A stretch of 45,100 nucleotides of DNA from an uncultured Pseudomonadota bacterium. Its GTDB lineage: Bacteria; Myxococcota_A; UBA9042; PHBI01; CALCNF01. A program made the translations under genes and the position numbers. The stretch covers positions 1 through 45,100 of the forward strand of contig CALCNF010000177.1 in the NCBI GenBank assembly GCA_937897815.1, in the 5' to 3' direction. Position 1 is the first letter of the stretch, and the number at the start of each line of letters is the position of its first letter. The notes under the pieces were generated by a model, which saw only the letters and a list, made by a program, of their open reading frames with translations, did no database searches and was not told the origin of the DNA. Shown here piece after piece: positions 1-45,100 of the stretch.

Positions 1-1210
1 CATGACCGTTGGAGGCCTTAAAGCCCTTCACGGGCCTGCGCCCCATCAGGAATCCCCGAAGGACTCCGCGGTCGACCAGGGTCACCTTGGAGGAGGCGAC
101 GCCCTCATCGTCGAAGGAGTAGGCGCCGTTGAGCGGCACGTTGGCCAATCGCGTCATGGTCGGGTCATCGACGATGGTCAGAAAGGTGGGGAGGATCTCT
201 CGGCCGAGGTGGTCGGCGAAGGTCTGACCCTCGTCCTCTCGGTCTTGTCGGTGGCCCTCCAAGCGATGTCCGAGGACCTCGTGAAAGAACACACCCGAGG
301 CCTTCGAGGTGATGATCGCCGGGCCGGTGTAGGGCTCCAGAACCGGTGCGTCCGCGAGGGCGAGGAGCTCGCTCACCATGGAGCCTGTCGCCTCAAGGAG
401 CGCATCACTACTGGGCAGCTGCGCCTCGGTAGGCGCGTAGGTCTCATAGGAGTGACTCAAGAGAACACCGTCCTCGGCTCGAGCCCAGGCGGTCACGGAG
501 ATGGAGTACAGGGTTCGATGGGTTCGAAGACGGCTGCCCTCGGTGTTGGCGTACCAGCGCGTCACGTGCGTGGCGTCCACATGGACCACGTGATCCTCAA
601 TGCGCGTCTCAGCCGCCAGGAGGCGCCCAAGGGAGCGCGCATCCTCAGACCAGCGAAGCTCATCGAAGTGCAGCGTAGGGGTGGGCTCAAGAGTCGTGAC
701 CGCGGGGGCCGGCGAGAAGGACGGACGCTCCCGCTTTTTGGCTCGAAACACCGTAGCGCCCTTCACCTTGAGGTGGCTTGAGAGGGCATGCTTGTAGGCC
801 TGGTCCGTCAGGAGCCACAAGGCGTGACGCAGCGCAGACGGCGCGTCTTCTGTGGGGAGGACCGAGTCGACCTGGTAGTTGGTGTCGCTCAGCCAGCCCC
901 CGTCTTCATCCTCGGAGGAGTCGAAGTCGTAGCTCCCCACACGCACCTCGGAGCGGGCCTGGCGTCGCTTGGTGGTCTCGCGGGTGAAGATCGCCCCCAT
1001 CTTCCCGGCGACCGCCCGGTAGTCATCGTCCTTGACCGTGTAGGAGAGAAAATACGGTCGCAGGTGATCCTGAAGAACGAGGTCGGTGTGAGACCGCTCG
1101 AGCTCAAGGCCCATGGCCGCCAGGACGGGATCCGAGGCCGCGCGAGCCTCTGAGAGAGGCGCAAAAACACAGAGCGCGACGAAGAGCAGGGCATAGATCC
1201 GCATGATCAT
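1..1210 (-). CDS. TldD/PmbA-family metallopeptidase with N-terminal signal peptide (partial; C-terminus lies beyond the left window edge)
   Basis: Absent from the supplied ORF track because it has no in-window stop. Reading the reverse strand from ATG at 1210 gives MIMRIYALLFVALCVFAPLSEARAASDPVLAAMGLELERSH... and stays open to position 2. I checked plus-strand triplets in phase 2,5,8... for TTA/CTA/TCA and found none. It contains GVFFHEVLGHRLEGHRQ, resembling the HExxGHxxE metal-binding segment of TldD-type peptidases. Track ORF 2..781(+) is its antisense shadow. Confidence 0.75.
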   Translation of the reverse strand, partial: MIMRIYALLFVALCVFAPLSEARAASDPVLAAMGLELERSHTDLVLQDHLRPYFLSYTVKDDDYRAVAGKMGAIFTRETTKRRQARSEVRVGSYDFDSSEDEDGGWLSDTNYQVDSVLPTEDAPSALRHALWLLTDQAYKHALSSHLKVKGATVFRAKKRERPSFSPAPAVTTLEPTPTLHFDELRWSEDARSLGRLLAAETRIEDHVVHVDATHVTRWYANTEGSRLRTHRTLYSISVTAWARAEDGVLLSHSYETYAPTEAQLPSSDALLEATGSMVSELLALADAPVLEPYTGPAIITSKASGVFFHEVLGHRLEGHRQDREDEGQTFADHLGREILPTFLTIVDDPTMTRLANVPLNGAYSFDDEGVASSKVTLVDRGVLRGFLMGRRPVKGFKASNGH

Positions 1211-1427
1211 TGGCTATCTGGGTGAAACATAGGTGTCAAACGGCGTGCGCCTAAGTCCAGTGACGAAGCTCCTGTGATCACAAACCGATGTGTCTCGTGA
1301 CGGCGGGGTAAATCCGCGGTTCACGCGCCGCAAACACACGGTCACCCAGCACAGGAATCGCAAAAGCCGATCCAAATCAAGGGGTTGGATCTCTTGGCGC
1401 CACAGTTCGGGATCCTGCGCCCCCCTG

Positions 1428-1443
1428 TGTTTCACGTGAAACA
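1428..1443. promoter_or_regulatory. parS: parS centromere-like ParB binding site
   Basis: Perfect 16-bp palindrome TGTTTCACGTGAAACA, identical to the canonical parS consensus (TGTTNCACGTGAAACA). It lies about 90 nt upstream of the parA start codon. Confidence 0.8.
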
Positions 1444-1530
1444 TTGTGCTTTTTCGTGAGCAAACTTGACTCGCACGATCGCCGATTGGACAAAGATCTC
1501 GTCGGATACTCCAACGGGAGGGAGGGTGTC

Positions 1531-2352
1531 ATGACTCCGATCTTGGCGATCGCCAATCAGAAGGGCGGCGTGGGGAAGACCACGTCCGCCGTGAACCTCG
1601 CGGCGTCGCTCGCCGTGGCCGAGGCCCGCGTGCTGCTCGTGGATCTTGATCCACAGGCCAACGCCTCGACCGCCTATGGCGTCGACAAGCGTAGCCTTGA
1701 GCATCACGTCTATGATGCCCTGGTTGGACGACGGATGCTGCGAGACGTCATCATCTCCACCGAGGTCGAGGGGCTGGATCTCGCGCCCACCGATCAGGAT
1801 CTCGTCGGCGCCGAGATCGAGCTGGTGAGCGAGACCGAGCGGGACACGCGTCTCCGAGACGCGATCGCCACGATCGCGGACGACTATGACGTGATCCTCA
1901 TCGACTGCCCCCCGTCCCTGGGACTCCTCACCATCAACGCCCTGACGGCCGCGACCGGGGTCCTCGTGCCGCTCCAGTGCGAGTTCTTCGCCATGGAAGG
2001 GCTGAGCCAGCTCCTGGGCACCCTCGACCGTGTGCAAGCCACGCGCAACCGCTCCCTGAACCTCATGGGCATCCTCCTCACCATGTTCGACCGACGCAAT
2101 CGGTTGAGCTTTCAGGTCGACAAGGAGATCCGAAGCTACTTCGGTCCCGTCGTCTTCGAGACGCGCATCCCCCGCAACGTACGCCTGAGCGAGAGCCCGT
2201 CCTTTGGGAAGCCCGCCATCCTCTATGACGTGGCGGCCGCGGGGACGCTCGCCTACCTCGATCTGGCCCAGGAGGTCCTCGGACGCCTGGAGCGGGACGA
2301 GCAAAACTCGCCGAACAACCAGCCCACCACGCCTCAGGAGGTGAACAGCTAA
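1531..2352 (+). CDS. parA: Chromosome partitioning ATPase ParA/Soj
   Basis: MTPILAIANQKGGVGKTTSAVNLAASLA carries the deviant Walker A of ParA. ATG at 1531 is preceded by GGGAGGGAGG; the 302-aa track ORF from 1444 is an upstream extension. Its stop overlaps the parB start by 1 nt (TAATG). Confidence 0.92.
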   Translation: MTPILAIANQKGGVGKTTSAVNLAASLAVAEARVLLVDLDPQANASTAYGVDKRSLEHHVYDALVGRRMLRDVIISTEVEGLDLAPTDQDLVGAEIELVSETERDTRLRDAIATIADDYDVILIDCPPSLGLLTINALTAATGVLVPLQCEFFAMEGLSQLLGTLDRVQATRNRSLNLMGILLTMFDRRNRLSFQVDKEIRSYFGPVVFETRIPRNVRLSESPSFGKPAILYDVAAAGTLAYLDLAQEVLGRLERDEQNSPNNQPTTPQEVNS

Positions 2353-3209
2353 TGGGTATCCCACGCAACGCACTCGGACGCGGCCTCGACGCGCTCATCG
2401 CCTCGCCCCGCTATGCCCAGGTCCATGACGAGTATCTCCTGTGCCCCCTGGATCGCATCTCCCCCGATCCCGACCAGCCCCGTCAGCACTTCGATGACGA
2501 GGCCCTCGACGAGCTCTGCCAGAGCGTCCGTGAGCACGGGGTCATCCAGCCCCTCGTCGTCCGCCAGGACGGACCCGACTACATCCTCATCGCGGGTGAG
2601 CGCCGCTTCCGCGCGGCCACGCGCCTCGGGTTGGAGTCGGTCCCTGTGGTTATCCGTGACGTGGCCAGCGACGAGGCCCTCGAGCTGGCGCTCATCGAGA
2701 ACCTCCAGCGGGAGGATCTGAACCCCATGGAGGAGGCCCAAGCCTACAAGAGGCTCCTTGAGCGCCCCGGGATGACCCAGGAGCTCGTCGCCAAGCGCCT
2801 GGGACGCTCCCGTTCGAGCGTCGCCAACGCCCTGCGCCTCCTCGGGCTCGGACGGCCCCACCAGTCCATGGTCATCCTCGGCGATCTCACTCCTGGCCAC
2901 GCTCGAGCGCTCCTGAGCCTCGAAGAGGACGCCGATCGTCAGATCCTCGCCGACCGCATCGTCGAGCGAAAGCTGTCGGTTCGAGAGGCCGAGGCCTCTG
3001 CCCGCGCCCTCGGCGCGTCCACCCGCGCCCAGCGGCCCGCCCCGCGCAAGCACCCCCTGGCACCTTACTGCGAGAGCATCGCCGGGGAGATCAGCGCGTC
3101 GCTGGACACCGAGGTCTCCGTGAAGGTGCGAGGCCGTAAGGGACGCCTCGAGATCCCCTTCGACGGGATTGAGGAGCTCCGGCGCCTGCGCGACCTCCTG
3201 ACCCTCTGA
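2352..3209 (+). CDS. parB: Chromosome partitioning protein ParB/Spo0J
   Basis: N-terminal LGRGLDALI, the ParB box IQPLVVRQ...YILIAGERRFRAA, and the HTH segment QELVAKRLGRSRSSVANALRLL. Sits immediately downstream of parA. Confidence 0.92.
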   Translation: MGIPRNALGRGLDALIASPRYAQVHDEYLLCPLDRISPDPDQPRQHFDDEALDELCQSVREHGVIQPLVVRQDGPDYILIAGERRFRAATRLGLESVPVVIRDVASDEALELALIENLQREDLNPMEEAQAYKRLLERPGMTQELVAKRLGRSRSSVANALRLLGLGRPHQSMVILGDLTPGHARALLSLEEDADRQILADRIVERKLSVREAEASARALGASTRAQRPAPRKHPLAPYCESIAGEISASLDTEVSVKVRGRKGRLEIPFDGIEELRRLRDLLTL

Positions 3210-3216
3210 GCGCGCC

Positions 3217-3954
3217 TCAGGCCAGGGCCACACCGAGCAACATCGCGCACAGCCCCGACGCCGCGACCATGAAGGCCTTGAGTCTTGACGGTCCGACGAC
3301 GTTCGCGGCCCTGTACATGCCGCCCAACCAAGCCAAGAAGCCCAGGATCGTCAAGAGGCTCATGACTCGGCTCGGCCGCACCTCGCGATGCAGGTGCGCC
3401 TCATAGAAGGCGACCCGCGAAGCGCGATCTCCTCCAACGCTCCTCCCTGTCCGAAGCGCGTCCCTCGACTCCCAGGTCGCCATCATCGGGGCCAGTCGCG
3501 CGTCCACCTTCGCGATGCGATCCTGGTCCGGCCTCCACAGGCCGTGACCGGCGAGGATCCCTGAACGAAGAGAGGAGAGCGCCATCACGGCTCCCGGGAG
3601 ATCGCCTGCTGTCTCTCGCTCGTCTGCCAACGCCTCGAGACGGTCCATCGCGTCGCCCCGCCAGGGCGCGGCCAGAGGCAACACCCAGCTCACCGCCTCG
3701 CGCCAGGCCACCGCCGCGCCGAGGTGATCTCCTCGAGCGTGGGCCGCGTCTCCACGCTCCAGCGCGCCCGACCCGCTCGTGACGATCCGCCCGACCAGCA
3801 CCAGCAACACCACAGCGATGATGGCGAACAGCGCTCCCCGGCCGCGGGCCGGCGAGACGACGGCGCCGCCCTCAGACGCGCCCTCTTCTTGGGTCTCAGA
3901 TGAAGTCACGGCGCTCGAATGCCCAGATAGCGATGACGAGGAAGACGAGCCCAT
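3217..3954 (-). CDS. Hypothetical membrane protein (Ser-rich N-terminus, TM helix near the N-terminus and TM helices at the C-terminus)
   Basis: Last ORF of the long minus-strand array. It overlaps the permease stop (3896). Hydrophobic segments are ALFAIIAVVLLVLVG and MSLLTILGFLAWLGGMY...AASGLCAMLLGVALA. The start is uncertain: ATG 3954, or GTG 3909 with a 14-nt overlap. No recognisable family. Confidence 0.55.
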   Translation of the reverse strand: MGSSSSSSLSGHSSAVTSSETQEEGASEGGAVVSPARGRGALFAIIAVVLLVLVGRIVTSGSGALERGDAAHARGDHLGAAVAWREAVSWVLPLAAPWRGDAMDRLEALADERETAGDLPGAVMALSSLRSGILAGHGLWRPDQDRIAKVDARLAPMMATWESRDALRTGRSVGGDRASRVAFYEAHLHREVRPSRVMSLLTILGFLAWLGGMYRAANVVGPSRLKAFMVAASGLCAMLLGVALA

Positions 3955-4699
3955 AGGCGAGGGCGTACACGATCGCCTCCCCCATGTAGCTCAGGTGAAC
4001 CGGGACACCCAGCAGCACCTGCTGGCTCACGTTGAAGACCGACAGATCGGGCAGGACCGTCACGGCCGCCTCTCCAACGAAACGGGCAAACGCGTTCTCC
4101 ACAAACAACCCTCGATTCGCCGAGAGCATCTCCTCGATGAGCGGGATCAGTCGACCCGTCGCGAACACGCCGAGGCTGAACAGGCCCGTGAGCACCGGAG
4201 AGGAGAACGCTGAGAACATCACGGCCACGCAGGCGACCAGAGAGACCTCAAGGACGATCAGCGCGATCCCTTTCAGGTGCTCGGCTCCGACGTCGCCTCC
4301 CTGAATCGAGGTGACCATGGCCCAAACGATACCGAGGATCGCCACCTGAACGATCAGAATCCCGATCAGCCCGAAGAGCTTCCCGATAATAAACTCGTGA
4401 CGATGAATCGGCTTGGAGACGATGGTGTAGATGGTCTTCCGCTCGATCTCTTTGTAGACGAGCAGCGCGCCCATCACCACGGCGGTGATGGCCCCCGCGA
4501 GGCTGATGGCGAAGAAGCCGAAGCTCTGAACCACCCGCGCTTCCTGACCCACTACGGCCATCTCGCTCAGGGCGAGCGAGAGCAGGATAAAGGCGATCGA
4601 GAAGGCCACAAGCCCCATGAACGCGCGGTTCCGGAGCGCCTCGCGGAAGGTGTTGCGCGCCACCGCGCCAATCCGCACGGTCGAGACGATATCAGCCAT
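3896..4699 (-). CDS. ABC-2 type transporter permease
   Basis: Polytopic membrane protein with about 6 hydrophobic segments, directly after the ABC ATPase. ATG at 4699 (MADIVSTVRIG...) overlaps the ATPase stop as ATGGCTGA. The track start at 4732 is probably an extension. Confidence 0.8.
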   Translation of the reverse strand: MADIVSTVRIGAVARNTFREALRNRAFMGLVAFSIAFILLSLALSEMAVVGQEARVVQSFGFFAISLAGAITAVVMGALLVYKEIERKTIYTIVSKPIHRHEFIIGKLFGLIGILIVQVAILGIVWAMVTSIQGGDVGAEHLKGIALIVLEVSLVACVAVMFSAFSSPVLTGLFSLGVFATGRLIPLIEEMLSANRGLFVENAFARFVGEAAVTVLPDLSVFNVSQQVLLGVPVHLSYMGEAIVYALAYGLVFLVIAIWAFERRDFI

Positions 4700-5642
4700 C
4701 GGCGCCTCCTGCCTCGGCGGCCTCGCGGACAAACAGCTCCTCGAGGCTCACCCGGTGCGGGTTCACGTGGGTAACAGAGGCTCCGCCCTCCATCAGCGCC
4801 TGGAGCGCCGTCGCCTGGTGCTCGCCCGCCAATCGGATTCTCGTCGCCAATCCGACAACCTCAAGGCCAGCTCCGAGACTCTCGAGGCGCTCGCGCGTCC
4901 CATCTGCGACCTCATGGGCCACGATCTCGACGCCCATGCTCTCAGAGCGAAGCATCTCAGCGAGAGGCCCAACGCGCACCACCTGGCCCTCCACGATCAT
5001 GGCGACGCGGTCACAGATCGTCTCAATATCATTGAGGATATGGGTCGAGAAGAAGACCGTCTTCCCCTGCTCGCGCAGCGAGACGATGATGTTGCGCACC
5101 TCACGACGTCCCATGGGATCAAGGCCGCTCAGGGGCTCATCGAGGATCACCAGATCAGGGTCGGCGATCAGCGCCTGCGCGATGCCCACCCTCTGGAGCA
5201 TTCCCTTGGAAAATCGACGGAGCGTTCGATCTCGGGCGTGGGCGAGACCCACCAGCTCCAAGAGGGAGTCGATGCGCTTCCGACGCGCTTTGCGCGGGAG
5301 CTCATAGAGCTGTCCATAGAAGTCGAGGATCTCGAAGGCCGTGAGGTAGTCATAGAAGAACGGGTGCTCAGGGAGATAGCCGATCCGCCGGCGAATGGCC
5401 GGGTCCGCGATGTCGCCACCGAGGACGCGTATGGAGCCCGCCGTGGGCTGGATCAGCCCCATGGCCATCTTCATGCTGGTCGTCTTTCCGGCGCCGTTCG
5501 GACCGAGATATCCGAAGATCTCTCCCGGCTGAACCTCCAGATCGACGCCGCGCACAGCGTGCACACGAGTTAAGCCCAGACCGAGCTTGAACTCCTTCTC
5601 CAGACCCTTGAACACCAGGGCCGGCGTTGACGCTTCGCTCAT
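4692..5642 (-). CDS. ABC transporter ATP-binding protein (ABC-2 exporter type)
   Basis: Walker A GPNGAGKTT, signature FSKGMLQRVGIAQAL, Walker B LVILDEPLSGLD. The start ATG overlaps the aminotransferase stop (ATGA). Confidence 0.92.
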   Translation of the reverse strand: MSEASTPALVFKGLEKEFKLGLGLTRVHAVRGVDLEVQPGEIFGYLGPNGAGKTTSMKMAMGLIQPTAGSIRVLGGDIADPAIRRRIGYLPEHPFFYDYLTAFEILDFYGQLYELPRKARRKRIDSLLELVGLAHARDRTLRRFSKGMLQRVGIAQALIADPDLVILDEPLSGLDPMGRREVRNIIVSLREQGKTVFFSTHILNDIETICDRVAMIVEGQVVRVGPLAEMLRSESMGVEIVAHEVADGTRERLESLGAGLEVVGLATRIRLAGEHQATALQALMEGGASVTHVNPHRVSLEELFVREAAEAGGADG

Positions 5643-6748
5643 CTGCTCTCCATTGCGCGTCGAAGGGCGCTCACGACCTCTTCGACGTCTTCAGGGGTCA
5701 TCTCGACCGTCACAGGCAGGGTGAGGCAGCTCTGAGCGAACCGCGAGGCGTTCGGGACGTCCTCGGTCCGGAGACCATATCGGTCCCGGTAATAGGGCTG
5801 CTCGGAGAGGGCATATCCTCCGATGGTGGTCTGAACCCCTTCGTCGGCCAGGTGCGCCATCACCGCGTCACGATCCACGTCAGCCGAGAGCTCGACCACC
5901 ATGGACTGACAGCTCAGGTCCGCCAGGTCATAACCTTGCGGCCAGCGCACGCCCTCGAGGGGGGCGAGCGCCTCTCGATAGAGCGCCGTGATCCGGCGCC
6001 GCTCCGAGACGATGAACTCCAGTCGATCGAGCTGCACCAGGCCGATGGCGGCGCTCATGTCGCTCATTCGATAGTTGAAGCCGGCGATGGAGAAGCGACT
6101 CCAGCTGGTGGCGTTCGGATCCATGCCGTGATTGCGCAAGGCCCGCATACGCTCGGCCAGCTCGTCGTCGTCGGTGGCGATCACGCCTCCCTCGCCGGTC
6201 GTGATCGTCTTTCTCGGGTGAAAAGATAGACACACAGGTAGCGCTCCTGTGCCCCATCGCGTGCCCTGGGCCGTGCCGAGCGCGCAAGCCGCGTCCTCGA
6301 TCAGCCACCAGCCCCTGGAGTCACACAAGGACTTCAGCTCCGGCGTCGGAGCGGGGATCCCGAAGGGATGGACCAGGATCACGCCGACGGTCCGCTCAGT
6401 AGCGACGGCCTCGATCGACTCGACCGTCAGGGCGAAGCGCTCCAGATCCACGTCAGCGGCGACGGCCCGGGCGCCCGTCAGCTCGACCGCGTTGGCGGTC
6501 GCAGGGAAGCCGAAGGCAGGAACGATCACCTCGTCGTGGGGCGTGAGGCCCATGGCGACCGCGCTCACGTGCAGCGCCGCTGTACCCGAGCTCACGGCGA
6601 CGGCGTGGCGGATCTCCAGGAGCTCGGCCAAGCGCGCCTCAAAGGCCGCCACACGTGGCCCCTGAACCAGGTGCCCGCTCTTGAGCACCTCCGCGAGCGC
6701 GCTCAGCTCCTCGTCTCCGAGGACAGGTCGGTGAAGTGGGTGCTTCAT
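5639..6748 (-). CDS. DegT/DnrJ/EryC1/StrS-family PLP-dependent sugar aminotransferase
   Basis: Typical family layout: SGHLVQGPRVAAFE, SGTAALH, VIVPAFGFPATANAV, and a SFHPRKTITTGEGG lysine region. ATG at 6748 forms an ATGA overlap with the upstream SDR stop. Confidence 0.9.
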   Translation of the reverse strand: MKHPLHRPVLGDEELSALAEVLKSGHLVQGPRVAAFEARLAELLEIRHAVAVSSGTAALHVSAVAMGLTPHDEVIVPAFGFPATANAVELTGARAVAADVDLERFALTVESIEAVATERTVGVILVHPFGIPAPTPELKSLCDSRGWWLIEDAACALGTAQGTRWGTGALPVCLSFHPRKTITTGEGGVIATDDDELAERMRALRNHGMDPNATSWSRFSIAGFNYRMSDMSAAIGLVQLDRLEFIVSERRRITALYREALAPLEGVRWPQGYDLADLSCQSMVVELSADVDRDAVMAHLADEGVQTTIGGYALSEQPYYRDRYGLRTEDVPNASRFAQSCLTLPVTVEMTPEDVEEVVSALRRAMESR

Positions 6749-7701
6749 GCGAGCTGACTCCGGTACCACTCAATGGTCTCGAGGAGACCCGAGTCCAGCT
6801 CGACCCGCGGTTCATAGTCCAGGAGCTCCCTGGCCTTGCTGATGTCCGGGATGCGCAGCTCCACGTCAGGAAAGTCCCAGGGGATGTGCTCGATGGCGCT
6901 CGAGGAGCCCGTGAGCCGCACGATATCGCGCGCCAGCTGGTGGATGGTCACGGTGGAGCGCGGGTTGCCAATATTGAAGGCGTTGCCGATCGCCTCTTCT
7001 CGATGAAGGGTCGCGAGGACCCCGTCGACGATGTCGTCGATGTAGCACCACGCGCGGATCTGCGAGCCGTCGTTGTGGATGGTGAGGGTCTCACCGCGGA
7101 GGGCCCGAACGATGAAGTGATGGACCGCGCCCGATCCCACCTGCCTCGGGCCGTAGATGTTGAAGGGGCGGACGCTCACCGCAGGGACGCCGAACTCCTT
7201 GTGATAGTTCAGGGCGAGATGCTCCGTGGCGAGCTTGCTCACGGCGTAGGTCCAGCGAGCTTCACCGACCGCTCCCAGCTGGGTCGCGTCGCCCTCCGTG
7301 ACTCGAAACGCATAGCGGCCAAAGACCTCTGAGGTGGAGAAGTCGACCAGGCGCTCCACGCCGCCCATCTCATGTGCGACCTCAAGCACGTTCATGGTGC
7401 CCAGCAAGGCGACCTTCATGGTCAGCACCGGGTTCTTCATGACCGTATCGACGCCCGCGATGGACGCCATATGAACGATGATCTGGCATCCCTCTGCGGC
7501 GCGCGCCACGGTCTCCCGATCGAGCACATCCCCTCGAATCAGAGTGACGTTCGGGTGCTCGATCAGCGAGGTGGTGCTCATGGCATCGCGGTGGAGGTTG
7601 TCGAGGATCACAACCTCGTTGTTCTCCACCAGCCGTAAGGTCAACGAGCTCCCGATAAAGCCCGCCCCACCCGTGATCAGAATTTTCCGTCCCTGAATCA
7701 T
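6745..7701 (-). CDS. NAD-dependent epimerase/dehydratase (extended SDR; UDP-glucuronate decarboxylase/ArnA C-terminal-like)
   Basis: MIQGRKILITGGAGFIGSSL Rossmann motif, STSEVFG, catalytic YAVSK, and RPFNIYGPRQ. The real start is ATG at 7701. The 458-aa track ORF (to 8121) is an extension that overlaps the upstream gene. Confidence 0.9.
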   Translation of the reverse strand: MIQGRKILITGGAGFIGSSLTLRLVENNEVVILDNLHRDAMSTTSLIEHPNVTLIRGDVLDRETVARAAEGCQIIVHMASIAGVDTVMKNPVLTMKVALLGTMNVLEVAHEMGGVERLVDFSTSEVFGRYAFRVTEGDATQLGAVGEARWTYAVSKLATEHLALNYHKEFGVPAVSVRPFNIYGPRQVGSGAVHHFIVRALRGETLTIHNDGSQIRAWCYIDDIVDGVLATLHREEAIGNAFNIGNPRSTVTIHQLARDIVRLTGSSSAIEHIPWDFPDVELRIPDISKARELLDYEPRVELDSGLLETIEWYRSQLA

Positions 7702-7708
7702 TGTTGAA

Positions 7709-8737
7709 TCATCCGCCTCTGGAGCCATCGAGCTCCATCTTGGTCCAGGTTGCAGGAGGGAGGCCATCGTGCTCAGGGCCCAGGGTCTCGAAGAGCCCGA
7801 ACGGCATGTAGCCATACTCGCTCTTCCAGCGCTCCTCGATCTTCTCCAGGCGCGTCGCGGCCGCGGCGCTCTGGTAGCGCGTGATACGACCGCGCAGCGA
7901 GGCCCGCTCACGCTCGCTGGACTCCCAGTAGCGTAGATAGGCGTGAAAGAGAGCCATGGAGACGTCGTTGCGCTGCAAATACAGCTCGGTGACGAAGTTG
8001 GGGTCGAGCTGAGAGCCCGGCAAGGAGGCGGCGATGGAGAAATAGGGGAGCGCCTTCTCCTGCATGGCCAGGCGCTCGGCCTCATCCTCGTGCTTCCACT
8101 CAATGTAGTAGTTGAAGCCAATGTCGAAGTAGAAGCGCCAGTGATCGGGGAACCGCTCGATGCCCCTGCGAGCGTAATCGTTCGACCTCTCCAGGCTCTC
8201 CTTGCTGATCATCTGACCGTACTTCAGCGACTGGCTCGCCCACTCATAGACGCGCGGGTTGTCCGGATCGAGGGCCAGGATCGCCTCCGCATAGACGTCG
8301 AGCCAATTGTAAATGCGGTCCGAGAAGAGATGAGAGATGAAGTACATGTTGGCTCGGGTGAACAACATGTCGGCGACGAATCCTCGATGATCCAGGGCCA
8401 GGGCCTTGAGGACATCCGCAGGCGGGATATAGGAGGCCTCGGCCGTCTGAGCCCGCTCCATGGGCGCCAGCTGGTACGCGAGCTCCAGGCGCGAGGTCTT
8501 GGTCACCAGGGCTCCCGAGACCAGGAGCGCGGCGAGAACGACCGCCATGAGCCGACGCCGCGGCGTCGCGCTCCACCAGGTGATCCACTCCGCGAGCCAG
8601 CGAACAAAGCGCAGCGGCGCCATGATCACGGCCAGGAGCCCGATGGCGATCCCATGGAAGACGGCGCTCAGGCCCGTCCTGGACGGTGCGTTCGTCCCCA
8701 CGTCAATCCTCGTCCCTGGGATCGGCGCCGAGCTCAT
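7709..8737 (-). CDS. Hypothetical membrane-anchored protein with helical-repeat-like C-terminal domain
   Basis: Two N-terminal hydrophobic segments (GLSAVFHGIAIGLLAVIMAPL, LMAVVLAALLVSGALV), then a W/Y/F-rich soluble region. ATG 8737 overlaps pilR by 35 nt. An alternative GTG at 8701 lies 1 nt after the pilR stop and is preceded by GAGGA, which looks at least as good. No family recognised. Confidence 0.6.
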   Translation of the reverse strand: MSSAPIPGTRIDVGTNAPSRTGLSAVFHGIAIGLLAVIMAPLRFVRWLAEWITWWSATPRRRLMAVVLAALLVSGALVTKTSRLELAYQLAPMERAQTAEASYIPPADVLKALALDHRGFVADMLFTRANMYFISHLFSDRIYNWLDVYAEAILALDPDNPRVYEWASQSLKYGQMISKESLERSNDYARRGIERFPDHWRFYFDIGFNYYIEWKHEDEAERLAMQEKALPYFSIAASLPGSQLDPNFVTELYLQRNDVSMALFHAYLRYWESSERERASLRGRITRYQSAAAATRLEKIEERWKSEYGYMPFGLFETLGPEHDGLPPATWTKMELDGSRGG

Positions 8738-10127
8738 ACTTCTCGAGCTTGTAGCGGATCGAGCGGAAGCTGATCTTGAGCAGACGCGCCGCCTCGGTGC
8801 GGTTTCCGTCGGTGTGGTTCAGCGCCTGCATGAGCAGATCTCGCTCCAGATCCGCGAGGGCGGCCTCCAGATCGAGGCCCTCGTCCGGCAGCTCAATATG
8901 GGCAGAAACTCCGTCAGCCCGCGCGACGCCCAGGAGCGCCGGCGGGAGACTCGTTCGGGTCACCAGCGGGTGGGTCTCGAAGGTCACGGCGCGCTCGATA
9001 ACGTTCTCCAACTCACGAACGTTACCCGGGTAGTCATAGGCCAGGATCGCCTCCATGGCCGTGGGTTCGAAGTCCGTGATCTCCTTGCCCATCTCGTCCG
9101 AGAAGCGCTTGAGGAAGCTCTGGGCGATGGGCGCGATATCGGAGCGCCGCTCCCGCAGGGACGGCACCTCGATGTGAATCACGTTGAGCCGGTAATACAG
9201 ATCCTCACGGAAGGTCCCCTGTCGAATCGCGCTATCGAGATCCTGGTTCGTCGCGGCGATGACGCGCACGTTCACCGGGCGCTCCTCATGGGAGCCCACA
9301 GGGCGGACGAGCCGCTCCTGGAGGACCCGCAGAAGCTTCACCTGCAGGTGCATCGGGACGTCACCGATCTCATCGAGGAAGATCGTCCCCTGGTCCGCGG
9401 CGGCGAACATACCCAGCTTATCGGCGTGAGCTCCTGTGAAGGCCCCCTTCACGTGTCCAAAGAGCTCCGACTCCAGGAGATGCTCTGGAATGGCCCCGCA
9501 GTTCACGGTCACGAGAGGCGACTCCTTGCGCTCGCTCGCCGAGTGCAGGGCGCGCGCGATGAGGCTCTTACCCGTGCCGCTCTCTCCTGTGATGAGGACG
9601 CTCGTGCGGGTCTGCGCGACGCGAGAGATCAGGTCGAACACCTGCTGCATCCGGGGGCTACGACCGATCAGGTTGTGGTAGCTGTGCTGACGCCTGACCT
9701 GCGCGCGGAGCTCTCGGTTCTCCACCAGCAGGCGCCGCTGCTCGAGCCCCTTGGAGACCACGACCGCGATCTCATCGACGTTGAAGGGCTTCTGGACGTA
9801 GTCGTAAGCGCCCCGCTTCATGGCCTCGATCGCCGTCTCTGCTGAGGCGTAGGCCGTCATCATCAGGACCTGGGTGTCCGGAAAGCTGCCCTTGACGCTG
9901 TCGAGCACCCCCATACCATCCACGTCGGGCATCTTCAGGTCTGTGAGGACGAGATCAAACTCCTCCCCGGCCTCGATCAGGGCGACGGCCTCGACGCCGC
10001 CGTCGGCCACGTGGACCTCATGCCCAGCTTTTCGGAGGAAGATCTCCAAGAACTCTCGGAGACTCTGCTCATCATCAACGACCAGAATTCGGGATGGCTG
10101 CGACATGGAGCCCGATGTTCGCCCCAT
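8703..10127 (-). CDS. pilR: Sigma-54-dependent two-component response regulator (NtrC family, PilR-like)
   Basis: REC domain (ILVVDDEQS...DLVLTDLKMPDVDG), AAA+ domain with GESGTGKS and the GAFTGA loop, and a C-terminal Fis-type HTH (NRTEAARLLKISFRSIRYKL). Lies next to a PilS-like kinase and pilBTC. The start is ATG 10127 or ATG 10106. Confidence 0.85.
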   Translation of the reverse strand: MGRTSGSMSQPSRILVVDDEQSLREFLEIFLRKAGHEVHVADGGVEAVALIEAGEEFDLVLTDLKMPDVDGMGVLDSVKGSFPDTQVLMMTAYASAETAIEAMKRGAYDYVQKPFNVDEIAVVVSKGLEQRRLLVENRELRAQVRRQHSYHNLIGRSPRMQQVFDLISRVAQTRTSVLITGESGTGKSLIARALHSASERKESPLVTVNCGAIPEHLLESELFGHVKGAFTGAHADKLGMFAAADQGTIFLDEIGDVPMHLQVKLLRVLQERLVRPVGSHEERPVNVRVIAATNQDLDSAIRQGTFREDLYYRLNVIHIEVPSLRERRSDIAPIAQSFLKRFSDEMGKEITDFEPTAMEAILAYDYPGNVRELENVIERAVTFETHPLVTRTSLPPALLGVARADGVSAHIELPDEGLDLEAALADLERDLLMQALNHTDGNRTEAARLLKISFRSIRYKLEKYELGADPRDED

Positions 10128-10144
10128 AGGGGCGAGGAATCAAG

Positions 10145-11842
10145 TCAGGCCGCTTGATGAACCGGGAGGTCCACCAGAAAGGTCGTCCCGTTTGATCCGG
10201 TGTCCACGCTCACGGTGCCCCCGTGCTCGCTCACGATCCGGTAGACCGTAGCGAGCCCCAGCCCCGTTCCGCTCGCTTTGGTGGTGAAGAAGGGCTCGAA
10301 GAGACGCTCGAGCACGTCGTCCGGGATCCCGGGACCCGTGTCGTGGAAAGCGACACGATTGAACACGCCCTTGTCCTCCCGACGCTCGCTGATCTCGATC
10401 GTCAGGGTGCCCTCTCCGTTCATGGCCTGCACCGCGTTGTTGATCACGTTCCAGACGACCTGCTTGAGATAGGTTGGATCTCCGTAGGTGCTGGCATCGC
10501 TCGACGGGTTGAACACGACCTCGATCCCGGCTGACCTCTCGTCGTTGGCCAGGACGGCCAGGGAGTCCGAGATCAGAGGCGCGATGGGGATGGAGAGCCG
10601 CTCTCCGACCCGAGGACGCGCGTACATCAAGAAGTCGGTGATCCACGCGTTGAGGTTGTCCGTCTCGCGGTTCACGATCTCCATCAACCGGCGGTCGTCC
10701 TCCTCCAGATCCAGGGTCGAGCGGAGGAGCTGAATGGAGCCGGAGATCGAGGCCAGCGGGTTCCGAATCTCGTGGGCGATGGCGGCGGCGACGCGACCCA
10801 GAGAGGCGAAGTTCTCCGCGCGCTTCATCTGCTCCTCCATGTTTCGAACGTCGGTCTCGTCATCGAAGATCAGGACGTGGCCGATACGAGAACCTCTGGA
10901 GTCGAGCAGGGGACTGATGGTCCACCGCACGTAGCAGAGCTTACCCCGAAAGACCTCGCTCGTGAGCTCGACCGTCTGCCCTCGGATCTTGTCCTCATTG
11001 AGGAAGATCTGCTTCAGATCCGAGAAGTAACGCGTGATGTCCTGGTAGAGAATCTCCCGCGATTGATAGCCGGTGATCCGCTCTGCCTCACGGTTGAAGA
11101 AGGTGACCTGCAACGACTGATTCACCGTGATCAGACCCGACTGGATCGAGGCGACGATGTTCCGGTGCAGAACCCTGAGGTCCTCCAGGGAGAGCTCACT
11201 CTCCTGGATCCGCTCATCGCTTCGGCGAAGCTGGTCGGCCAGGTAGCTCGCCAAAAAGGCGATGACATAAAAGGCGACGACGTTCACCACCAGGTTCTTG
11301 GCGATGGTCGTCAGGGACTGCTCCTCGGTGCCCACGGGGTCGAGGGGGCCCACGCCCGACAGACGCATGTCGGTCAAGAACGTGCTCTCGGGGATGATCC
11401 CCATCTCGGTCATCCCGATGACCAGAAGCAAGAGCGAGCTCAGGGTAGCCAGGGTGATGGCGCCGGCCCGAAACAGGATGATGGCGGCCAGGACGATCGT
11501 GAGCGAGAAGAAGAAGGTGAAGACGCTCGCGGTTCCGCCGGTGATGTAGACCAGCGCCGCGGCGAACAGGACGTCGCCGCACAGCTGAACGTACGCCAGG
11601 ACCACGAGCTGGCGGCGGCCAGCGACGAACCTCAGCGCCGTGACGTAGAACAGGCTGAGCAGACAGACGATGGCGACGAGTCGATAGATCGTGACCTCGG
11701 TCGCGACCGATGCGCTCGACTGAATCCGCGCCTGCCACTCGATGAGCGCCGTGGCTCCGAGCAGGACAGTCGCCAGCGCGATGCGAATGACCGTGAGCAT
11801 CCTGAGCCTGCGGCGCAGCTCCAGGAGGACAGGGGGCTCCAT
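10145..11842 (-). CDS. pilS: Sensor histidine kinase (PilS-like: polytopic N-terminus, PAS-like region, HisKA, HATPase_c)
   Basis: H-box AAAIAHEIRNPLASI; ATP-binding motifs NNAVQAM, DTGPGI, GTGLGLA; about six N-terminal TM segments. ATG at 11842 (MEPPVLLELRRRL) avoids the overlap with pilC that the 605-aa track ORF creates. Confidence 0.8.
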   Translation of the reverse strand: MEPPVLLELRRRLRMLTVIRIALATVLLGATALIEWQARIQSSASVATEVTIYRLVAIVCLLSLFYVTALRFVAGRRQLVVLAYVQLCGDVLFAAALVYITGGTASVFTFFFSLTIVLAAIILFRAGAITLATLSSLLLLVIGMTEMGIIPESTFLTDMRLSGVGPLDPVGTEEQSLTTIAKNLVVNVVAFYVIAFLASYLADQLRRSDERIQESELSLEDLRVLHRNIVASIQSGLITVNQSLQVTFFNREAERITGYQSREILYQDITRYFSDLKQIFLNEDKIRGQTVELTSEVFRGKLCYVRWTISPLLDSRGSRIGHVLIFDDETDVRNMEEQMKRAENFASLGRVAAAIAHEIRNPLASISGSIQLLRSTLDLEEDDRRLMEIVNRETDNLNAWITDFLMYARPRVGERLSIPIAPLISDSLAVLANDERSAGIEVVFNPSSDASTYGDPTYLKQVVWNVINNAVQAMNGEGTLTIEISERREDKGVFNRVAFHDTGPGIPDDVLERLFEPFFTTKASGTGLGLATVYRIVSEHGGTVSVDTGSNGTTFLVDLPVHQAA

Positions 11843-11891
11843 GGTCTTCGCTTGCTGGGGAGCTGCCGCCTCGTGTGACGGCTCTCGAACG

Positions 11892-13091
11892 CTAGGCAAA
11901 GGTGTCGCCCATCGCGAAGATCGGCATGTACATCGCGAGCATAACGGTGCCGATGATGCCACCGAGGACGACCATGATGATCGGCTCGATCATCGAGGTG
12001 AGGCCGTCGACGGCCGTATCGACCTCGTCATCATAGAAGTCTGCGATCTTACTTAACATAATGTCCATGGCGCCCGTGGACTCACCGACGCCGATCATCT
12101 GCACAACCATCTTCGGGAACACGCCCGCCTCGAGGAGCGGACCGGCGATGGATTTACCCTCTGAGATCTGGTCCTTCACGTAATAGACAGCGTCCTCAAT
12201 CACGCGATTACCCGCGGTCTTGGCGACGATGTCCAGGGCGTCGAGGATCGGAACGCCTGAGGAGATCAGGGTTCCCAGGGTACGGGTGAACTTGGCGATC
12301 GACGCCTTCGTCACCAGGTCTCCCATCACGGGTAAGCGCAGCAAGACCCAGTCGATCGCGTACTCGCCCTTGTCCGTGCGTTTGATGAGAAAGAACACGA
12401 TCATGACCACGCTGAAGATGCCGACGATCGACCAGAAGTTGTTCACCGCGTAATCGGAGAACGCCACGACGGTGACGGTCAGCGCAGGCAGGTCCTTACC
12501 CATGGATTTGAACATGCCCGCGAACTGCGGGATCACCTTCACCAGAAGGAACATGGTGATGATGCCCGACACGAAGATAACCGTGATCGGGTACTTCATG
12601 GCCGACTTGACCTTCGCCTTGAGCTTAGCCGCCTTCTCCATGTAGGCGCTCAAGCGGTTGAGGATGGTGTCGAGAATACCGCCCATCTCACCGGCGCTGA
12701 TCAGGTTTGTGAAGAGGTTATCGAACACGGCCGGATGCTTGCCCAGCGCGCCCGCGAACGTCGAGCCGCTCTCGACCGACTGCTTCACCTGCAGGATGGT
12801 CATCTGGAAGAGCGGGTTGGGCTCCTGGCTGCCCAGGATCTCCAGGCACTTCACCAGGGGCAGGCCCGCGTCGATCATGGTCGCGAGCTGACGCGTAAAG
12901 ACCACCATGGACTTGTTGGGCACCTTGGTGATGCCCGGGATGATGATCGCGCCGCCACCCTTCTTCCAGACCTTCTGGGGGGTGACTCCCATCTCACGAA
13001 GCTGATCTTCGCACGCCGCCTGAGAAGGCGCGTCGAGCACACCAGTGGCCATCTGCCCCTGGCGATCTGTTCCTTCGTATTCGAAAAGCAC
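11892..13091 (-). CDS. pilC: Type IV pilus inner-membrane platform protein PilC (GspF family)
   Basis: Duplicated T2SSF-type regions (FTRQLATMIDAGLPLVKCLEIL and FTRTLGTLISSGVPILDALDIV) and TM segments. The likely start is GTG at 13091, preceded by GGAGG plus an 8-nt spacer, giving (M)LFEYEGTDRQGQ. The track start at 13172 is a possible extension. Confidence 0.88.
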   Translation of the reverse strand: MLFEYEGTDRQGQMATGVLDAPSQAACEDQLREMGVTPQKVWKKGGGAIIIPGITKVPNKSMVVFTRQLATMIDAGLPLVKCLEILGSQEPNPLFQMTILQVKQSVESGSTFAGALGKHPAVFDNLFTNLISAGEMGGILDTILNRLSAYMEKAAKLKAKVKSAMKYPITVIFVSGIITMFLLVKVIPQFAGMFKSMGKDLPALTVTVVAFSDYAVNNFWSIVGIFSVVMIVFFLIKRTDKGEYAIDWVLLRLPVMGDLVTKASIAKFTRTLGTLISSGVPILDALDIVAKTAGNRVIEDAVYYVKDQISEGKSIAGPLLEAGVFPKMVVQMIGVGESTGAMDIMLSKIADFYDDEVDTAVDGLTSMIEPIIMVVLGGIIGTVMLAMYMPIFAMGDTFA

Positions 13092-13246
13092 CCAGCTCAC
13101 CTCCGCCGCGTAGCAGTCTACCGCATCCTCGCGTGCGCGGGAAATCTCAGCCAACCTGGACCGACCCGCCAAAGATCAACGGGAGGATCCCCCTCGACCT
13201 GAAGTCCGGGGATCAAACGGCGGCGAGAGCCTCCACTTCGCGAGGG

Positions 13247-14374
13247 TCAGCGCCGCTTCGGGACCGACGTCGCGCTCGGGTTGAACATCGCGTTGAGCTC
13301 CTCGATATCGTGGGAGTACTGGAACGCGGTCTCCCGGCTGATCGTGTGGCTCTGAACGAGCCCAAAGAGGCTTTGGTTCATGGTCAGCATGCCGTGACCC
13401 CCCTGACCCATTTGCATCTGCGAGTAGATCTGGTGGGTCTTCTCTTCCCGGATGAGGTTTCGCACCGCGGCGTTGGGCAACATCACCTCACAGGCCAGGG
13501 CGCGACCCTTGCCGTCGGAGCGAACCAGCAGCTGCTGGCTGATGACGGCCTCCAGCACGAAGGACAGCTGGGTGCGCACCATCTCCTGGTGCTTCGGCGG
13601 GAAGAAGTCCAGGACCCTGTGAATGGTCTGGATCGCGCTGTTCGTGTGGAGGGTCGCGAACGCGAGATGGCCGGTCTCGGCGATGCGAAGCGCCGCCTCC
13701 ATGGTCTCATAGTCTCGGATCTCGCCGATCAGGACCACATCGGGATCCTGACGTAGGACGTACCGAAGAGCCTCCGAGAAGGTCGCCGTGTCCGTGCCGA
13801 TCTCGCGCTGATTCACGATGGACTTCTTGTGCTGATGCACGAACTCGATGGGATCTTCGATGGTGATGATGTGGTGCCGGTGCCGCGAGTTGATGGCGTC
13901 GATGATGCTCGCGAGCGTGGTCGACTTTCCCGATCCGGTCGCGCCGGTGACCAGGACCAGGCCCTGGGCTTTGTCGACAAGTCCAGACACAGACTTTGGA
14001 AAACCGAGTCCAGCGAGAGGCCGGGTCTCAAAAGGGATCATGCGAAGGGCACCGGCCATCTGCCCTCGCTGACGAAAGAAGTTCGCGCGGAAGCGACTCG
14101 CGCCCTTCCACTGGAAGGAGAGATCAACCTCGTTGGTCTCCTCGAACTGCTTCTTCTGGCGCTCATTGAGCACGCTGTACGCGATGGACTCCACATCAGC
14201 GCCCGACAGGGGCGGGGTTCGCAAAGGAAACAGGGAACCGTTGATCCGGAGCTGCGGCGGAGACTCCGCCGTCAGGTGAAGATCACTGGCGCCCTGCTCC
14301 ACCATGGTCTGGAGCAAGCGATGGACGTCCACTGTGGGCTTCGTCTTCTCAGCGCTCGCGCCAGAATCATGCAT
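13247..14374 (-). CDS. pilT: Type IV pilus retraction ATPase PilT
   Basis: Walker A GATGSGKST and the PilT signature AVRNLIRE. ATG at 14374 (MHDSGASAEK...) overlaps the pilB stop as ATGCATGA. The 429-aa track ORF is an Arg/Ser-rich extension running through pilB. Confidence 0.92.
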   Translation of the reverse strand: MHDSGASAEKTKPTVDVHRLLQTMVEQGASDLHLTAESPPQLRINGSLFPLRTPPLSGADVESIAYSVLNERQKKQFEETNEVDLSFQWKGASRFRANFFRQRGQMAGALRMIPFETRPLAGLGFPKSVSGLVDKAQGLVLVTGATGSGKSTTLASIIDAINSRHRHHIITIEDPIEFVHQHKKSIVNQREIGTDTATFSEALRYVLRQDPDVVLIGEIRDYETMEAALRIAETGHLAFATLHTNSAIQTIHRVLDFFPPKHQEMVRTQLSFVLEAVISQQLLVRSDGKGRALACEVMLPNAAVRNLIREEKTHQIYSQMQMGQGGHGMLTMNQSLFGLVQSHTISRETAFQYSHDIEELNAMFNPSATSVPKRR

Positions 14375-16097
14375 TGTCGGCACGGGTGGTGCGCAGGATC
14401 TCCGAGACCGTGGTGGTGCCGTCCATGAGCTTGTGAATCGCAGACTGTCGAAGGGTCTGCATACCAAGCGCGATCGCCTCCTTCTTGAGCTCCATCGCCG
14501 AATAACCCTGAAGCACGGCCTCTTTGATGCCGTCATTCATGGCCATCACCTCATAGAGAGCGACGCGACCCTTGAAGCCCGTTTCATTGCAGGTCTTGCA
14601 TCCCTTGCCCATGGTCGGTTTGCAGTCAGCGATCTGCTCATCGGACATGCCGATGTCCTTCATGGTCTTCTCTTCAAGCTCAATGGGCTCTTTGCACTCG
14701 CCACAGATTCGACGAGCGAGACGCTGCGCGACGATCGCGTTCAGAGATGAGGTGACGAGGAACGGCTCGACGCCCATGTTCAACAGACGGTTGATGGTCG
14801 AAGGCGCGTCATTCGTGTGCAAGGTGGAGAGCACGAGGTGACCCGTGAGCGCCGCTTTAATCGCGATCTCGGCCGTCTCAAAGTCACGAATCTCGCCCAC
14901 CATGATGATGTCCGGGTCCTGACGCAGAAACGAGCGAAGGGCCGCCGCGAAGTTCAAGCCGATCGAGTCACGCATCTGGCACTGATTGATGCCGGCCATG
15001 TTGAACTCAACCGGGTCCTCTGCGGTGGAGATGTTCTCCGTGACCTTGTTGAGATCCTGCAGCGCTGAGTAGAGCGTCGTGGTCTTTCCAGACCCCGTCG
15101 GTCCCGTCACCAACACCATGCCAAACGGCTGGTGAATGTTGGTAAGGAACGTCTCGAGCTGCGGCGTCTCGAAGCCGAGCTTGGTCATGTCGAGCTGAAG
15201 GTTCGACTTATCAAGAATTCGAAGAACGGACTTCTCGCCAAAGAGCGTGGGCAGGATGCTGACGCGGAAATCCACCTCCTTGTCCTTACCCATAACCAGC
15301 TTAATACGACCATCCTGAGGGAGCCTTCGCTCAGCGATGTCCAGCTCGCTCATAATCTTGATACGGCTTGTGATGGCGTTACGAAGGCGCATCGGCGGTC
15401 GCATGATCTCGTAGAGCACGCCATCGATGCGGTACCGAATTCGGAACTCCTTCTCGTAGGGCTCGATGTGGATATCGGAGGCCCCGCGCTTGATCGCGTC
15501 GACCAGCACGACGTTGCACAGACGGACGACGGGCGCCTCTCCGGCCTCGTCCTCGAGGTTGTCGAGATCGAGATCCGCGGCGCTCTCGCTCATGAAGTCG
15601 ACCTCGTCGACATCCACGTCGTCGAAGATCTCCTCTCCTGAACTCCCGCCGTAGTACCGCTCGAGAGCCGACTCGATGGAGGCCTCGCTGGTGACCACCG
15701 CCTCGACGTCAAATCCCGTGAGGAACTTGATGTCGTCCATGGCGTAGATGTTCGAGGGATCGGTCATCGCCACGACAATGGTGGAGCCGTGTTTGTCGAT
15801 CGGGATGATGCCGTGACGCTCCGCCACATCCTGGGGGATCATCTCAATGACGTCCTCTTCGACCTCCACCTCTTCGAGGTTGATCGAGGGCACGCCGTAC
15901 TGACGGCTCAGAAACTCAACCAGCTGAGTCTCTTTGACGTAGCCGAGTCGCGCCAGGGCGCCGGTGAGACCAGCGCCACCCTTGGCGGCTTCAGCCTTCG
16001 CCTCTTCCAGCTCGTCCTCGCTGACCATGTCATTGCGGACCAGGACATCACCGAGGTTTCCCCCGCCCTGTCCTCCAGCACCATCTTCGTCTGCCAT
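14367..16097 (-). CDS. pilB: Type IV pilus assembly ATPase PilB (GspE family)
   Basis: N-terminal T2SSE_N-like domain, Walker A GPTGSGKTT, and the tetracysteine motif CGEC...CKTC. ATG at 16097 is preceded by AGGAGG. The track start at 16232 is a TTG inside a promoter-like TTGACA. Confidence 0.92.
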   Translation of the reverse strand: MADEDGAGGQGGGNLGDVLVRNDMVSEDELEEAKAEAAKGGAGLTGALARLGYVKETQLVEFLSRQYGVPSINLEEVEVEEDVIEMIPQDVAERHGIIPIDKHGSTIVVAMTDPSNIYAMDDIKFLTGFDVEAVVTSEASIESALERYYGGSSGEEIFDDVDVDEVDFMSESAADLDLDNLEDEAGEAPVVRLCNVVLVDAIKRGASDIHIEPYEKEFRIRYRIDGVLYEIMRPPMRLRNAITSRIKIMSELDIAERRLPQDGRIKLVMGKDKEVDFRVSILPTLFGEKSVLRILDKSNLQLDMTKLGFETPQLETFLTNIHQPFGMVLVTGPTGSGKTTTLYSALQDLNKVTENISTAEDPVEFNMAGINQCQMRDSIGLNFAAALRSFLRQDPDIIMVGEIRDFETAEIAIKAALTGHLVLSTLHTNDAPSTINRLLNMGVEPFLVTSSLNAIVAQRLARRICGECKEPIELEEKTMKDIGMSDEQIADCKPTMGKGCKTCNETGFKGRVALYEVMAMNDGIKEAVLQGYSAMELKKEAIALGMQTLRQSAIHKLMDGTTTVSEILRTTRADNA

Positions 16098-16202
16098 GAC
16101 CCCTCCTGGAACCACCCGCGACAAGAGTCCGGGTCGAGCCGAGATCTTGATTCCCATGCGGCCAGGACCCAACTCCTGACGACACGGGGTATTGAAGCCG
16201 GG

Positions 16203-16232
16203 ATCGTAGCCGCGCGCAGGATGGACTGTCAA
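16203..16232 (-). promoter_or_regulatory. Candidate sigma-70-type promoter for pilB
   Basis: The minus strand reads TTGACA, an 18-nt spacer, then TACGAT, about 105 nt upstream of the pilB ATG. Sequence match only. Confidence 0.35.
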
Positions 16233-16258
16233 CTGACCGCAGGCTGGAGATGCACCGA

Positions 16259-16276
16259 GAAAAGCAGCGGCTTTTC
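16259..16276 (-). terminator. Possible hairpin terminator after trmFO
   Basis: GAAAAGC-(4 nt)-GCTTTTC, a 7-bp stem about 40 nt downstream of the trmFO stop. The T-run lies inside the stem rather than after it, so this is weak. Confidence 0.25.
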
Positions 16277-16316
16277 AGTAGGTTGCACGGGTGACCCCCG
16301 AGACCAAGCGTGGAGT

Positions 16317-17654
16317 CTACGGGGAAGCGAGCACCTCAAGGGGCCATCGTTCGAGCCACGCTGCGAGATGATCACGAGCCCGTTCACCATAGGCGGCCTT
16401 CCGCTCACGCTTGCGGAGCTTCAGGCCCAGAGGCGGGAAGAGGCCAAAATGGATGTTGTGGGGCTGATAGTCTTTCCCACCGGGGCCGTGAACGTGGCTC
16501 ATCATGGCGCCGAGCGCCGTCTCCGGTGGAGGTGACGCCAGAGAGGACCCCTGCAGCTCGGCGGCGAGATACAGGGACGTCAGGAGCCCGGAGGCGGTGG
16601 ATTCGACGTAGCCCTCCACGCCGGTGATCTGACCCGCGAAGCGGATTCGGGGATCGGAGCGAAGGCGGTTGTTCGCGTCGAGGAGGCTCGGCGAGTGAAT
16701 GAAGGTGTTTCGGTGAATGGAGCCCATCCGCAGGAAGCTGACGGACTCCAGCCCGGGCACCAAGCGGAACACTCGGAGCTGCTCCGGATACTTGAGCTTG
16801 GTCTGGAAGCCTACGAGGTTCCACGCCGTACCCGCGACGTTCTCCCGCCTGAGCTGAACGACGGCGTAGGGGTCCTTCCCTGTCCGAGGGTTAGGCAGGC
16901 CCACGGGCTTCATCGGTCCGTAACGCAGGGTGTCGACGCCCCGCTCGGCCATGATCTCGATCGGCAGACACCCCTCGAAGTAGCGCGGCTTCTCAAACTC
17001 TCGGAGCGGGACCCGCTCCGCGGCGCACAGGGCGTCATAGAAGACCTGGTACTGCTCCCGGTCCATGGGACAGTTCAGATAATCGTCTCCATCTCCCTTT
17101 CCATAGCGGGAGGCCGCGTACACGATCTCCCGATCGATGGACTCATCTTCGACGATGGGCGCGATGGAGTCGTAGAAGTACAGGGAGCTCTCCCCGGTGA
17201 GGGCGCCGATGCGCTCCGCGAGCCGATCGCTGGTCAGGGGTCCGGTGGCGACGATCACAGGGCCGTCGTCGGGCAGCTCGGTGGCCTCCCCCTCGACCAG
17301 GGTGATCCCCGGCTGCGCCCGTATGGTCTCCGTCACAAGGGCAGCGAATCGATCCCGGTCCACGGCGAGGGCGTCGCCGGCGGGCACCCGGCACTGGGTC
17401 GCGGCCCATAGGATCAAGGAGCCGGCGGCGGCCATCTCCTCTTTCAGAAGACCGACCGCGTTCATGGTGTTCGAAGAACGAAAGCTGTTCGAGCACACCA
17501 GCTCAGCGAGCTGATCCGAGTTCTGAGCCGGGGTCCTTCGCTCGGGCTTCTGCTCCAGCAGGCGCACGGGGATGCCTCGCCTGGACAATTGCCAGGCGGC
17601 CTCGCAGCCGGCCAGGCCGGCGCCGATGATCGACACCGGCCGCGAGAGACTCAT
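16317..17654 (-). CDS. trmFO: Methylenetetrahydrofolate--tRNA-(uracil-5-)-methyltransferase TrmFO (Gid)
   Basis: FAD-binding N-terminus VSIIGAGLAGCEAAWQL, length near 445 aa, and family-typical segments (CSNSFRS, GQITGVEGYVES). ATGA overlap with the topA stop. Confidence 0.92.
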   Translation of the reverse strand: MSLSRPVSIIGAGLAGCEAAWQLSRRGIPVRLLEQKPERRTPAQNSDQLAELVCSNSFRSSNTMNAVGLLKEEMAAAGSLILWAATQCRVPAGDALAVDRDRFAALVTETIRAQPGITLVEGEATELPDDGPVIVATGPLTSDRLAERIGALTGESSLYFYDSIAPIVEDESIDREIVYAASRYGKGDGDDYLNCPMDREQYQVFYDALCAAERVPLREFEKPRYFEGCLPIEIMAERGVDTLRYGPMKPVGLPNPRTGKDPYAVVQLRRENVAGTAWNLVGFQTKLKYPEQLRVFRLVPGLESVSFLRMGSIHRNTFIHSPSLLDANNRLRSDPRIRFAGQITGVEGYVESTASGLLTSLYLAAELQGSSLASPPPETALGAMMSHVHGPGGKDYQPHNIHFGLFPPLGLKLRKRERKAAYGERARDHLAAWLERWPLEVLASP

Positions 17655-19933
17655 GGGGTCGCTGCCGCGCCCAGGCCCAGCTCAGCCTCGGTCATCTCAG
17701 CTTTGCACGACGGACAGATCAACAGCACCCGTCGCTCATCCCGCCCGCGAACCTTACGGTCGACATGGGGGTGCCCGCAGCTGGGGCAAGCCACAGGAAT
17801 CGGCTGATCCCACTGCGCGTAGTCACACTTCGGGTACTGGTCACAGGCGTAGAAGATCTTACCGCGGCGCGACTGCTTCTCGATGATCGCTCCCGAGTCA
17901 CACTGGGCACAGCCCACGCCGGTCTTCACGGGCTCCGTGTGCTTGCAGGTCGGGTAGTTGGTGCACCCGACAAAGCGACCGAAGCGGCCAGCCTTGTAGA
18001 TCAGTTCTCCGTCATCACAGGCGGAACAGTCGCTGCCGACTCGCTCCTCCTCTCGGATCTTCACGGAGCCATCGTCCTGTCGATCGTACTCGCTGGTGAA
18101 CGTGCACTCCGGGTACTGCTTGCAGGCCAGGAACGAGCCGTTCTTTCCGAACTTGATCACGAGCCTGGTCTCGGAGCAGCGGGGACAATCGAGGTCCGTA
18201 GGCTTCTCCTCGCGCTTCACGTCGCGCATCTCGGACTCGGCCGTCTTCAGCGTCGCGCTGAAGTCGGTCCAGAAAGTGCCGAGCAGATCTCGCCAGTTCT
18301 CACGCCCGTCCTCCACGGCGTCGAGGCGATCCTCCATCCGCGCGGTAAAGCCCACGTCGAACAGCTGCGGGAAAGACTCCACGAGCAGATCCGTGACGAC
18401 GAGTCCCAGCTCGCTTGGATGGAATCGTGAGTCTTTCTTCTCGGCGTAGGTCTTGTCCTGAATGGTCGAGATGATGGAGGCGTAGGTCGATGGCCGGCCG
18501 ATGCCCTGCTCCTCAAGCTCCTTGACGAGGGTCGCCTCGGTGAAGCGCGCCGGGGGCTTCGTGAAGTGCTGCGTCGCCTCAATGTTCAACGCCTTGAGCT
18601 CCTGACCCGCCACCAGCTTCGGCAGCGTCGCGTCGCTCTCCTCGGTCTCATCGATCCCCTTGGCCGCTCGAAAGACCGCCTGGTGGCCGGCGAAGATCAA
18701 CACCGAGCCGGTGGAGCGCAGGGTGTAGCCCCCTGGAGCCGCGATATCGACGCGGGTCTGAGCGTAGCGGGCGGGCGTCATCTGGCAGGCCACAAAACGG
18801 TTCCAGATCAGTCGGTAGAGCTTCAGCTCCTCGGGCTTGAGGAAGGAGGCGACCTTCTCCGGCGGGTGAGCCAGAGACGTCGGGCGGATGGCCTCGTGAG
18901 CGTCCTGGGCTCGACCCTTCGTCTTGTACACGTTGGGCTTGGCGGGAAGGTACTCGGGACCGAAGGTCTCCTGAATGAAGGAGCGGACCCCGTTGATCGC
19001 GTCTCCAGAGATTCGGGTCGAGTCGGTTCGCATGTAGGTGATCAGACCCAGCGCACCCTCGCTGCCGAGCTCAACGCCCTCGTACAGACGCTGGGCGATC
19101 GACATGGTCCGCTTGGCGGTGAACCGGAAGGCCTTGCTGGCCTCCTGCTGGAGCCGGCTGGTCGTGAACGGAGCTCCTGGAGACTTCTTGCTCTCCCGCT
19201 CCTGAACCTCTTTGACCGAGAACGGACCGTTCTTGATGGTGTCGAGGATGCCGTTGGCGTCGTCGGCGTTCTTCGGCTCGACGCGCTCGCCGTTGAGCTG
19301 ATGCAGCTTACCCTTGAACTCGGGCTTCTCTCCGCTGTCGAAGATGCCCTCGATTCGCCAGTACTCCTCGGGGACAAACGCGATCACCTCGCGCTCACGC
19401 TCAACGATGATGCGGACCGCCACGGACTGAACGCGGCCCGCAGAGAGGCCACGACGGACCTTCTGCCAGAGCAGCGGGCTGATTCGGTAGCCCACGAGTC
19501 GATCGAGGATTCGTCGAGCCTGCTGGCTGTTGAAACGGTTCTGATTCAGGGTCAGGGGCGAATCCAGGGCCTTGCGAATCGCCGAAGCGGTGATCTCATT
19601 AAAGAGCACCCGCTTAATCTTCTCATCGGGAAGCTGGAGCTCGCTGGCGATATGCCAGGCGATCGCCTCTCCTTCGCGATCCGGGTCAGGGGCCAGGTAG
19701 ACCATGTCGGCCGTCTTGGCCGCCGCGCGAATCTCCTGAAGCACCTTGCCCTTGCCTCGAATGGTCTCGTACTTCGGCTTGAAACCGTCGTCGACGTCCA
19801 CGCCGATATCACCCTTAGGCAGGTCCTTCACGTGACCAACGCTGGCCTTCACATCGAAGTCCTTGCCCAGGTACTTCTTGATCGTGCGGGCTTTCGCCGG
19901 ACTCTCCACCACCACCAGTGCCTTTTGGGCCAT
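17651..19933 (-). CDS. topA: DNA topoisomerase I
   Basis: TOPRIM N-terminus LVVVESPAKARTIKKYLG, active-site Tyr region GLITYMRTDS, and four C-terminal Cys4 zinc-ribbon motifs. Confidence 0.95.
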   Translation of the reverse strand: MAQKALVVVESPAKARTIKKYLGKDFDVKASVGHVKDLPKGDIGVDVDDGFKPKYETIRGKGKVLQEIRAAAKTADMVYLAPDPDREGEAIAWHIASELQLPDEKIKRVLFNEITASAIRKALDSPLTLNQNRFNSQQARRILDRLVGYRISPLLWQKVRRGLSAGRVQSVAVRIIVEREREVIAFVPEEYWRIEGIFDSGEKPEFKGKLHQLNGERVEPKNADDANGILDTIKNGPFSVKEVQERESKKSPGAPFTTSRLQQEASKAFRFTAKRTMSIAQRLYEGVELGSEGALGLITYMRTDSTRISGDAINGVRSFIQETFGPEYLPAKPNVYKTKGRAQDAHEAIRPTSLAHPPEKVASFLKPEELKLYRLIWNRFVACQMTPARYAQTRVDIAAPGGYTLRSTGSVLIFAGHQAVFRAAKGIDETEESDATLPKLVAGQELKALNIEATQHFTKPPARFTEATLVKELEEQGIGRPSTYASIISTIQDKTYAEKKDSRFHPSELGLVVTDLLVESFPQLFDVGFTARMEDRLDAVEDGRENWRDLLGTFWTDFSATLKTAESEMRDVKREEKPTDLDCPRCSETRLVIKFGKNGSFLACKQYPECTFTSEYDRQDDGSVKIREEERVGSDCSACDDGELIYKAGRFGRFVGCTNYPTCKHTEPVKTGVGCAQCDSGAIIEKQSRRGKIFYACDQYPKCDYAQWDQPIPVACPSCGHPHVDRKVRGRDERRVLLICPSCKAEMTEAELGLGAAATP

Positions 19934-20002
19934 CTCTGATTCCTGATCCCTATATAGGGTGTCTGGGTTCTTGTGTGCGGCGCGGGATGCGGAACACCCG
20001 GT

Positions 20003-20893
20003 CTAACGCAAGCGGTAGGAGCCCTGTCGCTCCGTGACGACTCCGGCGATCTCAAGCTCAACCAGGAGCGCCGTCACCACTTGTATAGGGAGCCTCGTTA
20101 GCCGCGAAAACCCGGCAAGGTCAAGCATCTGATGTTCAATTAGGACCTCAAGCATGACCTCCCCTTCGGGGGTACCTGTAACCGAGTCCACGAATTTTTC
20201 ACCAACGGGCTCTTCGAACGGAGCGTCCATGAGGCGGTTTGTGATCGGCCATTCCTGACCGCCTGTCTTGCCCAGTGCGCGACGAAGGGAGCGCCCCCCC
20301 GTCATGGGCAGCGCTCCTCGAGCCAGCAGGCCATGGGGTCCTTGAGAGAGCGACTGTCCGACCGGCCCCGGCACCGCGAGGACGGGGCGACCCAAGCTCA
20401 AGGCCACCCGAGCCGTGGTGTGAGCTCCGCTTCGCGCCCGGGACCGAGCGACGATCACCGCCGCGCTGAGCTCTGCTATCAGATGATTGCGCTCGAGAAA
20501 GCGATGGGGGCGCGGGGGCGTGCCGGGCGCGTAGGCCGTGACGAGCGCGCCTCCCGCGGACACGATGTCCTCGAAAAGAGCGCTGTGGGCCGCCGGGTAC
20601 GGGCGGTCGAGACCTCCCGCAAGCACGACAGCCGTGTGACCGCCCGAGCGCAGGGCCTCCAGATGAGCCGCCCGATCACAGCCCTCGGCGCCGCCGCTGA
20701 TGACCGAGTGGCCCAGGGCGCCGGCCTCCCGAGCGCTCCACGCCGCGACCTGCAAGCCGTAAGGATCCGAGGCTCGGGCGCCCACAACCGCGACCCCTGG
20801 AGCACCCGGAGGGACGCCGCGTATCCAAAGCGGCCCGCGATCGGCGAGCCACGGGGGATTCCAGCGGCGAGCGTCATCCATCCGAATCTTCAT
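20003..20893 (-). CDS. dprA: DNA processing protein DprA (Rossmann core plus C-terminal winged helix; no N-terminal SAM-like domain)
   Basis: VAVVGARASDPYG, ISGGAEGCDRAAH, and a C-terminal WH-like VVTALLVELEIAGVV. ATG at 20893 is preceded by AGGGAGG with a 5-nt spacer. The track start at 20899 is a GTG two codons upstream. Confidence 0.85.
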   Translation of the reverse strand: MKIRMDDARRWNPPWLADRGPLWIRGVPPGAPGVAVVGARASDPYGLQVAAWSAREAGALGHSVISGGAEGCDRAAHLEALRSGGHTAVVLAGGLDRPYPAAHSALFEDIVSAGGALVTAYAPGTPPRPHRFLERNHLIAELSAAVIVARSRARSGAHTTARVALSLGRPVLAVPGPVGQSLSQGPHGLLARGALPMTGGRSLRRALGKTGGQEWPITNRLMDAPFEEPVGEKFVDSVTGTPEGEVMLEVLIEHQMLDLAGFSRLTRLPIQVVTALLVELEIAGVVTERQGSYRLR

Positions 20894-21068
20894 GAACACC
20901 TCCCTTTATAAGGGAGAGAGGGACGGTCGAGTTCGTTGCGACGGATCGAACCCAACCCAGCCAGTCCTAAGGATGGGGTCAACGGCTCTTGACCCTGCCG
21001 AAGGTAGCCACTATTCAAAACTCCCTTCTTTGCGCAGTGGACGCTTTTCCACCAATGGAGTGATGCTC

Positions 21069-23432
21069 ATGACGTCTCCCATCCGTAAGGTCGCGGTTCT
21101 CGGTTCAGGAGTGATGGGCTCCGGCATCGCCGCTCATCTCGCCTCGTGCGGAATCCAGACCCTGCTCCTCGACATCGTGCCGCCCGGGCTGGACGCCGAC
21201 GCGCCGCTCGCCGACCGAAACAGCTTCGCGGCCAAGGGGCTCGCGGCCGCGCTGAAGTCCAAGCCCAACGTCTTCGTCGACACCTCAGCTGCGTCCCTGA
21301 TCGCCGTCGGTAACCTCACCGACGACCTGGAGCAGATCAGCTCCTGTGACTGGGTGATCGAGGTCGTCAAAGAGGACCTGAGCATCAAGCGTGACCTCCT
21401 CGAGCGCGTCGAGGGGCACTGGACCCCGGGCACGCTGGTCACGACAAACACGAGCGGCCTTTCCATCGAAGCCATGCTCGAGGGGCGGAGCGAGGCCTTC
21501 TCAGAGCACTTCTTCGGGACCCACTTCTTCAACCCGGTGCGCTACATGCACCTCCTCGAGTTGATCCCCGGTCCGAGCACCCGCGGCGCGTTCATCGAGC
21601 AGATCGCTCGGTTCTCCAGCGAGGTCCTGGGCAAAGGCGTGGTCTACGCGAAGGACACGCCGAACTTCATCGCCAACCGAATCGGCGTCTACTCCATGAT
21701 GGCCACGCTGCACGCCATGCTGGAGCTCGACTATACGCCCGAAGAGGTCGACGCGATCGTCGGAACACCGATGGGTCGGCCGAAGTCGGCCGCCTTCCGG
21801 ACCATGGACATCGTCGGGATCGACACCTTCGTCCACGTGGCCCAGAACTGCTACGACGCCCTCCCGAATGACCCGGAGCGCCACCTGTTTGAGGTGCCTG
21901 GATTCCTGCGCGCCATGGTCGAAAAGGGCCTCCTGGGGCAGAAGAGCAAGGCGGGCGTGTACAAGAAGGTCGGTAAGGAGATCTCAACGCTCGACTTTAC
22001 GACCCTGGAGTATCGCGAGAAGCGACGCCCCGATCTGCCCGTCCTCAAGGAGCTCAAGCGGATCGAGGATCCAGGAAAGCGCCTCGCTGCGCTCCTGAAA
22101 GACGAGGGGCGAGCCGGCTCCTTCGCGTGGCACGTCCTCAAAGGGATGCTGGCCTACGCGGCGAACATCGCGACGGACATCGCCGACGACGTCGCCAACA
22201 TCGATCGAGGCATGCGCTGGGGATTCAACTGGGATCTGGGTCCCTTCGAGACCTGGCAGGCGCTGGGCGTCGAGGAGACCGCGGCGCGACTGCGGGCGGA
22301 CGGCGTCGAGCTGCCCGCCTGGATCGATGACGCCATCGAGGCGGGCGGATTCTACGGGGAGCGCGATGGCGCACCGTGGTGCTGGGCGCCGGGCGGCGGC
22401 GTCATCGACGAGCCCGCGATCCCGGGTCTGCTCTCCCTGGACCGCACCAAGAGCGCTCAGGGTGTCGTGGAGCGCAACCGAGGCGCCTCCCTGATCGACC
22501 TGGGTGACGGCATCGCGTGCCTGGAGTTCCACACAAAGATGAACACGGTGGACGACGACCTCGTCCAGATGATGAACACCGCCGCGGACATCGTAGAGCG
22601 TGACTTCGACGGTCTGGTCCTCGCGAACGAGGCGCCCAACTTCTCGGCGGGCGCCAACCTGATGATGGTCGTGATGTACGCCAACCAGGGGAAGTTCGAC
22701 GACATCGAGAACATGGTGAAGGCCTTTCAAGACGCCAACCAGCGCATGACCTATCTGGCAAAGCCGGTGGTCGCCGCTCCCCATGGCCTCACCCTCGGCG
22801 GAGGCTGTGAGATGGCCCTCGCGGCCGACTGCATGATGGTCGACAAGGAGACCTACATGGGCCTCGTAGAGGTCGGTGTAGGTCTGATCCCGGGAGGCGT
22901 CGGCACCCTGAATCTCCTCAAGCGCGCCTTTCGTGGTGTGCCGGCGAAGGGCGGCTTCGACCGCTTCGCCCTGGTTCAGCGGGTGTTTGAGACCATCGCC
23001 ATGGCGAAGGTCGCGACCGGAGGCGGTGAGGTCTTCTCTCTGGGCTTCGGCTCCCACACAGACGAGATCGTCATGAACCGTGATCGGCGCGTCCGAGACG
23101 CGAAGCTCAGAGCTCGCTACATGGCCGATCGAGGCTACACGGCGCCGCGACCGGCGGAGAACCTGGTCCTCCCCGGCGCGACCGGATCGGCCACCCTGGA
23201 CTTTGGCGTCTACGGCATGGCCCAGGGCGGGTTCGTCTCTGAGCACGACCAGCTGATCGCCTCCAAGCTCGCCAACGTCCTGTGCGGCGGCCAGACCAAC
23301 GGGCGAAGCCCAGTGAGCGAGGAGCACGTCCTCGACCTGGAGCGCGAGGCCTTCATGAGCCTCGTCGGTGAGCCCAAGACGATCGAGCGCATGCAGTACA
23401 TGCTCATGAACAACAAGCCGCTCCGAAACTAG
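21069..23432 (+). CDS. fadN: Bifunctional 3-hydroxyacyl-CoA dehydrogenase / enoyl-CoA hydratase (FadN-type domain order)
   Basis: N-terminal NAD fold [17 protein letters not shown] and a C-terminal crotonase fold ([13 protein letters not shown]). ATG at 21069 follows GGAG by 9 nt. The track start at 20892 adds about 59 non-homologous residues overlapping the dprA start. Confidence 0.88.
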
Positions 23433-23437
23433 AGGGG

Positions 23438-24574
23438 ATGAAGATGAGAGAAGCAGTCATCGCCAGCGCCGTGCGCACGCCCGCCGGCCGCGCCATCAAG
23501 GGCAGCTACCGCGACACCCGACCCGAAGATCTTGCGGCCGTAGCGGTCCGCGAAGCCATGGCGCGCGTTCCGGGCCTGAGCGGCTCTGAGATCGACGACG
23601 TGATCCTGGGCTGCGCCATGCCTGAGGGTCAGCAGGGGCTCAACATCGCCCGGACGGTAGGGCTCCTGGCGGGCCTCCCGGTCGAGGTTCCCGGGCAGAC
23701 GGTCAACCGGTTCTGCTCGAGCGGACTCCAAACCATCGCCAGCGCGGCCGAGCGCATCATGGCCGGCTTCGCCGACGCCATCGTCGCGGGCGGCGTTGAG
23801 TCCATGAGCGCCGTTCCCATGGGCGGACACACGCCGCGACCGCACCCACAGACCGTGGCGGAGAACCCCGCGCTTTTCATGCCCATGGGCATCACCGCGG
23901 AGGTCGTGGCGGAGCGCTACGAGGTGAGCCGCGAGGACCAGGACGCCTTCGCTCTTTCGAGCCATCAGAAGGCTACGGACGCCATCTCGAGCGGCCGCTT
24001 CTCCGATGAGCTCGTCGCCTTTGGAGGGCTCGAGGTGGACGAGGGCCCCCGCGCGGACACGACCCTGGAGCGGCTCGCCAAGCTGCGCCCTGTCTTCAAG
24101 ATGGGTGGAACGGTCACCGCAGGCAACAGCTCTCAGATGAGCGACGGAGCCGCCGCGGCCGTGGTGCTCAGCCGAGAGAAGGCCGAGGCCCTGGGCGTGG
24201 AGATCCTGGCCGTGATGCGCGGCTTCGCTGTCGCGGGCGTCAACCCGGACGAGATGGGGATCGGCCCTGTCGCCGCGGTGCCCAAGCTCCTCGAGCAGAC
24301 CGGCGTCGCCATCGAGGACATCGATCTCTTCGAGCTCAACGAGGCCTTCGCCTCTCAATCGCTCTACTGCATGCGAAAGCTCGGCGTCGATCCGGCCCGC
24401 GTGAACGTCAACGGCGGCGCCATCGCCCTGGGACACCCTCTGGGCTGCACCGGGACGAAGCTCACGGCGACGCTCCTGCACGAGATGAAGCGTCGAGACG
24501 CCCGCTACGGGATCGTGACCATGTGCATCGGCGGCGGAATGGGCGCAGCGGGGCTGTTTGAGCGCACCCCGTAG
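23438..24574 (+). CDS. fadA: Acetyl-CoA C-acyltransferase (thiolase)
   Basis: Active-site Cys region [10 protein letters not shown], the C-terminal [17 protein letters not shown], and CIGGGMG. Confidence 0.93.
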
Positions 24575-24580
24575 GCGTCC

Positions 24581-27500
24581 TCAGTAGGCGCCCGTGATGC
24601 GCAGATAGACCCCGCCGTCCGACACGTCATCGAGGGTCGGCTCCAAGGTGCGCGGGATGGCGCTGAAGTCGTAACCCAGGGCCACACGCATGTGCCTCAG
24701 GTACGGGCTCTTGCTCGCCAGGTGCCGCCCGGGCGCGTAGGCGATCTCGGCCAGGTAGCCGTGATGCATGGCGTCGTCTCCGGACAGCATGGCCAGGAGG
24801 CGGTACTCGAGAGAGAGATCGAGGTAGTGGAGCATTCGATAGCCGAGCCTGTGGATCGACAGGAGGTCCTGAGCGCGGCTGGTCAGGGTCTCAGAGTCTG
24901 AGCTCTCCCCGACCGGCGAGAGCCACTTTCGATACCGGTAGACCGCGTGCTCCGTGAGCTCAAGCCCCCTCGGGAGCTCGATGATCGCCCCGACACCGAG
25001 GAGGTCGACGCTCTCCTTCTGGTCATGGGTCGCCGTGCCCTCTAGGCGCTCGACACCATCGGCGAAGGCGTAGCGACGCTGGTAGCGGCTCAGGCGGCCG
25101 GTGATCGTGAGCCAATCCGCCAGGCGCGGACGATGAATCCCCGCCAGAGTCAGCTCAAGACCCTCCCGCAGGACGTCGCGCGTCGCGAGGTTCTGGGTCA
25201 GATCGAAGTTGGCCATGAGCATGATGTTCGTGTCGCGCGAGAGGTTGAACGTGAGGCCGTTCAGGGCCACCGCCTGGACGGTCGTCGCCATGTCTTCGTC
25301 GGTCTCAATGGGCTCTTGATCCAACCGGAGCTCGTAGCGGCTGCCAAACTTCAGCCAGCTGATCGGCAGGATCTCCAGGCCGCCCGCGATCACGTCGCGC
25401 GAGCCGTCGCCCTGCAGTCCGCCGAAGGTCTGACTTCGCTCATAGGAGCCGGCCAGGGCCACTCCGTCAGCCACATGAACCTTCTTGGAGAGACCGAGAA
25501 CCGCGCGGTTGGTTCGACCGTTCACGCCATCATCGAGACGGTACTCGGAGTAGGAGCGCGCGCCGTTGGCCTGGCGCGTCTCTGCGCCGAGGACCGTAGA
25601 GGTGCCCATGGCACCCGAACCCGAACCGAGCTGCTGACCCACGTAGAGGTCGCTCTCCTCATCGAGCTTGGTCCGCACGCTGAACATGGTGGCGTTGTCC
25701 CCATCCCAGCGGACCGCCTCGGTCAGACCAACGCCGACGTCCTTGCTGGCCTGGTACGCGACGCCCACGCGTGTGGTGAGGCGGGGCATGGCTCCCTCAC
25801 CCCAGATCACGTCATCTCCCCCGAGGATCAGCTGCTGACCCAGCGTGGCTTTCAGGTCATCGCGCAGGCGCCAGGTTCCACCCAGGCCCAAGCCCTGGGT
25901 GTCGATGGTCTTCCCGTCAGCGGAGTCGCGGTGCTGACCTATGGCGACCTGGGTCTGAAGATCGAAACGCCCCATGGAGCGCGCATAGGTGCCGGTCGTT
26001 AGACTCCTCGTGTGCTGACGCAGCCCGTCCTCGAAGTCGTTGGGATCGTCGGGCGTGAGCGCCGTCTGATAATCAAACCTCAGGGCGATGGCGTCCTTCT
26101 TGGTCGGGTTCCAGCGGAGCAGGCCACCGGCCTTCTCGGTTCCCTGGTCCTGGATCTGACCCAGCGCGTTGAACTCAGGCTGGCGAACCTGCCACCAGGA
26201 CCGAAGCTTGAGATCGAGGTCATCGCGACCGGCGCTCTTACCGATGTCGCTCACCAGCTCGACGTTGAAGGCCATTCCCTCAGGACGGCGGGGCGTGATC
26301 CCGTTGGGATCGAGGGGCTCATGAGCGAGCTTCTCGTACCTCAGGCCGCCATCGTTGGAGCGATAGCTTGTGCCGTCGTATCCCGACGAGCCCGCGACCT
26401 CAGCCCGGATCATCGTGCCGTCGACCACCTTCGCCTCGATGCCGCCTCCATAGAGTTGGTAGGCCCCATCCCCAGCGTGGGTCTCGGTCACAAAGCCGCC
26501 GGTCACCGTGACCCGATCCGTGATCTTCTGGCGGACCTCGACGGCTCCGGCCAGCGCCCGATCCTTATCCAGCTCTGTGCTCTCATAATCGACGACGATC
26601 CACACCTCATGTCCGCCGTGCACCTGGGCACCAACGGTAGACAAGGGCTGCAACATCACGAGGTTATCGGATGACAAGACGGTCGAAGAGAGGGGCGCGG
26701 AGAGGGTGATACGACCCGATCGGTAGTCGATGCGGTAGTCCTCATCTCGCTTGAGCGCTCGCCGCTCAAGTTCAAGACGTGAGTCCCGCTCACGACGGAC
26801 GATCTGCACACGCTCGCTGCCCTGCAGCACATCCTGCCTGGAGAGATAGTAGAGGCTTCCACCGGTCGCCCGGAGCTCGTCGTGACCCCGCTTCAGACGA
26901 GAGGTGTCCTCGCTGACGAAGCCCTTGAGTTGGGTGTCGTAGCCCGGCGCGAAGGCGTGGTCGAGCTCGAGGAGCGCCCCGTAGAGCGCGCGGTTGTAGC
27001 GAACCAGGCCCAGCCCCTTGAGGTCGGGTCGCACGTTGCCCACGGTCAGCTTCGATCGGTCCGCACGCACCAGGACGTAGAGGGGGCCGCGCGACTGAAT
27101 ATGATCATCTTGTGCCTCATCGGCGAAGACGGCGTAGTCCCTGGACGGGTCGACGAGCTGGGCGTGAAAAGGCTGGAACTCGGGGTTCTTACCCGTGTCG
27201 AGGTGGGCGAGGACGAAGAGCTCTTCGGCGAGCTTCGTGCCTCGAATCCTTCCCTTGAAGGTCACCGCGGCACGACCTCCGACCGTCATGGAGTCTCCGA
27301 CCTTCCAGCTCGTGTTCGCCTTGGCGTCATCAAGGAGGTGGCCACCCAGAAGCTGTCCAGCGCCGTCCACGAGGGCCATGAGGAAGAACGACTCTTCGGT
27401 CACGGTGTAGCTTCGGGTGACGCGCGCCACGAATCCCAGGGCGTCCGTAGAGACGATCTCCAAGGCGCTCTCGCCCACGGGCATCGGGATCCGCTGAGCG

Positions 27501-29239
27501 AACCGACCCGCGCTGTCGAGCACCACAGGGACGCCGTTGGCCGTCACCGTGTTTCGGGGGTGCGAGGTGCCGCTGAGGTAGAGCCACGGAGACTGCAGAG
27601 GCTCAGAGGAGGGCGGCAAGAGCAGCTCGATCTGTCCGGCCGTGTCACGCTTGTTCTCCTCACCGCCCGGGATCATGGGATCGCCGAGCGCCCGTCGCAG
27701 GGCGTCTCCGCCAAAAGCCCTCAAGGGGTCCTCAGCGGGGAGGGTCGTCGTCCCCGTGAGCTCCTTGAGGTCTACGGCGCGCTCCCAGGAGACGCCAGAG
27801 GCGTTGACCATGCGAAGGGAGACAATGCCGCTACCAGGCCTCGGAGTCGTGCCCAGGAAGTGTCCTTCGCTGTGGACCTTGATCTTGTTGCCCTGCAGCC
27901 AAATCCCCGCGGGCTCGATAGGCGTCGAGAGCGTCACATCGGGAGCGCGCTCTGTCGGCGTGAGCAGGGTGATCTCCAAGCGACGATTGAAGGTCCTGTT
28001 TCGCTCGCTGATGTTGGGCAGCAGCGGCCGCACGCCTCCGTATCCCAGAGTGTCGATCCGCTCTCGCTCGATCTGCAGCTGGGTCACCAGCGCCTCGGCG
28101 GTCAAGAAGGCCCCTCGCCGCGAGCGCGAGAGCGCCATGTCGGGCTCCATGCTGTCGTCGGTGTGAACCTCGATGAGCAGCCGAGACTCAGGGTTCTCCT
28201 CCACGAGCGTCTTCAACTCTCCCAGGCTCTGACCGAGGAGCCGCGTCGGGTTCATCTCCTCGTCAAACAGGATCCCTCGTATGACCAGGCGCTCCACGAC
28301 GCCTCCGCCCTGCCCATAATCCACCCCAAAGGTGATCGGGCGAGCGCGCGAAACCGCCCCGTGACCATCGGTGATCGTCAGGATCGCCCGGTACATCTGC
28401 CCCTGATCGAGGACGCTGAAGACCTGGCTCGGATCGGTGCCATCCCACGACAGGCTGTCGGGAGGCTCGCCGCTCCCGAAGAACGAGCGGACCGTGCGCT
28501 CGATCCGCTCACCGACGTGAGCGATATCGATCCGCCACGTCGCGCCCTTCGCCGGTTCGCCACCGGTGGAGATGATCTCGGGCTTGAAGACAATGGGCTT
28601 CTTCAGCGGTCCGGGATGCCAGGAGAGGTTGTGGCCCCCCTTGACCTTGGTGCGGCCTGGAAAGTCGACCTCAAGGCCCGCGATGTTCACGGGCAGCGAA
28701 TGACTATCGACCGTGACCTGGGCGGGGGTCGTCTGCCCCGCAAGCAGCACTGTGGAGGCGAGCGCCTGGGTCGAGGCGATGGCCGGGGTATCGACGCCCT
28801 GAGTCGGCGCGTCGATCACATCGGGTGTGACCCGCTCGATCGAGCATGAGACGCCAAAGTCGACCCGAAAGATCATCCCGGGCGTCGTCCGCAGGTGACG
28901 CGTCAGACCTCCCGCGGGGATCTTCGCTCCCGCGACCGTGGTCGCATCAATCTTGATCAGCCGCTGTCCTGCCGTCAGACGACGGAGATGGAAGCGACCG
29001 TCACGATCGGTCCGCGAGAAATCGCCGGTGTCTGCGCGAACGTCGACACCGCCGAGACCCAGCTCGCCGTCCTGGCGCTTTCCATCGCCGTTGGTGTCAC
29101 AGAACAGAGAGCCGAGGACCAGGCTGGTACCAAACTCGGGCTCATCGTAGAGCTCGGTCGCTCCAGCGGCCATGGCGACGCCCGAGAAGGCGACCAGGAT
29201 CGGCACAAGGAGAGCTAGAATAAGAGGACGATTGTTCAT
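24581..29239 (-). CDS. Giant (1552 aa) secreted outer-membrane protein with internal OmpA-like peptidoglycan-binding domain and long beta-rich C-terminal region
   Basis: Signal peptide MNNRPLILALLVPILVAFSGVAMA. SdrD/Cna-B-like CDTNGDGKRQDGELGLGGVDV. FlgD-Ig-like SLSWDGTDPSQ...YRAILTITDGHG. OmpA-like LLIEVHTDDS...ALSRSRRGAFLTAEAL...NRTFNRRLEITLL. The C-terminus ends LRITGAY, an aromatic terminal residue as in BAM-dependent barrels. Confidence 0.8.
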   Translation of the reverse strand: MNNRPLILALLVPILVAFSGVAMAAGATELYDEPEFGTSLVLGSLFCDTNGDGKRQDGELGLGGVDVRADTGDFSRTDRDGRFHLRRLTAGQRLIKIDATTVAGAKIPAGGLTRHLRTTPGMIFRVDFGVSCSIERVTPDVIDAPTQGVDTPAIASTQALASTVLLAGQTTPAQVTVDSHSLPVNIAGLEVDFPGRTKVKGGHNLSWHPGPLKKPIVFKPEIISTGGEPAKGATWRIDIAHVGERIERTVRSFFGSGEPPDSLSWDGTDPSQVFSVLDQGQMYRAILTITDGHGAVSRARPITFGVDYGQGGGVVERLVIRGILFDEEMNPTRLLGQSLGELKTLVEENPESRLLIEVHTDDSMEPDMALSRSRRGAFLTAEALVTQLQIERERIDTLGYGGVRPLLPNISERNRTFNRRLEITLLTPTERAPDVTLSTPIEPAGIWLQGNKIKVHSEGHFLGTTPRPGSGIVSLRMVNASGVSWERAVDLKELTGTTTLPAEDPLRAFGGDALRRALGDPMIPGGEENKRDTAGQIELLLPPSSEPLQSPWLYLSGTSHPRNTVTANGVPVVLDSAGRFAQRIPMPVGESALEIVSTDALGFVARVTRSYTVTEESFFLMALVDGAGQLLGGHLLDDAKANTSWKVGDSMTVGGRAAVTFKGRIRGTKLAEELFVLAHLDTGKNPEFQPFHAQLVDPSRDYAVFADEAQDDHIQSRGPLYVLVRADRSKLTVGNVRPDLKGLGLVRYNRALYGALLELDHAFAPGYDTQLKGFVSEDTSRLKRGHDELRATGGSLYYLSRQDVLQGSERVQIVRRERDSRLELERRALKRDEDYRIDYRSGRITLSAPLSSTVLSSDNLVMLQPLSTVGAQVHGGHEVWIVVDYESTELDKDRALAGAVEVRQKITDRVTVTGGFVTETHAGDGAYQLYGGGIEAKVVDGTMIRAEVAGSSGYDGTSYRSNDGGLRYEKLAHEPLDPNGITPRRPEGMAFNVELVSDIGKSAGRDDLDLKLRSWWQVRQPEFNALGQIQDQGTEKAGGLLRWNPTKKDAIALRFDYQTALTPDDPNDFEDGLRQHTRSLTTGTYARSMGRFDLQTQVAIGQHRDSADGKTIDTQGLGLGGTWRLRDDLKATLGQQLILGGDDVIWGEGAMPRLTTRVGVAYQASKDVGVGLTEAVRWDGDNATMFSVRTKLDEESDLYVGQQLGSGSGAMGTSTVLGAETRQANGARSYSEYRLDDGVNGRTNRAVLGLSKKVHVADGVALAGSYERSQTFGGLQGDGSRDVIAGGLEILPISWLKFGSRYELRLDQEPIETDEDMATTVQAVALNGLTFNLSRDTNIMLMANFDLTQNLATRDVLREGLELTLAGIHRPRLADWLTITGRLSRYQRRYAFADGVERLEGTATHDQKESVDLLGVGAIIELPRGLELTEHAVYRYRKWLSPVGESSDSETLTSRAQDLLSIHRLGYRMLHYLDLSLEYRLLAMLSGDDAMHHGYLAEIAYAPGRHLASKSPYLRHMRVALGYDFSAIPRTLEPTLDDVSDGGVYLRITGAY

Positions 29240-29354
29240 GGGCTCCAGGCAGGCACCAGCGGGAGAGAGGCCATGCTAACCCGGGTCTTGGAGACCGTCC
29301 ATTGACCGAGCTACGCTCGGCGGGGATCGATGAGACCCACCCGGCTGAGAGGGC

Positions 29355-31163
29355 TCAGTTCGGGTTGTACAGGGTAATCGCGTGCTCCGAGCTCGTCTGA
29401 TCGATCGCCGCGCTTCCGCCGTATCCGCCGAGCAACACCGCCGTGCCGCGATCGCTGAGCACCGCGTGGTGTCCAAATCGGGGGAAGGGCATCGTCGGGA
29501 CGATCGGGCAGGTCTCTCCGGGAGCGCATAGGGTCGAAGAGTAGGCCAGATCGATCGTCGGCTTCGCGACCACCTGGGGCTCGCTTGAGGTGCAGCCACC
29601 GTCCACCTCGATCCCACCCTGCTGAGCGCAGAGGTCGGGATCGACCGCGGCGATCTGCCCGTTGGCATACTGACAGCAGACCCATTGGGTCTCGATCTTG
29701 TAGTACTCGTGGATGATCTCGATGGAGTCGAGCACCTCATCGCCGACGCCCACGCCGCCGCTCGTGAACACGGATCCATCATCGAGGACCACCGTCGAGT
29801 GCGCTCCGCGCGGGACGCGCAGCGGGATCGGGTCCGAGCGGAAGGTGTTCGTGGCGAGGTCATAGACATCCACGGCGCTCGTCGGATTCTTATGGGCGAC
29901 GTCCGTGTAGCCACCGATCAGGTACAGCCAGTTGTACTTGGTCTGCCCCGACGCTGCGTCCACGCTGACGACGTGCGCCGCCGTGTGCCGGGTCCGCCCG
30001 AGCCCATTGGTCATGGCGTAGGGATCCAGGTTCACGATCTGGCCATCATTGAGGTTGATGATGAAGCTCGACGCGTGGGTGTTTGTGTCCGATTCGCCGC
30101 CTGAGACCATGACGACGGGGAGGGCTAGACCGGGGATGTCCATCAGGGTGGCCGTGTGGAATCGGCGTGGCCCGTCGGGCAGGTTCCCCCATCCGATGGT
30201 CCCCTGGTAGGGCTCCCAGAGCTCGTAGGTGCCTGTCCCGTCCACATCACCACCCACGATGAGGATCGTGAAGGTATCCTCATCGACCAGGGTCGCCGTG
30301 TGACCATATCGGGGCTTGGAGATGTTGTTGGCCAGGGCGCCGGTCTCGCGAGCGGGATCGGGCTCATAGACCTCGACCGTCTCCAGAGGCTGGCAGCAAG
30401 AGCGCACCGGTCCGTTCAGATCGTTCACGATCGCCGTGCCATATCCGCCTGTGAAGATGACCTGACCCGTGCGCAGGGCCGTCGCCGTGTGCCAGGCCCG
30501 CTCCAGATCGAGGTTCTTATCGACCAGGGGGATCTGGCGGGAGTTGCTCACCTCGTCGATCACCTCGACGCTCGCCAGATAGGTGGGGTCGGCGAGACTC
30601 GTGGACTCCATCCCGGAGATCGAGTTCAGAGGAATCGTCCGACCTCCAGCGACGACGATCTCGCCATTCGGCGTGGTGGTCGTCGTGTGCCCGATTCGTC
30701 CTACGTCCAACACCTGAGCCGTTCCGGTGACCGAGCTCGTGAGGGAGAAGAAGCTGTTGATCCGGGCCAAGAGAACCGAGAGCGTCTGGGTAGGCGAGCC
30801 GTCGACCACGGACGCACGCACGCTCGCGCCGCGGCTCACAAGATAGCCCGGCTGACCATCTGGTCCTGCCGCCCAGCCCTCGACGACGACCCGACGCTTG
30901 GAGTCCCCGCTCGTGAAGGGCACGGCGTCGACCTCCGCGGAGCTCCCTGGTGTGTAGGGGACCACCTTCGTGGGCGTCACGTTCAGGTCATCGCCCTCCA
31001 CCGAGATCGCCACAAAGGCCACTCCAAGGAAGGGATCAGGGGCGTCCGCGGGCCCATAGACCTGCGTCGCCAGCCCGAGCGACATGGCATCATCATCGCA
31101 GCCAGCCAGGAGCCCTAGGGCGCCCAGGACCAGCACACACAGCGATCGTCTCAGTCCGTTCAT
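29355..31163 (-). CDS. Kelch-repeat beta-propeller lipoprotein
   Basis: ATG at 31163 gives MNGLRRSLCVLVLGALGLLAGC with lipobox LLAGC. Seven units of the type (R/F)xH(T/S)(A/T)...GG are visible, e.g. AWHTATALRTGQVIFTGGYG, YGHTATLVDEDTFTILIVGG, FGHHAVLSDRGTAVLLGGYGG. The track start at 31238 overlaps the upstream gene. Confidence 0.8.
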   Translation of the reverse strand: MNGLRRSLCVLVLGALGLLAGCDDDAMSLGLATQVYGPADAPDPFLGVAFVAISVEGDDLNVTPTKVVPYTPGSSAEVDAVPFTSGDSKRRVVVEGWAAGPDGQPGYLVSRGASVRASVVDGSPTQTLSVLLARINSFFSLTSSVTGTAQVLDVGRIGHTTTTTPNGEIVVAGGRTIPLNSISGMESTSLADPTYLASVEVIDEVSNSRQIPLVDKNLDLERAWHTATALRTGQVIFTGGYGTAIVNDLNGPVRSCCQPLETVEVYEPDPARETGALANNISKPRYGHTATLVDEDTFTILIVGGDVDGTGTYELWEPYQGTIGWGNLPDGPRRFHTATLMDIPGLALPVVMVSGGESDTNTHASSFIINLNDGQIVNLDPYAMTNGLGRTRHTAAHVVSVDAASGQTKYNWLYLIGGYTDVAHKNPTSAVDVYDLATNTFRSDPIPLRVPRGAHSTVVLDDGSVFTSGGVGVGDEVLDSIEIIHEYYKIETQWVCCQYANGQIAAVDPDLCAQQGGIEVDGGCTSSEPQVVAKPTIDLAYSSTLCAPGETCPIVPTMPFPRFGHHAVLSDRGTAVLLGGYGGSAAIDQTSSEHAITLYNPN

Positions 31164-31173
31164 CGCTGTCTCC

Positions 31174-33294
31174 CTACCACGACGCCGAGGCTCGGAAGCC
31201 CTCAGCCGGCTCATCACCCGTGAGCAGGAGCGTGCCACCGATCACGGCCACCACCGCGCCCGTGCCAGCCCAGACCCACCACTTCTTGTACCAGACGCCA
31301 GCGGCGTCATAAGGCTCAACCACGTTATCCGGATCATTCATCCATTCCAGCGCGCCCGATCCGCTAGCCGGAGGGGGCGTCGCCTCAGCGACGCGCGACG
31401 CCTCACGCCGCTCGCGCTCCGCGCGGCGCTCTTCTTCACGGCGATCGGCAGCGCGACGGTCTCGTGCTCGGTCGGCGCGAGCCTGCTCAGCCTGCCGGCG
31501 AGCATCGGCGAGACGCGCGGCCTCCTCACGAGCCCGACGCTCCAGCTCTGCGAGGCGCGCGACCTCATCATCCTCCCCGGCTCGGGCGGCGCGACGGCGC
31601 TCCTCCTTCAGACGGCGGGCCTCGTTCTGACGATAACGCTCACGAGCCTCGCGGTCCTCCTTGGCTCGCCGAGCCTCCTCCGCCAGACGACGGTCCCGCT
31701 CGCGGTTCTCAGCGGCCGTGCGAGTTGAACGCGCTTCGCGTTCCAGGCGCTCGGCCTCCAGGCGCGCGTTGCGCTTGCGAATGCGTTCCTGCTTGGCAGC
31801 CTCAGCGGCAGCCAGCTTGGCGTTGCGCTTCCGAAGGCGCTCCTGCTTGGCCGCCTCAGCGACAGCCAGCTTGGCGTTGCGCTTCCGAATCCGCTCTTGC
31901 TTGGCAGCCTCAGCGGCGGCCTCTTTGGCCTGCCTTCGTGCCTCGCGTTCCGCGCGCTGGGCCTCGAGAATCTTCCGCTTCTCTCGCTCCTTGGCGGCCC
32001 GCTCCGCCTCGCGAGCCTCGCGGATGATCTGCAGCTCCAGGCGGCGCTTCTCCTCTTCCTTGGCTTTCTGCTCAGCGGCCCTGCGTCGCGCCTCGATGTT
32101 CACATAGATGTCGCTCGGCCCGGTGAGCTTCCGGCTGACGGGGAAGGCTGCGAGGCCCGAGAGGACCTGCCCCTCCAGATTCAGAAGGTTCACCTGCATG
32201 TCGCTGAGCTCCGGATCGAGGCTGATCCAGTCAAGCTCGGCGATCCGGTTGCGCTCACGCTCCCAGATGAAGGTAGCCATCTCGTAGCGGTTCTTGTTCT
32301 TCCGGGCGTAGCCCATGACGATGTTTTCAATATTGTAGAAGCGAGAGACCTGGGCGGCGATTCGCAAGAAGCGCGTCCCAAACTTGCCCTGCTGAAGAAG
32401 CGTCACGAGGGGCTCGGGCGAGCGAAACTTCGGCGCCGCGTCCTTCTGCACCTTCAGGGGCTTGAGCTTCCCCTTCACCACGTGACCCTTCCCGCTCATG
32501 GAGATGGACTTGGCGTAGGACTGGTGTCCGTCGAGGACCATACGGACCACGTGAACGCCGCGAACCATGTTCCGCGCTTGGAACGGAGTCTCGCCCGCTC
32601 GGATACCGTCAATGAACACCTCGGCACCCGGAGGCGTGCTCTCGATTCGCACGCTGGTCAGGGCCGACGAGGTCTGCAGACGCTGGAGCTTCGAGAGGAT
32701 CTCAAGGGCCTCCTTGGGCACCTTTCGCTTGTCGAGGATCAAGTCCGGGCGGAACGAGAGGACGCGCTTGAGAGCCCGCTCTCCCTCAAAGGCCTGCCCA
32801 GCATAGAAGTAGGCGAGCGCGACCCCCAGGGCGCCATCAATGTACTTGTTGAAGTCCACCAACACATCGAAGCGTGACTCATACAGCTTCATGGACTTCT
32901 TAAAGGTGGCGGCCGCCTTGTAGAACTTGCCCTTGCCCATCAGCTCCTTGGCGTCCCAGAGCAGGTTGTCGGCCTTCTTCAAGCGGGCATCTTCGACCGG
33001 GATCTCGACCTTCTCTTCGACCACTGGGACCTCGAGGGTCTCCAGGGTGTAGAACTCAGCCTGGCCGCTGATGTCGAGCAGCTGCTTGAGGTAACGGTCC
33101 ACTCGGCCGGGTACCACCTCGCTGACACCCTCCTGGCTCTGTGTGGGGAGGATCAAGATGCGCGGCTTGGCGTTCGCTTCTTCACCGCTGCCCTGAGCCC
33201 GTACGTCATGGGCGAGCATCAAGCCGCAGACGAGGGCGAGCACGAACGGGGTCGTGCGCGGGGAGGAGACGAGTTCGTTCATCATATTGGGCAT
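31174..33294 (-). CDS. PEGA-domain envelope protein with TolA-like charged helical region and C-terminal TM anchor
   Basis: Probable start is ATG 33294 (or 33285/33282), giving MPNMMNELVSSPRTTPFVLALVCGLMLAHDVRAQG, which is signal-peptide-like. PEGA motif VRIESTPPGAEVFIDGIRAGETPFQARNMVRGVHVVRM. Then roughly 230 aa rich in R/E/A/K with three 18-aa repeats, and a C-terminal hydrophobic helix WWVWAGTGAVVAVIGGTLLL. Confidence 0.75.
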   Translation of the reverse strand: MPNMMNELVSSPRTTPFVLALVCGLMLAHDVRAQGSGEEANAKPRILILPTQSQEGVSEVVPGRVDRYLKQLLDISGQAEFYTLETLEVPVVEEKVEIPVEDARLKKADNLLWDAKELMGKGKFYKAAATFKKSMKLYESRFDVLVDFNKYIDGALGVALAYFYAGQAFEGERALKRVLSFRPDLILDKRKVPKEALEILSKLQRLQTSSALTSVRIESTPPGAEVFIDGIRAGETPFQARNMVRGVHVVRMVLDGHQSYAKSISMSGKGHVVKGKLKPLKVQKDAAPKFRSPEPLVTLLQQGKFGTRFLRIAAQVSRFYNIENIVMGYARKNKNRYEMATFIWERERNRIAELDWISLDPELSDMQVNLLNLEGQVLSGLAAFPVSRKLTGPSDIYVNIEARRRAAEQKAKEEEKRRLELQIIREAREAERAAKEREKRKILEAQRAEREARRQAKEAAAEAAKQERIRKRNAKLAVAEAAKQERLRKRNAKLAAAEAAKQERIRKRNARLEAERLEREARSTRTAAENRERDRRLAEEARRAKEDREARERYRQNEARRLKEERRRAARAGEDDEVARLAELERRAREEAARLADARRQAEQARADRARDRRAADRREEERRAERERREASRVAEATPPPASGSGALEWMNDPDNVVEPYDAAGVWYKKWWVWAGTGAVVAVIGGTLLLTGDEPAEGFRASASW
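31766..31927 (-). repeat. In-frame 54-bp tandem repeat x3 inside the PEGA protein gene
   Basis: Units are at 31766-31819, 31820-31873 and 31874-31927. Units 1 and 2 differ at 5 of 54 positions by my count; unit 3 is more diverged at its high-coordinate end. They encode AAEAAKQER(I/L)RKRNA(K/R)L(A/E) three times. Confidence 0.85.
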
Positions 33295-33458
33295 TGCGTG
33301 GTTCTGGGCTAGGATTCGGGAAGAGGGGGTGCGCCGCTGCGCGTCGTGCTTTGGCTCATCACCCGTGGATCGATTGGGCATCTCGTGCCCGAGTCGCTTG
33401 GTTTGGACCGCCCCAGAGGGGCGCACCTTAATGGTGTTGCCCTGGATGAGTCAACGCA

Positions 33459-34547
33459 TTGAACGAGCCCAACCCTGGATCGGATGAGCCAGCGACCGCG
33501 CCCGAGATTCGGCGCAGCCTGATCGCGCTCTTCGTCGGGACCGGGCTCATCGGGCTCATTACGCTTTTTGTCCCTGCGCTCCAGGGCCTCCAGCAGGGGC
33601 TCCTCGCCCTGCTCCTGTTCCTGGTGCCGTCGTGGGCGCTAAAAGGGAGCGGGAAGACGATCGACGACATGGGTGTGGACATGGGCCCCTGGCCGAAGAC
33701 CCTGCTCGTGAGCTTGATTTGTGGGCTGCTCATCTACCCCCTGTTCGCCGGGGTGTTCCACGGCTTTCACACCGAGGTCACCGGGGCCTCGGCGCGTTGG
33801 AGCCTGGAGCGCCTGGAGCGATTTGACGAGTCGCTCCTCGATGCTCCTCAGGCCCCCTGCGACACAAAACGATCGCAGGCCCAGGCCTGGATCGCGGGAC
33901 AAGGTCTTTGGATCCTGGCTCCCACCACGGCCGGCCTGGAGATCGACCTGGGCTCAGAGTCCGCGAAGATACGGCGCGCTCGATGCCGTGACGGCGCGCC
34001 CCACGCCGGCCCCGCTCGATCACGGAGCGGCGGAACCGTCAGCGTCCCTCCTGGTGGCGGGCTCTGGTACAGCCTCAAGGACCGCGGATCCTTCGAGCTC
34101 GATCTCCGATCCGAGGGCCGCGCGCTCAGCGGTCCACAGCTCACCATCGGGGCGCGGTCGGAAGAAGGTCCAGAGGGCGGGAAGCTCGCTGGATCGAAAG
34201 ACCTCTCCTGGATCGTCTTGTACCTGATCGTCCATCTGGGGATCGTGGCCCTGCCCGAAGAGTGGTTCTTCCGGGGCTATCTCCAGACGCGTCTCGACGC
34301 ACGTTGGGGGACCCCGTGGTCCTTCCTTGGAGCGAAGCTGGGCTGGGGTTTCGTAGCGAGCGCCTTCTGGTTCGCCCTGCTGCACCCCATTCTTCTGCCG
34401 GGCGCGCACCGGTTGCTCGTCTTCTTCCCGGCGCTGCTCTTCGGCTACTTGAGGGCGCGCACCGGCAACATCGGGGCTGCCGTGATCATCCACGCGACCT
34501 CGAATCTTCTGCTGGCCATCCTGGTCGGGATGTACGACTGGCCGTGA
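33459..34547 (+). CDS. CPBP-family intramembrane glutamic endopeptidase (CAAX protease/Abi family)
   Basis: Conserved EExxxR motif (LPEEWFFRGYLQTRL), FxxxH (FWFALLH) and a terminal HxxxN (IHATSNLL). Multiple TM segments. TTG start at 33459, with no upstream ATG in frame, so the start is uncertain. Confidence 0.8.
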   Translation: MNEPNPGSDEPATAPEIRRSLIALFVGTGLIGLITLFVPALQGLQQGLLALLLFLVPSWALKGSGKTIDDMGVDMGPWPKTLLVSLICGLLIYPLFAGVFHGFHTEVTGASARWSLERLERFDESLLDAPQAPCDTKRSQAQAWIAGQGLWILAPTTAGLEIDLGSESAKIRRARCRDGAPHAGPARSRSGGTVSVPPGGGLWYSLKDRGSFELDLRSEGRALSGPQLTIGARSEEGPEGGKLAGSKDLSWIVLYLIVHLGIVALPEEWFFRGYLQTRLDARWGTPWSFLGAKLGWGFVASAFWFALLHPILLPGAHRLLVFFPALLFGYLRARTGNIGAAVIIHATSNLLLAILVGMYDWP

Positions 34548-35510
34548 TCAGTCCCCGGGCGTCCAGTCCGGACCGACCAGGCGCGCGCCGCGCGCGTCGA
34601 TGGGGCTCACCCGAGCCACGCTGGGGAGCCCGACCGCGGCGAAGGCCTCCACCATGGCCGCGCCGACGGCCGCGCCCTTCCGTCGCGCGTCGGTCACCGC
34701 GAAGAGCGTCGGCCCAGCCCCGCTGATCCCTCCGCCGACCGCGCCCGCCTCCATCGCGGCCTGCATCACCGACTCAAAGCCGGGTATGAGTTCCTTGCGA
34801 TACGGGGTCGCGAGACGATCCTGGAGGCAGGAGCCGATCCGATCGAGATCCCCCGACGCAAACCCCGAGACCAGGCCGGCCACCCGGCTCATGTTCGCCA
34901 CCACATCCTCAAGGCCATAGCGGTCCGGCATCACCGCGCGGCTCTCCTCGGTGGGGATCTGCATCTCTGGGCTCGCCGTGACGATGACGAGGCCCTCCGC
35001 GACGGGAAGGGAGAGCGCCTCAACGCGCCCCTGCTCGCGCACCACGCAGGCCACGAGACCGCCGAGCAGGGAGGGGGCGACGTTGTCAGGATGAGGAGAC
35101 CCGGTAGCCAGACGCTCCCCCTCCCGGGTCGCGTCGAGTAGCCCGGGGGCGGCGACCTCCGGGCAGATGACCGCGGCCGTGGCCACGGCGGCCGCCACCG
35201 ACGAGGCCGCAGAGCTGCCCAGCCCAGAGCCCGGCGGCAGGCCCTTATGAAGCCACAGCCTCACGCCAGCTCCCGGCCCACCGAATGTGGTGAGCACGGC
35301 CTGCGCGGCCGCGCCTACGCAGTTGTCCTGAGCGGAGCGAGGCAGAGCGCCGTCATCACCCGTGATGTCGACCAGGGTCACGAGTCCGTCTTCGGTCCGC
35401 TCGGCCTCCACCTGATCGTAGGGGCCATCAAGAGCGAGGCCCAGGACGTCAAAGCCAGGACCGATGTTGGCCACCGTCGCGGGGGCGATGGCGCGAACCC
35501 GATCCTTCAT
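34548..35510 (-). CDS. thrB: Homoserine kinase
   Basis: N-terminus APATVANIGPGFDVLGLAL and the GHMP kinase motif GLPPGSGLGSSAASSVAAAVA. ATG at 35510 forms an ATGA overlap with the stop of the upstream small ORF. Confidence 0.9.
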   Translation of the reverse strand: MKDRVRAIAPATVANIGPGFDVLGLALDGPYDQVEAERTEDGLVTLVDITGDDGALPRSAQDNCVGAAAQAVLTTFGGPGAGVRLWLHKGLPPGSGLGSSAASSVAAAVATAAVICPEVAAPGLLDATREGERLATGSPHPDNVAPSLLGGLVACVVREQGRVEALSLPVAEGLVIVTASPEMQIPTEESRAVMPDRYGLEDVVANMSRVAGLVSGFASGDLDRIGSCLQDRLATPYRKELIPGFESVMQAAMEAGAVGGGISGAGPTLFAVTDARRKGAAVGAAMVEAFAAVGLPSVARVSPIDARGARLVGPDWTPGD

Positions 35511-35845
35511 GAGCACTGATCCTCGAGTCGCGGGAGCTCGGCCGGAACGGCGACGAGCGGCGCGCCGCCGCTCGGGCTCTCGATGACGAGGAGCTCCTGG
35601 TTTTCTGTGGGCCCGTCCTCCATGTCCTCAAACCTGGCAGGCAGGACATGCTCGCGGCCGTCGGGCCCCTTCACCTTGAGCCTCCACTTACCTTTCACCC
35701 GCACGGCCCTCGCGACGCAGCCGACGAGCTCCGGAGGCGGCCCCTCAGGCTCCTTGTCGATTCGGCGGCGCGCCCGGTCCTCCCACACGAGATAGGCGGG
35801 GACAGCGAACAAGCCGGTCAACAACAACCAGAACACGGGGGACAT
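35507..35845 (-). CDS. Small membrane-anchored hypothetical protein (112 aa)
   Basis: N-terminal TM helix MSPVFWLLLTGLFAVPAYLVW followed by a charged, beta-looking domain. Its stop is translationally coupled (ATGA) to thrB. No family recognised; the layout is faintly NfeD-like. Confidence 0.5.
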   Translation of the reverse strand: MSPVFWLLLTGLFAVPAYLVWEDRARRRIDKEPEGPPPELVGCVARAVRVKGKWRLKVKGPDGREHVLPARFEDMEDGPTENQELLVIESPSGGAPLVAVPAELPRLEDQCS

Positions 35846-36008
35846 GACGCAGAGGCCTCACTCGCGGGGCGTTGGACCAGCGCCCCTCCCGTCAAGGTAG
35901 TCGGGAGCGCGCTCGACGTCCATGGAGCACGACCATTCATTGACACGGAGACCCAACCAGCCGTAAGTACGCCCGCGCTCTTCCACACCTCTGACGGGAG
36001 ACTTTCCG

Positions 36009-36743
36009 GTGTCGGACACGAATAGCAGCCCCAACGCTTCGATCCTCATTCCTGTCTACAATGAGGAAGTCCTCGTAACGACCGCGGTCGAGCAGCTGAT
36101 CGATGAGCTGGCGAGTCGACTCCCTGATCTCACCTACGAGATCCTCGTGACCGAGAACGGCTCCTCGGATCGTACCCTGGAGTTGGCCTACGAGCTGGAG
36201 AAGCGCTTTGAGGCCGTGAGAGCCATCCACAGCCCTGAGCCCAACTACGGCCTTGCGCTGCGCCGAGCCATGCTCGAGGCGCGAGGCACCTATGTCCTGT
36301 GCGATGAGATCGACATCTGTGACGTCGACTTCCACGCGCGGGCCCTTGAGATCCTGATGGCCGGAGAGGCCGATCTCGTCATCGGCTCCAAGGCTCACGC
36401 CGACGCCCAGGACAAGCGCCCGGTCCTTCGCCGCACGGCGACCCTCGTCCTCAACGGCATGCTCCGGGTCCTCCTCGGGTTCACCGGGACGGACACCCAC
36501 GGACTGAAGGCCTTCAATCGAGAGCGCCTCCTTCCTGTCGTCAGCATGTGCATCGTCGACAAGGACATCTTCGCCTCCGAGTTCGTGATCCGCTCAGAGC
36601 GGCAGAAATACACCCTCGTCGAGATCCCCGTGACCATCGAGGAGAAGCGACCGCCCTCCATCAACCTCTTCAAGCGCGTTCCGCACGTGCTCAAGAGCCT
36701 CGCCCGGCTGACGTGGGCGATTCGAGTGGCGAAGCGGTCATGA
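36009..36743 (+). CDS. Family 2 glycosyltransferase (polyprenol-phosphate sugar transferase-like)
   Basis: ASILIPVYNEE N-terminal GT2 signature, TENGSSDRT, and CDEIDICD (DxD-like). GTG start at 36009. No C-terminal TM helices. Confidence 0.88.
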   Translation: MSDTNSSPNASILIPVYNEEVLVTTAVEQLIDELASRLPDLTYEILVTENGSSDRTLELAYELEKRFEAVRAIHSPEPNYGLALRRAMLEARGTYVLCDEIDICDVDFHARALEILMAGEADLVIGSKAHADAQDKRPVLRRTATLVLNGMLRVLLGFTGTDTHGLKAFNRERLLPVVSMCIVDKDIFASEFVIRSERQKYTLVEIPVTIEEKRPPSINLFKRVPHVLKSLARLTWAIRVAKRS

Positions 36744-37642
36744 GCTCGCGCGCCGCGGCCGTGAACGTCGACGTAGACAGCCTCTACCTGTACTACCGTC
36801 TGCACGGCTTCGAGGAAGACGACGCGAACAACGCGGTCTGGACCAGAGGCGTGCGACGCTTCGCTGAGCTCTTTGACGAGCTCGACGTCCGCGGGACCTT
36901 CTTCGTCGTCGCGGCGGATCTGGAGCGCTGGCCCGAGGCTCGCGAGGTCGCCACAGAGCTCGTGGAGGCCGGCCATGAGCTCGGCAGTCACACCTACTCG
37001 CATCCCTACGACTTCACACGCCGCTCGGACGCTGAGATCGAGGATGAGCTCAAGCGCTCTCACGACGTGATCAGCGAGCTGGTCGGCCGACCCATTCAGG
37101 GGTTTCGAGCCCCTGGATATACGATCACGGCCCCGATCCTCGAGCGAATGGAGGGACTCGGGTACACCTACGACAGCTCCCTGTTTCCCTGCCCGCCCTA
37201 CTACCTGGCGAAGGCCTCAGTCATGGGCATGATGCGCCTGCGGGGACGGCGCTCGGAGGCCATCCTGGATCGCCCGTCGATCATGTGGCAGCGGCGCACG
37301 CCGCACTGGCGCTCGGGAATCCGTGAGCTGCCCATCACCGTGCTCCCTGGCCTGCGACCACCCTTCATCGGCACGAGCCTCTTGATGATGGGCCGTTCGG
37401 GCTATCGAGCGATCCGTCCCTGGGTGCGATCGACCTCCTTCGTGAACCTGGAGTTCCACGGGATCGATCTGTGCGACCTCGAGATCGACGGCATCGACCC
37501 CGTCCTGCTCAAGCAGCCCGATCTCCGGGTCCCCCTGGCGGACAAGCTCGCCCTGTTCCGTGAGGTGATCACCGACCTGCGGGACGGCTGGAACCTGGAC
37601 ACTCTGGAGAACCTGGCCCCGACCCTGGTCCCCGCCTCCTGA
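36740..37642 (+). CDS. Polysaccharide deacetylase family (CE4/NodB-homology; ArnD-like layout)
   Basis: VNVDVDSL..., RGTFFVVAADLE, and GHELGSHTYSHP (NodB His motif). ATG at 36740 overlaps the GT2 stop (ATGA). The track ORF from 36548 is an out-of-context extension. Confidence 0.85.
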   Translation: MSSRAAAVNVDVDSLYLYYRLHGFEEDDANNAVWTRGVRRFAELFDELDVRGTFFVVAADLERWPEAREVATELVEAGHELGSHTYSHPYDFTRRSDAEIEDELKRSHDVISELVGRPIQGFRAPGYTITAPILERMEGLGYTYDSSLFPCPPYYLAKASVMGMMRLRGRRSEAILDRPSIMWQRRTPHWRSGIRELPITVLPGLRPPFIGTSLLMMGRSGYRAIRPWVRSTSFVNLEFHGIDLCDLEIDGIDPVLLKQPDLRVPLADKLALFREVITDLRDGWNLDTLENLAPTLVPAS

Positions 37643-37680
37643 GCGGCTCCGACCCGAGCGCGCTCCGCGCGGCCATCCTG

Positions 37681-38226
37681 GTGGGAGGAACGAGCGAGCG
37701 AATGGGCGCTCCCAAGGCGACCCTGTGCCCGGGAGGTGAAGAGCCTCTCCTCGACCGGATCCATCGGGCCATCAGGCAGGCCGACCTGCCCGTCACCCTC
37801 GTGGGTGAAGGTCCGATCACCGAAGGGGCCTCGCGGCTCAAGCGCATCCCGGATCGACCCGGGATTCCAGGTCCCCTCGGGGGGATCCTGGCCGCCGTAA
37901 ACCATGATCCATCCGCGTCCTGGCTCGTCTTCGCCTGCGATCTGGCGCTCCTGAAGCCGGCCGCGATCCGCTGGTTGATCGACCAGCGGCGCGAGGACCA
38001 CATCGCCGTCGTGCCTCGGCTCTCCGAGCGCCGCGTCGAGCCCCTCTTCGCCGTCTATGAGCCCGGCGCTCGGGAACTCCTCGAGGCCATCGCCCTCGAC
38101 GGCCCTCCGGCCCCCAGGCGCCTCGCGGGCTTGCCCGGGGTCGTCACACCGGAGCCCCCGGCCGAGATCCGAGCGTGCTGGACAAACGTGAACACCCCCG
38201 AGGACCTTGAGGGCCTCGAACTGTAG
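37681..38226 (+). CDS. mobA: Molybdenum cofactor guanylyltransferase MobA-like nucleotidyltransferase
   Basis: GGTSERMGAPKATL, GPLGGILAAV, ACDLALL, EPLFAVY and NVNTPEDL all match the MobA family. The first canonical start (GTG 37681) truncates the conserved ILxGG strand. An in-frame CTG at 37639 overlapping the upstream stop would restore it (see findings). Confidence 0.85.
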   Translation: MGGTSERMGAPKATLCPGGEEPLLDRIHRAIRQADLPVTLVGEGPITEGASRLKRIPDRPGIPGPLGGILAAVNHDPSASWLVFACDLALLKPAAIRWLIDQRREDHIAVVPRLSERRVEPLFAVYEPGARELLEAIALDGPPAPRRLAGLPGVVTPEPPAEIRACWTNVNTPEDLEGLEL

Positions 38227-38298
38227 GCAACCGCCCCCCTGCGAGGCTATCCTGCTGCGCAACCGAACGGCACCTGAGCACCTGGAGAGATCCCCAAC

Positions 38299-39867
38299 GT
38301 GAGCCGCTCCTCCAAACCACGAGCCCTGTCCCGCGCTGAGCAGCGACGGGAGCGCGAGGCCAAGGGCCGCCTCCGAGGCGCCGCCTGGCGAAAGGCCATG
38401 CTCGCTGAGGAGCGAGGCACGATCTTCGGTGAGGCCCCCACCCGCGTCGGCCTCTGCTACCCGAACCCGTACCGGGTCGCCATGAGCTCTCTCGGCTACC
38501 AGGTGATCTACCGGATGTTCAACGAGCACCCGACCCTGTGCGCCGAGCGGATCGTCCTCGACGACGAGGCCGCCAACGGCGGTCGTCTTCGAGAGCCGCC
38601 GCGTTCCCTGGAGCAGGGCCGCCTCCTCTCTGACTTTGACCTCCTCGCCTTCTCCGTCTCCTTCGATCTCGACATCATGGGGATCTTCGCCATGTTGGAG
38701 GCGGCCGGTATCCCGGCGCTCAGGTCCGAGCGAGGACCCAGCGATCCTCCGATTCTCCTCGGAGGTCCGGTCACCGCGTCGAACACCCTGCCGTTCGGAC
38801 CGTTCATCGATCTCGCCGTGATCGGGGATGGAGAGCGGGCCGTCGAGGCCCTGATGGAGCTCCTGGCCCAGGACCTGGACCGCGCTTCGCTCCTGGCCGC
38901 CGCCGCAACGATCGACGGGGTGTGGGTTCCCGAGCTTCACGGGGACGCCGTGCCCGCCACCCAGAAGGTGAGCGCGGGCGTCCTGCCCGCCTACGGCCAG
39001 ATCGTCACGCCGAACGCCGAGCTGTCGAACATGTTCCTGGTCGAGGCGAGCCGAGGCTGCCCACGTTTCTGTAAATTCTGCCTCGTTCGGGCGCCCGAGA
39101 GCCCCATGCGTGAATCCGAGCTCGAGCGGGTCATGGAGCGCATCCCGGATCACGCGACCCGCGTCGGCTTCGTCGGCGCCGCGGTGAGCGAGTGGACGGG
39201 GATCCGAGACGCGCTGCGCGCCGTGGTCGAGAGCGGACGTGGAGTCGGCGTCTCGAGCCTCCGAGCCGATCGCCTCGATGATGAGTTCGTCGGTCTCCTC
39301 GCCCGGGGAGGCTACCGCACCATGACCGTCGCCGCCGACGCGCCGAGCCAACGACTGCGCAACAAGATGGCCAAGGCGATACGCACCCGACACCTGGTCG
39401 AGGCGGCCCACCTGGCCCGGGCGGCCGGGATGAACCGGCTGAAGCTCTACGTGATCATCGGGATCCCCGGAGAGACCGATGAGGACATCGACGAGCTCAT
39501 CGAGCTGTCGAAGGAGCTGGCCGCCATCCTCCCCCTCGCCCTAGGACTCTCGCCGCTGGTTCCCAAGCTTCACACCCCTCTGGGAGACGCCCCCTTCGCC
39601 GGTATCGCGACGATTCAGCGCACGCTGACGCGCCTACGGAAGGCTCTCGGAGGCGTCGCTGACGTTCGATCGGCCTCAGGCCGCTGGGCCTGGATCGAGT
39701 ACCGTATGAGCCAGGGCGGTCAGGACGCGGGTCTGGCGGCGCGCGAAGCCTGGGAGCACGGAGGCCGCTTCACCCACTTCAAGTCAGCGTTCCAGAGCGT
39801 GGAGGAGAGAGGGGCCCTTCGACTCGCCAACGAGCACGCGCTCTTTCGGGCCGCCGGGATGCGCTAG
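38299..39867 (+). CDS. B12-binding-domain-like radical SAM protein (TIGR03960-like, uncharacterised function)
   Basis: Radical SAM cluster motif EASRGCPRFCKFC. The N-terminal CYPNPYRVAMSSLGYQVIY is typical of this uncharacterised radical SAM family as I recall it. GTG start at 38299 after GGAGAGA. Confidence 0.85.
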   Translation: MSRSSKPRALSRAEQRREREAKGRLRGAAWRKAMLAEERGTIFGEAPTRVGLCYPNPYRVAMSSLGYQVIYRMFNEHPTLCAERIVLDDEAANGGRLREPPRSLEQGRLLSDFDLLAFSVSFDLDIMGIFAMLEAAGIPALRSERGPSDPPILLGGPVTASNTLPFGPFIDLAVIGDGERAVEALMELLAQDLDRASLLAAAATIDGVWVPELHGDAVPATQKVSAGVLPAYGQIVTPNAELSNMFLVEASRGCPRFCKFCLVRAPESPMRESELERVMERIPDHATRVGFVGAAVSEWTGIRDALRAVVESGRGVGVSSLRADRLDDEFVGLLARGGYRTMTVAADAPSQRLRNKMAKAIRTRHLVEAAHLARAAGMNRLKLYVIIGIPGETDEDIDELIELSKELAAILPLALGLSPLVPKLHTPLGDAPFAGIATIQRTLTRLRKALGGVADVRSASGRWAWIEYRMSQGGQDAGLAAREAWEHGGRFTHFKSAFQSVEERGALRLANEHALFRAAGMR

Positions 39868-40991
39868 GGAGCGAGCTCGAGGAGGAGAGAGTCGAGGATC
39901 AGGACGTGGTCGGGATGAATCCGAAGTCGTGACCCCATGGCCTCCAGACATCCTCGCGCCTCAAGGTCCTCGAAGCGGGCGCCGGTCGCGGCTTGAAGCC
40001 AGCCACGCTCCACCCCTCGCTCCAGATCGCGAAGCCCCGTCATGACGCGCTCCCACGCCCAGACCTCATCCGAGATCCGCTCGCTCTCGGCCTCGGGATC
40101 ACCCGCCATGCACGCCTCCATGTATCGACTGGGGCGGCGGTGATTGACCCAGCGACGCTGATCGAGGAGGCCGTGAGCCGCCGCGCCCACCCCGAGATAG
40201 GGATGTCCGTGCCAATAGGCGCGATTATGAACCGCCTCGCGACCGGGCCGAGCGTAGCTGGAGACCTCGTAATGGGACCAACCTGAATCGCCGAGGAGAA
40301 GGCGCGCTTCCTCGAACAGCTCCGCGCTCCGATCGTCGTCGACGGGCGGATAGGCTCCGTCATCGATCAGGCGCTCCAGACGCGTCCGTGGCTCGACGGT
40401 CAGGCCGTAGATGGAGAGGTGATCAACGCCCAACTCCAGGGCGATCCCCAGCTCCTCGCGCCACGAGGAGAGGTCCTGGCCTGGCGTGGCGAAGATCAGG
40501 TCGATGCTCACGTCCGAGACCCCCGAGTCCCGCGCGATGACGACCGCGTCGGCCGCCCCTCGGGCGTCGTGACCTCGATCAAGGTGCTGCAGTCGCTCAT
40601 CGAGGAGCGACTGCACCCCGAGCGAGAGCCGGTTCACCCCGACCTCCACGTAGGCCGACAGTCGCGCTCGATCCACGTCCTCGGGGTTCAGCTCCAGGGT
40701 GATCTCGGCGCCGTCGATGAGCCCGTGCTGGGTTCGCGCGGTCTCGATGACCGTTCCAACATGGTCGGGCTCCCAGAGGCTCGGCGTCCCGCCTCCGAAG
40801 TAGAGGGTCTGGGCGTCCTGTGGGAGCGATCCGGACCGGAGCTCAAGCTCGTGGAGGATCGCCCGCGTGTACTCCTCCTGGGGGATACGCTCGGGCGTGA
40901 CGAGGGCGAAGTCGCAGTAGTGACAACGATGACGGCAATAGGGGAAGTGGATGTAGATGCCGCCGCTCTGCTCGGGCTTTATCCGCTCCAC
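39864..40991 (-). CDS. hemW: Radical SAM heme chaperone HemW / oxygen-independent coproporphyrinogen oxidase-like
   Basis: IYIHFPYCRHRCHYCDF (CxxxCxxC), YFGGGTPS, and the HemN-family layout at about 375 aa. GTG start at 40991 overlaps the upstream stop (TAGTG). Confidence 0.88.
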   Translation of the reverse strand: MERIKPEQSGGIYIHFPYCRHRCHYCDFALVTPERIPQEEYTRAILHELELRSGSLPQDAQTLYFGGGTPSLWEPDHVGTVIETARTQHGLIDGAEITLELNPEDVDRARLSAYVEVGVNRLSLGVQSLLDERLQHLDRGHDARGAADAVVIARDSGVSDVSIDLIFATPGQDLSSWREELGIALELGVDHLSIYGLTVEPRTRLERLIDDGAYPPVDDDRSAELFEEARLLLGDSGWSHYEVSSYARPGREAVHNRAYWHGHPYLGVGAAAHGLLDQRRWVNHRRPSRYMEACMAGDPEAESERISDEVWAWERVMTGLRDLERGVERGWLQAATGARFEDLEARGCLEAMGSRLRIHPDHVLILDSLLLELAP

Positions 40992-42310
40992 TATCGCGTG
41001 TAGACCTCGACGTTCTCAGGCAGCTTCGACTCATCGAAGGTCCCGAGAAAGTCCGGTCCGCTGACGGCGAAGATACGCTCGGGCACCCCGTCGACCTGGT
41101 CGACCACGACGAACGAGGCCGGCTGCTTGAAGTCGACGCCTGACAGAGAGCCACCCGGTCCCGCGAGGGCCCCGACGCTCACGACGGGAAGCGCCCCATA
41201 TCTCCCCTTGAAGTACACGCGATACCCCGCAGAGAACAGGGCCGTCACGCGGCTCCGTAAGAAGATCTCATAGAGTCGAAAACGCTTATCGAGGCTCCCC
41301 ACGTGGAGGTCTCCGAACTTGTGCAGTGGGAGGTGACTGATCACGTAGCGGGCCTCGTAGATCCGAGATTGTCCCAGCTGATCACGCATCCAGCGCAAGG
41401 TCTCCTCGGAGACCCCATCCGCTCCCGCACCGAAGACCAAAAAGAAGGCCCCCTGGCTGGTAAACGTGTACCGCTCCGGATAGTGAGCGCCGTCGAGGAG
41501 CTGGAGACGCGCAGACGGGACCTTCGCTCCAGATTCTCGGTCCGCCGGTGAGAGGGCCGTCACCAGAGGGATCTCCGCTCGCTCTAGAGGAGCGACGACG
41601 CCCTCCTCAAAGTCCTTCCACTGGGTCGCGTCAGCCTTTGCCGTGACCATGCCGCCTGCGTGGATCACGAGGCCAGGACCGACGGCCTTCACCAGTTGGA
41701 GCGGACCCGCTGTGACGTCCTTGTGAACGCCTCCTTCGGCCGCGCTGTCGGCGAGGATCGCCATGCGCAGATTCGCGGCGCCAACAGGGGGAGGAGCCGG
41801 GAGGCCGCCCACGGATCCTGGCTGCTTTGAAGCCTCTTTCTTGCCGAAGCTCGGATCGACAGAGAGGCGCTCAAGGGGCACGGTCCGGGTCGACTTGTTG
41901 GTCCAATCTCCGTCCGTGACGATCAGGGTGACGAGCTGATCGGCCTGTCCCCCATGGAAGGTGTGGGAGACCTCACAGCCCTCGACGGTGGGGCTACCAT
42001 CGCCAAAATTCCAGCGACAGGTCGCCTTGGGACGCTCCTTGAGGGCGTCGACCGCCGAGAGGACCACGGCGGTGGCGCGAAAGACCTGGAGCTCCGGAGG
42101 GGAGAAGGTCCAGGCGACCGGGACCTCAGGCCTCTCTGCGGACGGCTCAAGGATCGCGGGACTGGAGGCCATCAATGCGCCCCGAATCCCATTGAGGCCC
42201 GCTCCGACCACCTCAGGCATCTCCTCAGGGGACGCGGGACTGGGGCTCGTATCCCCGCAAGCACACAGGGTGAGGAGCGACAGCGCGACGATGGTCTTCG
42301 TGAAGGTCAT
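40991..42310 (-). CDS. PKD-domain lipoprotein with degenerate metallophosphoesterase-like C-terminal region
   Basis: ATG at 42310 gives MTFTKTIVALSLLTLCACG, which contains a lipobox. PKD-like CRWNFGDGSPTVEGCEVSHTF...VTLIVTDGD. The later AILADSA...VIHAGGMV...YVISHLPLH resembles calcineurin-like phosphoesterase strands but lacks the canonical GDxH/GNHE residues. Confidence 0.7.
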   Translation of the reverse strand: MTFTKTIVALSLLTLCACGDTSPSPASPEEMPEVVGAGLNGIRGALMASSPAILEPSAERPEVPVAWTFSPPELQVFRATAVVLSAVDALKERPKATCRWNFGDGSPTVEGCEVSHTFHGGQADQLVTLIVTDGDWTNKSTRTVPLERLSVDPSFGKKEASKQPGSVGGLPAPPPVGAANLRMAILADSAAEGGVHKDVTAGPLQLVKAVGPGLVIHAGGMVTAKADATQWKDFEEGVVAPLERAEIPLVTALSPADRESGAKVPSARLQLLDGAHYPERYTFTSQGAFFLVFGAGADGVSEETLRWMRDQLGQSRIYEARYVISHLPLHKFGDLHVGSLDKRFRLYEIFLRSRVTALFSAGYRVYFKGRYGALPVVSVGALAGPGGSLSGVDFKQPASFVVVDQVDGVPERIFAVSGPDFLGTFDESKLPENVEVYTR

Positions 42311-42386
42311 CGCGTCGAGCCTACGTCTCCAGATCCGCGCTGGCAAAGAATGGGCGCGACCGCGCGCGCGCGTCGTCCCCTCCCGT

Positions 42387-43343
42387 TCAGAAGTGCTCGA
42401 ACGGGCGAGGCTCCAACGCTACCGGACGTCCAGATCGCTCCCAACGAATCGTGGGCTCGTCAGCCGCCATATGGGCCACACCGACGGTCGTGAAGCCGCG
42501 CGCCTCAAAGGCCTCCCGCGACCCGGCGGGGACCAGAGCCAGGAGCTCGTGCTCTTCGCCGCCCGCGAGCCGTCCCTCAACATCAAGCTCGACCCCTGCC
42601 GGCAGGGGAGGCAGACGCTCGACGTCGACCACCAGGTCAACACCGGAGGCCACAGCGAGGCGCTGACCGTCGCGGGCGAGGCCATCGGAGAGGTCCATGG
42701 CCGCGTGGGCGCCCCGGGAGAGAGCCCACTGACCTGCCATGAGATCCGGCTGGGGACGCAGATGGGCCAGGATCGCGGGATCGCGCGTGTCTGGCGGCGC
42801 CGAACCCCACTCCGCTGGCGGCGCGCTGGACCATCGCTCCCATCCGGCGCGTGAGAGCCCTGGGACGCCCATCAACATCACGAGATCTCCAGGCTCGCCT
42901 CCCGAGCGAGCCAGGTGCTCGTTCCCGGCGAGCGCGCCCCAGGCCGTCATCGAGAACATCACCCGATCGGGGCTGGCGGTGACGTCGCCACCTACGACGA
43001 CCACGCCTGCTGCGCGGCTCGCGGAGCCGAGCCCCTCACAGAAGGCGAGCCACCAATCCGAGGGCGCCTCCTGGGGCAGGCTCACCGAGAGCGTGAAGGC
43101 CTCGGGCGTCGCCCCCATGGCGCTCACGTCGGCCAGGTTGGCGGCCAGGAGCTTCTCCGCGAGCCAGGCTGGTGGGTGGGCTCGAAGAAAGTGAACGCCC
43201 TCCACGTAGGTGTCGGTCGTGATCACACGACGACCCGACCCGGGGCTCGCCTCGAGGACCGCCGCGTCGTCTCCGGGGCCGAAGGGCAGAGGTTCGTGGG
43301 GCACCCGGTCGAGCAGCGCGGCGATCAGCGACTCTTCTTTCAT
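42387..43343 (-). CDS. thiL: Thiamine-monophosphate kinase
   Basis: FGPGDDAAVL...ITTDTYVEGVHF and the AIR-synthase-like fold segments (ANLADVSAMGA, GGDV). ATGA overlap with the upstream gene stop. Confidence 0.9.
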   Translation of the reverse strand: MKEESLIAALLDRVPHEPLPFGPGDDAAVLEASPGSGRRVITTDTYVEGVHFLRAHPPAWLAEKLLAANLADVSAMGATPEAFTLSVSLPQEAPSDWWLAFCEGLGSASRAAGVVVVGGDVTASPDRVMFSMTAWGALAGNEHLARSGGEPGDLVMLMGVPGLSRAGWERWSSAPPAEWGSAPPDTRDPAILAHLRPQPDLMAGQWALSRGAHAAMDLSDGLARDGQRLAVASGVDLVVDVERLPPLPAGVELDVEGRLAGGEEHELLALVPAGSREAFEARGFTTVGVAHMAADEPTIRWERSGRPVALEPRPFEHF

Positions 43344-45100
43344 CGCTTCCGCCGCTTCTGGGGCTTGGCGCGGATGGCGGACTCCTCGGCCTCTGGAAGG
43401 CGAGCTCGGATGTCGTCCTTTTCAACGGTCAACAAGGCCGGGCGACCGGAGAGGCGCCCGTCGGGACGCAGGGTCCGATCGCCGAGCGCGCCGCGCACAT
43501 GACGGAGCTCACGAAGCGCCCTCAGCCAGGCGGTGCGTGGGGGGGAGTCGGAGGTCTCCAGAGTGCCCAGGACGCTCAGGGCGAGCTTCGCCGCGTCATA
43601 CGCCGCGGCCGCGTACTCACCGAGAGCCCCGGGCTTGGCTCCGTAGCGCTGCAGATAGGCGTTCACGAAGCGATGGTTCTCAGGCTGGTCCGGATCATGG
43701 GCGAAGCCGACGGCGAAGATGGCGTTCTCCGTGAGCCGGTCGCCCATGTCGACGATGGACCGGCGATTGAAGCCATACAGGCCGAGCAGCTGCACCGTCG
43801 GACGGCCTTGGACGTCCAACACCGCGGGGTGGGTTCGAATCGGTGTCCCCTGGCCGTGGAGAACGCGGACCACCTCTCGAATTCGCACCGCCTTGGTCAA
43901 GGGCAGAAAGAGAGCTTCGTAGGGATGAGCGTTCTCGGTCTCCAGGGCGTGCACCTGAGCGAGCTGCTGAGCGGCCTTGAGCGCGCTCTGTGAGGTCTCC
44001 GCGACCCCGACGATCTCCTGACGGCGACGGGCCTTAGCCGTCGCGACGTCCTGTCCAAGGGCGTGCACGACGCTCAACGTCGCCCCAAGGCGCCGCGCTT
44101 CGGCCCAGAAGGCGTCGAGAGCCTCCAAGCCATACCTGGACTGGGGGTAGACCACTGCGAGGCGTTTAAGACCCATCTCTGCCACGGCGACACGCGCCAC
44201 AGCTCTGGCGTGATCGCCAGGAGAGAACCGAATACGGATCGCGGTGGTGATCTCCTCCAGGGCGCCCGGGAAGCTCGACAAGGTGATCATAGCCACCTGG
44301 CGCTCCTCGGACACGAGGGCGGCCGCCCGCGTCTCCTCCCGACCCACGGGGCCCAGGAGCAGCGCGACCTTCTCCTCGTCGATGAGACGCCGGGCCTCCG
44401 CGGCCGCCAGGCTCGCCTTTCCCTGGGTGTCAGCGAAGAGCAGCGATACTGCGGTCCCATCGAAAGCGAGGTCGAGGCCCTTCTTGGCCATCTGTCCAAA
44501 TCGGCCATAGGGACCCGACAGGGGTAGAAGCACGCCGATGGATGTCTGGGAATCGCCGCGCTGAGCTTCCGAGCCCTCCGCGTCGGGCGCGTGGGGCCAC
44601 GCCTCAAGGCGTCGGAGAAGCGCTCGGCGTCGTTGCGAGAGCCTCGACAGAGACTCGACCCCCGCCATCACCTCGCTGGGGAGGTTCGGCAGCGTGGCGC
44701 GATCAAACCATCGTTTCGCGCTCTTGGGGTCCTGGCGCTCCAGGGCGTACTCGGTTAGCGAGAGACACGCGCGGGTCGACTCCAGACTTCCGGGCAGCTC
44801 GCGCGCGACGCGGGCCCAGATCAGCTGCGCATCCAGCCCGTTTCCGGTCCGCATGAATGACCGGGCGCGCTGCAAGTCCGAGCGCAGGCGCTCCAGAGTC
44901 GCGAGCTCTGCGGCCGTCGGTCCTGGTGGTGGAGCCTCCTCCTCCTGAACCCCTGGTGCCTCATCCGGGACTTCCTGCGCTTCATCTGGATCTTCCGGCT
45001 GCGTCTCGGGCGGGGCCTGAGTGTCCGGCGCGGGTGTTGGCGCCGGGGAGCCCTCTCGCTCAGTGATGGTCTGTCCGTAGACGGGCGAGACCAACGCGAG
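43340..45100 (-). CDS. Periplasmic-binding-fold (Peripla_BP_6 / LpoA-like) protein with Pro/Glu-rich linker and TPR-like region (N-terminus probably beyond the right window edge)
   Basis: SIGVLLPLSGPYGRFGQMAKKGLDLAF and the following alternating pattern are typical of type-1 periplasmic binding fold/LpoA C-terminal domains. The frame is open to the window end; the track start at 45094 is only a TTG. Confidence 0.7.
   Translation of the reverse strand, partial: LALVSPVYGQTITEREGSPAPTPAPDTQAPPETQPEDPDEAQEVPDEAPGVQEEEAPPPGPTAAELATLERLRSDLQRARSFMRTGNGLDAQLIWARVARELPGSLESTRACLSLTEYALERQDPKSAKRWFDRATLPNLPSEVMAGVESLSRLSQRRRALLRRLEAWPHAPDAEGSEAQRGDSQTSIGVLLPLSGPYGRFGQMAKKGLDLAFDGTAVSLLFADTQGKASLAAAEARRLIDEEKVALLLGPVGREETRAAALVSEERQVAMITLSSFPGALEEITTAIRIRFSPGDHARAVARVAVAEMGLKRLAVVYPQSRYGLEALDAFWAEARRLGATLSVVHALGQDVATAKARRRQEIVGVAETSQSALKAAQQLAQVHALETENAHPYEALFLPLTKAVRIREVVRVLHGQGTPIRTHPAVLDVQGRPTVQLLGLYGFNRRSIVDMGDRLTENAIFAVGFAHDPDQPENHRFVNAYLQRYGAKPGALGEYAAAAYDAAKLALSVLGTLETSDSPPRTAWLRALRELRHVRGALGDRTLRPDGRLSGRPALLTVEKDDIRARLPEAEESAIRAKPQKRRKR

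Follow-up and report, generated by a model that had tools for sequence, protein, structure and literature searches.

A type IVa pilus core cluster that runs into a candidate PilG/PilH/PilI-type module with predicted amino-sugar enzymes in an uncultured marine myxobacterium

Introduction

In Myxococcus xanthus, pilA, pilG, pilH and pilI form a single operon and PilGHI are required for pili (PMC3546991, PMC3724824, PMC3924187), being described as necessary for the translocation or the assembly of pilin (PMC3724824). The genes lie in the order pilS-pilR-pilA-pilG-pilH-pilI (MXAN_5785-5780), and PilGHI are classified as TCDB 3.A.1.144.5. M. xanthus pilA is said, from the work of Wu and Kaiser in 1997, to be sigma-54 dependent. 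The PilGHI-type system has been unexplained since 1998.

Three further systems resemble parts of the locus described here. In ArnA (its C-terminal decarboxylase) and ArnB, and in Pcryo_0617 (8VR2) with the consecutively numbered 8VR3/8VR5, an SDR with decarboxylase motifs (T-S-E, YxxxK, GPR) is coupled to a DegT 4-aminotransferase. NosDFY joins an ABC-2 (type V) ABC transporter to a periplasmic partner, and we take the system of NosF to be a mechanotransducer and not a substrate exporter. The glycosylation of Pseudomonas aeruginosa group IV pilin employs TfpW, a GT-C arabinosyltransferase, and a D-Araf lipid-linked donor, a pentose pathway and a GT-C enzyme thus being tied to a pilin gene; PMC11841053 cites, at its references 19 and 20, work that by its title connects the biosynthesis of D-Araf with the assembly of pili.

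Results

We analysed a 45.1-kb contig of an uncultured marine myxobacterium, hereafter the window. The original prediction described an array of eleven co-directional genes, and its coordinates, together with Pfam and NCBIfam identities, bear this out: all eleven lie on the minus strand where they had been placed, in the order pilB, pilT, pilC, pilS, pilR, a gene for a 342-aa protein, an extended SDR, a DegT aminotransferase, an ABC ATPase, an ABC-2 permease and a 245-aa membrane protein (Table 1). The start/stop overlaps said to join many of these genes were each read in the sequence as described, namely ATGCATGA at pilB/pilT, ATGA at SDR/DegT and again at DegT/ABC, and ATGGCTGA at ABC/permease, and the junctions are coupled equally tightly in the loci of relatives. 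The relatives also keep the order dprA/topA/trmFO-pilBTCSR-PilG-like-SDR-DegT-ABC-permease-membrane protein-(parBA), with PilG-like proteins that are 54-65% identical.

Table 1 Features of the pilus cluster and the adjoining module in the window.
Feature	Coordinates	Strand	Description
pilB	14367..16097	-	576 aa, ATG 16097; type IVa pilus extension ATPase; Pfam T2SSE 465 bits and MshEN N-domain
Sigma-70-like promoter TTGACA-N18-TACGAT, upstream of pilB	16203..16232	-	Predicted from consensus match only, 10/12 consensus positions
pilT	13247..14374	-	Retraction ATPase; TIGR01420 PilT/PilU 467 bits (cut-off 319); start overlaps pilB stop
pilC	11892..13100	-	Platform protein; two T2SSF domains; start GTG 13100 or TTG 13172
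pilS	10145..11842	-	Sensor histidine kinase; PF25323 6TM_PilS 48.6 bits (cut-off 27), PAS, HisKA, HATPase_c
pilR	8703..10127	-	Sigma-54-dependent response regulator; Response_reg/REC, Sigma54_activat 248 bits, AAA_lid_14, HTH_8
PilG-like 342-aa gene	7709..8737	-	Start ATG 8737 (35-nt overlap with pilR) or GTG 8701
Extended SDR	6745..7701	-	Epimerase / GDP_Man_Dehyd; UDP-uronate oxidative decarboxylase type (UXS / ArnA C-terminal domain-like)
DegT-family sugar 4-aminotransferase, ArnB-like	5639..6748	-	PF01041, 344 bits; ATGA coupling at both ends
PilH-like ABC ATPase	4692..5642	-	ABC_tran
PilI-like ABC-2 permease	3896..4699	-	PF12679 ABC2_membrane_2, 48.5 bits; start overlaps ATPase stop
Sixth module gene, membrane protein	3217..3954	-	About 220-245 aa; start probably GTG 3909

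The first three genes encode, side by side, an MshEN-bearing extension ATPase, a PilT-family ATPase and a two-domain T2SSF platform protein, which is the core of a type IVa pilus. The pilB product is 62-76% identical to that of the same-position gene in relatives. The best NCBIfam model for PilC is the Myxococcus-type NF052606, at 535 bits and under its cut-off of 700, a model that reached at most 648 bits across the 968 genomes searched. PilS and PilR form a sigma-54 two-component system by their domains, the PilR translation carrying an intact GAFTGA loop, and by the promoters found at both pilA genes of this genome, at which PilR binding is predicted from sequence. Both rpoN and pilM are present in the genome, the latter encoded away from the cluster.

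The array had been predicted to lack a pilin gene, and none was detected in the window: of the 8-9 genomic sites matched by the TIGR02532 prepilin model, none is on this contig, and a relaxed pattern for the pilin leader gave a single match that we judged spurious. Because the cluster is interior to its contig, the gap between pilR and the 342-aa gene where pilA would be expected is no assembly break, and at least nine related contigs show the identical junction. The reported lack of a convincing TGGCAC-N5-TTGC element extends to the whole window, which holds no such site even when one mismatch is allowed. A search of the genome for pilin genes with sigma-54 promoters, which the original prediction had proposed, located two pilA genes, intact or nearly so, one at an end of contig C316 and one at an end of C390, with TGGCAT-N5-TTGC lying about 120 nt before the ATG of each; the genome has only 29 strict sigma-54 sites, where by our own calculation its base composition would predict about 16. 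Members of the same order likewise have 1-3 orphan pilA genes each behind the same sigma-54 promoter, with a GTGAC-N7-GTCAC palindrome 166-176 nt upstream of the promoter in three of five, and no ABC genes were found beside them. In this order the pilin gene has left the pil cluster, and the two pilA genes of this genome lie elsewhere behind sigma-54 promoters. The suggestion that the sigma-54 target of PilSR is located elsewhere is thus supported by these distal genes and by the presence of rpoN. It had been offered as one of two alternatives, the other being a pilus-linked glycan or export function, and each is partly true alongside the other.

The 342-aa and the 245-aa proteins matched no family in Pfam or NCBIfam. 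AlphaFold models the former as all-helical (pLDDT 81.6), and the top Foldseek matches of the model, although weak, are TPR proteins; we read the protein as an N-terminal membrane anchor plus a TPR-like helical solenoid, in the position of PilG. A profile of this family matches 257 of 301 genomes of the phylum. When the protein was compared by tblastn with the genes that follow pilin genes in other families, where pilR is succeeded by 1-3 pilin genes and then by the PilG-like gene, E values of 6e-29, 4e-28, 2e-25, 6e-14 and 6e-8 were obtained. The ABC ATPase is 41-66% identical to the ATPases of pilA-linked modules. Its nearest NCBIfam models are DrrA and GldA, each below cut-off, and its best full-length solved relative is NosF (E 1.5e-51), with matches to ABCA-type nucleotide-binding domains as well. 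Sequence searches with the permease returned no solved relative. The sixth protein is hydrophobic in one N-terminal and two C-terminal segments, with a helical part between them; its gene and that of the permease are each single copy in the genome, and a homologue follows the permease at the same position in most loci. From their position, and their homology to pilA-linked genes across Myxococcota, we judge the 342-aa gene, the ABC ATPase and the ABC-2 permease to be a PilG/PilH/PilI-type module, co-directional and coupled, in which two enzymes are interleaved and to which a sixth gene is appended. The predicted pilG-position gene and PilH/PilI-like pair find support in this phylum-wide comparison with pilA-linked genes of other Myxococcota.

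The closest solved relative of the SDR is the oxidoreductase/decarboxylase Pcryo_0617 (8VR2, E 3e-106), followed by human UDP-xylose synthase (UXS1, 1e-46) and the ArnA C-domain (1e-24). The motifs GGAGFIG, STSEVFG, YAVSK and FNIYGPRQ are invariant in 14 orthologues and supply the GxxGxxG NAD site, T-S-E, YxxxK and GPR arginine of the UXS / ArnA C-domain class, whose activity is predicted here. The aminotransferase matches 9BGP, 8VR3/8VR5 and ArnB (E 3e-60) in the PDB, and its motif SFHPRKTITTGEGG holds the expected PLP-binding lysine (in SFHPRK). Neither enzyme reaches the curated cut-off of any named NCBIfam equivalog, so that the sugar is assigned by class alone; the aminotransferase reaches 243 against NF008658 (cut-off 631) and 279 against PseC (cut-off 423), and the SDR reaches 128 against the curated equivalog PRK11908 (cut-off 294). 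Within the module conservation is highest for the SDR, at 65-76% identity versus 30-60% for PilG. Paralogues of both enzymes belong to a separate GT2-SDR-DegT set on contig C458.

We surveyed 65 loci from 42 families of the phylum. A pilin gene lies immediately upstream of the PilG-like gene in 37 of the loci (22 families), and an ABC ATPase and permease lie downstream of it in 27, in 23 of which sugar genes intervene. The SDR is the gene next after PilG in 24 loci (19 families), and an SDR-DegT pair follows in 16 (15 families). In all families of the organism's class, and in several others, the module has the standard layout PilG-SDR-(DegT)-ABC-permease-membrane protein, whereas the bare pilG-pilH-pilI order is a minority. 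Throughout the class the PilG-like gene stands first in a module of six translationally coupled genes, of which the 4-aminotransferase is a usual but not a constant member. The two sugar enzymes had been taken for an insertion at this locus; they are instead conserved and integral in 19 of the 42 families, including every family of the class. Homologous modules stand directly downstream of pilA in JABWCM01, f16, f21, f24, f39, f45 and f57, unlike in the window; in JABWCM01 a 198-aa N_methyl pilin separates pilR from the module. For many PilG-like genes no ABC transporter is encoded in the vicinity, and PilG may therefore act without PilH/PilI. At least six families of the class carry the module with no pil gene within 10 kb, which indicates that it can be passed on without the pilus genes. 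Near the PilG-like gene, 15 loci (10 families) encode a TMEM260-like GT-C protein O-glycosyltransferase (PF11028), and in family f45 a GT2 and a flippase-like PF03706 gene lie within the module. Neither the module nor the window encodes a glycosyltransferase, including any beside a pilin gene in the manner of TfpO/PglL or TfpW, and the TMEM260-like GT-C was not found in this 88%-complete assembly.

Compared with M. xanthus, the locus has the same pilB-pilT-pilC-pilS-pilR order, after which come, tightly coupled and in the same orientation, genes for an accessory membrane protein, an ABC ATPase and an ABC-2 permease, and its pilA genes have sigma-54-type promoters, in line with the sigma-54 dependence reported for M. 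xanthus pilA. It differs in that pilA lies outside the cluster, at two distant places, that genes for two sugar-nucleotide enzymes separate the PilG-like gene from the ATPase, and that a sixth conserved membrane protein is encoded after the permease, where M. xanthus has pilD. As in the ArnA/ArnB pair, the expected product is, by prediction, a UDP-4-amino-4-deoxy-pentose; unlike in that system, the genes lie inside a pilus-associated ABC module and not an LPS-modification operon, the scores are below equivalog cut-offs, and a formyltransferase domain and equivalents of ArnC (GT2), ArnD, ArnT (GT-C) and ArnE/F, the remainder of the Arn lipid A pathway, are absent from the module. The likeness to P. 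aeruginosa is found in related Myxococcota loci, known from their genes, that place a GT-C next to the PilG-like gene and in which pilin glycosylation is putative. That GT-C is TMEM260-like and not TfpW-like, and the account of the Pseudomonas system drawn on here, in PMC11841053, describes no ABC transporter or TPR partner. NosDFY shares the ABC-2-type permease and an extracytoplasmic accessory protein, but NosD is a beta-helix where a TPR solenoid is predicted here, and the locus has no copper or N2O-reductase context.

Discussion

The results of this study allow us to propose a function for the module. We consider it probable that the locus unites the core type IVa pilus genes of a marine Myxococcota lineage with the lineage's own sugar-making version of the PilG/PilH/PilI accessory ABC system, the two being directly fused and the product of the latter serving pilus biogenesis. 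PilS-PilR would act in trans on the distal pilA promoters, probably through the GTGAC-N7-GTCAC upstream site. The SDR would oxidatively decarboxylate a UDP-uronic acid to a UDP-4-keto-pentose, and the DegT enzyme would aminate this to a UDP-4-amino-4-deoxy-pentose, which is probably placed on a lipid carrier by enzymes encoded elsewhere. We infer that this sugar is the cargo or working substrate of PilH/PilI, acting with a periplasm-facing PilG and the sixth protein, and that its likeliest end use in pilus biogenesis is the glycosylation of pilin or of a pilus-associated component. The sugar-bearing layout, extending across the phylum, offers a testable clue to the role of the transporter.

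A more specific version, which we put forward tentatively and as unlikely, makes the PilGHI-type system the membrane arm of a pilus-dedicated glycosylation route. The SDR and DegT enzymes, or in other families a GT2 together with a flippase-like protein, would make a 4-amino-pentose donor, PilH/PilI and the sixth protein would carry the lipid-linked sugar over the inner membrane, and periplasmic PilG would present the pilin for modification. PilG could then be viewed as a detached TPR arm for substrate recognition, of the kind that TMTC/TMEM260-type GT-C O-glycosyltransferases carry, and M. xanthus, with its bare pilGHI, would have a reduced version of this ancestral module.

Glycan export is common among ABC-2 transporters, and the six genes could instead modify an envelope glycan or lipid unrelated to pili, for instance by adding an Arn-like amino-pentose to lipid A, LPS or capsule with an ABC-2 exporter of their own, in which case adjacency to pilR would reflect ancestral synteny near the partition locus of the chromosome. 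The modules without pil genes within 10 kb, often beside parB-parA, are consistent with this, as are the named proteins that the enzymes resemble most, namely ArnB, the ArnA C-domain and an enzyme annotated as oxidoreductase/decarboxylase in Psychrobacter cryohalolentis K5, whose O-antigen is complex (PMC8040287). We nevertheless hold it to be unlikely, since the module begins with a gene of the family found directly after pilin genes in 22 families, the whole module stands behind pilA in JABWCM01, f16, f39, f45 and f57, the remaining Arn functions are missing from the module, and the C458 set could already serve envelope modification.

The match of the ATPase to NosF, the prediction of PilG as a periplasm-facing TPR scaffold and not a solute receptor, and the need for PilGHI in pilin translocation or assembly (PMC3724824) would also suit a NosDFY-like mechanotransducing machine, in which PilG, PilH, PilI and the sixth protein transport nothing and ATP drives a periplasmic pilin-handling step, the SDR and DegT enzymes being passengers. 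That passenger role is hard to reconcile with the conservation of the SDR and with its fixed position between PilG and the ATPase, with start/stop overlaps in 19 families, and in other families further sugar-handling genes (GT2, PF03706, GT-C) replace or join it; we therefore regard this explanation as distinctly doubtful. It is highly improbable that the pilus link is vestigial in this genome, with a cluster that has lost pilA and a PilSR pair that now regulates other sigma-54 genes, as the cluster without pilA and the window without a sigma-54 promoter might suggest, given the two distal pilA genes with canonical sigma-54 promoters, the presence of pilM and rpoN, the orphan pilA genes that relatives retain with the same promoter architecture, and the finding that every gene of the cluster is intact and conserved across the order.

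Results

As the original prediction had it, the array consists of eleven co-directional genes; they occupy the minus strand from 16097 down to 3217, and their assigned identities agree with Pfam and NCBIfam. PilB contains T2SSE and MshEN domains, PilT matches TIGR01420 at 467 bits, PilC contains two T2SSF domains, PilS combines 6TM_PilS, PAS, HisKA and HATPase_c, and PilR combines REC, Sigma54_activat and HTH_8. The remaining assigned genes encode an extended SDR, a DegT aminotransferase, an ABC ATPase and an ABC2_membrane_2 permease; the 342-aa (PilG-like) and 245-aa (sixth) proteins have no family match in either database. We rejected PilD as an identity for the 245-aa protein, given this lack of a family and its approximately three transmembrane segments; PilD has six to eight. 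The overlapping junctions (ATGCATGA, ATGA, ATGA and ATGGCTGA) were read in the sequence just as claimed, and the PilG-like gene and the five genes that follow it form a coupled six-gene module. A candidate sigma-70-like site, TTGACA-N18-TACGAT, lies upstream of pilB, and the array is flanked by trmFO, topA and dprA on one side and by a convergent parB-parA pair on the other. The hairpin GAAAAGC-CGCT-GCTTTTC looks like the trmFO terminator. The window spans all of contig C177 (45.1 kb). The genome bin comprises 4.5 Mb in 766 contigs and is 88%-complete, and contigs related to the window carry the label uncultured Myxococcota.

Coordinates of features in the window's genome (window and contigs C316, C390, C458, C505) and in loci of related genomes (L-numbers; f-numbers are families of these loci)
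Feature	Location	Remarks
PilG-like gene	window 7709..8737 (-)	342 aa
Sixth gene	window 3217..3954 (-)	245 aa
Hairpin GAAAAGC-CGCT-GCTTTTC	window 16240-16290	between trmFO and pilB promoter
pilA	C316:5235-5822	195-aa pilin; contig of 5833 bases
pilA copy	C390, start near 12,920	runs off contig at 13,088
GTGAC-N7-GTCAC palindrome	C390:12624-12640	5' of orphan pilA
Degenerate palindrome copy	C316 about 4945-4961	GTGACATTTTTTGGCAT
GTGAC-N7-GTCAC palindrome	L121:4735; L124:6886-6902; L125:4734	relatives
Response-regulator gene, ~361 aa	C390:11432-12517 (-); L124:8050-9138	MARILIVDDE.HIRTLLRR...; divergent beside orphan pilA
Pilin-like gene, ~178 aa	L079:6877-7410; L085:6985-7521; L092:6962-7501	f31, f34
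GT2 and PF03706 genes	L050:11626-13427 (-); also L049, L075	f45
PF11028 homologues	L055:785-2581; L056:9779-11497
PF11028 homologues, further loci	L065, L066, L069, L082, L083, L086, L087, L089-L091, L093, L113, L120
GT2, SDR paralogue, DegT paralogue	C458:2851-9850	unlinked to the module
Second secretion-ATPase/platform pair	C505:485-3885	with two pseudopilin-like genes

The array was predicted to lack both a pilin gene and a sigma-54 element, and it does: a prepilin N-terminal model finds 8-9 sites genome-wide and none on the window contig, a relaxed pilin-leader pattern gave no credible match over the window, and TGGCAC-N5-TTGC is absent from the window with one mismatch allowed. An assembly artefact was rejected as the cause, as the contig continues on both sides of the cluster and relatives keep the same junction. 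The pilA genes lie instead at the ends of other contigs. Those of C316 and C390 share a coding N-terminus of only 168 bases (95% identity) and differ in their upstream DNA, and are therefore two separate loci; both carry TGGCAT-N5-TTGC approximately 120 nt 5' of the ATG, in a genome with only 29 strict sigma-54 sites on both strands, compared with the ~16 expected from base composition. The same dispersal is seen in five genomes of the same order, each with 1-3 pilA homologues (57-82% identical) away from the pil clusters. Six pilA places of relatives were fetched: L126 has a more divergent pilin, and the other five have a PilA-type gene. In each of these five neighbourhoods the PilA-type gene stands alone, without ABC or pil neighbours, and is preceded by TGGCA[CT]-N5-TTGC. 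The possibility, raised with the original prediction, that a pilA gene with its own ABC genes exists elsewhere is not realised in the relatives; in the window's own genome contig breaks mask the 3' sides of pilA, and the PilG-like, permease and sixth genes each occur once in the assembly. In three of the five PilA-type neighbourhoods the -24 element is preceded, at 166-176 nt, by a GTGAC-N7-GTCAC palindrome. The C390 pilA has this palindrome upstream as well (region GTGACGTTTTTTGTCAC), with a degenerate copy on C316, and the whole genome contains only four TTTTGTCAC sites. The palindrome is a candidate upstream activating site for PilR. Beside the orphan pilA of C390 and of L124 lies a divergent response-regulator gene.

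The gene order in relatives ties the module to pilins. As in the window, the 342-aa gene comes straight after pilR in the closest families; pilR and the module are separated by a 198-aa N_methyl pilin in the family JABWCM01, and in more distant families pilB-pilT-pilC-pilS-pilR is followed by one to three pilin genes and then by the 342-aa homologue (tblastn E-values of 6e-29, 4e-28, 2e-25, 6e-14 and 6e-8). One locus (L051) reads pilR, pilA, pilA, PilG-like, ABC ATPase, permease, without sugar genes, which is the pilA-pilG-pilH-pilI order of M. xanthus (TCDB 3.A.1.144.5; PMC3546991; PMC3924187). Among the species-representative genomes scanned, 22 loci carry the 342-aa gene, followed, where the sequence suffices, by SDR, DegT, ABC ATPase, permease and a small membrane protein. 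The bin BC1.85, which holds locus L015, contains a second copy of the entire pilB-to-ABC array (L027, JAWKRR010000016.1), in which pilC, pilS, pilR, PilG-like, SDR, DegT and ABC match fragmentarily (31-49% identity) and pilR is broken into two parts; either this duplicate is decaying or frameshifts pervade the assembly, and the odd C-terminus of protein P0067 stems from it.

We fetched 60 further loci, whose genes were annotated by comparison with the window's proteins and with accessory genes; the counts cover 65 loci from 42 families. In 37 loci (22 families) the PilG-like gene has a pilin gene as its immediate 5' neighbour. ABC ATPase and permease genes lie downstream of the PilG-like gene in 27 loci (21 families) and directly after it in only four (3 families). 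In 24 loci (19 families) the SDR comes next after it, SDR-DegT follows in 16 (15 families), and a sugar-pathway gene of some kind is adjacent in 36 (27 families). Sugar-pathway genes occur in 23 of the 27 PilG-linked ABC modules of the phylum sample, usually a UDP-uronate decarboxylase and often also a 4-aminotransferase. In the window's own class, PilG-like, SDR, (DegT), ABC and permease are present in 16/16 loci and the sixth gene in 15/16. The sugar enzymes had been taken for an insertion in this genome, but this was not borne out: the same module recurs throughout its class and in other families, and the gene orders indicate that the sugar genes are old and integral to it. The bare M. xanthus-like pilGHI form is a minority in this sample. 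In f45 an opposite-strand GT2 and a PF03706 (LPG_synthase_TM, flippase-like) gene stand where DegT would be, and in 10 families a homologue of the TMEM260-like GT-C protein O-mannosyltransferase (PF11028, 81 and 69 bits) adjoins the PilG-like gene or stands at the module end. In f31 and f34 the gene after the PilG-like one encodes a pilin-like protein with a non-canonical leader, e.g. ...PSLSLIEAALV...; in L085 there follows a GT-C-like polytopic membrane protein of 567 aa whose N-terminus carries an FVYDD motif.

The closest solved relative of the SDR is PDB 8VR2 (E 3e-106, about 50-57% identity), by its entry title the oxidoreductase/decarboxylase Pcryo_0617, followed by human UDP-xylose synthase and the ArnA C-terminal domain. 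Among 14 SDR orthologues STSEVFG, YAVSK and FNIYGPRQ do not vary, and we take them to hold the T-S-E, Tyr-Lys and Arg residues of the UXS/ArnA decarboxylase type; STDE, the 4,6-dehydratase motif, is not matched. GalE-type epimerases and RmlB-type dehydratases are told apart by SSSA and STDE, and both identities were rejected, as STSE is present in their place. The DegT protein is closest to 9BGP, 8VR3/8VR5 and ArnB (E 3e-60) and has the expected PLP lysine. Both enzymes fall below the curated cut-off of every named NCBIfam equivalog. We infer that their product is a UDP-4-amino-4-deoxy-pentose of uncertain configuration and 2-substituent. NosF is the best full-length solved relative of the ABC ATPase, and sequence search gave no solved relative for the permease.

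The 342-aa protein has 67 close relatives, all without a name and all in Myxococcota-type bins. Its AlphaFold model, built from the relatives' alignment (pLDDT 81.6), has N-terminal membrane helices and then an all-helical solenoid, for which Foldseek returned generic TPR matches only, all with E above 0.001. Many homologues have a single positively charged N-terminus and then one hydrophobic helix, from which the TPR-like domain would face the periplasm. The family profile matches 257/301 phylum genomes, nearly always with one copy each, and 335 clusters at E 1e-30 or better in a representative library of 1.8 billion proteins. The 150 representatives from this profile search are without names, and the 10 looked up by cluster are unnamed metagenome singletons; the homologues from protein-library searches are annotated "hypothetical protein", from uncultured bacteria only.

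Discussion

The locus is an ordinary pilus core cluster joined to an accessory ABC system with its own amino-sugar synthesis, its pilin gene having been lost to distal sites. We propose that PilS-PilR, encoded beside the motor genes, would activate the distal pilA promoters in trans. The SDR and DegT would make the UDP-4-amino-pentose, which would probably first be lipid-linked by enzymes encoded elsewhere, and the PilH/PilI transporter, with periplasmic PilG and the sixth protein, would handle the sugar. The product would be used in pilus biogenesis, the leading candidate being pilin or pilus-associated glycosylation, since GT-C neighbours recur and Pseudomonas TfpW/D-Araf offers a precedent (PMC11841053 and its references 19 and 20). 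As a free-standing membrane-anchored TPR protein, PilG might be a detached substrate-recognition arm for TMEM260-like GT-C enzymes. Against the proposal, the module encodes no glycosyltransferase, and the 88%-complete assembly has no TMEM260-like GT-C gene either; several families keep the module apart from their pil genes, and many PilG-like genes have no transporter nearby. The resemblance of the ATPase to NosF would suit a less likely alternative, an ABC system that acts as a mechanotransducer and transports nothing. The GT2 on C458 (51% identical to the GT2 of L032) and its neighbouring SDR and DegT paralogues may be an Arn-like envelope-modification cluster, or may supply the missing lipid-carrier transferase for the module.

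The requirement for PilG, PilH and PilI in M. xanthus type IV pili has been known for over 25 years, and we know of no substrate or mechanism for PilGHI. The literature likewise describes them as required for pili by an unknown mechanism (PMC3724824, PMC3546991, PMC6060248). The M. xanthus pil locus with PilGHI is the closest known system, likened here by gene order; the Myxococcus-type PilC model NF052606 has no match above 648 bits, against a cut-off of 700, in 401 sampled phylum genomes, 151 genomes from a single order, and two high-completeness sets of 123 and 292. Glycosylation, epimerase and aminotransferase genes go unmentioned in a myxobacterial type IV pilus genomics review. The survey thus gives a specific substrate hypothesis for PilGHI, namely a lipid- or nucleotide-linked amino-pentose bound for the pilus. 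The locus also illustrates that PilSR can remain with the pilus motor genes while their sigma-54 targets disperse, with a candidate PilR operator kept at the dispersed sites. Other contigs of the genome carry rpoN and pilM, and the secretion-ATPase/platform pair on C505 (44% to PilB, 35% to PilC) probably belongs to a second type IV filament system or to type II secretion.

Follow-up and report, generated by a model that had tools for sequence, protein, structure and literature searches.

The window (the whole 45,100-nt stretch of DNA analysed) carries on its minus strand, in the order of transcription, genes for a PEGA stalk protein (31174..33294, 706 aa), a Kelch lipoprotein (29355..31163, 602 aa counted from an internal ATG) and a giant outer-membrane protein or OMP (24581..29239, 1552 aa), with 10 nt between the first two and 115 nt before the third. 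The gene for the myxosortase MrtP (33459..34547, plus strand) is transcribed divergently from this trio. The first-pass annotation had proposed the three co-directional reading frames and their spacing, and both the third-position GC of the frames (0.79-0.81, as is typical of genuine genes when the GC content of the window is 65%) and identical database entries for the giant OMP (1552 aa, P0001) and the PEGA protein (706 aa, P0023) agree with it. In profile searches no Pfam or NCBIfam family spans any of the three proteins end to end, and no description of the PEGA/Kelch/giant OMP combination was found in the literature, which bears out the earlier statement that the trio matches no described system. 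The arrangement is undescribed and well conserved, although it is built from known domains. The conserved cluster consists of four genes, the trio and divergent mrtP. The trio had been presented as a non-enzymatic three-gene module; it does encode no enzyme, and its genes for envelope proteins are conserved together. What has to be amended is that the module is not self-contained: an intramembrane protease, MrtP, belongs to the conserved cluster and is encoded just outside the region then delimited, and the trio is invariably paired with it.

The PEGA protein begins with a signal-peptide-like N-terminus (MPNMMNELVSSPRTTPFVLALVCGLMLAHDVRA/QG, residues 1-34) and continues through a small alpha/beta part, a TPR-like part, the PEGA domain and a further alpha/beta part (residues ~45-397) to a spacer and a C-terminal anchor. 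An AlphaFold model of residues 36-410 (pLDDT 82.7) comprises TPR-like helices, a PEGA beta-sandwich and the further alpha/beta domain; the PEGA domain (32470..32658, minus strand, residues 213-275; PF08308, E 2.3e-10) matches carboxypeptidase D domain II in a fold search. Signal peptide, TPR-like part and PEGA domain had all been recognised at first reading, as had a TolA-like helix of about 230 aa and a C-terminal transmembrane helix, which correspond to an R/E/A/K-rich spacer of 270 aa (31294..32103, minus strand, residues 398-667) and the single hydrophobic helix that follows. Within the spacer lies a tandem repeat (31766..31921) of 2.9 copies of a 54-nt unit encoding 18-aa units (AEAAKQERIRKRNAKLA; Tandem Repeats Finder score 256, 89% matches). 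Depending on lineage, the spacers of PEGA orthologues are TolA-like charged R/E/A/K helices, TonB-like Glu/Lys/Val-Pro repeats, with (K/E)P and PVVV units in the proline type, or Gly/Thr repeats. TolA has a spacer of the charged helical kind and TonB one of the proline-repeat kind. Spacer length among the orthologues ranges from 45 to 318 aa, and the spacer is therefore no fixed periplasmic ruler. The conserved anchor (31177..31293, minus strand, residues 668-706) is composed of the motif WYKKWWVW, a Gly/Ala/Val-rich hydrophobic helix, an acidic/Gly tail and a terminal GFRASASW, with neither a Cys nor an Arg cluster present. Its motif is kept in orthologues with as little as 24% overall identity and, in 515 kb of related loci, is confined to PEGA orthologues. 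The usual positive-inside charges were not found flanking the anchor helix, so its topology is uncertain.

The product of 29355..31163 is, as predicted from its sequence, a Kelch beta-propeller lipoprotein. The lipobox and Kelch repeats noted earlier are both recovered, the former as LLAG-C22 (Cys codon 31098-31100, Asp at +2) and the latter as matches to Kelch_4, Kelch_6, Kelch_1, Kelch_2, Kelch_3 and related Pfam families over residues 155-493, and the lipobox is retained in most orthologues. At several loci the Kelch gene begins within or directly at the end of the PEGA gene, and the two genes are probably often translationally coupled.

The giant OMP has a signal peptide (...AFSGVAMA/AG), an SdrD_B-like Ig domain, an OmpA-like domain, a Glucodextran_B-like Ig domain and a C-terminal beta-barrel of ~930 aa. 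The OmpA-like domain (27947..28273, minus strand, residues ~323-431) is predicted to bind peptidoglycan: it retains the HTD, LSxxR and NRRxE motifs of such domains, which align with those of PDB chains 5wtp, 5jir and 5u1h (E 1e-7), and it gives partial NCBIfam matches to YiaD, TraB, LptF and Pal models. The most divergent orthologue (L019) scores 26.4 bits against Pfam OmpA, below the cutoff of 27.2. The barrel module (24584..27382, minus strand, residues ~620-1552) is modelled by AlphaFold with at least 35 long antiparallel strands at pLDDT 75-90 over most of its length, and Foldseek matches it to large outer-membrane barrels only (MtrB, SprA, Deinococcus SlpA, TonB-dependent transporters and LptD), at TM 0.1-0.28. 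The window protein ends in ...RITGAY, and the C-terminus ...R(I/L/M)TG(A/T)(Y/F) is conserved in orthologues. The signal peptide, internal OmpA-like domain and beta-rich C-terminus closing on an aromatic residue, here Tyr, are thus as first annotated. A profile of the barrel matches 2041 cluster representatives with highly significant E-values, reaching the C-terminal end of the protein in every match listed. By this measure the giant OMP is no orphan but is placed in a large, pre-existing barrel family that has no name in Pfam or NCBIfam, whose members attain 5300 aa in DUF11 / SdrD_B / OmpA / Ig / barrel architectures. The family occurs widely without PEGA or Kelch neighbours, and the trio-linked OMPs are its top-scoring subgroup.

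The divergent gene encodes, on profile evidence, the myxosortase MrtP, a predicted CPBP/Rce1-like glutamic intramembrane protease: its product scores 259.5 bits against NCBIfam NF040674 (cutoff 250) and also matches Pfam Rce1-like. MrtP processes MYXO-CTERM surface proteins (Haft 2023, 10.1101/2023.06.07.544157; Guo et al. 2025, PMC11980579). Between mrtP and the PEGA gene lies a promoter-like element reading toward the latter (33426..33454, minus strand), composed of TTGACT (33449-33454), a 17-nt spacer and TTAAGG (33426-33431) and lying 5 nt ahead of the start codon of mrtP. It was not reported by a consensus scanner because its -10 is weak. Of 18 intergenic regions, 9 contain, in the same orientation, the GTTGAC core of CGTTGACT with a hexamer resembling TTAAC, TTTATT or TAAGG 16-18 nt beyond it; in shuffled sequences the mean count was 0.65 and the highest 4. 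We infer that the TTGACT-N17 element acts as the promoter of the trio operon. MrtP itself does not need the trio, since the latter is absent at four MrtP loci (L020-22 and L028); MrtP relatives at 28-32% identity also lack it.

It is clear that this gene order is conserved. At 20 non-redundant loci the mrtP and PEGA genes lie side by side in divergent orientation, and across these loci the trio is co-conserved, where a lack of co-conservation in relatives had been named in advance as grounds for abandoning the module. The Kelch gene comes next after PEGA in every one of the 17 loci whose DNA extends far enough, and the giant OMP directly follows Kelch in 14 of these 17; in L030 it comes after two inserted ABC-transporter genes, and in two species (L012 and L017) it was not found beside PEGA-Kelch within the DNA examined. 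These absences, with the wide occurrence of the barrel family elsewhere, suggest that the giant OMP may be a looser partner of the cluster. Orthologue identities descend to 24-31% (L019), and the flanks are of at least five types (thiolase/fadJ, ExbBD-TonB, DegT/rSAM, amino-acid permease/CCP_MauG and ABC/PIN). All of the loci come from uncultured MAGs of one Myxococcota-type lineage (a marine Myxococcota group), and part of the synteny may therefore reflect shared descent.

Among known envelope systems, Tol-Pal (TolA, TolB, Pal, CpoB/YbgF) likewise combines an inner-membrane-anchored protein bearing a long charged helical spacer with a periplasmic beta-propeller, an outer-membrane-attached OmpA-like peptidoglycan-binding domain and a TPR module, and the TPR part of the PEGA model matches the YbgF TPR domain (2xev), among generic TPRs. 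In contrast to Tol-Pal, the trio/MrtP cluster has no TolQ/TolR motor, the PEGA protein is reversed (N-terminal signal peptide, C-terminal anchor) and lacks the TolA/TonB C-terminal domain, a Kelch lipoprotein supplies the propeller in place of TolB, and the OmpA-like domain, at 20 bits against the Pal model (cutoff 125), resides within a 1552-aa barrel protein rather than a small lipoprotein. MYXO-CTERM sorting (MrtX, MrtC, MrtP) has its parallels here in the divergent MrtP, which exceeds the NCBIfam cutoff, and in the motif-helix-tail ending of the PEGA protein, although this tail lacks the invariant Cys and Arg cluster. No description of the trio proteins alongside myxosortases was found in the literature, and for Myxococcus xanthus the type II secretion system is known as the step that comes after sorting. 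Deinococcus SlpA/OmpM-type tethers of outer membrane and cell wall also place an N-terminal cell-wall-binding domain before a very large C-terminal barrel. SlpA chains gave the highest query-normalised TM-scores of the fold search (0.21-0.24, too low to claim homology), but no sequence similarity was found, and SlpA has an SLH domain and trimeric coiled coil where the giant OMP has OmpA-like and Ig-like domains. SprA (Sov), the type 9 secretion translocon, is a single-chain giant barrel of 36 strands, compared with at least 35 predicted here, is among the top fold matches and, like the giant OMP, shares its locus or pathway with a protease that sorts proteins by a C-terminal signal; its TM-scores are only 0.10-0.20, however, it shares no sequence similarity and has no OmpA-like domain, and no homologues of PorK/L/M/N, PorV or PorU are present here. 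The uncharacterised giant-barrel family itself, annotated as 'DUF11 domain-containing protein' or 'OmpA-like', has the same core order of SdrD_B, OmpA, Glucodextran_B-like Ig and ~930-aa barrel. The window protein differs from relatives of up to 5300 aa in being short and devoid of the DUF11 repeat array, and it falls in the PEGA-, Kelch- and MrtP-linked subgroup.

The best explanation, though a tentative one, is that the four genes form an envelope cluster in which the trio builds a passive complex of inner membrane, peptidoglycan and outer membrane, probably tied to MYXO-CTERM sorting; the localisations, protein-protein contacts and sorting link proposed here are drawn from gene content, domain content, conservation and synteny. 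The PEGA protein would be exported through its signal peptide, its conserved C-terminal helix keeping it in the inner membrane and the long low-complexity spacer carrying the TPR/PEGA head across the periplasm to contact the Kelch lipoprotein. The giant OMP would seat its barrel in the outer membrane while its N-terminal OmpA-like domain grips peptidoglycan, giving a static, motor-less junction of the three layers. The tether suggested at first annotation fits the OmpA-like motifs, the outer-membrane-type barrel and the TolA/TonB-like spacers, with the correction that the PEGA topology is the reverse of that of TolA. The tie to sorting is suggested by the compact divergent control region under which trio operon and mrtP would both lie, and by the anchor helix, which would share a membrane with MrtP; the complex might, for example, organise or stabilise the envelope site at which sorted proteins exit the inner membrane.

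A rather unlikely alternative is that PEGA and Kelch are the true inner-membrane/periplasmic accessory pair of MrtP, and that the giant OMP is an independent outer membrane-peptidoglycan tether or porin from the widespread DUF11/OmpA giant-barrel family that is merely often downstream. PEGA-Kelch stands beside MrtP in 17 of 17 loci, while the OMP shows the two absences and one displacement described above and is preceded by a gap of 60-170 nt where PEGA and Kelch overlap or abut; most of the 2041 barrel representatives are much larger DUF11 proteins, and a relative at 27% identity is flanked by none of PEGA, Kelch and MrtP. Such independence accords poorly with an OMP that directly follows Kelch in 14 of 17 loci, down to 30% identity and despite rearranged flanks, and with the grouping of trio-linked OMPs as the top-scoring subset.

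The passive complex with an inner-membrane anchor must also be weighed against a reading in which MrtP has the PEGA protein as a dedicated client, one without the Cys, and cleaves its conserved C-terminal motif-helix-tail as a sorting signal; the protein would thereby be released from the inner membrane to the periplasm or outer membrane to join the Kelch protein and the barrel, with no inner-membrane anchor. Single-client sorting enzymes are typically encoded beside their client, as with MrtJ/JDVT-CTERM (Haft 2023, 10.1101/2023.06.07.544157), PEGA-MrtP adjacency is invariant in this clade, and the highly conserved PEGA C-terminus has three parts, namely a W-rich motif, a hydrophobic helix and a short tail. 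We nevertheless consider cleavage improbable: the invariant Cys and the Arg cluster, both defining features of MYXO-CTERM, are missing, and cleavage by MrtX needs the Cys (PMC11980579); the tail is conserved up to its final residue (GFxTTVTW), which suggests that it is retained and functional; and the motif is on no other protein in the 515 kb of related loci. Also improbable, finally, is that the four genes have unrelated housekeeping roles in the envelope and are neighbours only by shared lineage, a view to which the restriction of all loci to uncultured Myxococcota-type MAGs and the trio-less MrtP relatives at 28-32% identity lend some support. Against simple inertia, at least five reshufflings of the flanking DNA on both sides have left the cluster intact, at protein identities down to 24-40%, PEGA and Kelch appear translationally coupled in several loci, and the promoter-like motif between the divergent genes is conserved.

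The three genes that make up the trio lie on the minus strand and encode a PEGA protein (31174..33294; 706 aa from the start chosen in the first-pass annotation), a Kelch lipoprotein (29355..31163; 602 aa) and a giant outer-membrane protein, the giant OMP (24581..29239; 1552 aa). The proposed gaps of about 10 and 115 nt were borne out by the ORF coordinates (10 nt between the PEGA and Kelch ORFs, 115 nt between Kelch and OMP). Third-position GC is 0.79-0.81 in all three ORFs, as high as in real genes here; the window (45.1 kb, ~65% GC) has an unbroken composition around the trio. Two database proteins, P0001 (1552 aa) and P0023 (706 aa), match the giant OMP and the PEGA protein at 100%. Because the trio is bracketed by a convergent thiolase gene (23438..24574, plus strand) and a divergent gene (33459..34547, plus strand), it is a candidate for a self-contained transcription unit. 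The first-pass annotation described the three proteins correctly, with seven as its proposed number of Kelch blades, but overlooked this divergent neighbour. The gene encodes a CPBP/Rce1-like intramembrane protease of 362 residues. Its residues 16-359 match NF040674, the equivalog model of the myxosortase MrtP, at 259.5 bits, above the cutoff of 250.

Synteny of the trio with MrtP is very robust. Loci were gathered via OMP, PEGA and MrtP contigs and a species-level genome scan with the MrtP alignment, and every locus was checked by tblastn and with HMMs built from orthologues. Divergent adjacency of the MrtP and PEGA genes was found in 20 non-redundant loci, with the Kelch gene next in all 17 that had enough DNA and the giant OMP directly next in 14. 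Homologues in a set of 5.8 billion proteins fall into 22 clusters for the giant OMP and 14 for the PEGA protein, and every named one belongs to an uncultured Myxococcota or 'Deltaproteobacteria' MAG. The cluster is real and well conserved, and is restricted to uncultured lineages; a pattern scan brought up none of the cultured Bradymonadales (Bradymonas, Persicimonas, Lujinxingia). The trio-linked MrtP orthologues score 243-334 bits against NF040674, that of the related locus L026 (242.9) falling just under the cutoff. At four further, more distant loci (L020-22 and L028) the MrtP cutoff is passed with the trio missing nearby, the proteins showing 28-32% identity to the window MrtP in a multiple alignment; comparison of the MrtP central domain between trio-linked and unlinked proteins gave no discriminating feature, a Cys pair being inconsistently linked. 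In L028 three genes precede that for the protease in the same direction (539..10954) and encode large unrelated proteins: one of 1470 aa has a TIG domain, another has 665 aa, and one of 916 aa gives a faint DUF6242_C match. They may be a different group of partners for MrtP.

MrtP has been defined in silico as a Bradymonadales-type enzyme processing MYXO-CTERM sorting signals (10.1101/2023.06.07.544157), and MrtX, its counterpart in Myxococcus xanthus, cleaves MYXO-CTERM experimentally and is required for surface display (PMC11980579). In M. xanthus type II secretion is needed for this pathway, and mutants in the myxosortase show defects of the envelope (PMC11980579). According to the myxosortase papers, the housekeeping enzyme shares an operon with no client, and neither paper mentions PEGA, Kelch or OmpA-type neighbours (10.1101/2023.06.07.544157; PMC11980579). 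A regex search of the window and of related loci returned no MYXO-CTERM-like tails, a negative that is uninformative because clients are dispersed in genomes.

In several loci the PEGA stop codon overlaps the start of the Kelch gene or lies directly against it, an arrangement suggestive of translational coupling. A promoter-like motif, CGTTGACT followed after a 16-18 nt spacer by TTAAC, TTTATT or TAAGG, is aimed at the PEGA gene in 9 of 18 MrtP-PEGA intergenic regions (shuffled sequences gave a mean of 0.65 loci and a maximum of 4); a scan for consensus promoters and terminators found nothing significant, and the TTGACT motif surfaced only through cross-locus k-mer counting. In the window it occupies 33426-33454, reading toward the PEGA gene and lying 5 nt from the mrtP start codon. 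Across its carriers (the window, L001, L003, L006-L010 and L017) it lies 5-50 nt from the start of mrtP, and the divergent promoters of mrtP and the PEGA operon must therefore overlap.

The PEGA protein begins with a signal-peptide-like N-terminus (...LMLAHDVRA/QG), and its TPR-like part and single PEGA domain, both anticipated by the earlier reading, were recovered by Pfam (PEGA at residues 213-275, E 2.3e-10) and by an AlphaFold model of the head (residues 36-410, 13 orthologues; pLDDT 82.7), which contains a small alpha/beta unit, five TPR-like helices, the PEGA beta-sandwich and a second alpha/beta domain. Foldseek with this head matched only generic TPR domains, that of YbgF/CpoB (2xev) among them, and transthyretin-like sandwiches; a sequence search of the PDB with the whole protein gave zero matches. 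The R/E/A/K-rich spacer (residues 398-667) and the single C-terminal hydrophobic helix that follows are present as described. The spacer is the least conserved part of the protein, yet is always a low-complexity extended segment, of 45-318 aa in the orthologues, and takes three forms: orthologues of the window's clade have a charged helix, most others have repeats of the (K/E)P, KVEP, EKPPVVV or PxP type, and one has Gly/Thr repeats. In TolA the spacer is a charged helix, and in TonB it consists of Glu-Pro/Lys-Pro repeats. A tandem repeat within the spacer at 31766..31921 (54 nt, 2.9 copies, 89% matches) encodes 18-aa units, AEAAKQERIRKRNAKLA, and suggests that the spacer lengthens by tandem duplication; the variable length of the spacer argues against a fixed ruler. 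The last 39 residues comprise WYKKWWVW, a Gly/Ala/Val-rich hydrophobic helix, an acidic tail and the C-terminus GFRASASW, and this anchor is conserved to the final residue in orthologues as WYxxWW(V/F)W, helix, polar stretch and GFxTTVTW. A shared sorting tag was rejected as its explanation, the motif being confined to PEGA orthologues and found on no other protein in 515 kb of related loci. At L027 the PEGA orthologue (8196..9778) is broken into ORFs of 467 and 68 aa, the second carrying the C-terminal anchor, through either a frameshift or an assembly error.

In the Kelch protein the predicted lipobox is present in classical form (LLAG-C22) and the predicted repeats match several Kelch families above their Pfam cutoffs across residues 155-493; a sequence search of the PDB matched one generic Kelch protein (9tsn). 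The giant OMP has a signal peptide, a weak SdrD_B-type Ig match, an OmpA-like domain (~323-431), a Glucodextran_B-like Ig domain and a C-terminal region of ~930 aa, in that order. The OmpA-like domain is matched by NCBIfam OmpA-type models and by OmpA-like chains of the PDB, which were the only PDB sequence matches to the protein (E 1e-9 to 1e-7). Pfam does not report PF00691 in the window OMP; the L019 orthologue scores 26.4 bits (cutoff 27.2). Taking as the PF00691 criterion the ligand-contact motifs, namely the Asp of (G)HTD, the Arg of LSxxRA, and NRRVE, we found that the giant OMP has them as IEVHTDDS, LSRSRRGA and FNRRLEI, each aligned to its equivalent in the chains 5wtp, 5jir and 5u1h; the domain is a predicted peptidoglycan-binding one. 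AlphaFold models at least 35 long antiparallel strands in the C-terminal region (pLDDT mostly 75-90, pTM 0.54), and with the motif alignments this upholds the original description of a signal-peptide protein with an internal OmpA-like domain and a beta-rich C-terminus. Foldseek matched the barrel model to outer-membrane barrels only (MtrB, SprA, Deinococcus SlpA, TonB-dependent transporters and LptD); assignment to any of these families was rejected, as TM scores were only 0.1-0.28, and the region is predicted to be a generic giant barrel outside them. Trio-linked OMP orthologues (1500-2140 aa) differ at their N-termini, where CarboxypepD_reg or DUF11 domains are added.

Searching 1.84 billion cluster representatives with a profile of barrel residues 620-1552 gave 2041 proteins at E <= 1e-3, of which 561 reach E <= 1e-30. 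Among the matches listed, each reaches the C-terminal end of its protein; these proteins range from 358 to 5300 aa, and the smallest resemble fragments. PF00691 scores 73 bits in one distant member, and in examples of the family as many as 16 DUF11 repeats precede the SdrD_B, OmpA and Glucodextran_B-like Ig domains, which lead into the barrel. The window OMP belongs by its domains to this DUF11/OmpA giant-barrel family, its barrel module being preceded by SdrD_B, OmpA and Glucodextran_B-like Ig, and the homologues P0169 and P0181, like the trio orthologues, share its domain order before the barrel. No Pfam model covers the ~930-aa barrel itself in the members examined, and the names given to them go no further than 'DUF11 domain-containing protein [Myxococcales bacterium]' or 'OmpA-like'. 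Together they make up a family without a name, with over 2000 giant barrel proteins that reach 5300 aa and may include some of the largest single-chain outer-membrane barrels. P0169, P0170 and many others are proteins of 4000-5300 aa with up to 16 DUF11 repeats, an OmpA domain and the same ~930-aa barrel.

The trio resembles Tol-Pal at the level of domains, in its long-spacer anchor, propeller, OmpA-like domain and TPR. However, the topology of the PEGA protein, with an N-terminal signal peptide and a C-terminal anchor, is the reverse of that of TolA, and it has no TonB_C or TolA Pfam match; the propeller, unlike TolB, matches Kelch families only; and the giant OMP scores 20 bits on the Pal model TIGR02802 against a cutoff of 125. 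TolQ/TolR (MotA_ExbB/ExbD) are absent from the Pfam-scanned window neighbours (about 8.7-24.6 kb and 33.5-45.1 kb), and an ExbBD-TonB set lies downstream in L001 only, unconserved. A Tol-Pal variant was rejected, every test of membership having failed. The likeness to Deinococcus SlpA, a wall-binding domain followed by a giant barrel, is one of architecture only, and in contrast to the SlpA/OmpM tethers the giant OMP has an OmpA-like domain in place of any SLH match. A type 9 secretion component was rejected for lack of SprA homology (no Pfam or NCBIfam match, Foldseek TM 0.10-0.20) and of PorK/L/M/N, PorV and PorU among the scanned window neighbours. TraAB outer-membrane exchange was dismissed since the TraB model match is limited to the OmpA-like part, as was a defence or mobile element, there being no GC anomaly. 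No paper was found that treats the PEGA domain, Kelch and the outer membrane together. The first-pass view that this is not any described system withstood Pfam, NCBIfam, PDB, fold and literature searches: the trio and its pairing with a myxosortase find no counterpart among named systems, Pfam and NCBIfam families, solved structures or papers. All of its domain types are known, and its job is most likely of a known kind, envelope tethering or a sorting accessory.

We infer, with a little less than even confidence, that the trio forms a passive structural complex linked to MrtP. The PEGA stalk protein, anchored in the inner membrane, would extend its TPR/PEGA head toward the outer membrane, with the Kelch lipoprotein as its partner and the giant barrel pinned to peptidoglycan through its OmpA-like domain. 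The tie to MrtP is a genetic one only. It could reflect shared regulation or a part played in the outward transport of MrtP-processed proteins; alternatively, MrtP could bind the anchor helix physically or cleave it. Such a complex would be a new type of motor-less assembly that uses the domain types of Tol-Pal to link the inner membrane with the cell wall and the outer membrane; if it is only a structural tether, it is a lineage-specific way of holding the outer membrane in Myxococcota, useful and unsurprising. For the pathway that takes myxosortase-cleaved proteins from the inner membrane to the cell surface, of which current knowledge is partial, the trio offers concrete, testable partner candidates. 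Overlapping with the structural complex is the bolder proposal, a long shot in our estimation, that the trio is the missing envelope-crossing partner of an MrtP-type myxosortase: the anchor helix would dock on MrtP in the inner membrane, the PEGA stalk and head with the Kelch protein would pass lipidated, cleaved MYXO-CTERM proteins across the periplasm, and the peptidoglycan-fixed barrel of at least 35 predicted strands would be the exit through the outer membrane. If true, this would be a previously unknown route of surface-protein export, parallel to the type 9 sortase-plus-SprA logic and independent of the Myxococcus type II secretion system.

Three other readings rank below the structural complex. 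The PEGA and Kelch proteins might by themselves be the partners of MrtP and the giant OMP an independent tether, which is unlikely though deserving of some weight: the OMP was not found in the fetched DNA of L012 and L017, its more distant relative P0012 (27% identity) stands alone, and in L030 it comes after two inserted ABC-transporter genes and can therefore be transcribed separately; against this reading stands its direct adjacency to the Kelch gene in most loci. That the PEGA protein is a Cys-less client of MrtP is distinctly improbable. Its C-terminus has a TM-like helix; the invariant Cys and the Arg-rich cluster that lie before and after the TM helix in a MYXO-CTERM are missing from the window protein and almost all orthologues, and for that reason the anchor is not a MYXO-CTERM, nor did NCBIfam sorting-signal models match the protein. 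Mere phylogenetic inertia of the four-gene neighbourhood likewise earns little credence. Conservation together in relatives, on which the first-pass annotation had made its module depend, holds for the trio with MrtP down to L019, where identity to the window proteins is lowest (MrtP 31%, PEGA 24%, Kelch 27%, OMP 30%), and through flanks that vary in at least five ways: thrB on one side and thiolase-fadJ on the other; thrB with beta-helix and ExbBD-TonB genes; B12-radical-SAM with DegT and sugar genes; an amino-acid permease with CCP_MauG; and PhdYeFM/PIN with ABC genes.

The insertion in L030 (4031..5763), which separates the Kelch gene from that of the giant OMP, is an ABC transporter pair, an ATPase and an ABC-2 permease, encoded on the other strand. 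Type IV pilus genes (8703..16232, minus strand) lie about 8 kb from the trio in the window and also beside the cluster in L003; the set comprises a PilR-like sigma-54 response regulator, a PilS-like histidine kinase, PilC (T2SSF), a PilT-like ATPase, and an MshEN-domain ATPase resembling PilB. Genes for a GT2 glycosyltransferase, a polysaccharide deacetylase and a B12-type radical SAM protein recur a few kb beyond mrtP in several loci (36009..37642 and 38299..39867 in the window; L001, L002 and L030), the best match of the deacetylase being the XrtA-system deacetylase model, far under its cutoff. The neighbours of the cluster in L006 and L007 include sugar-modifying genes (DegT, dTDP-sugar isomerase, flippase). 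The window also encodes a 451-aa protein with one PKD domain and no NCBIfam match (40991..42346, minus strand), and a 669-aa ORF with no Pfam match (37402..39411, minus strand), which overlaps the radical-SAM gene on the opposite strand and is probably a spurious high-GC ORF.
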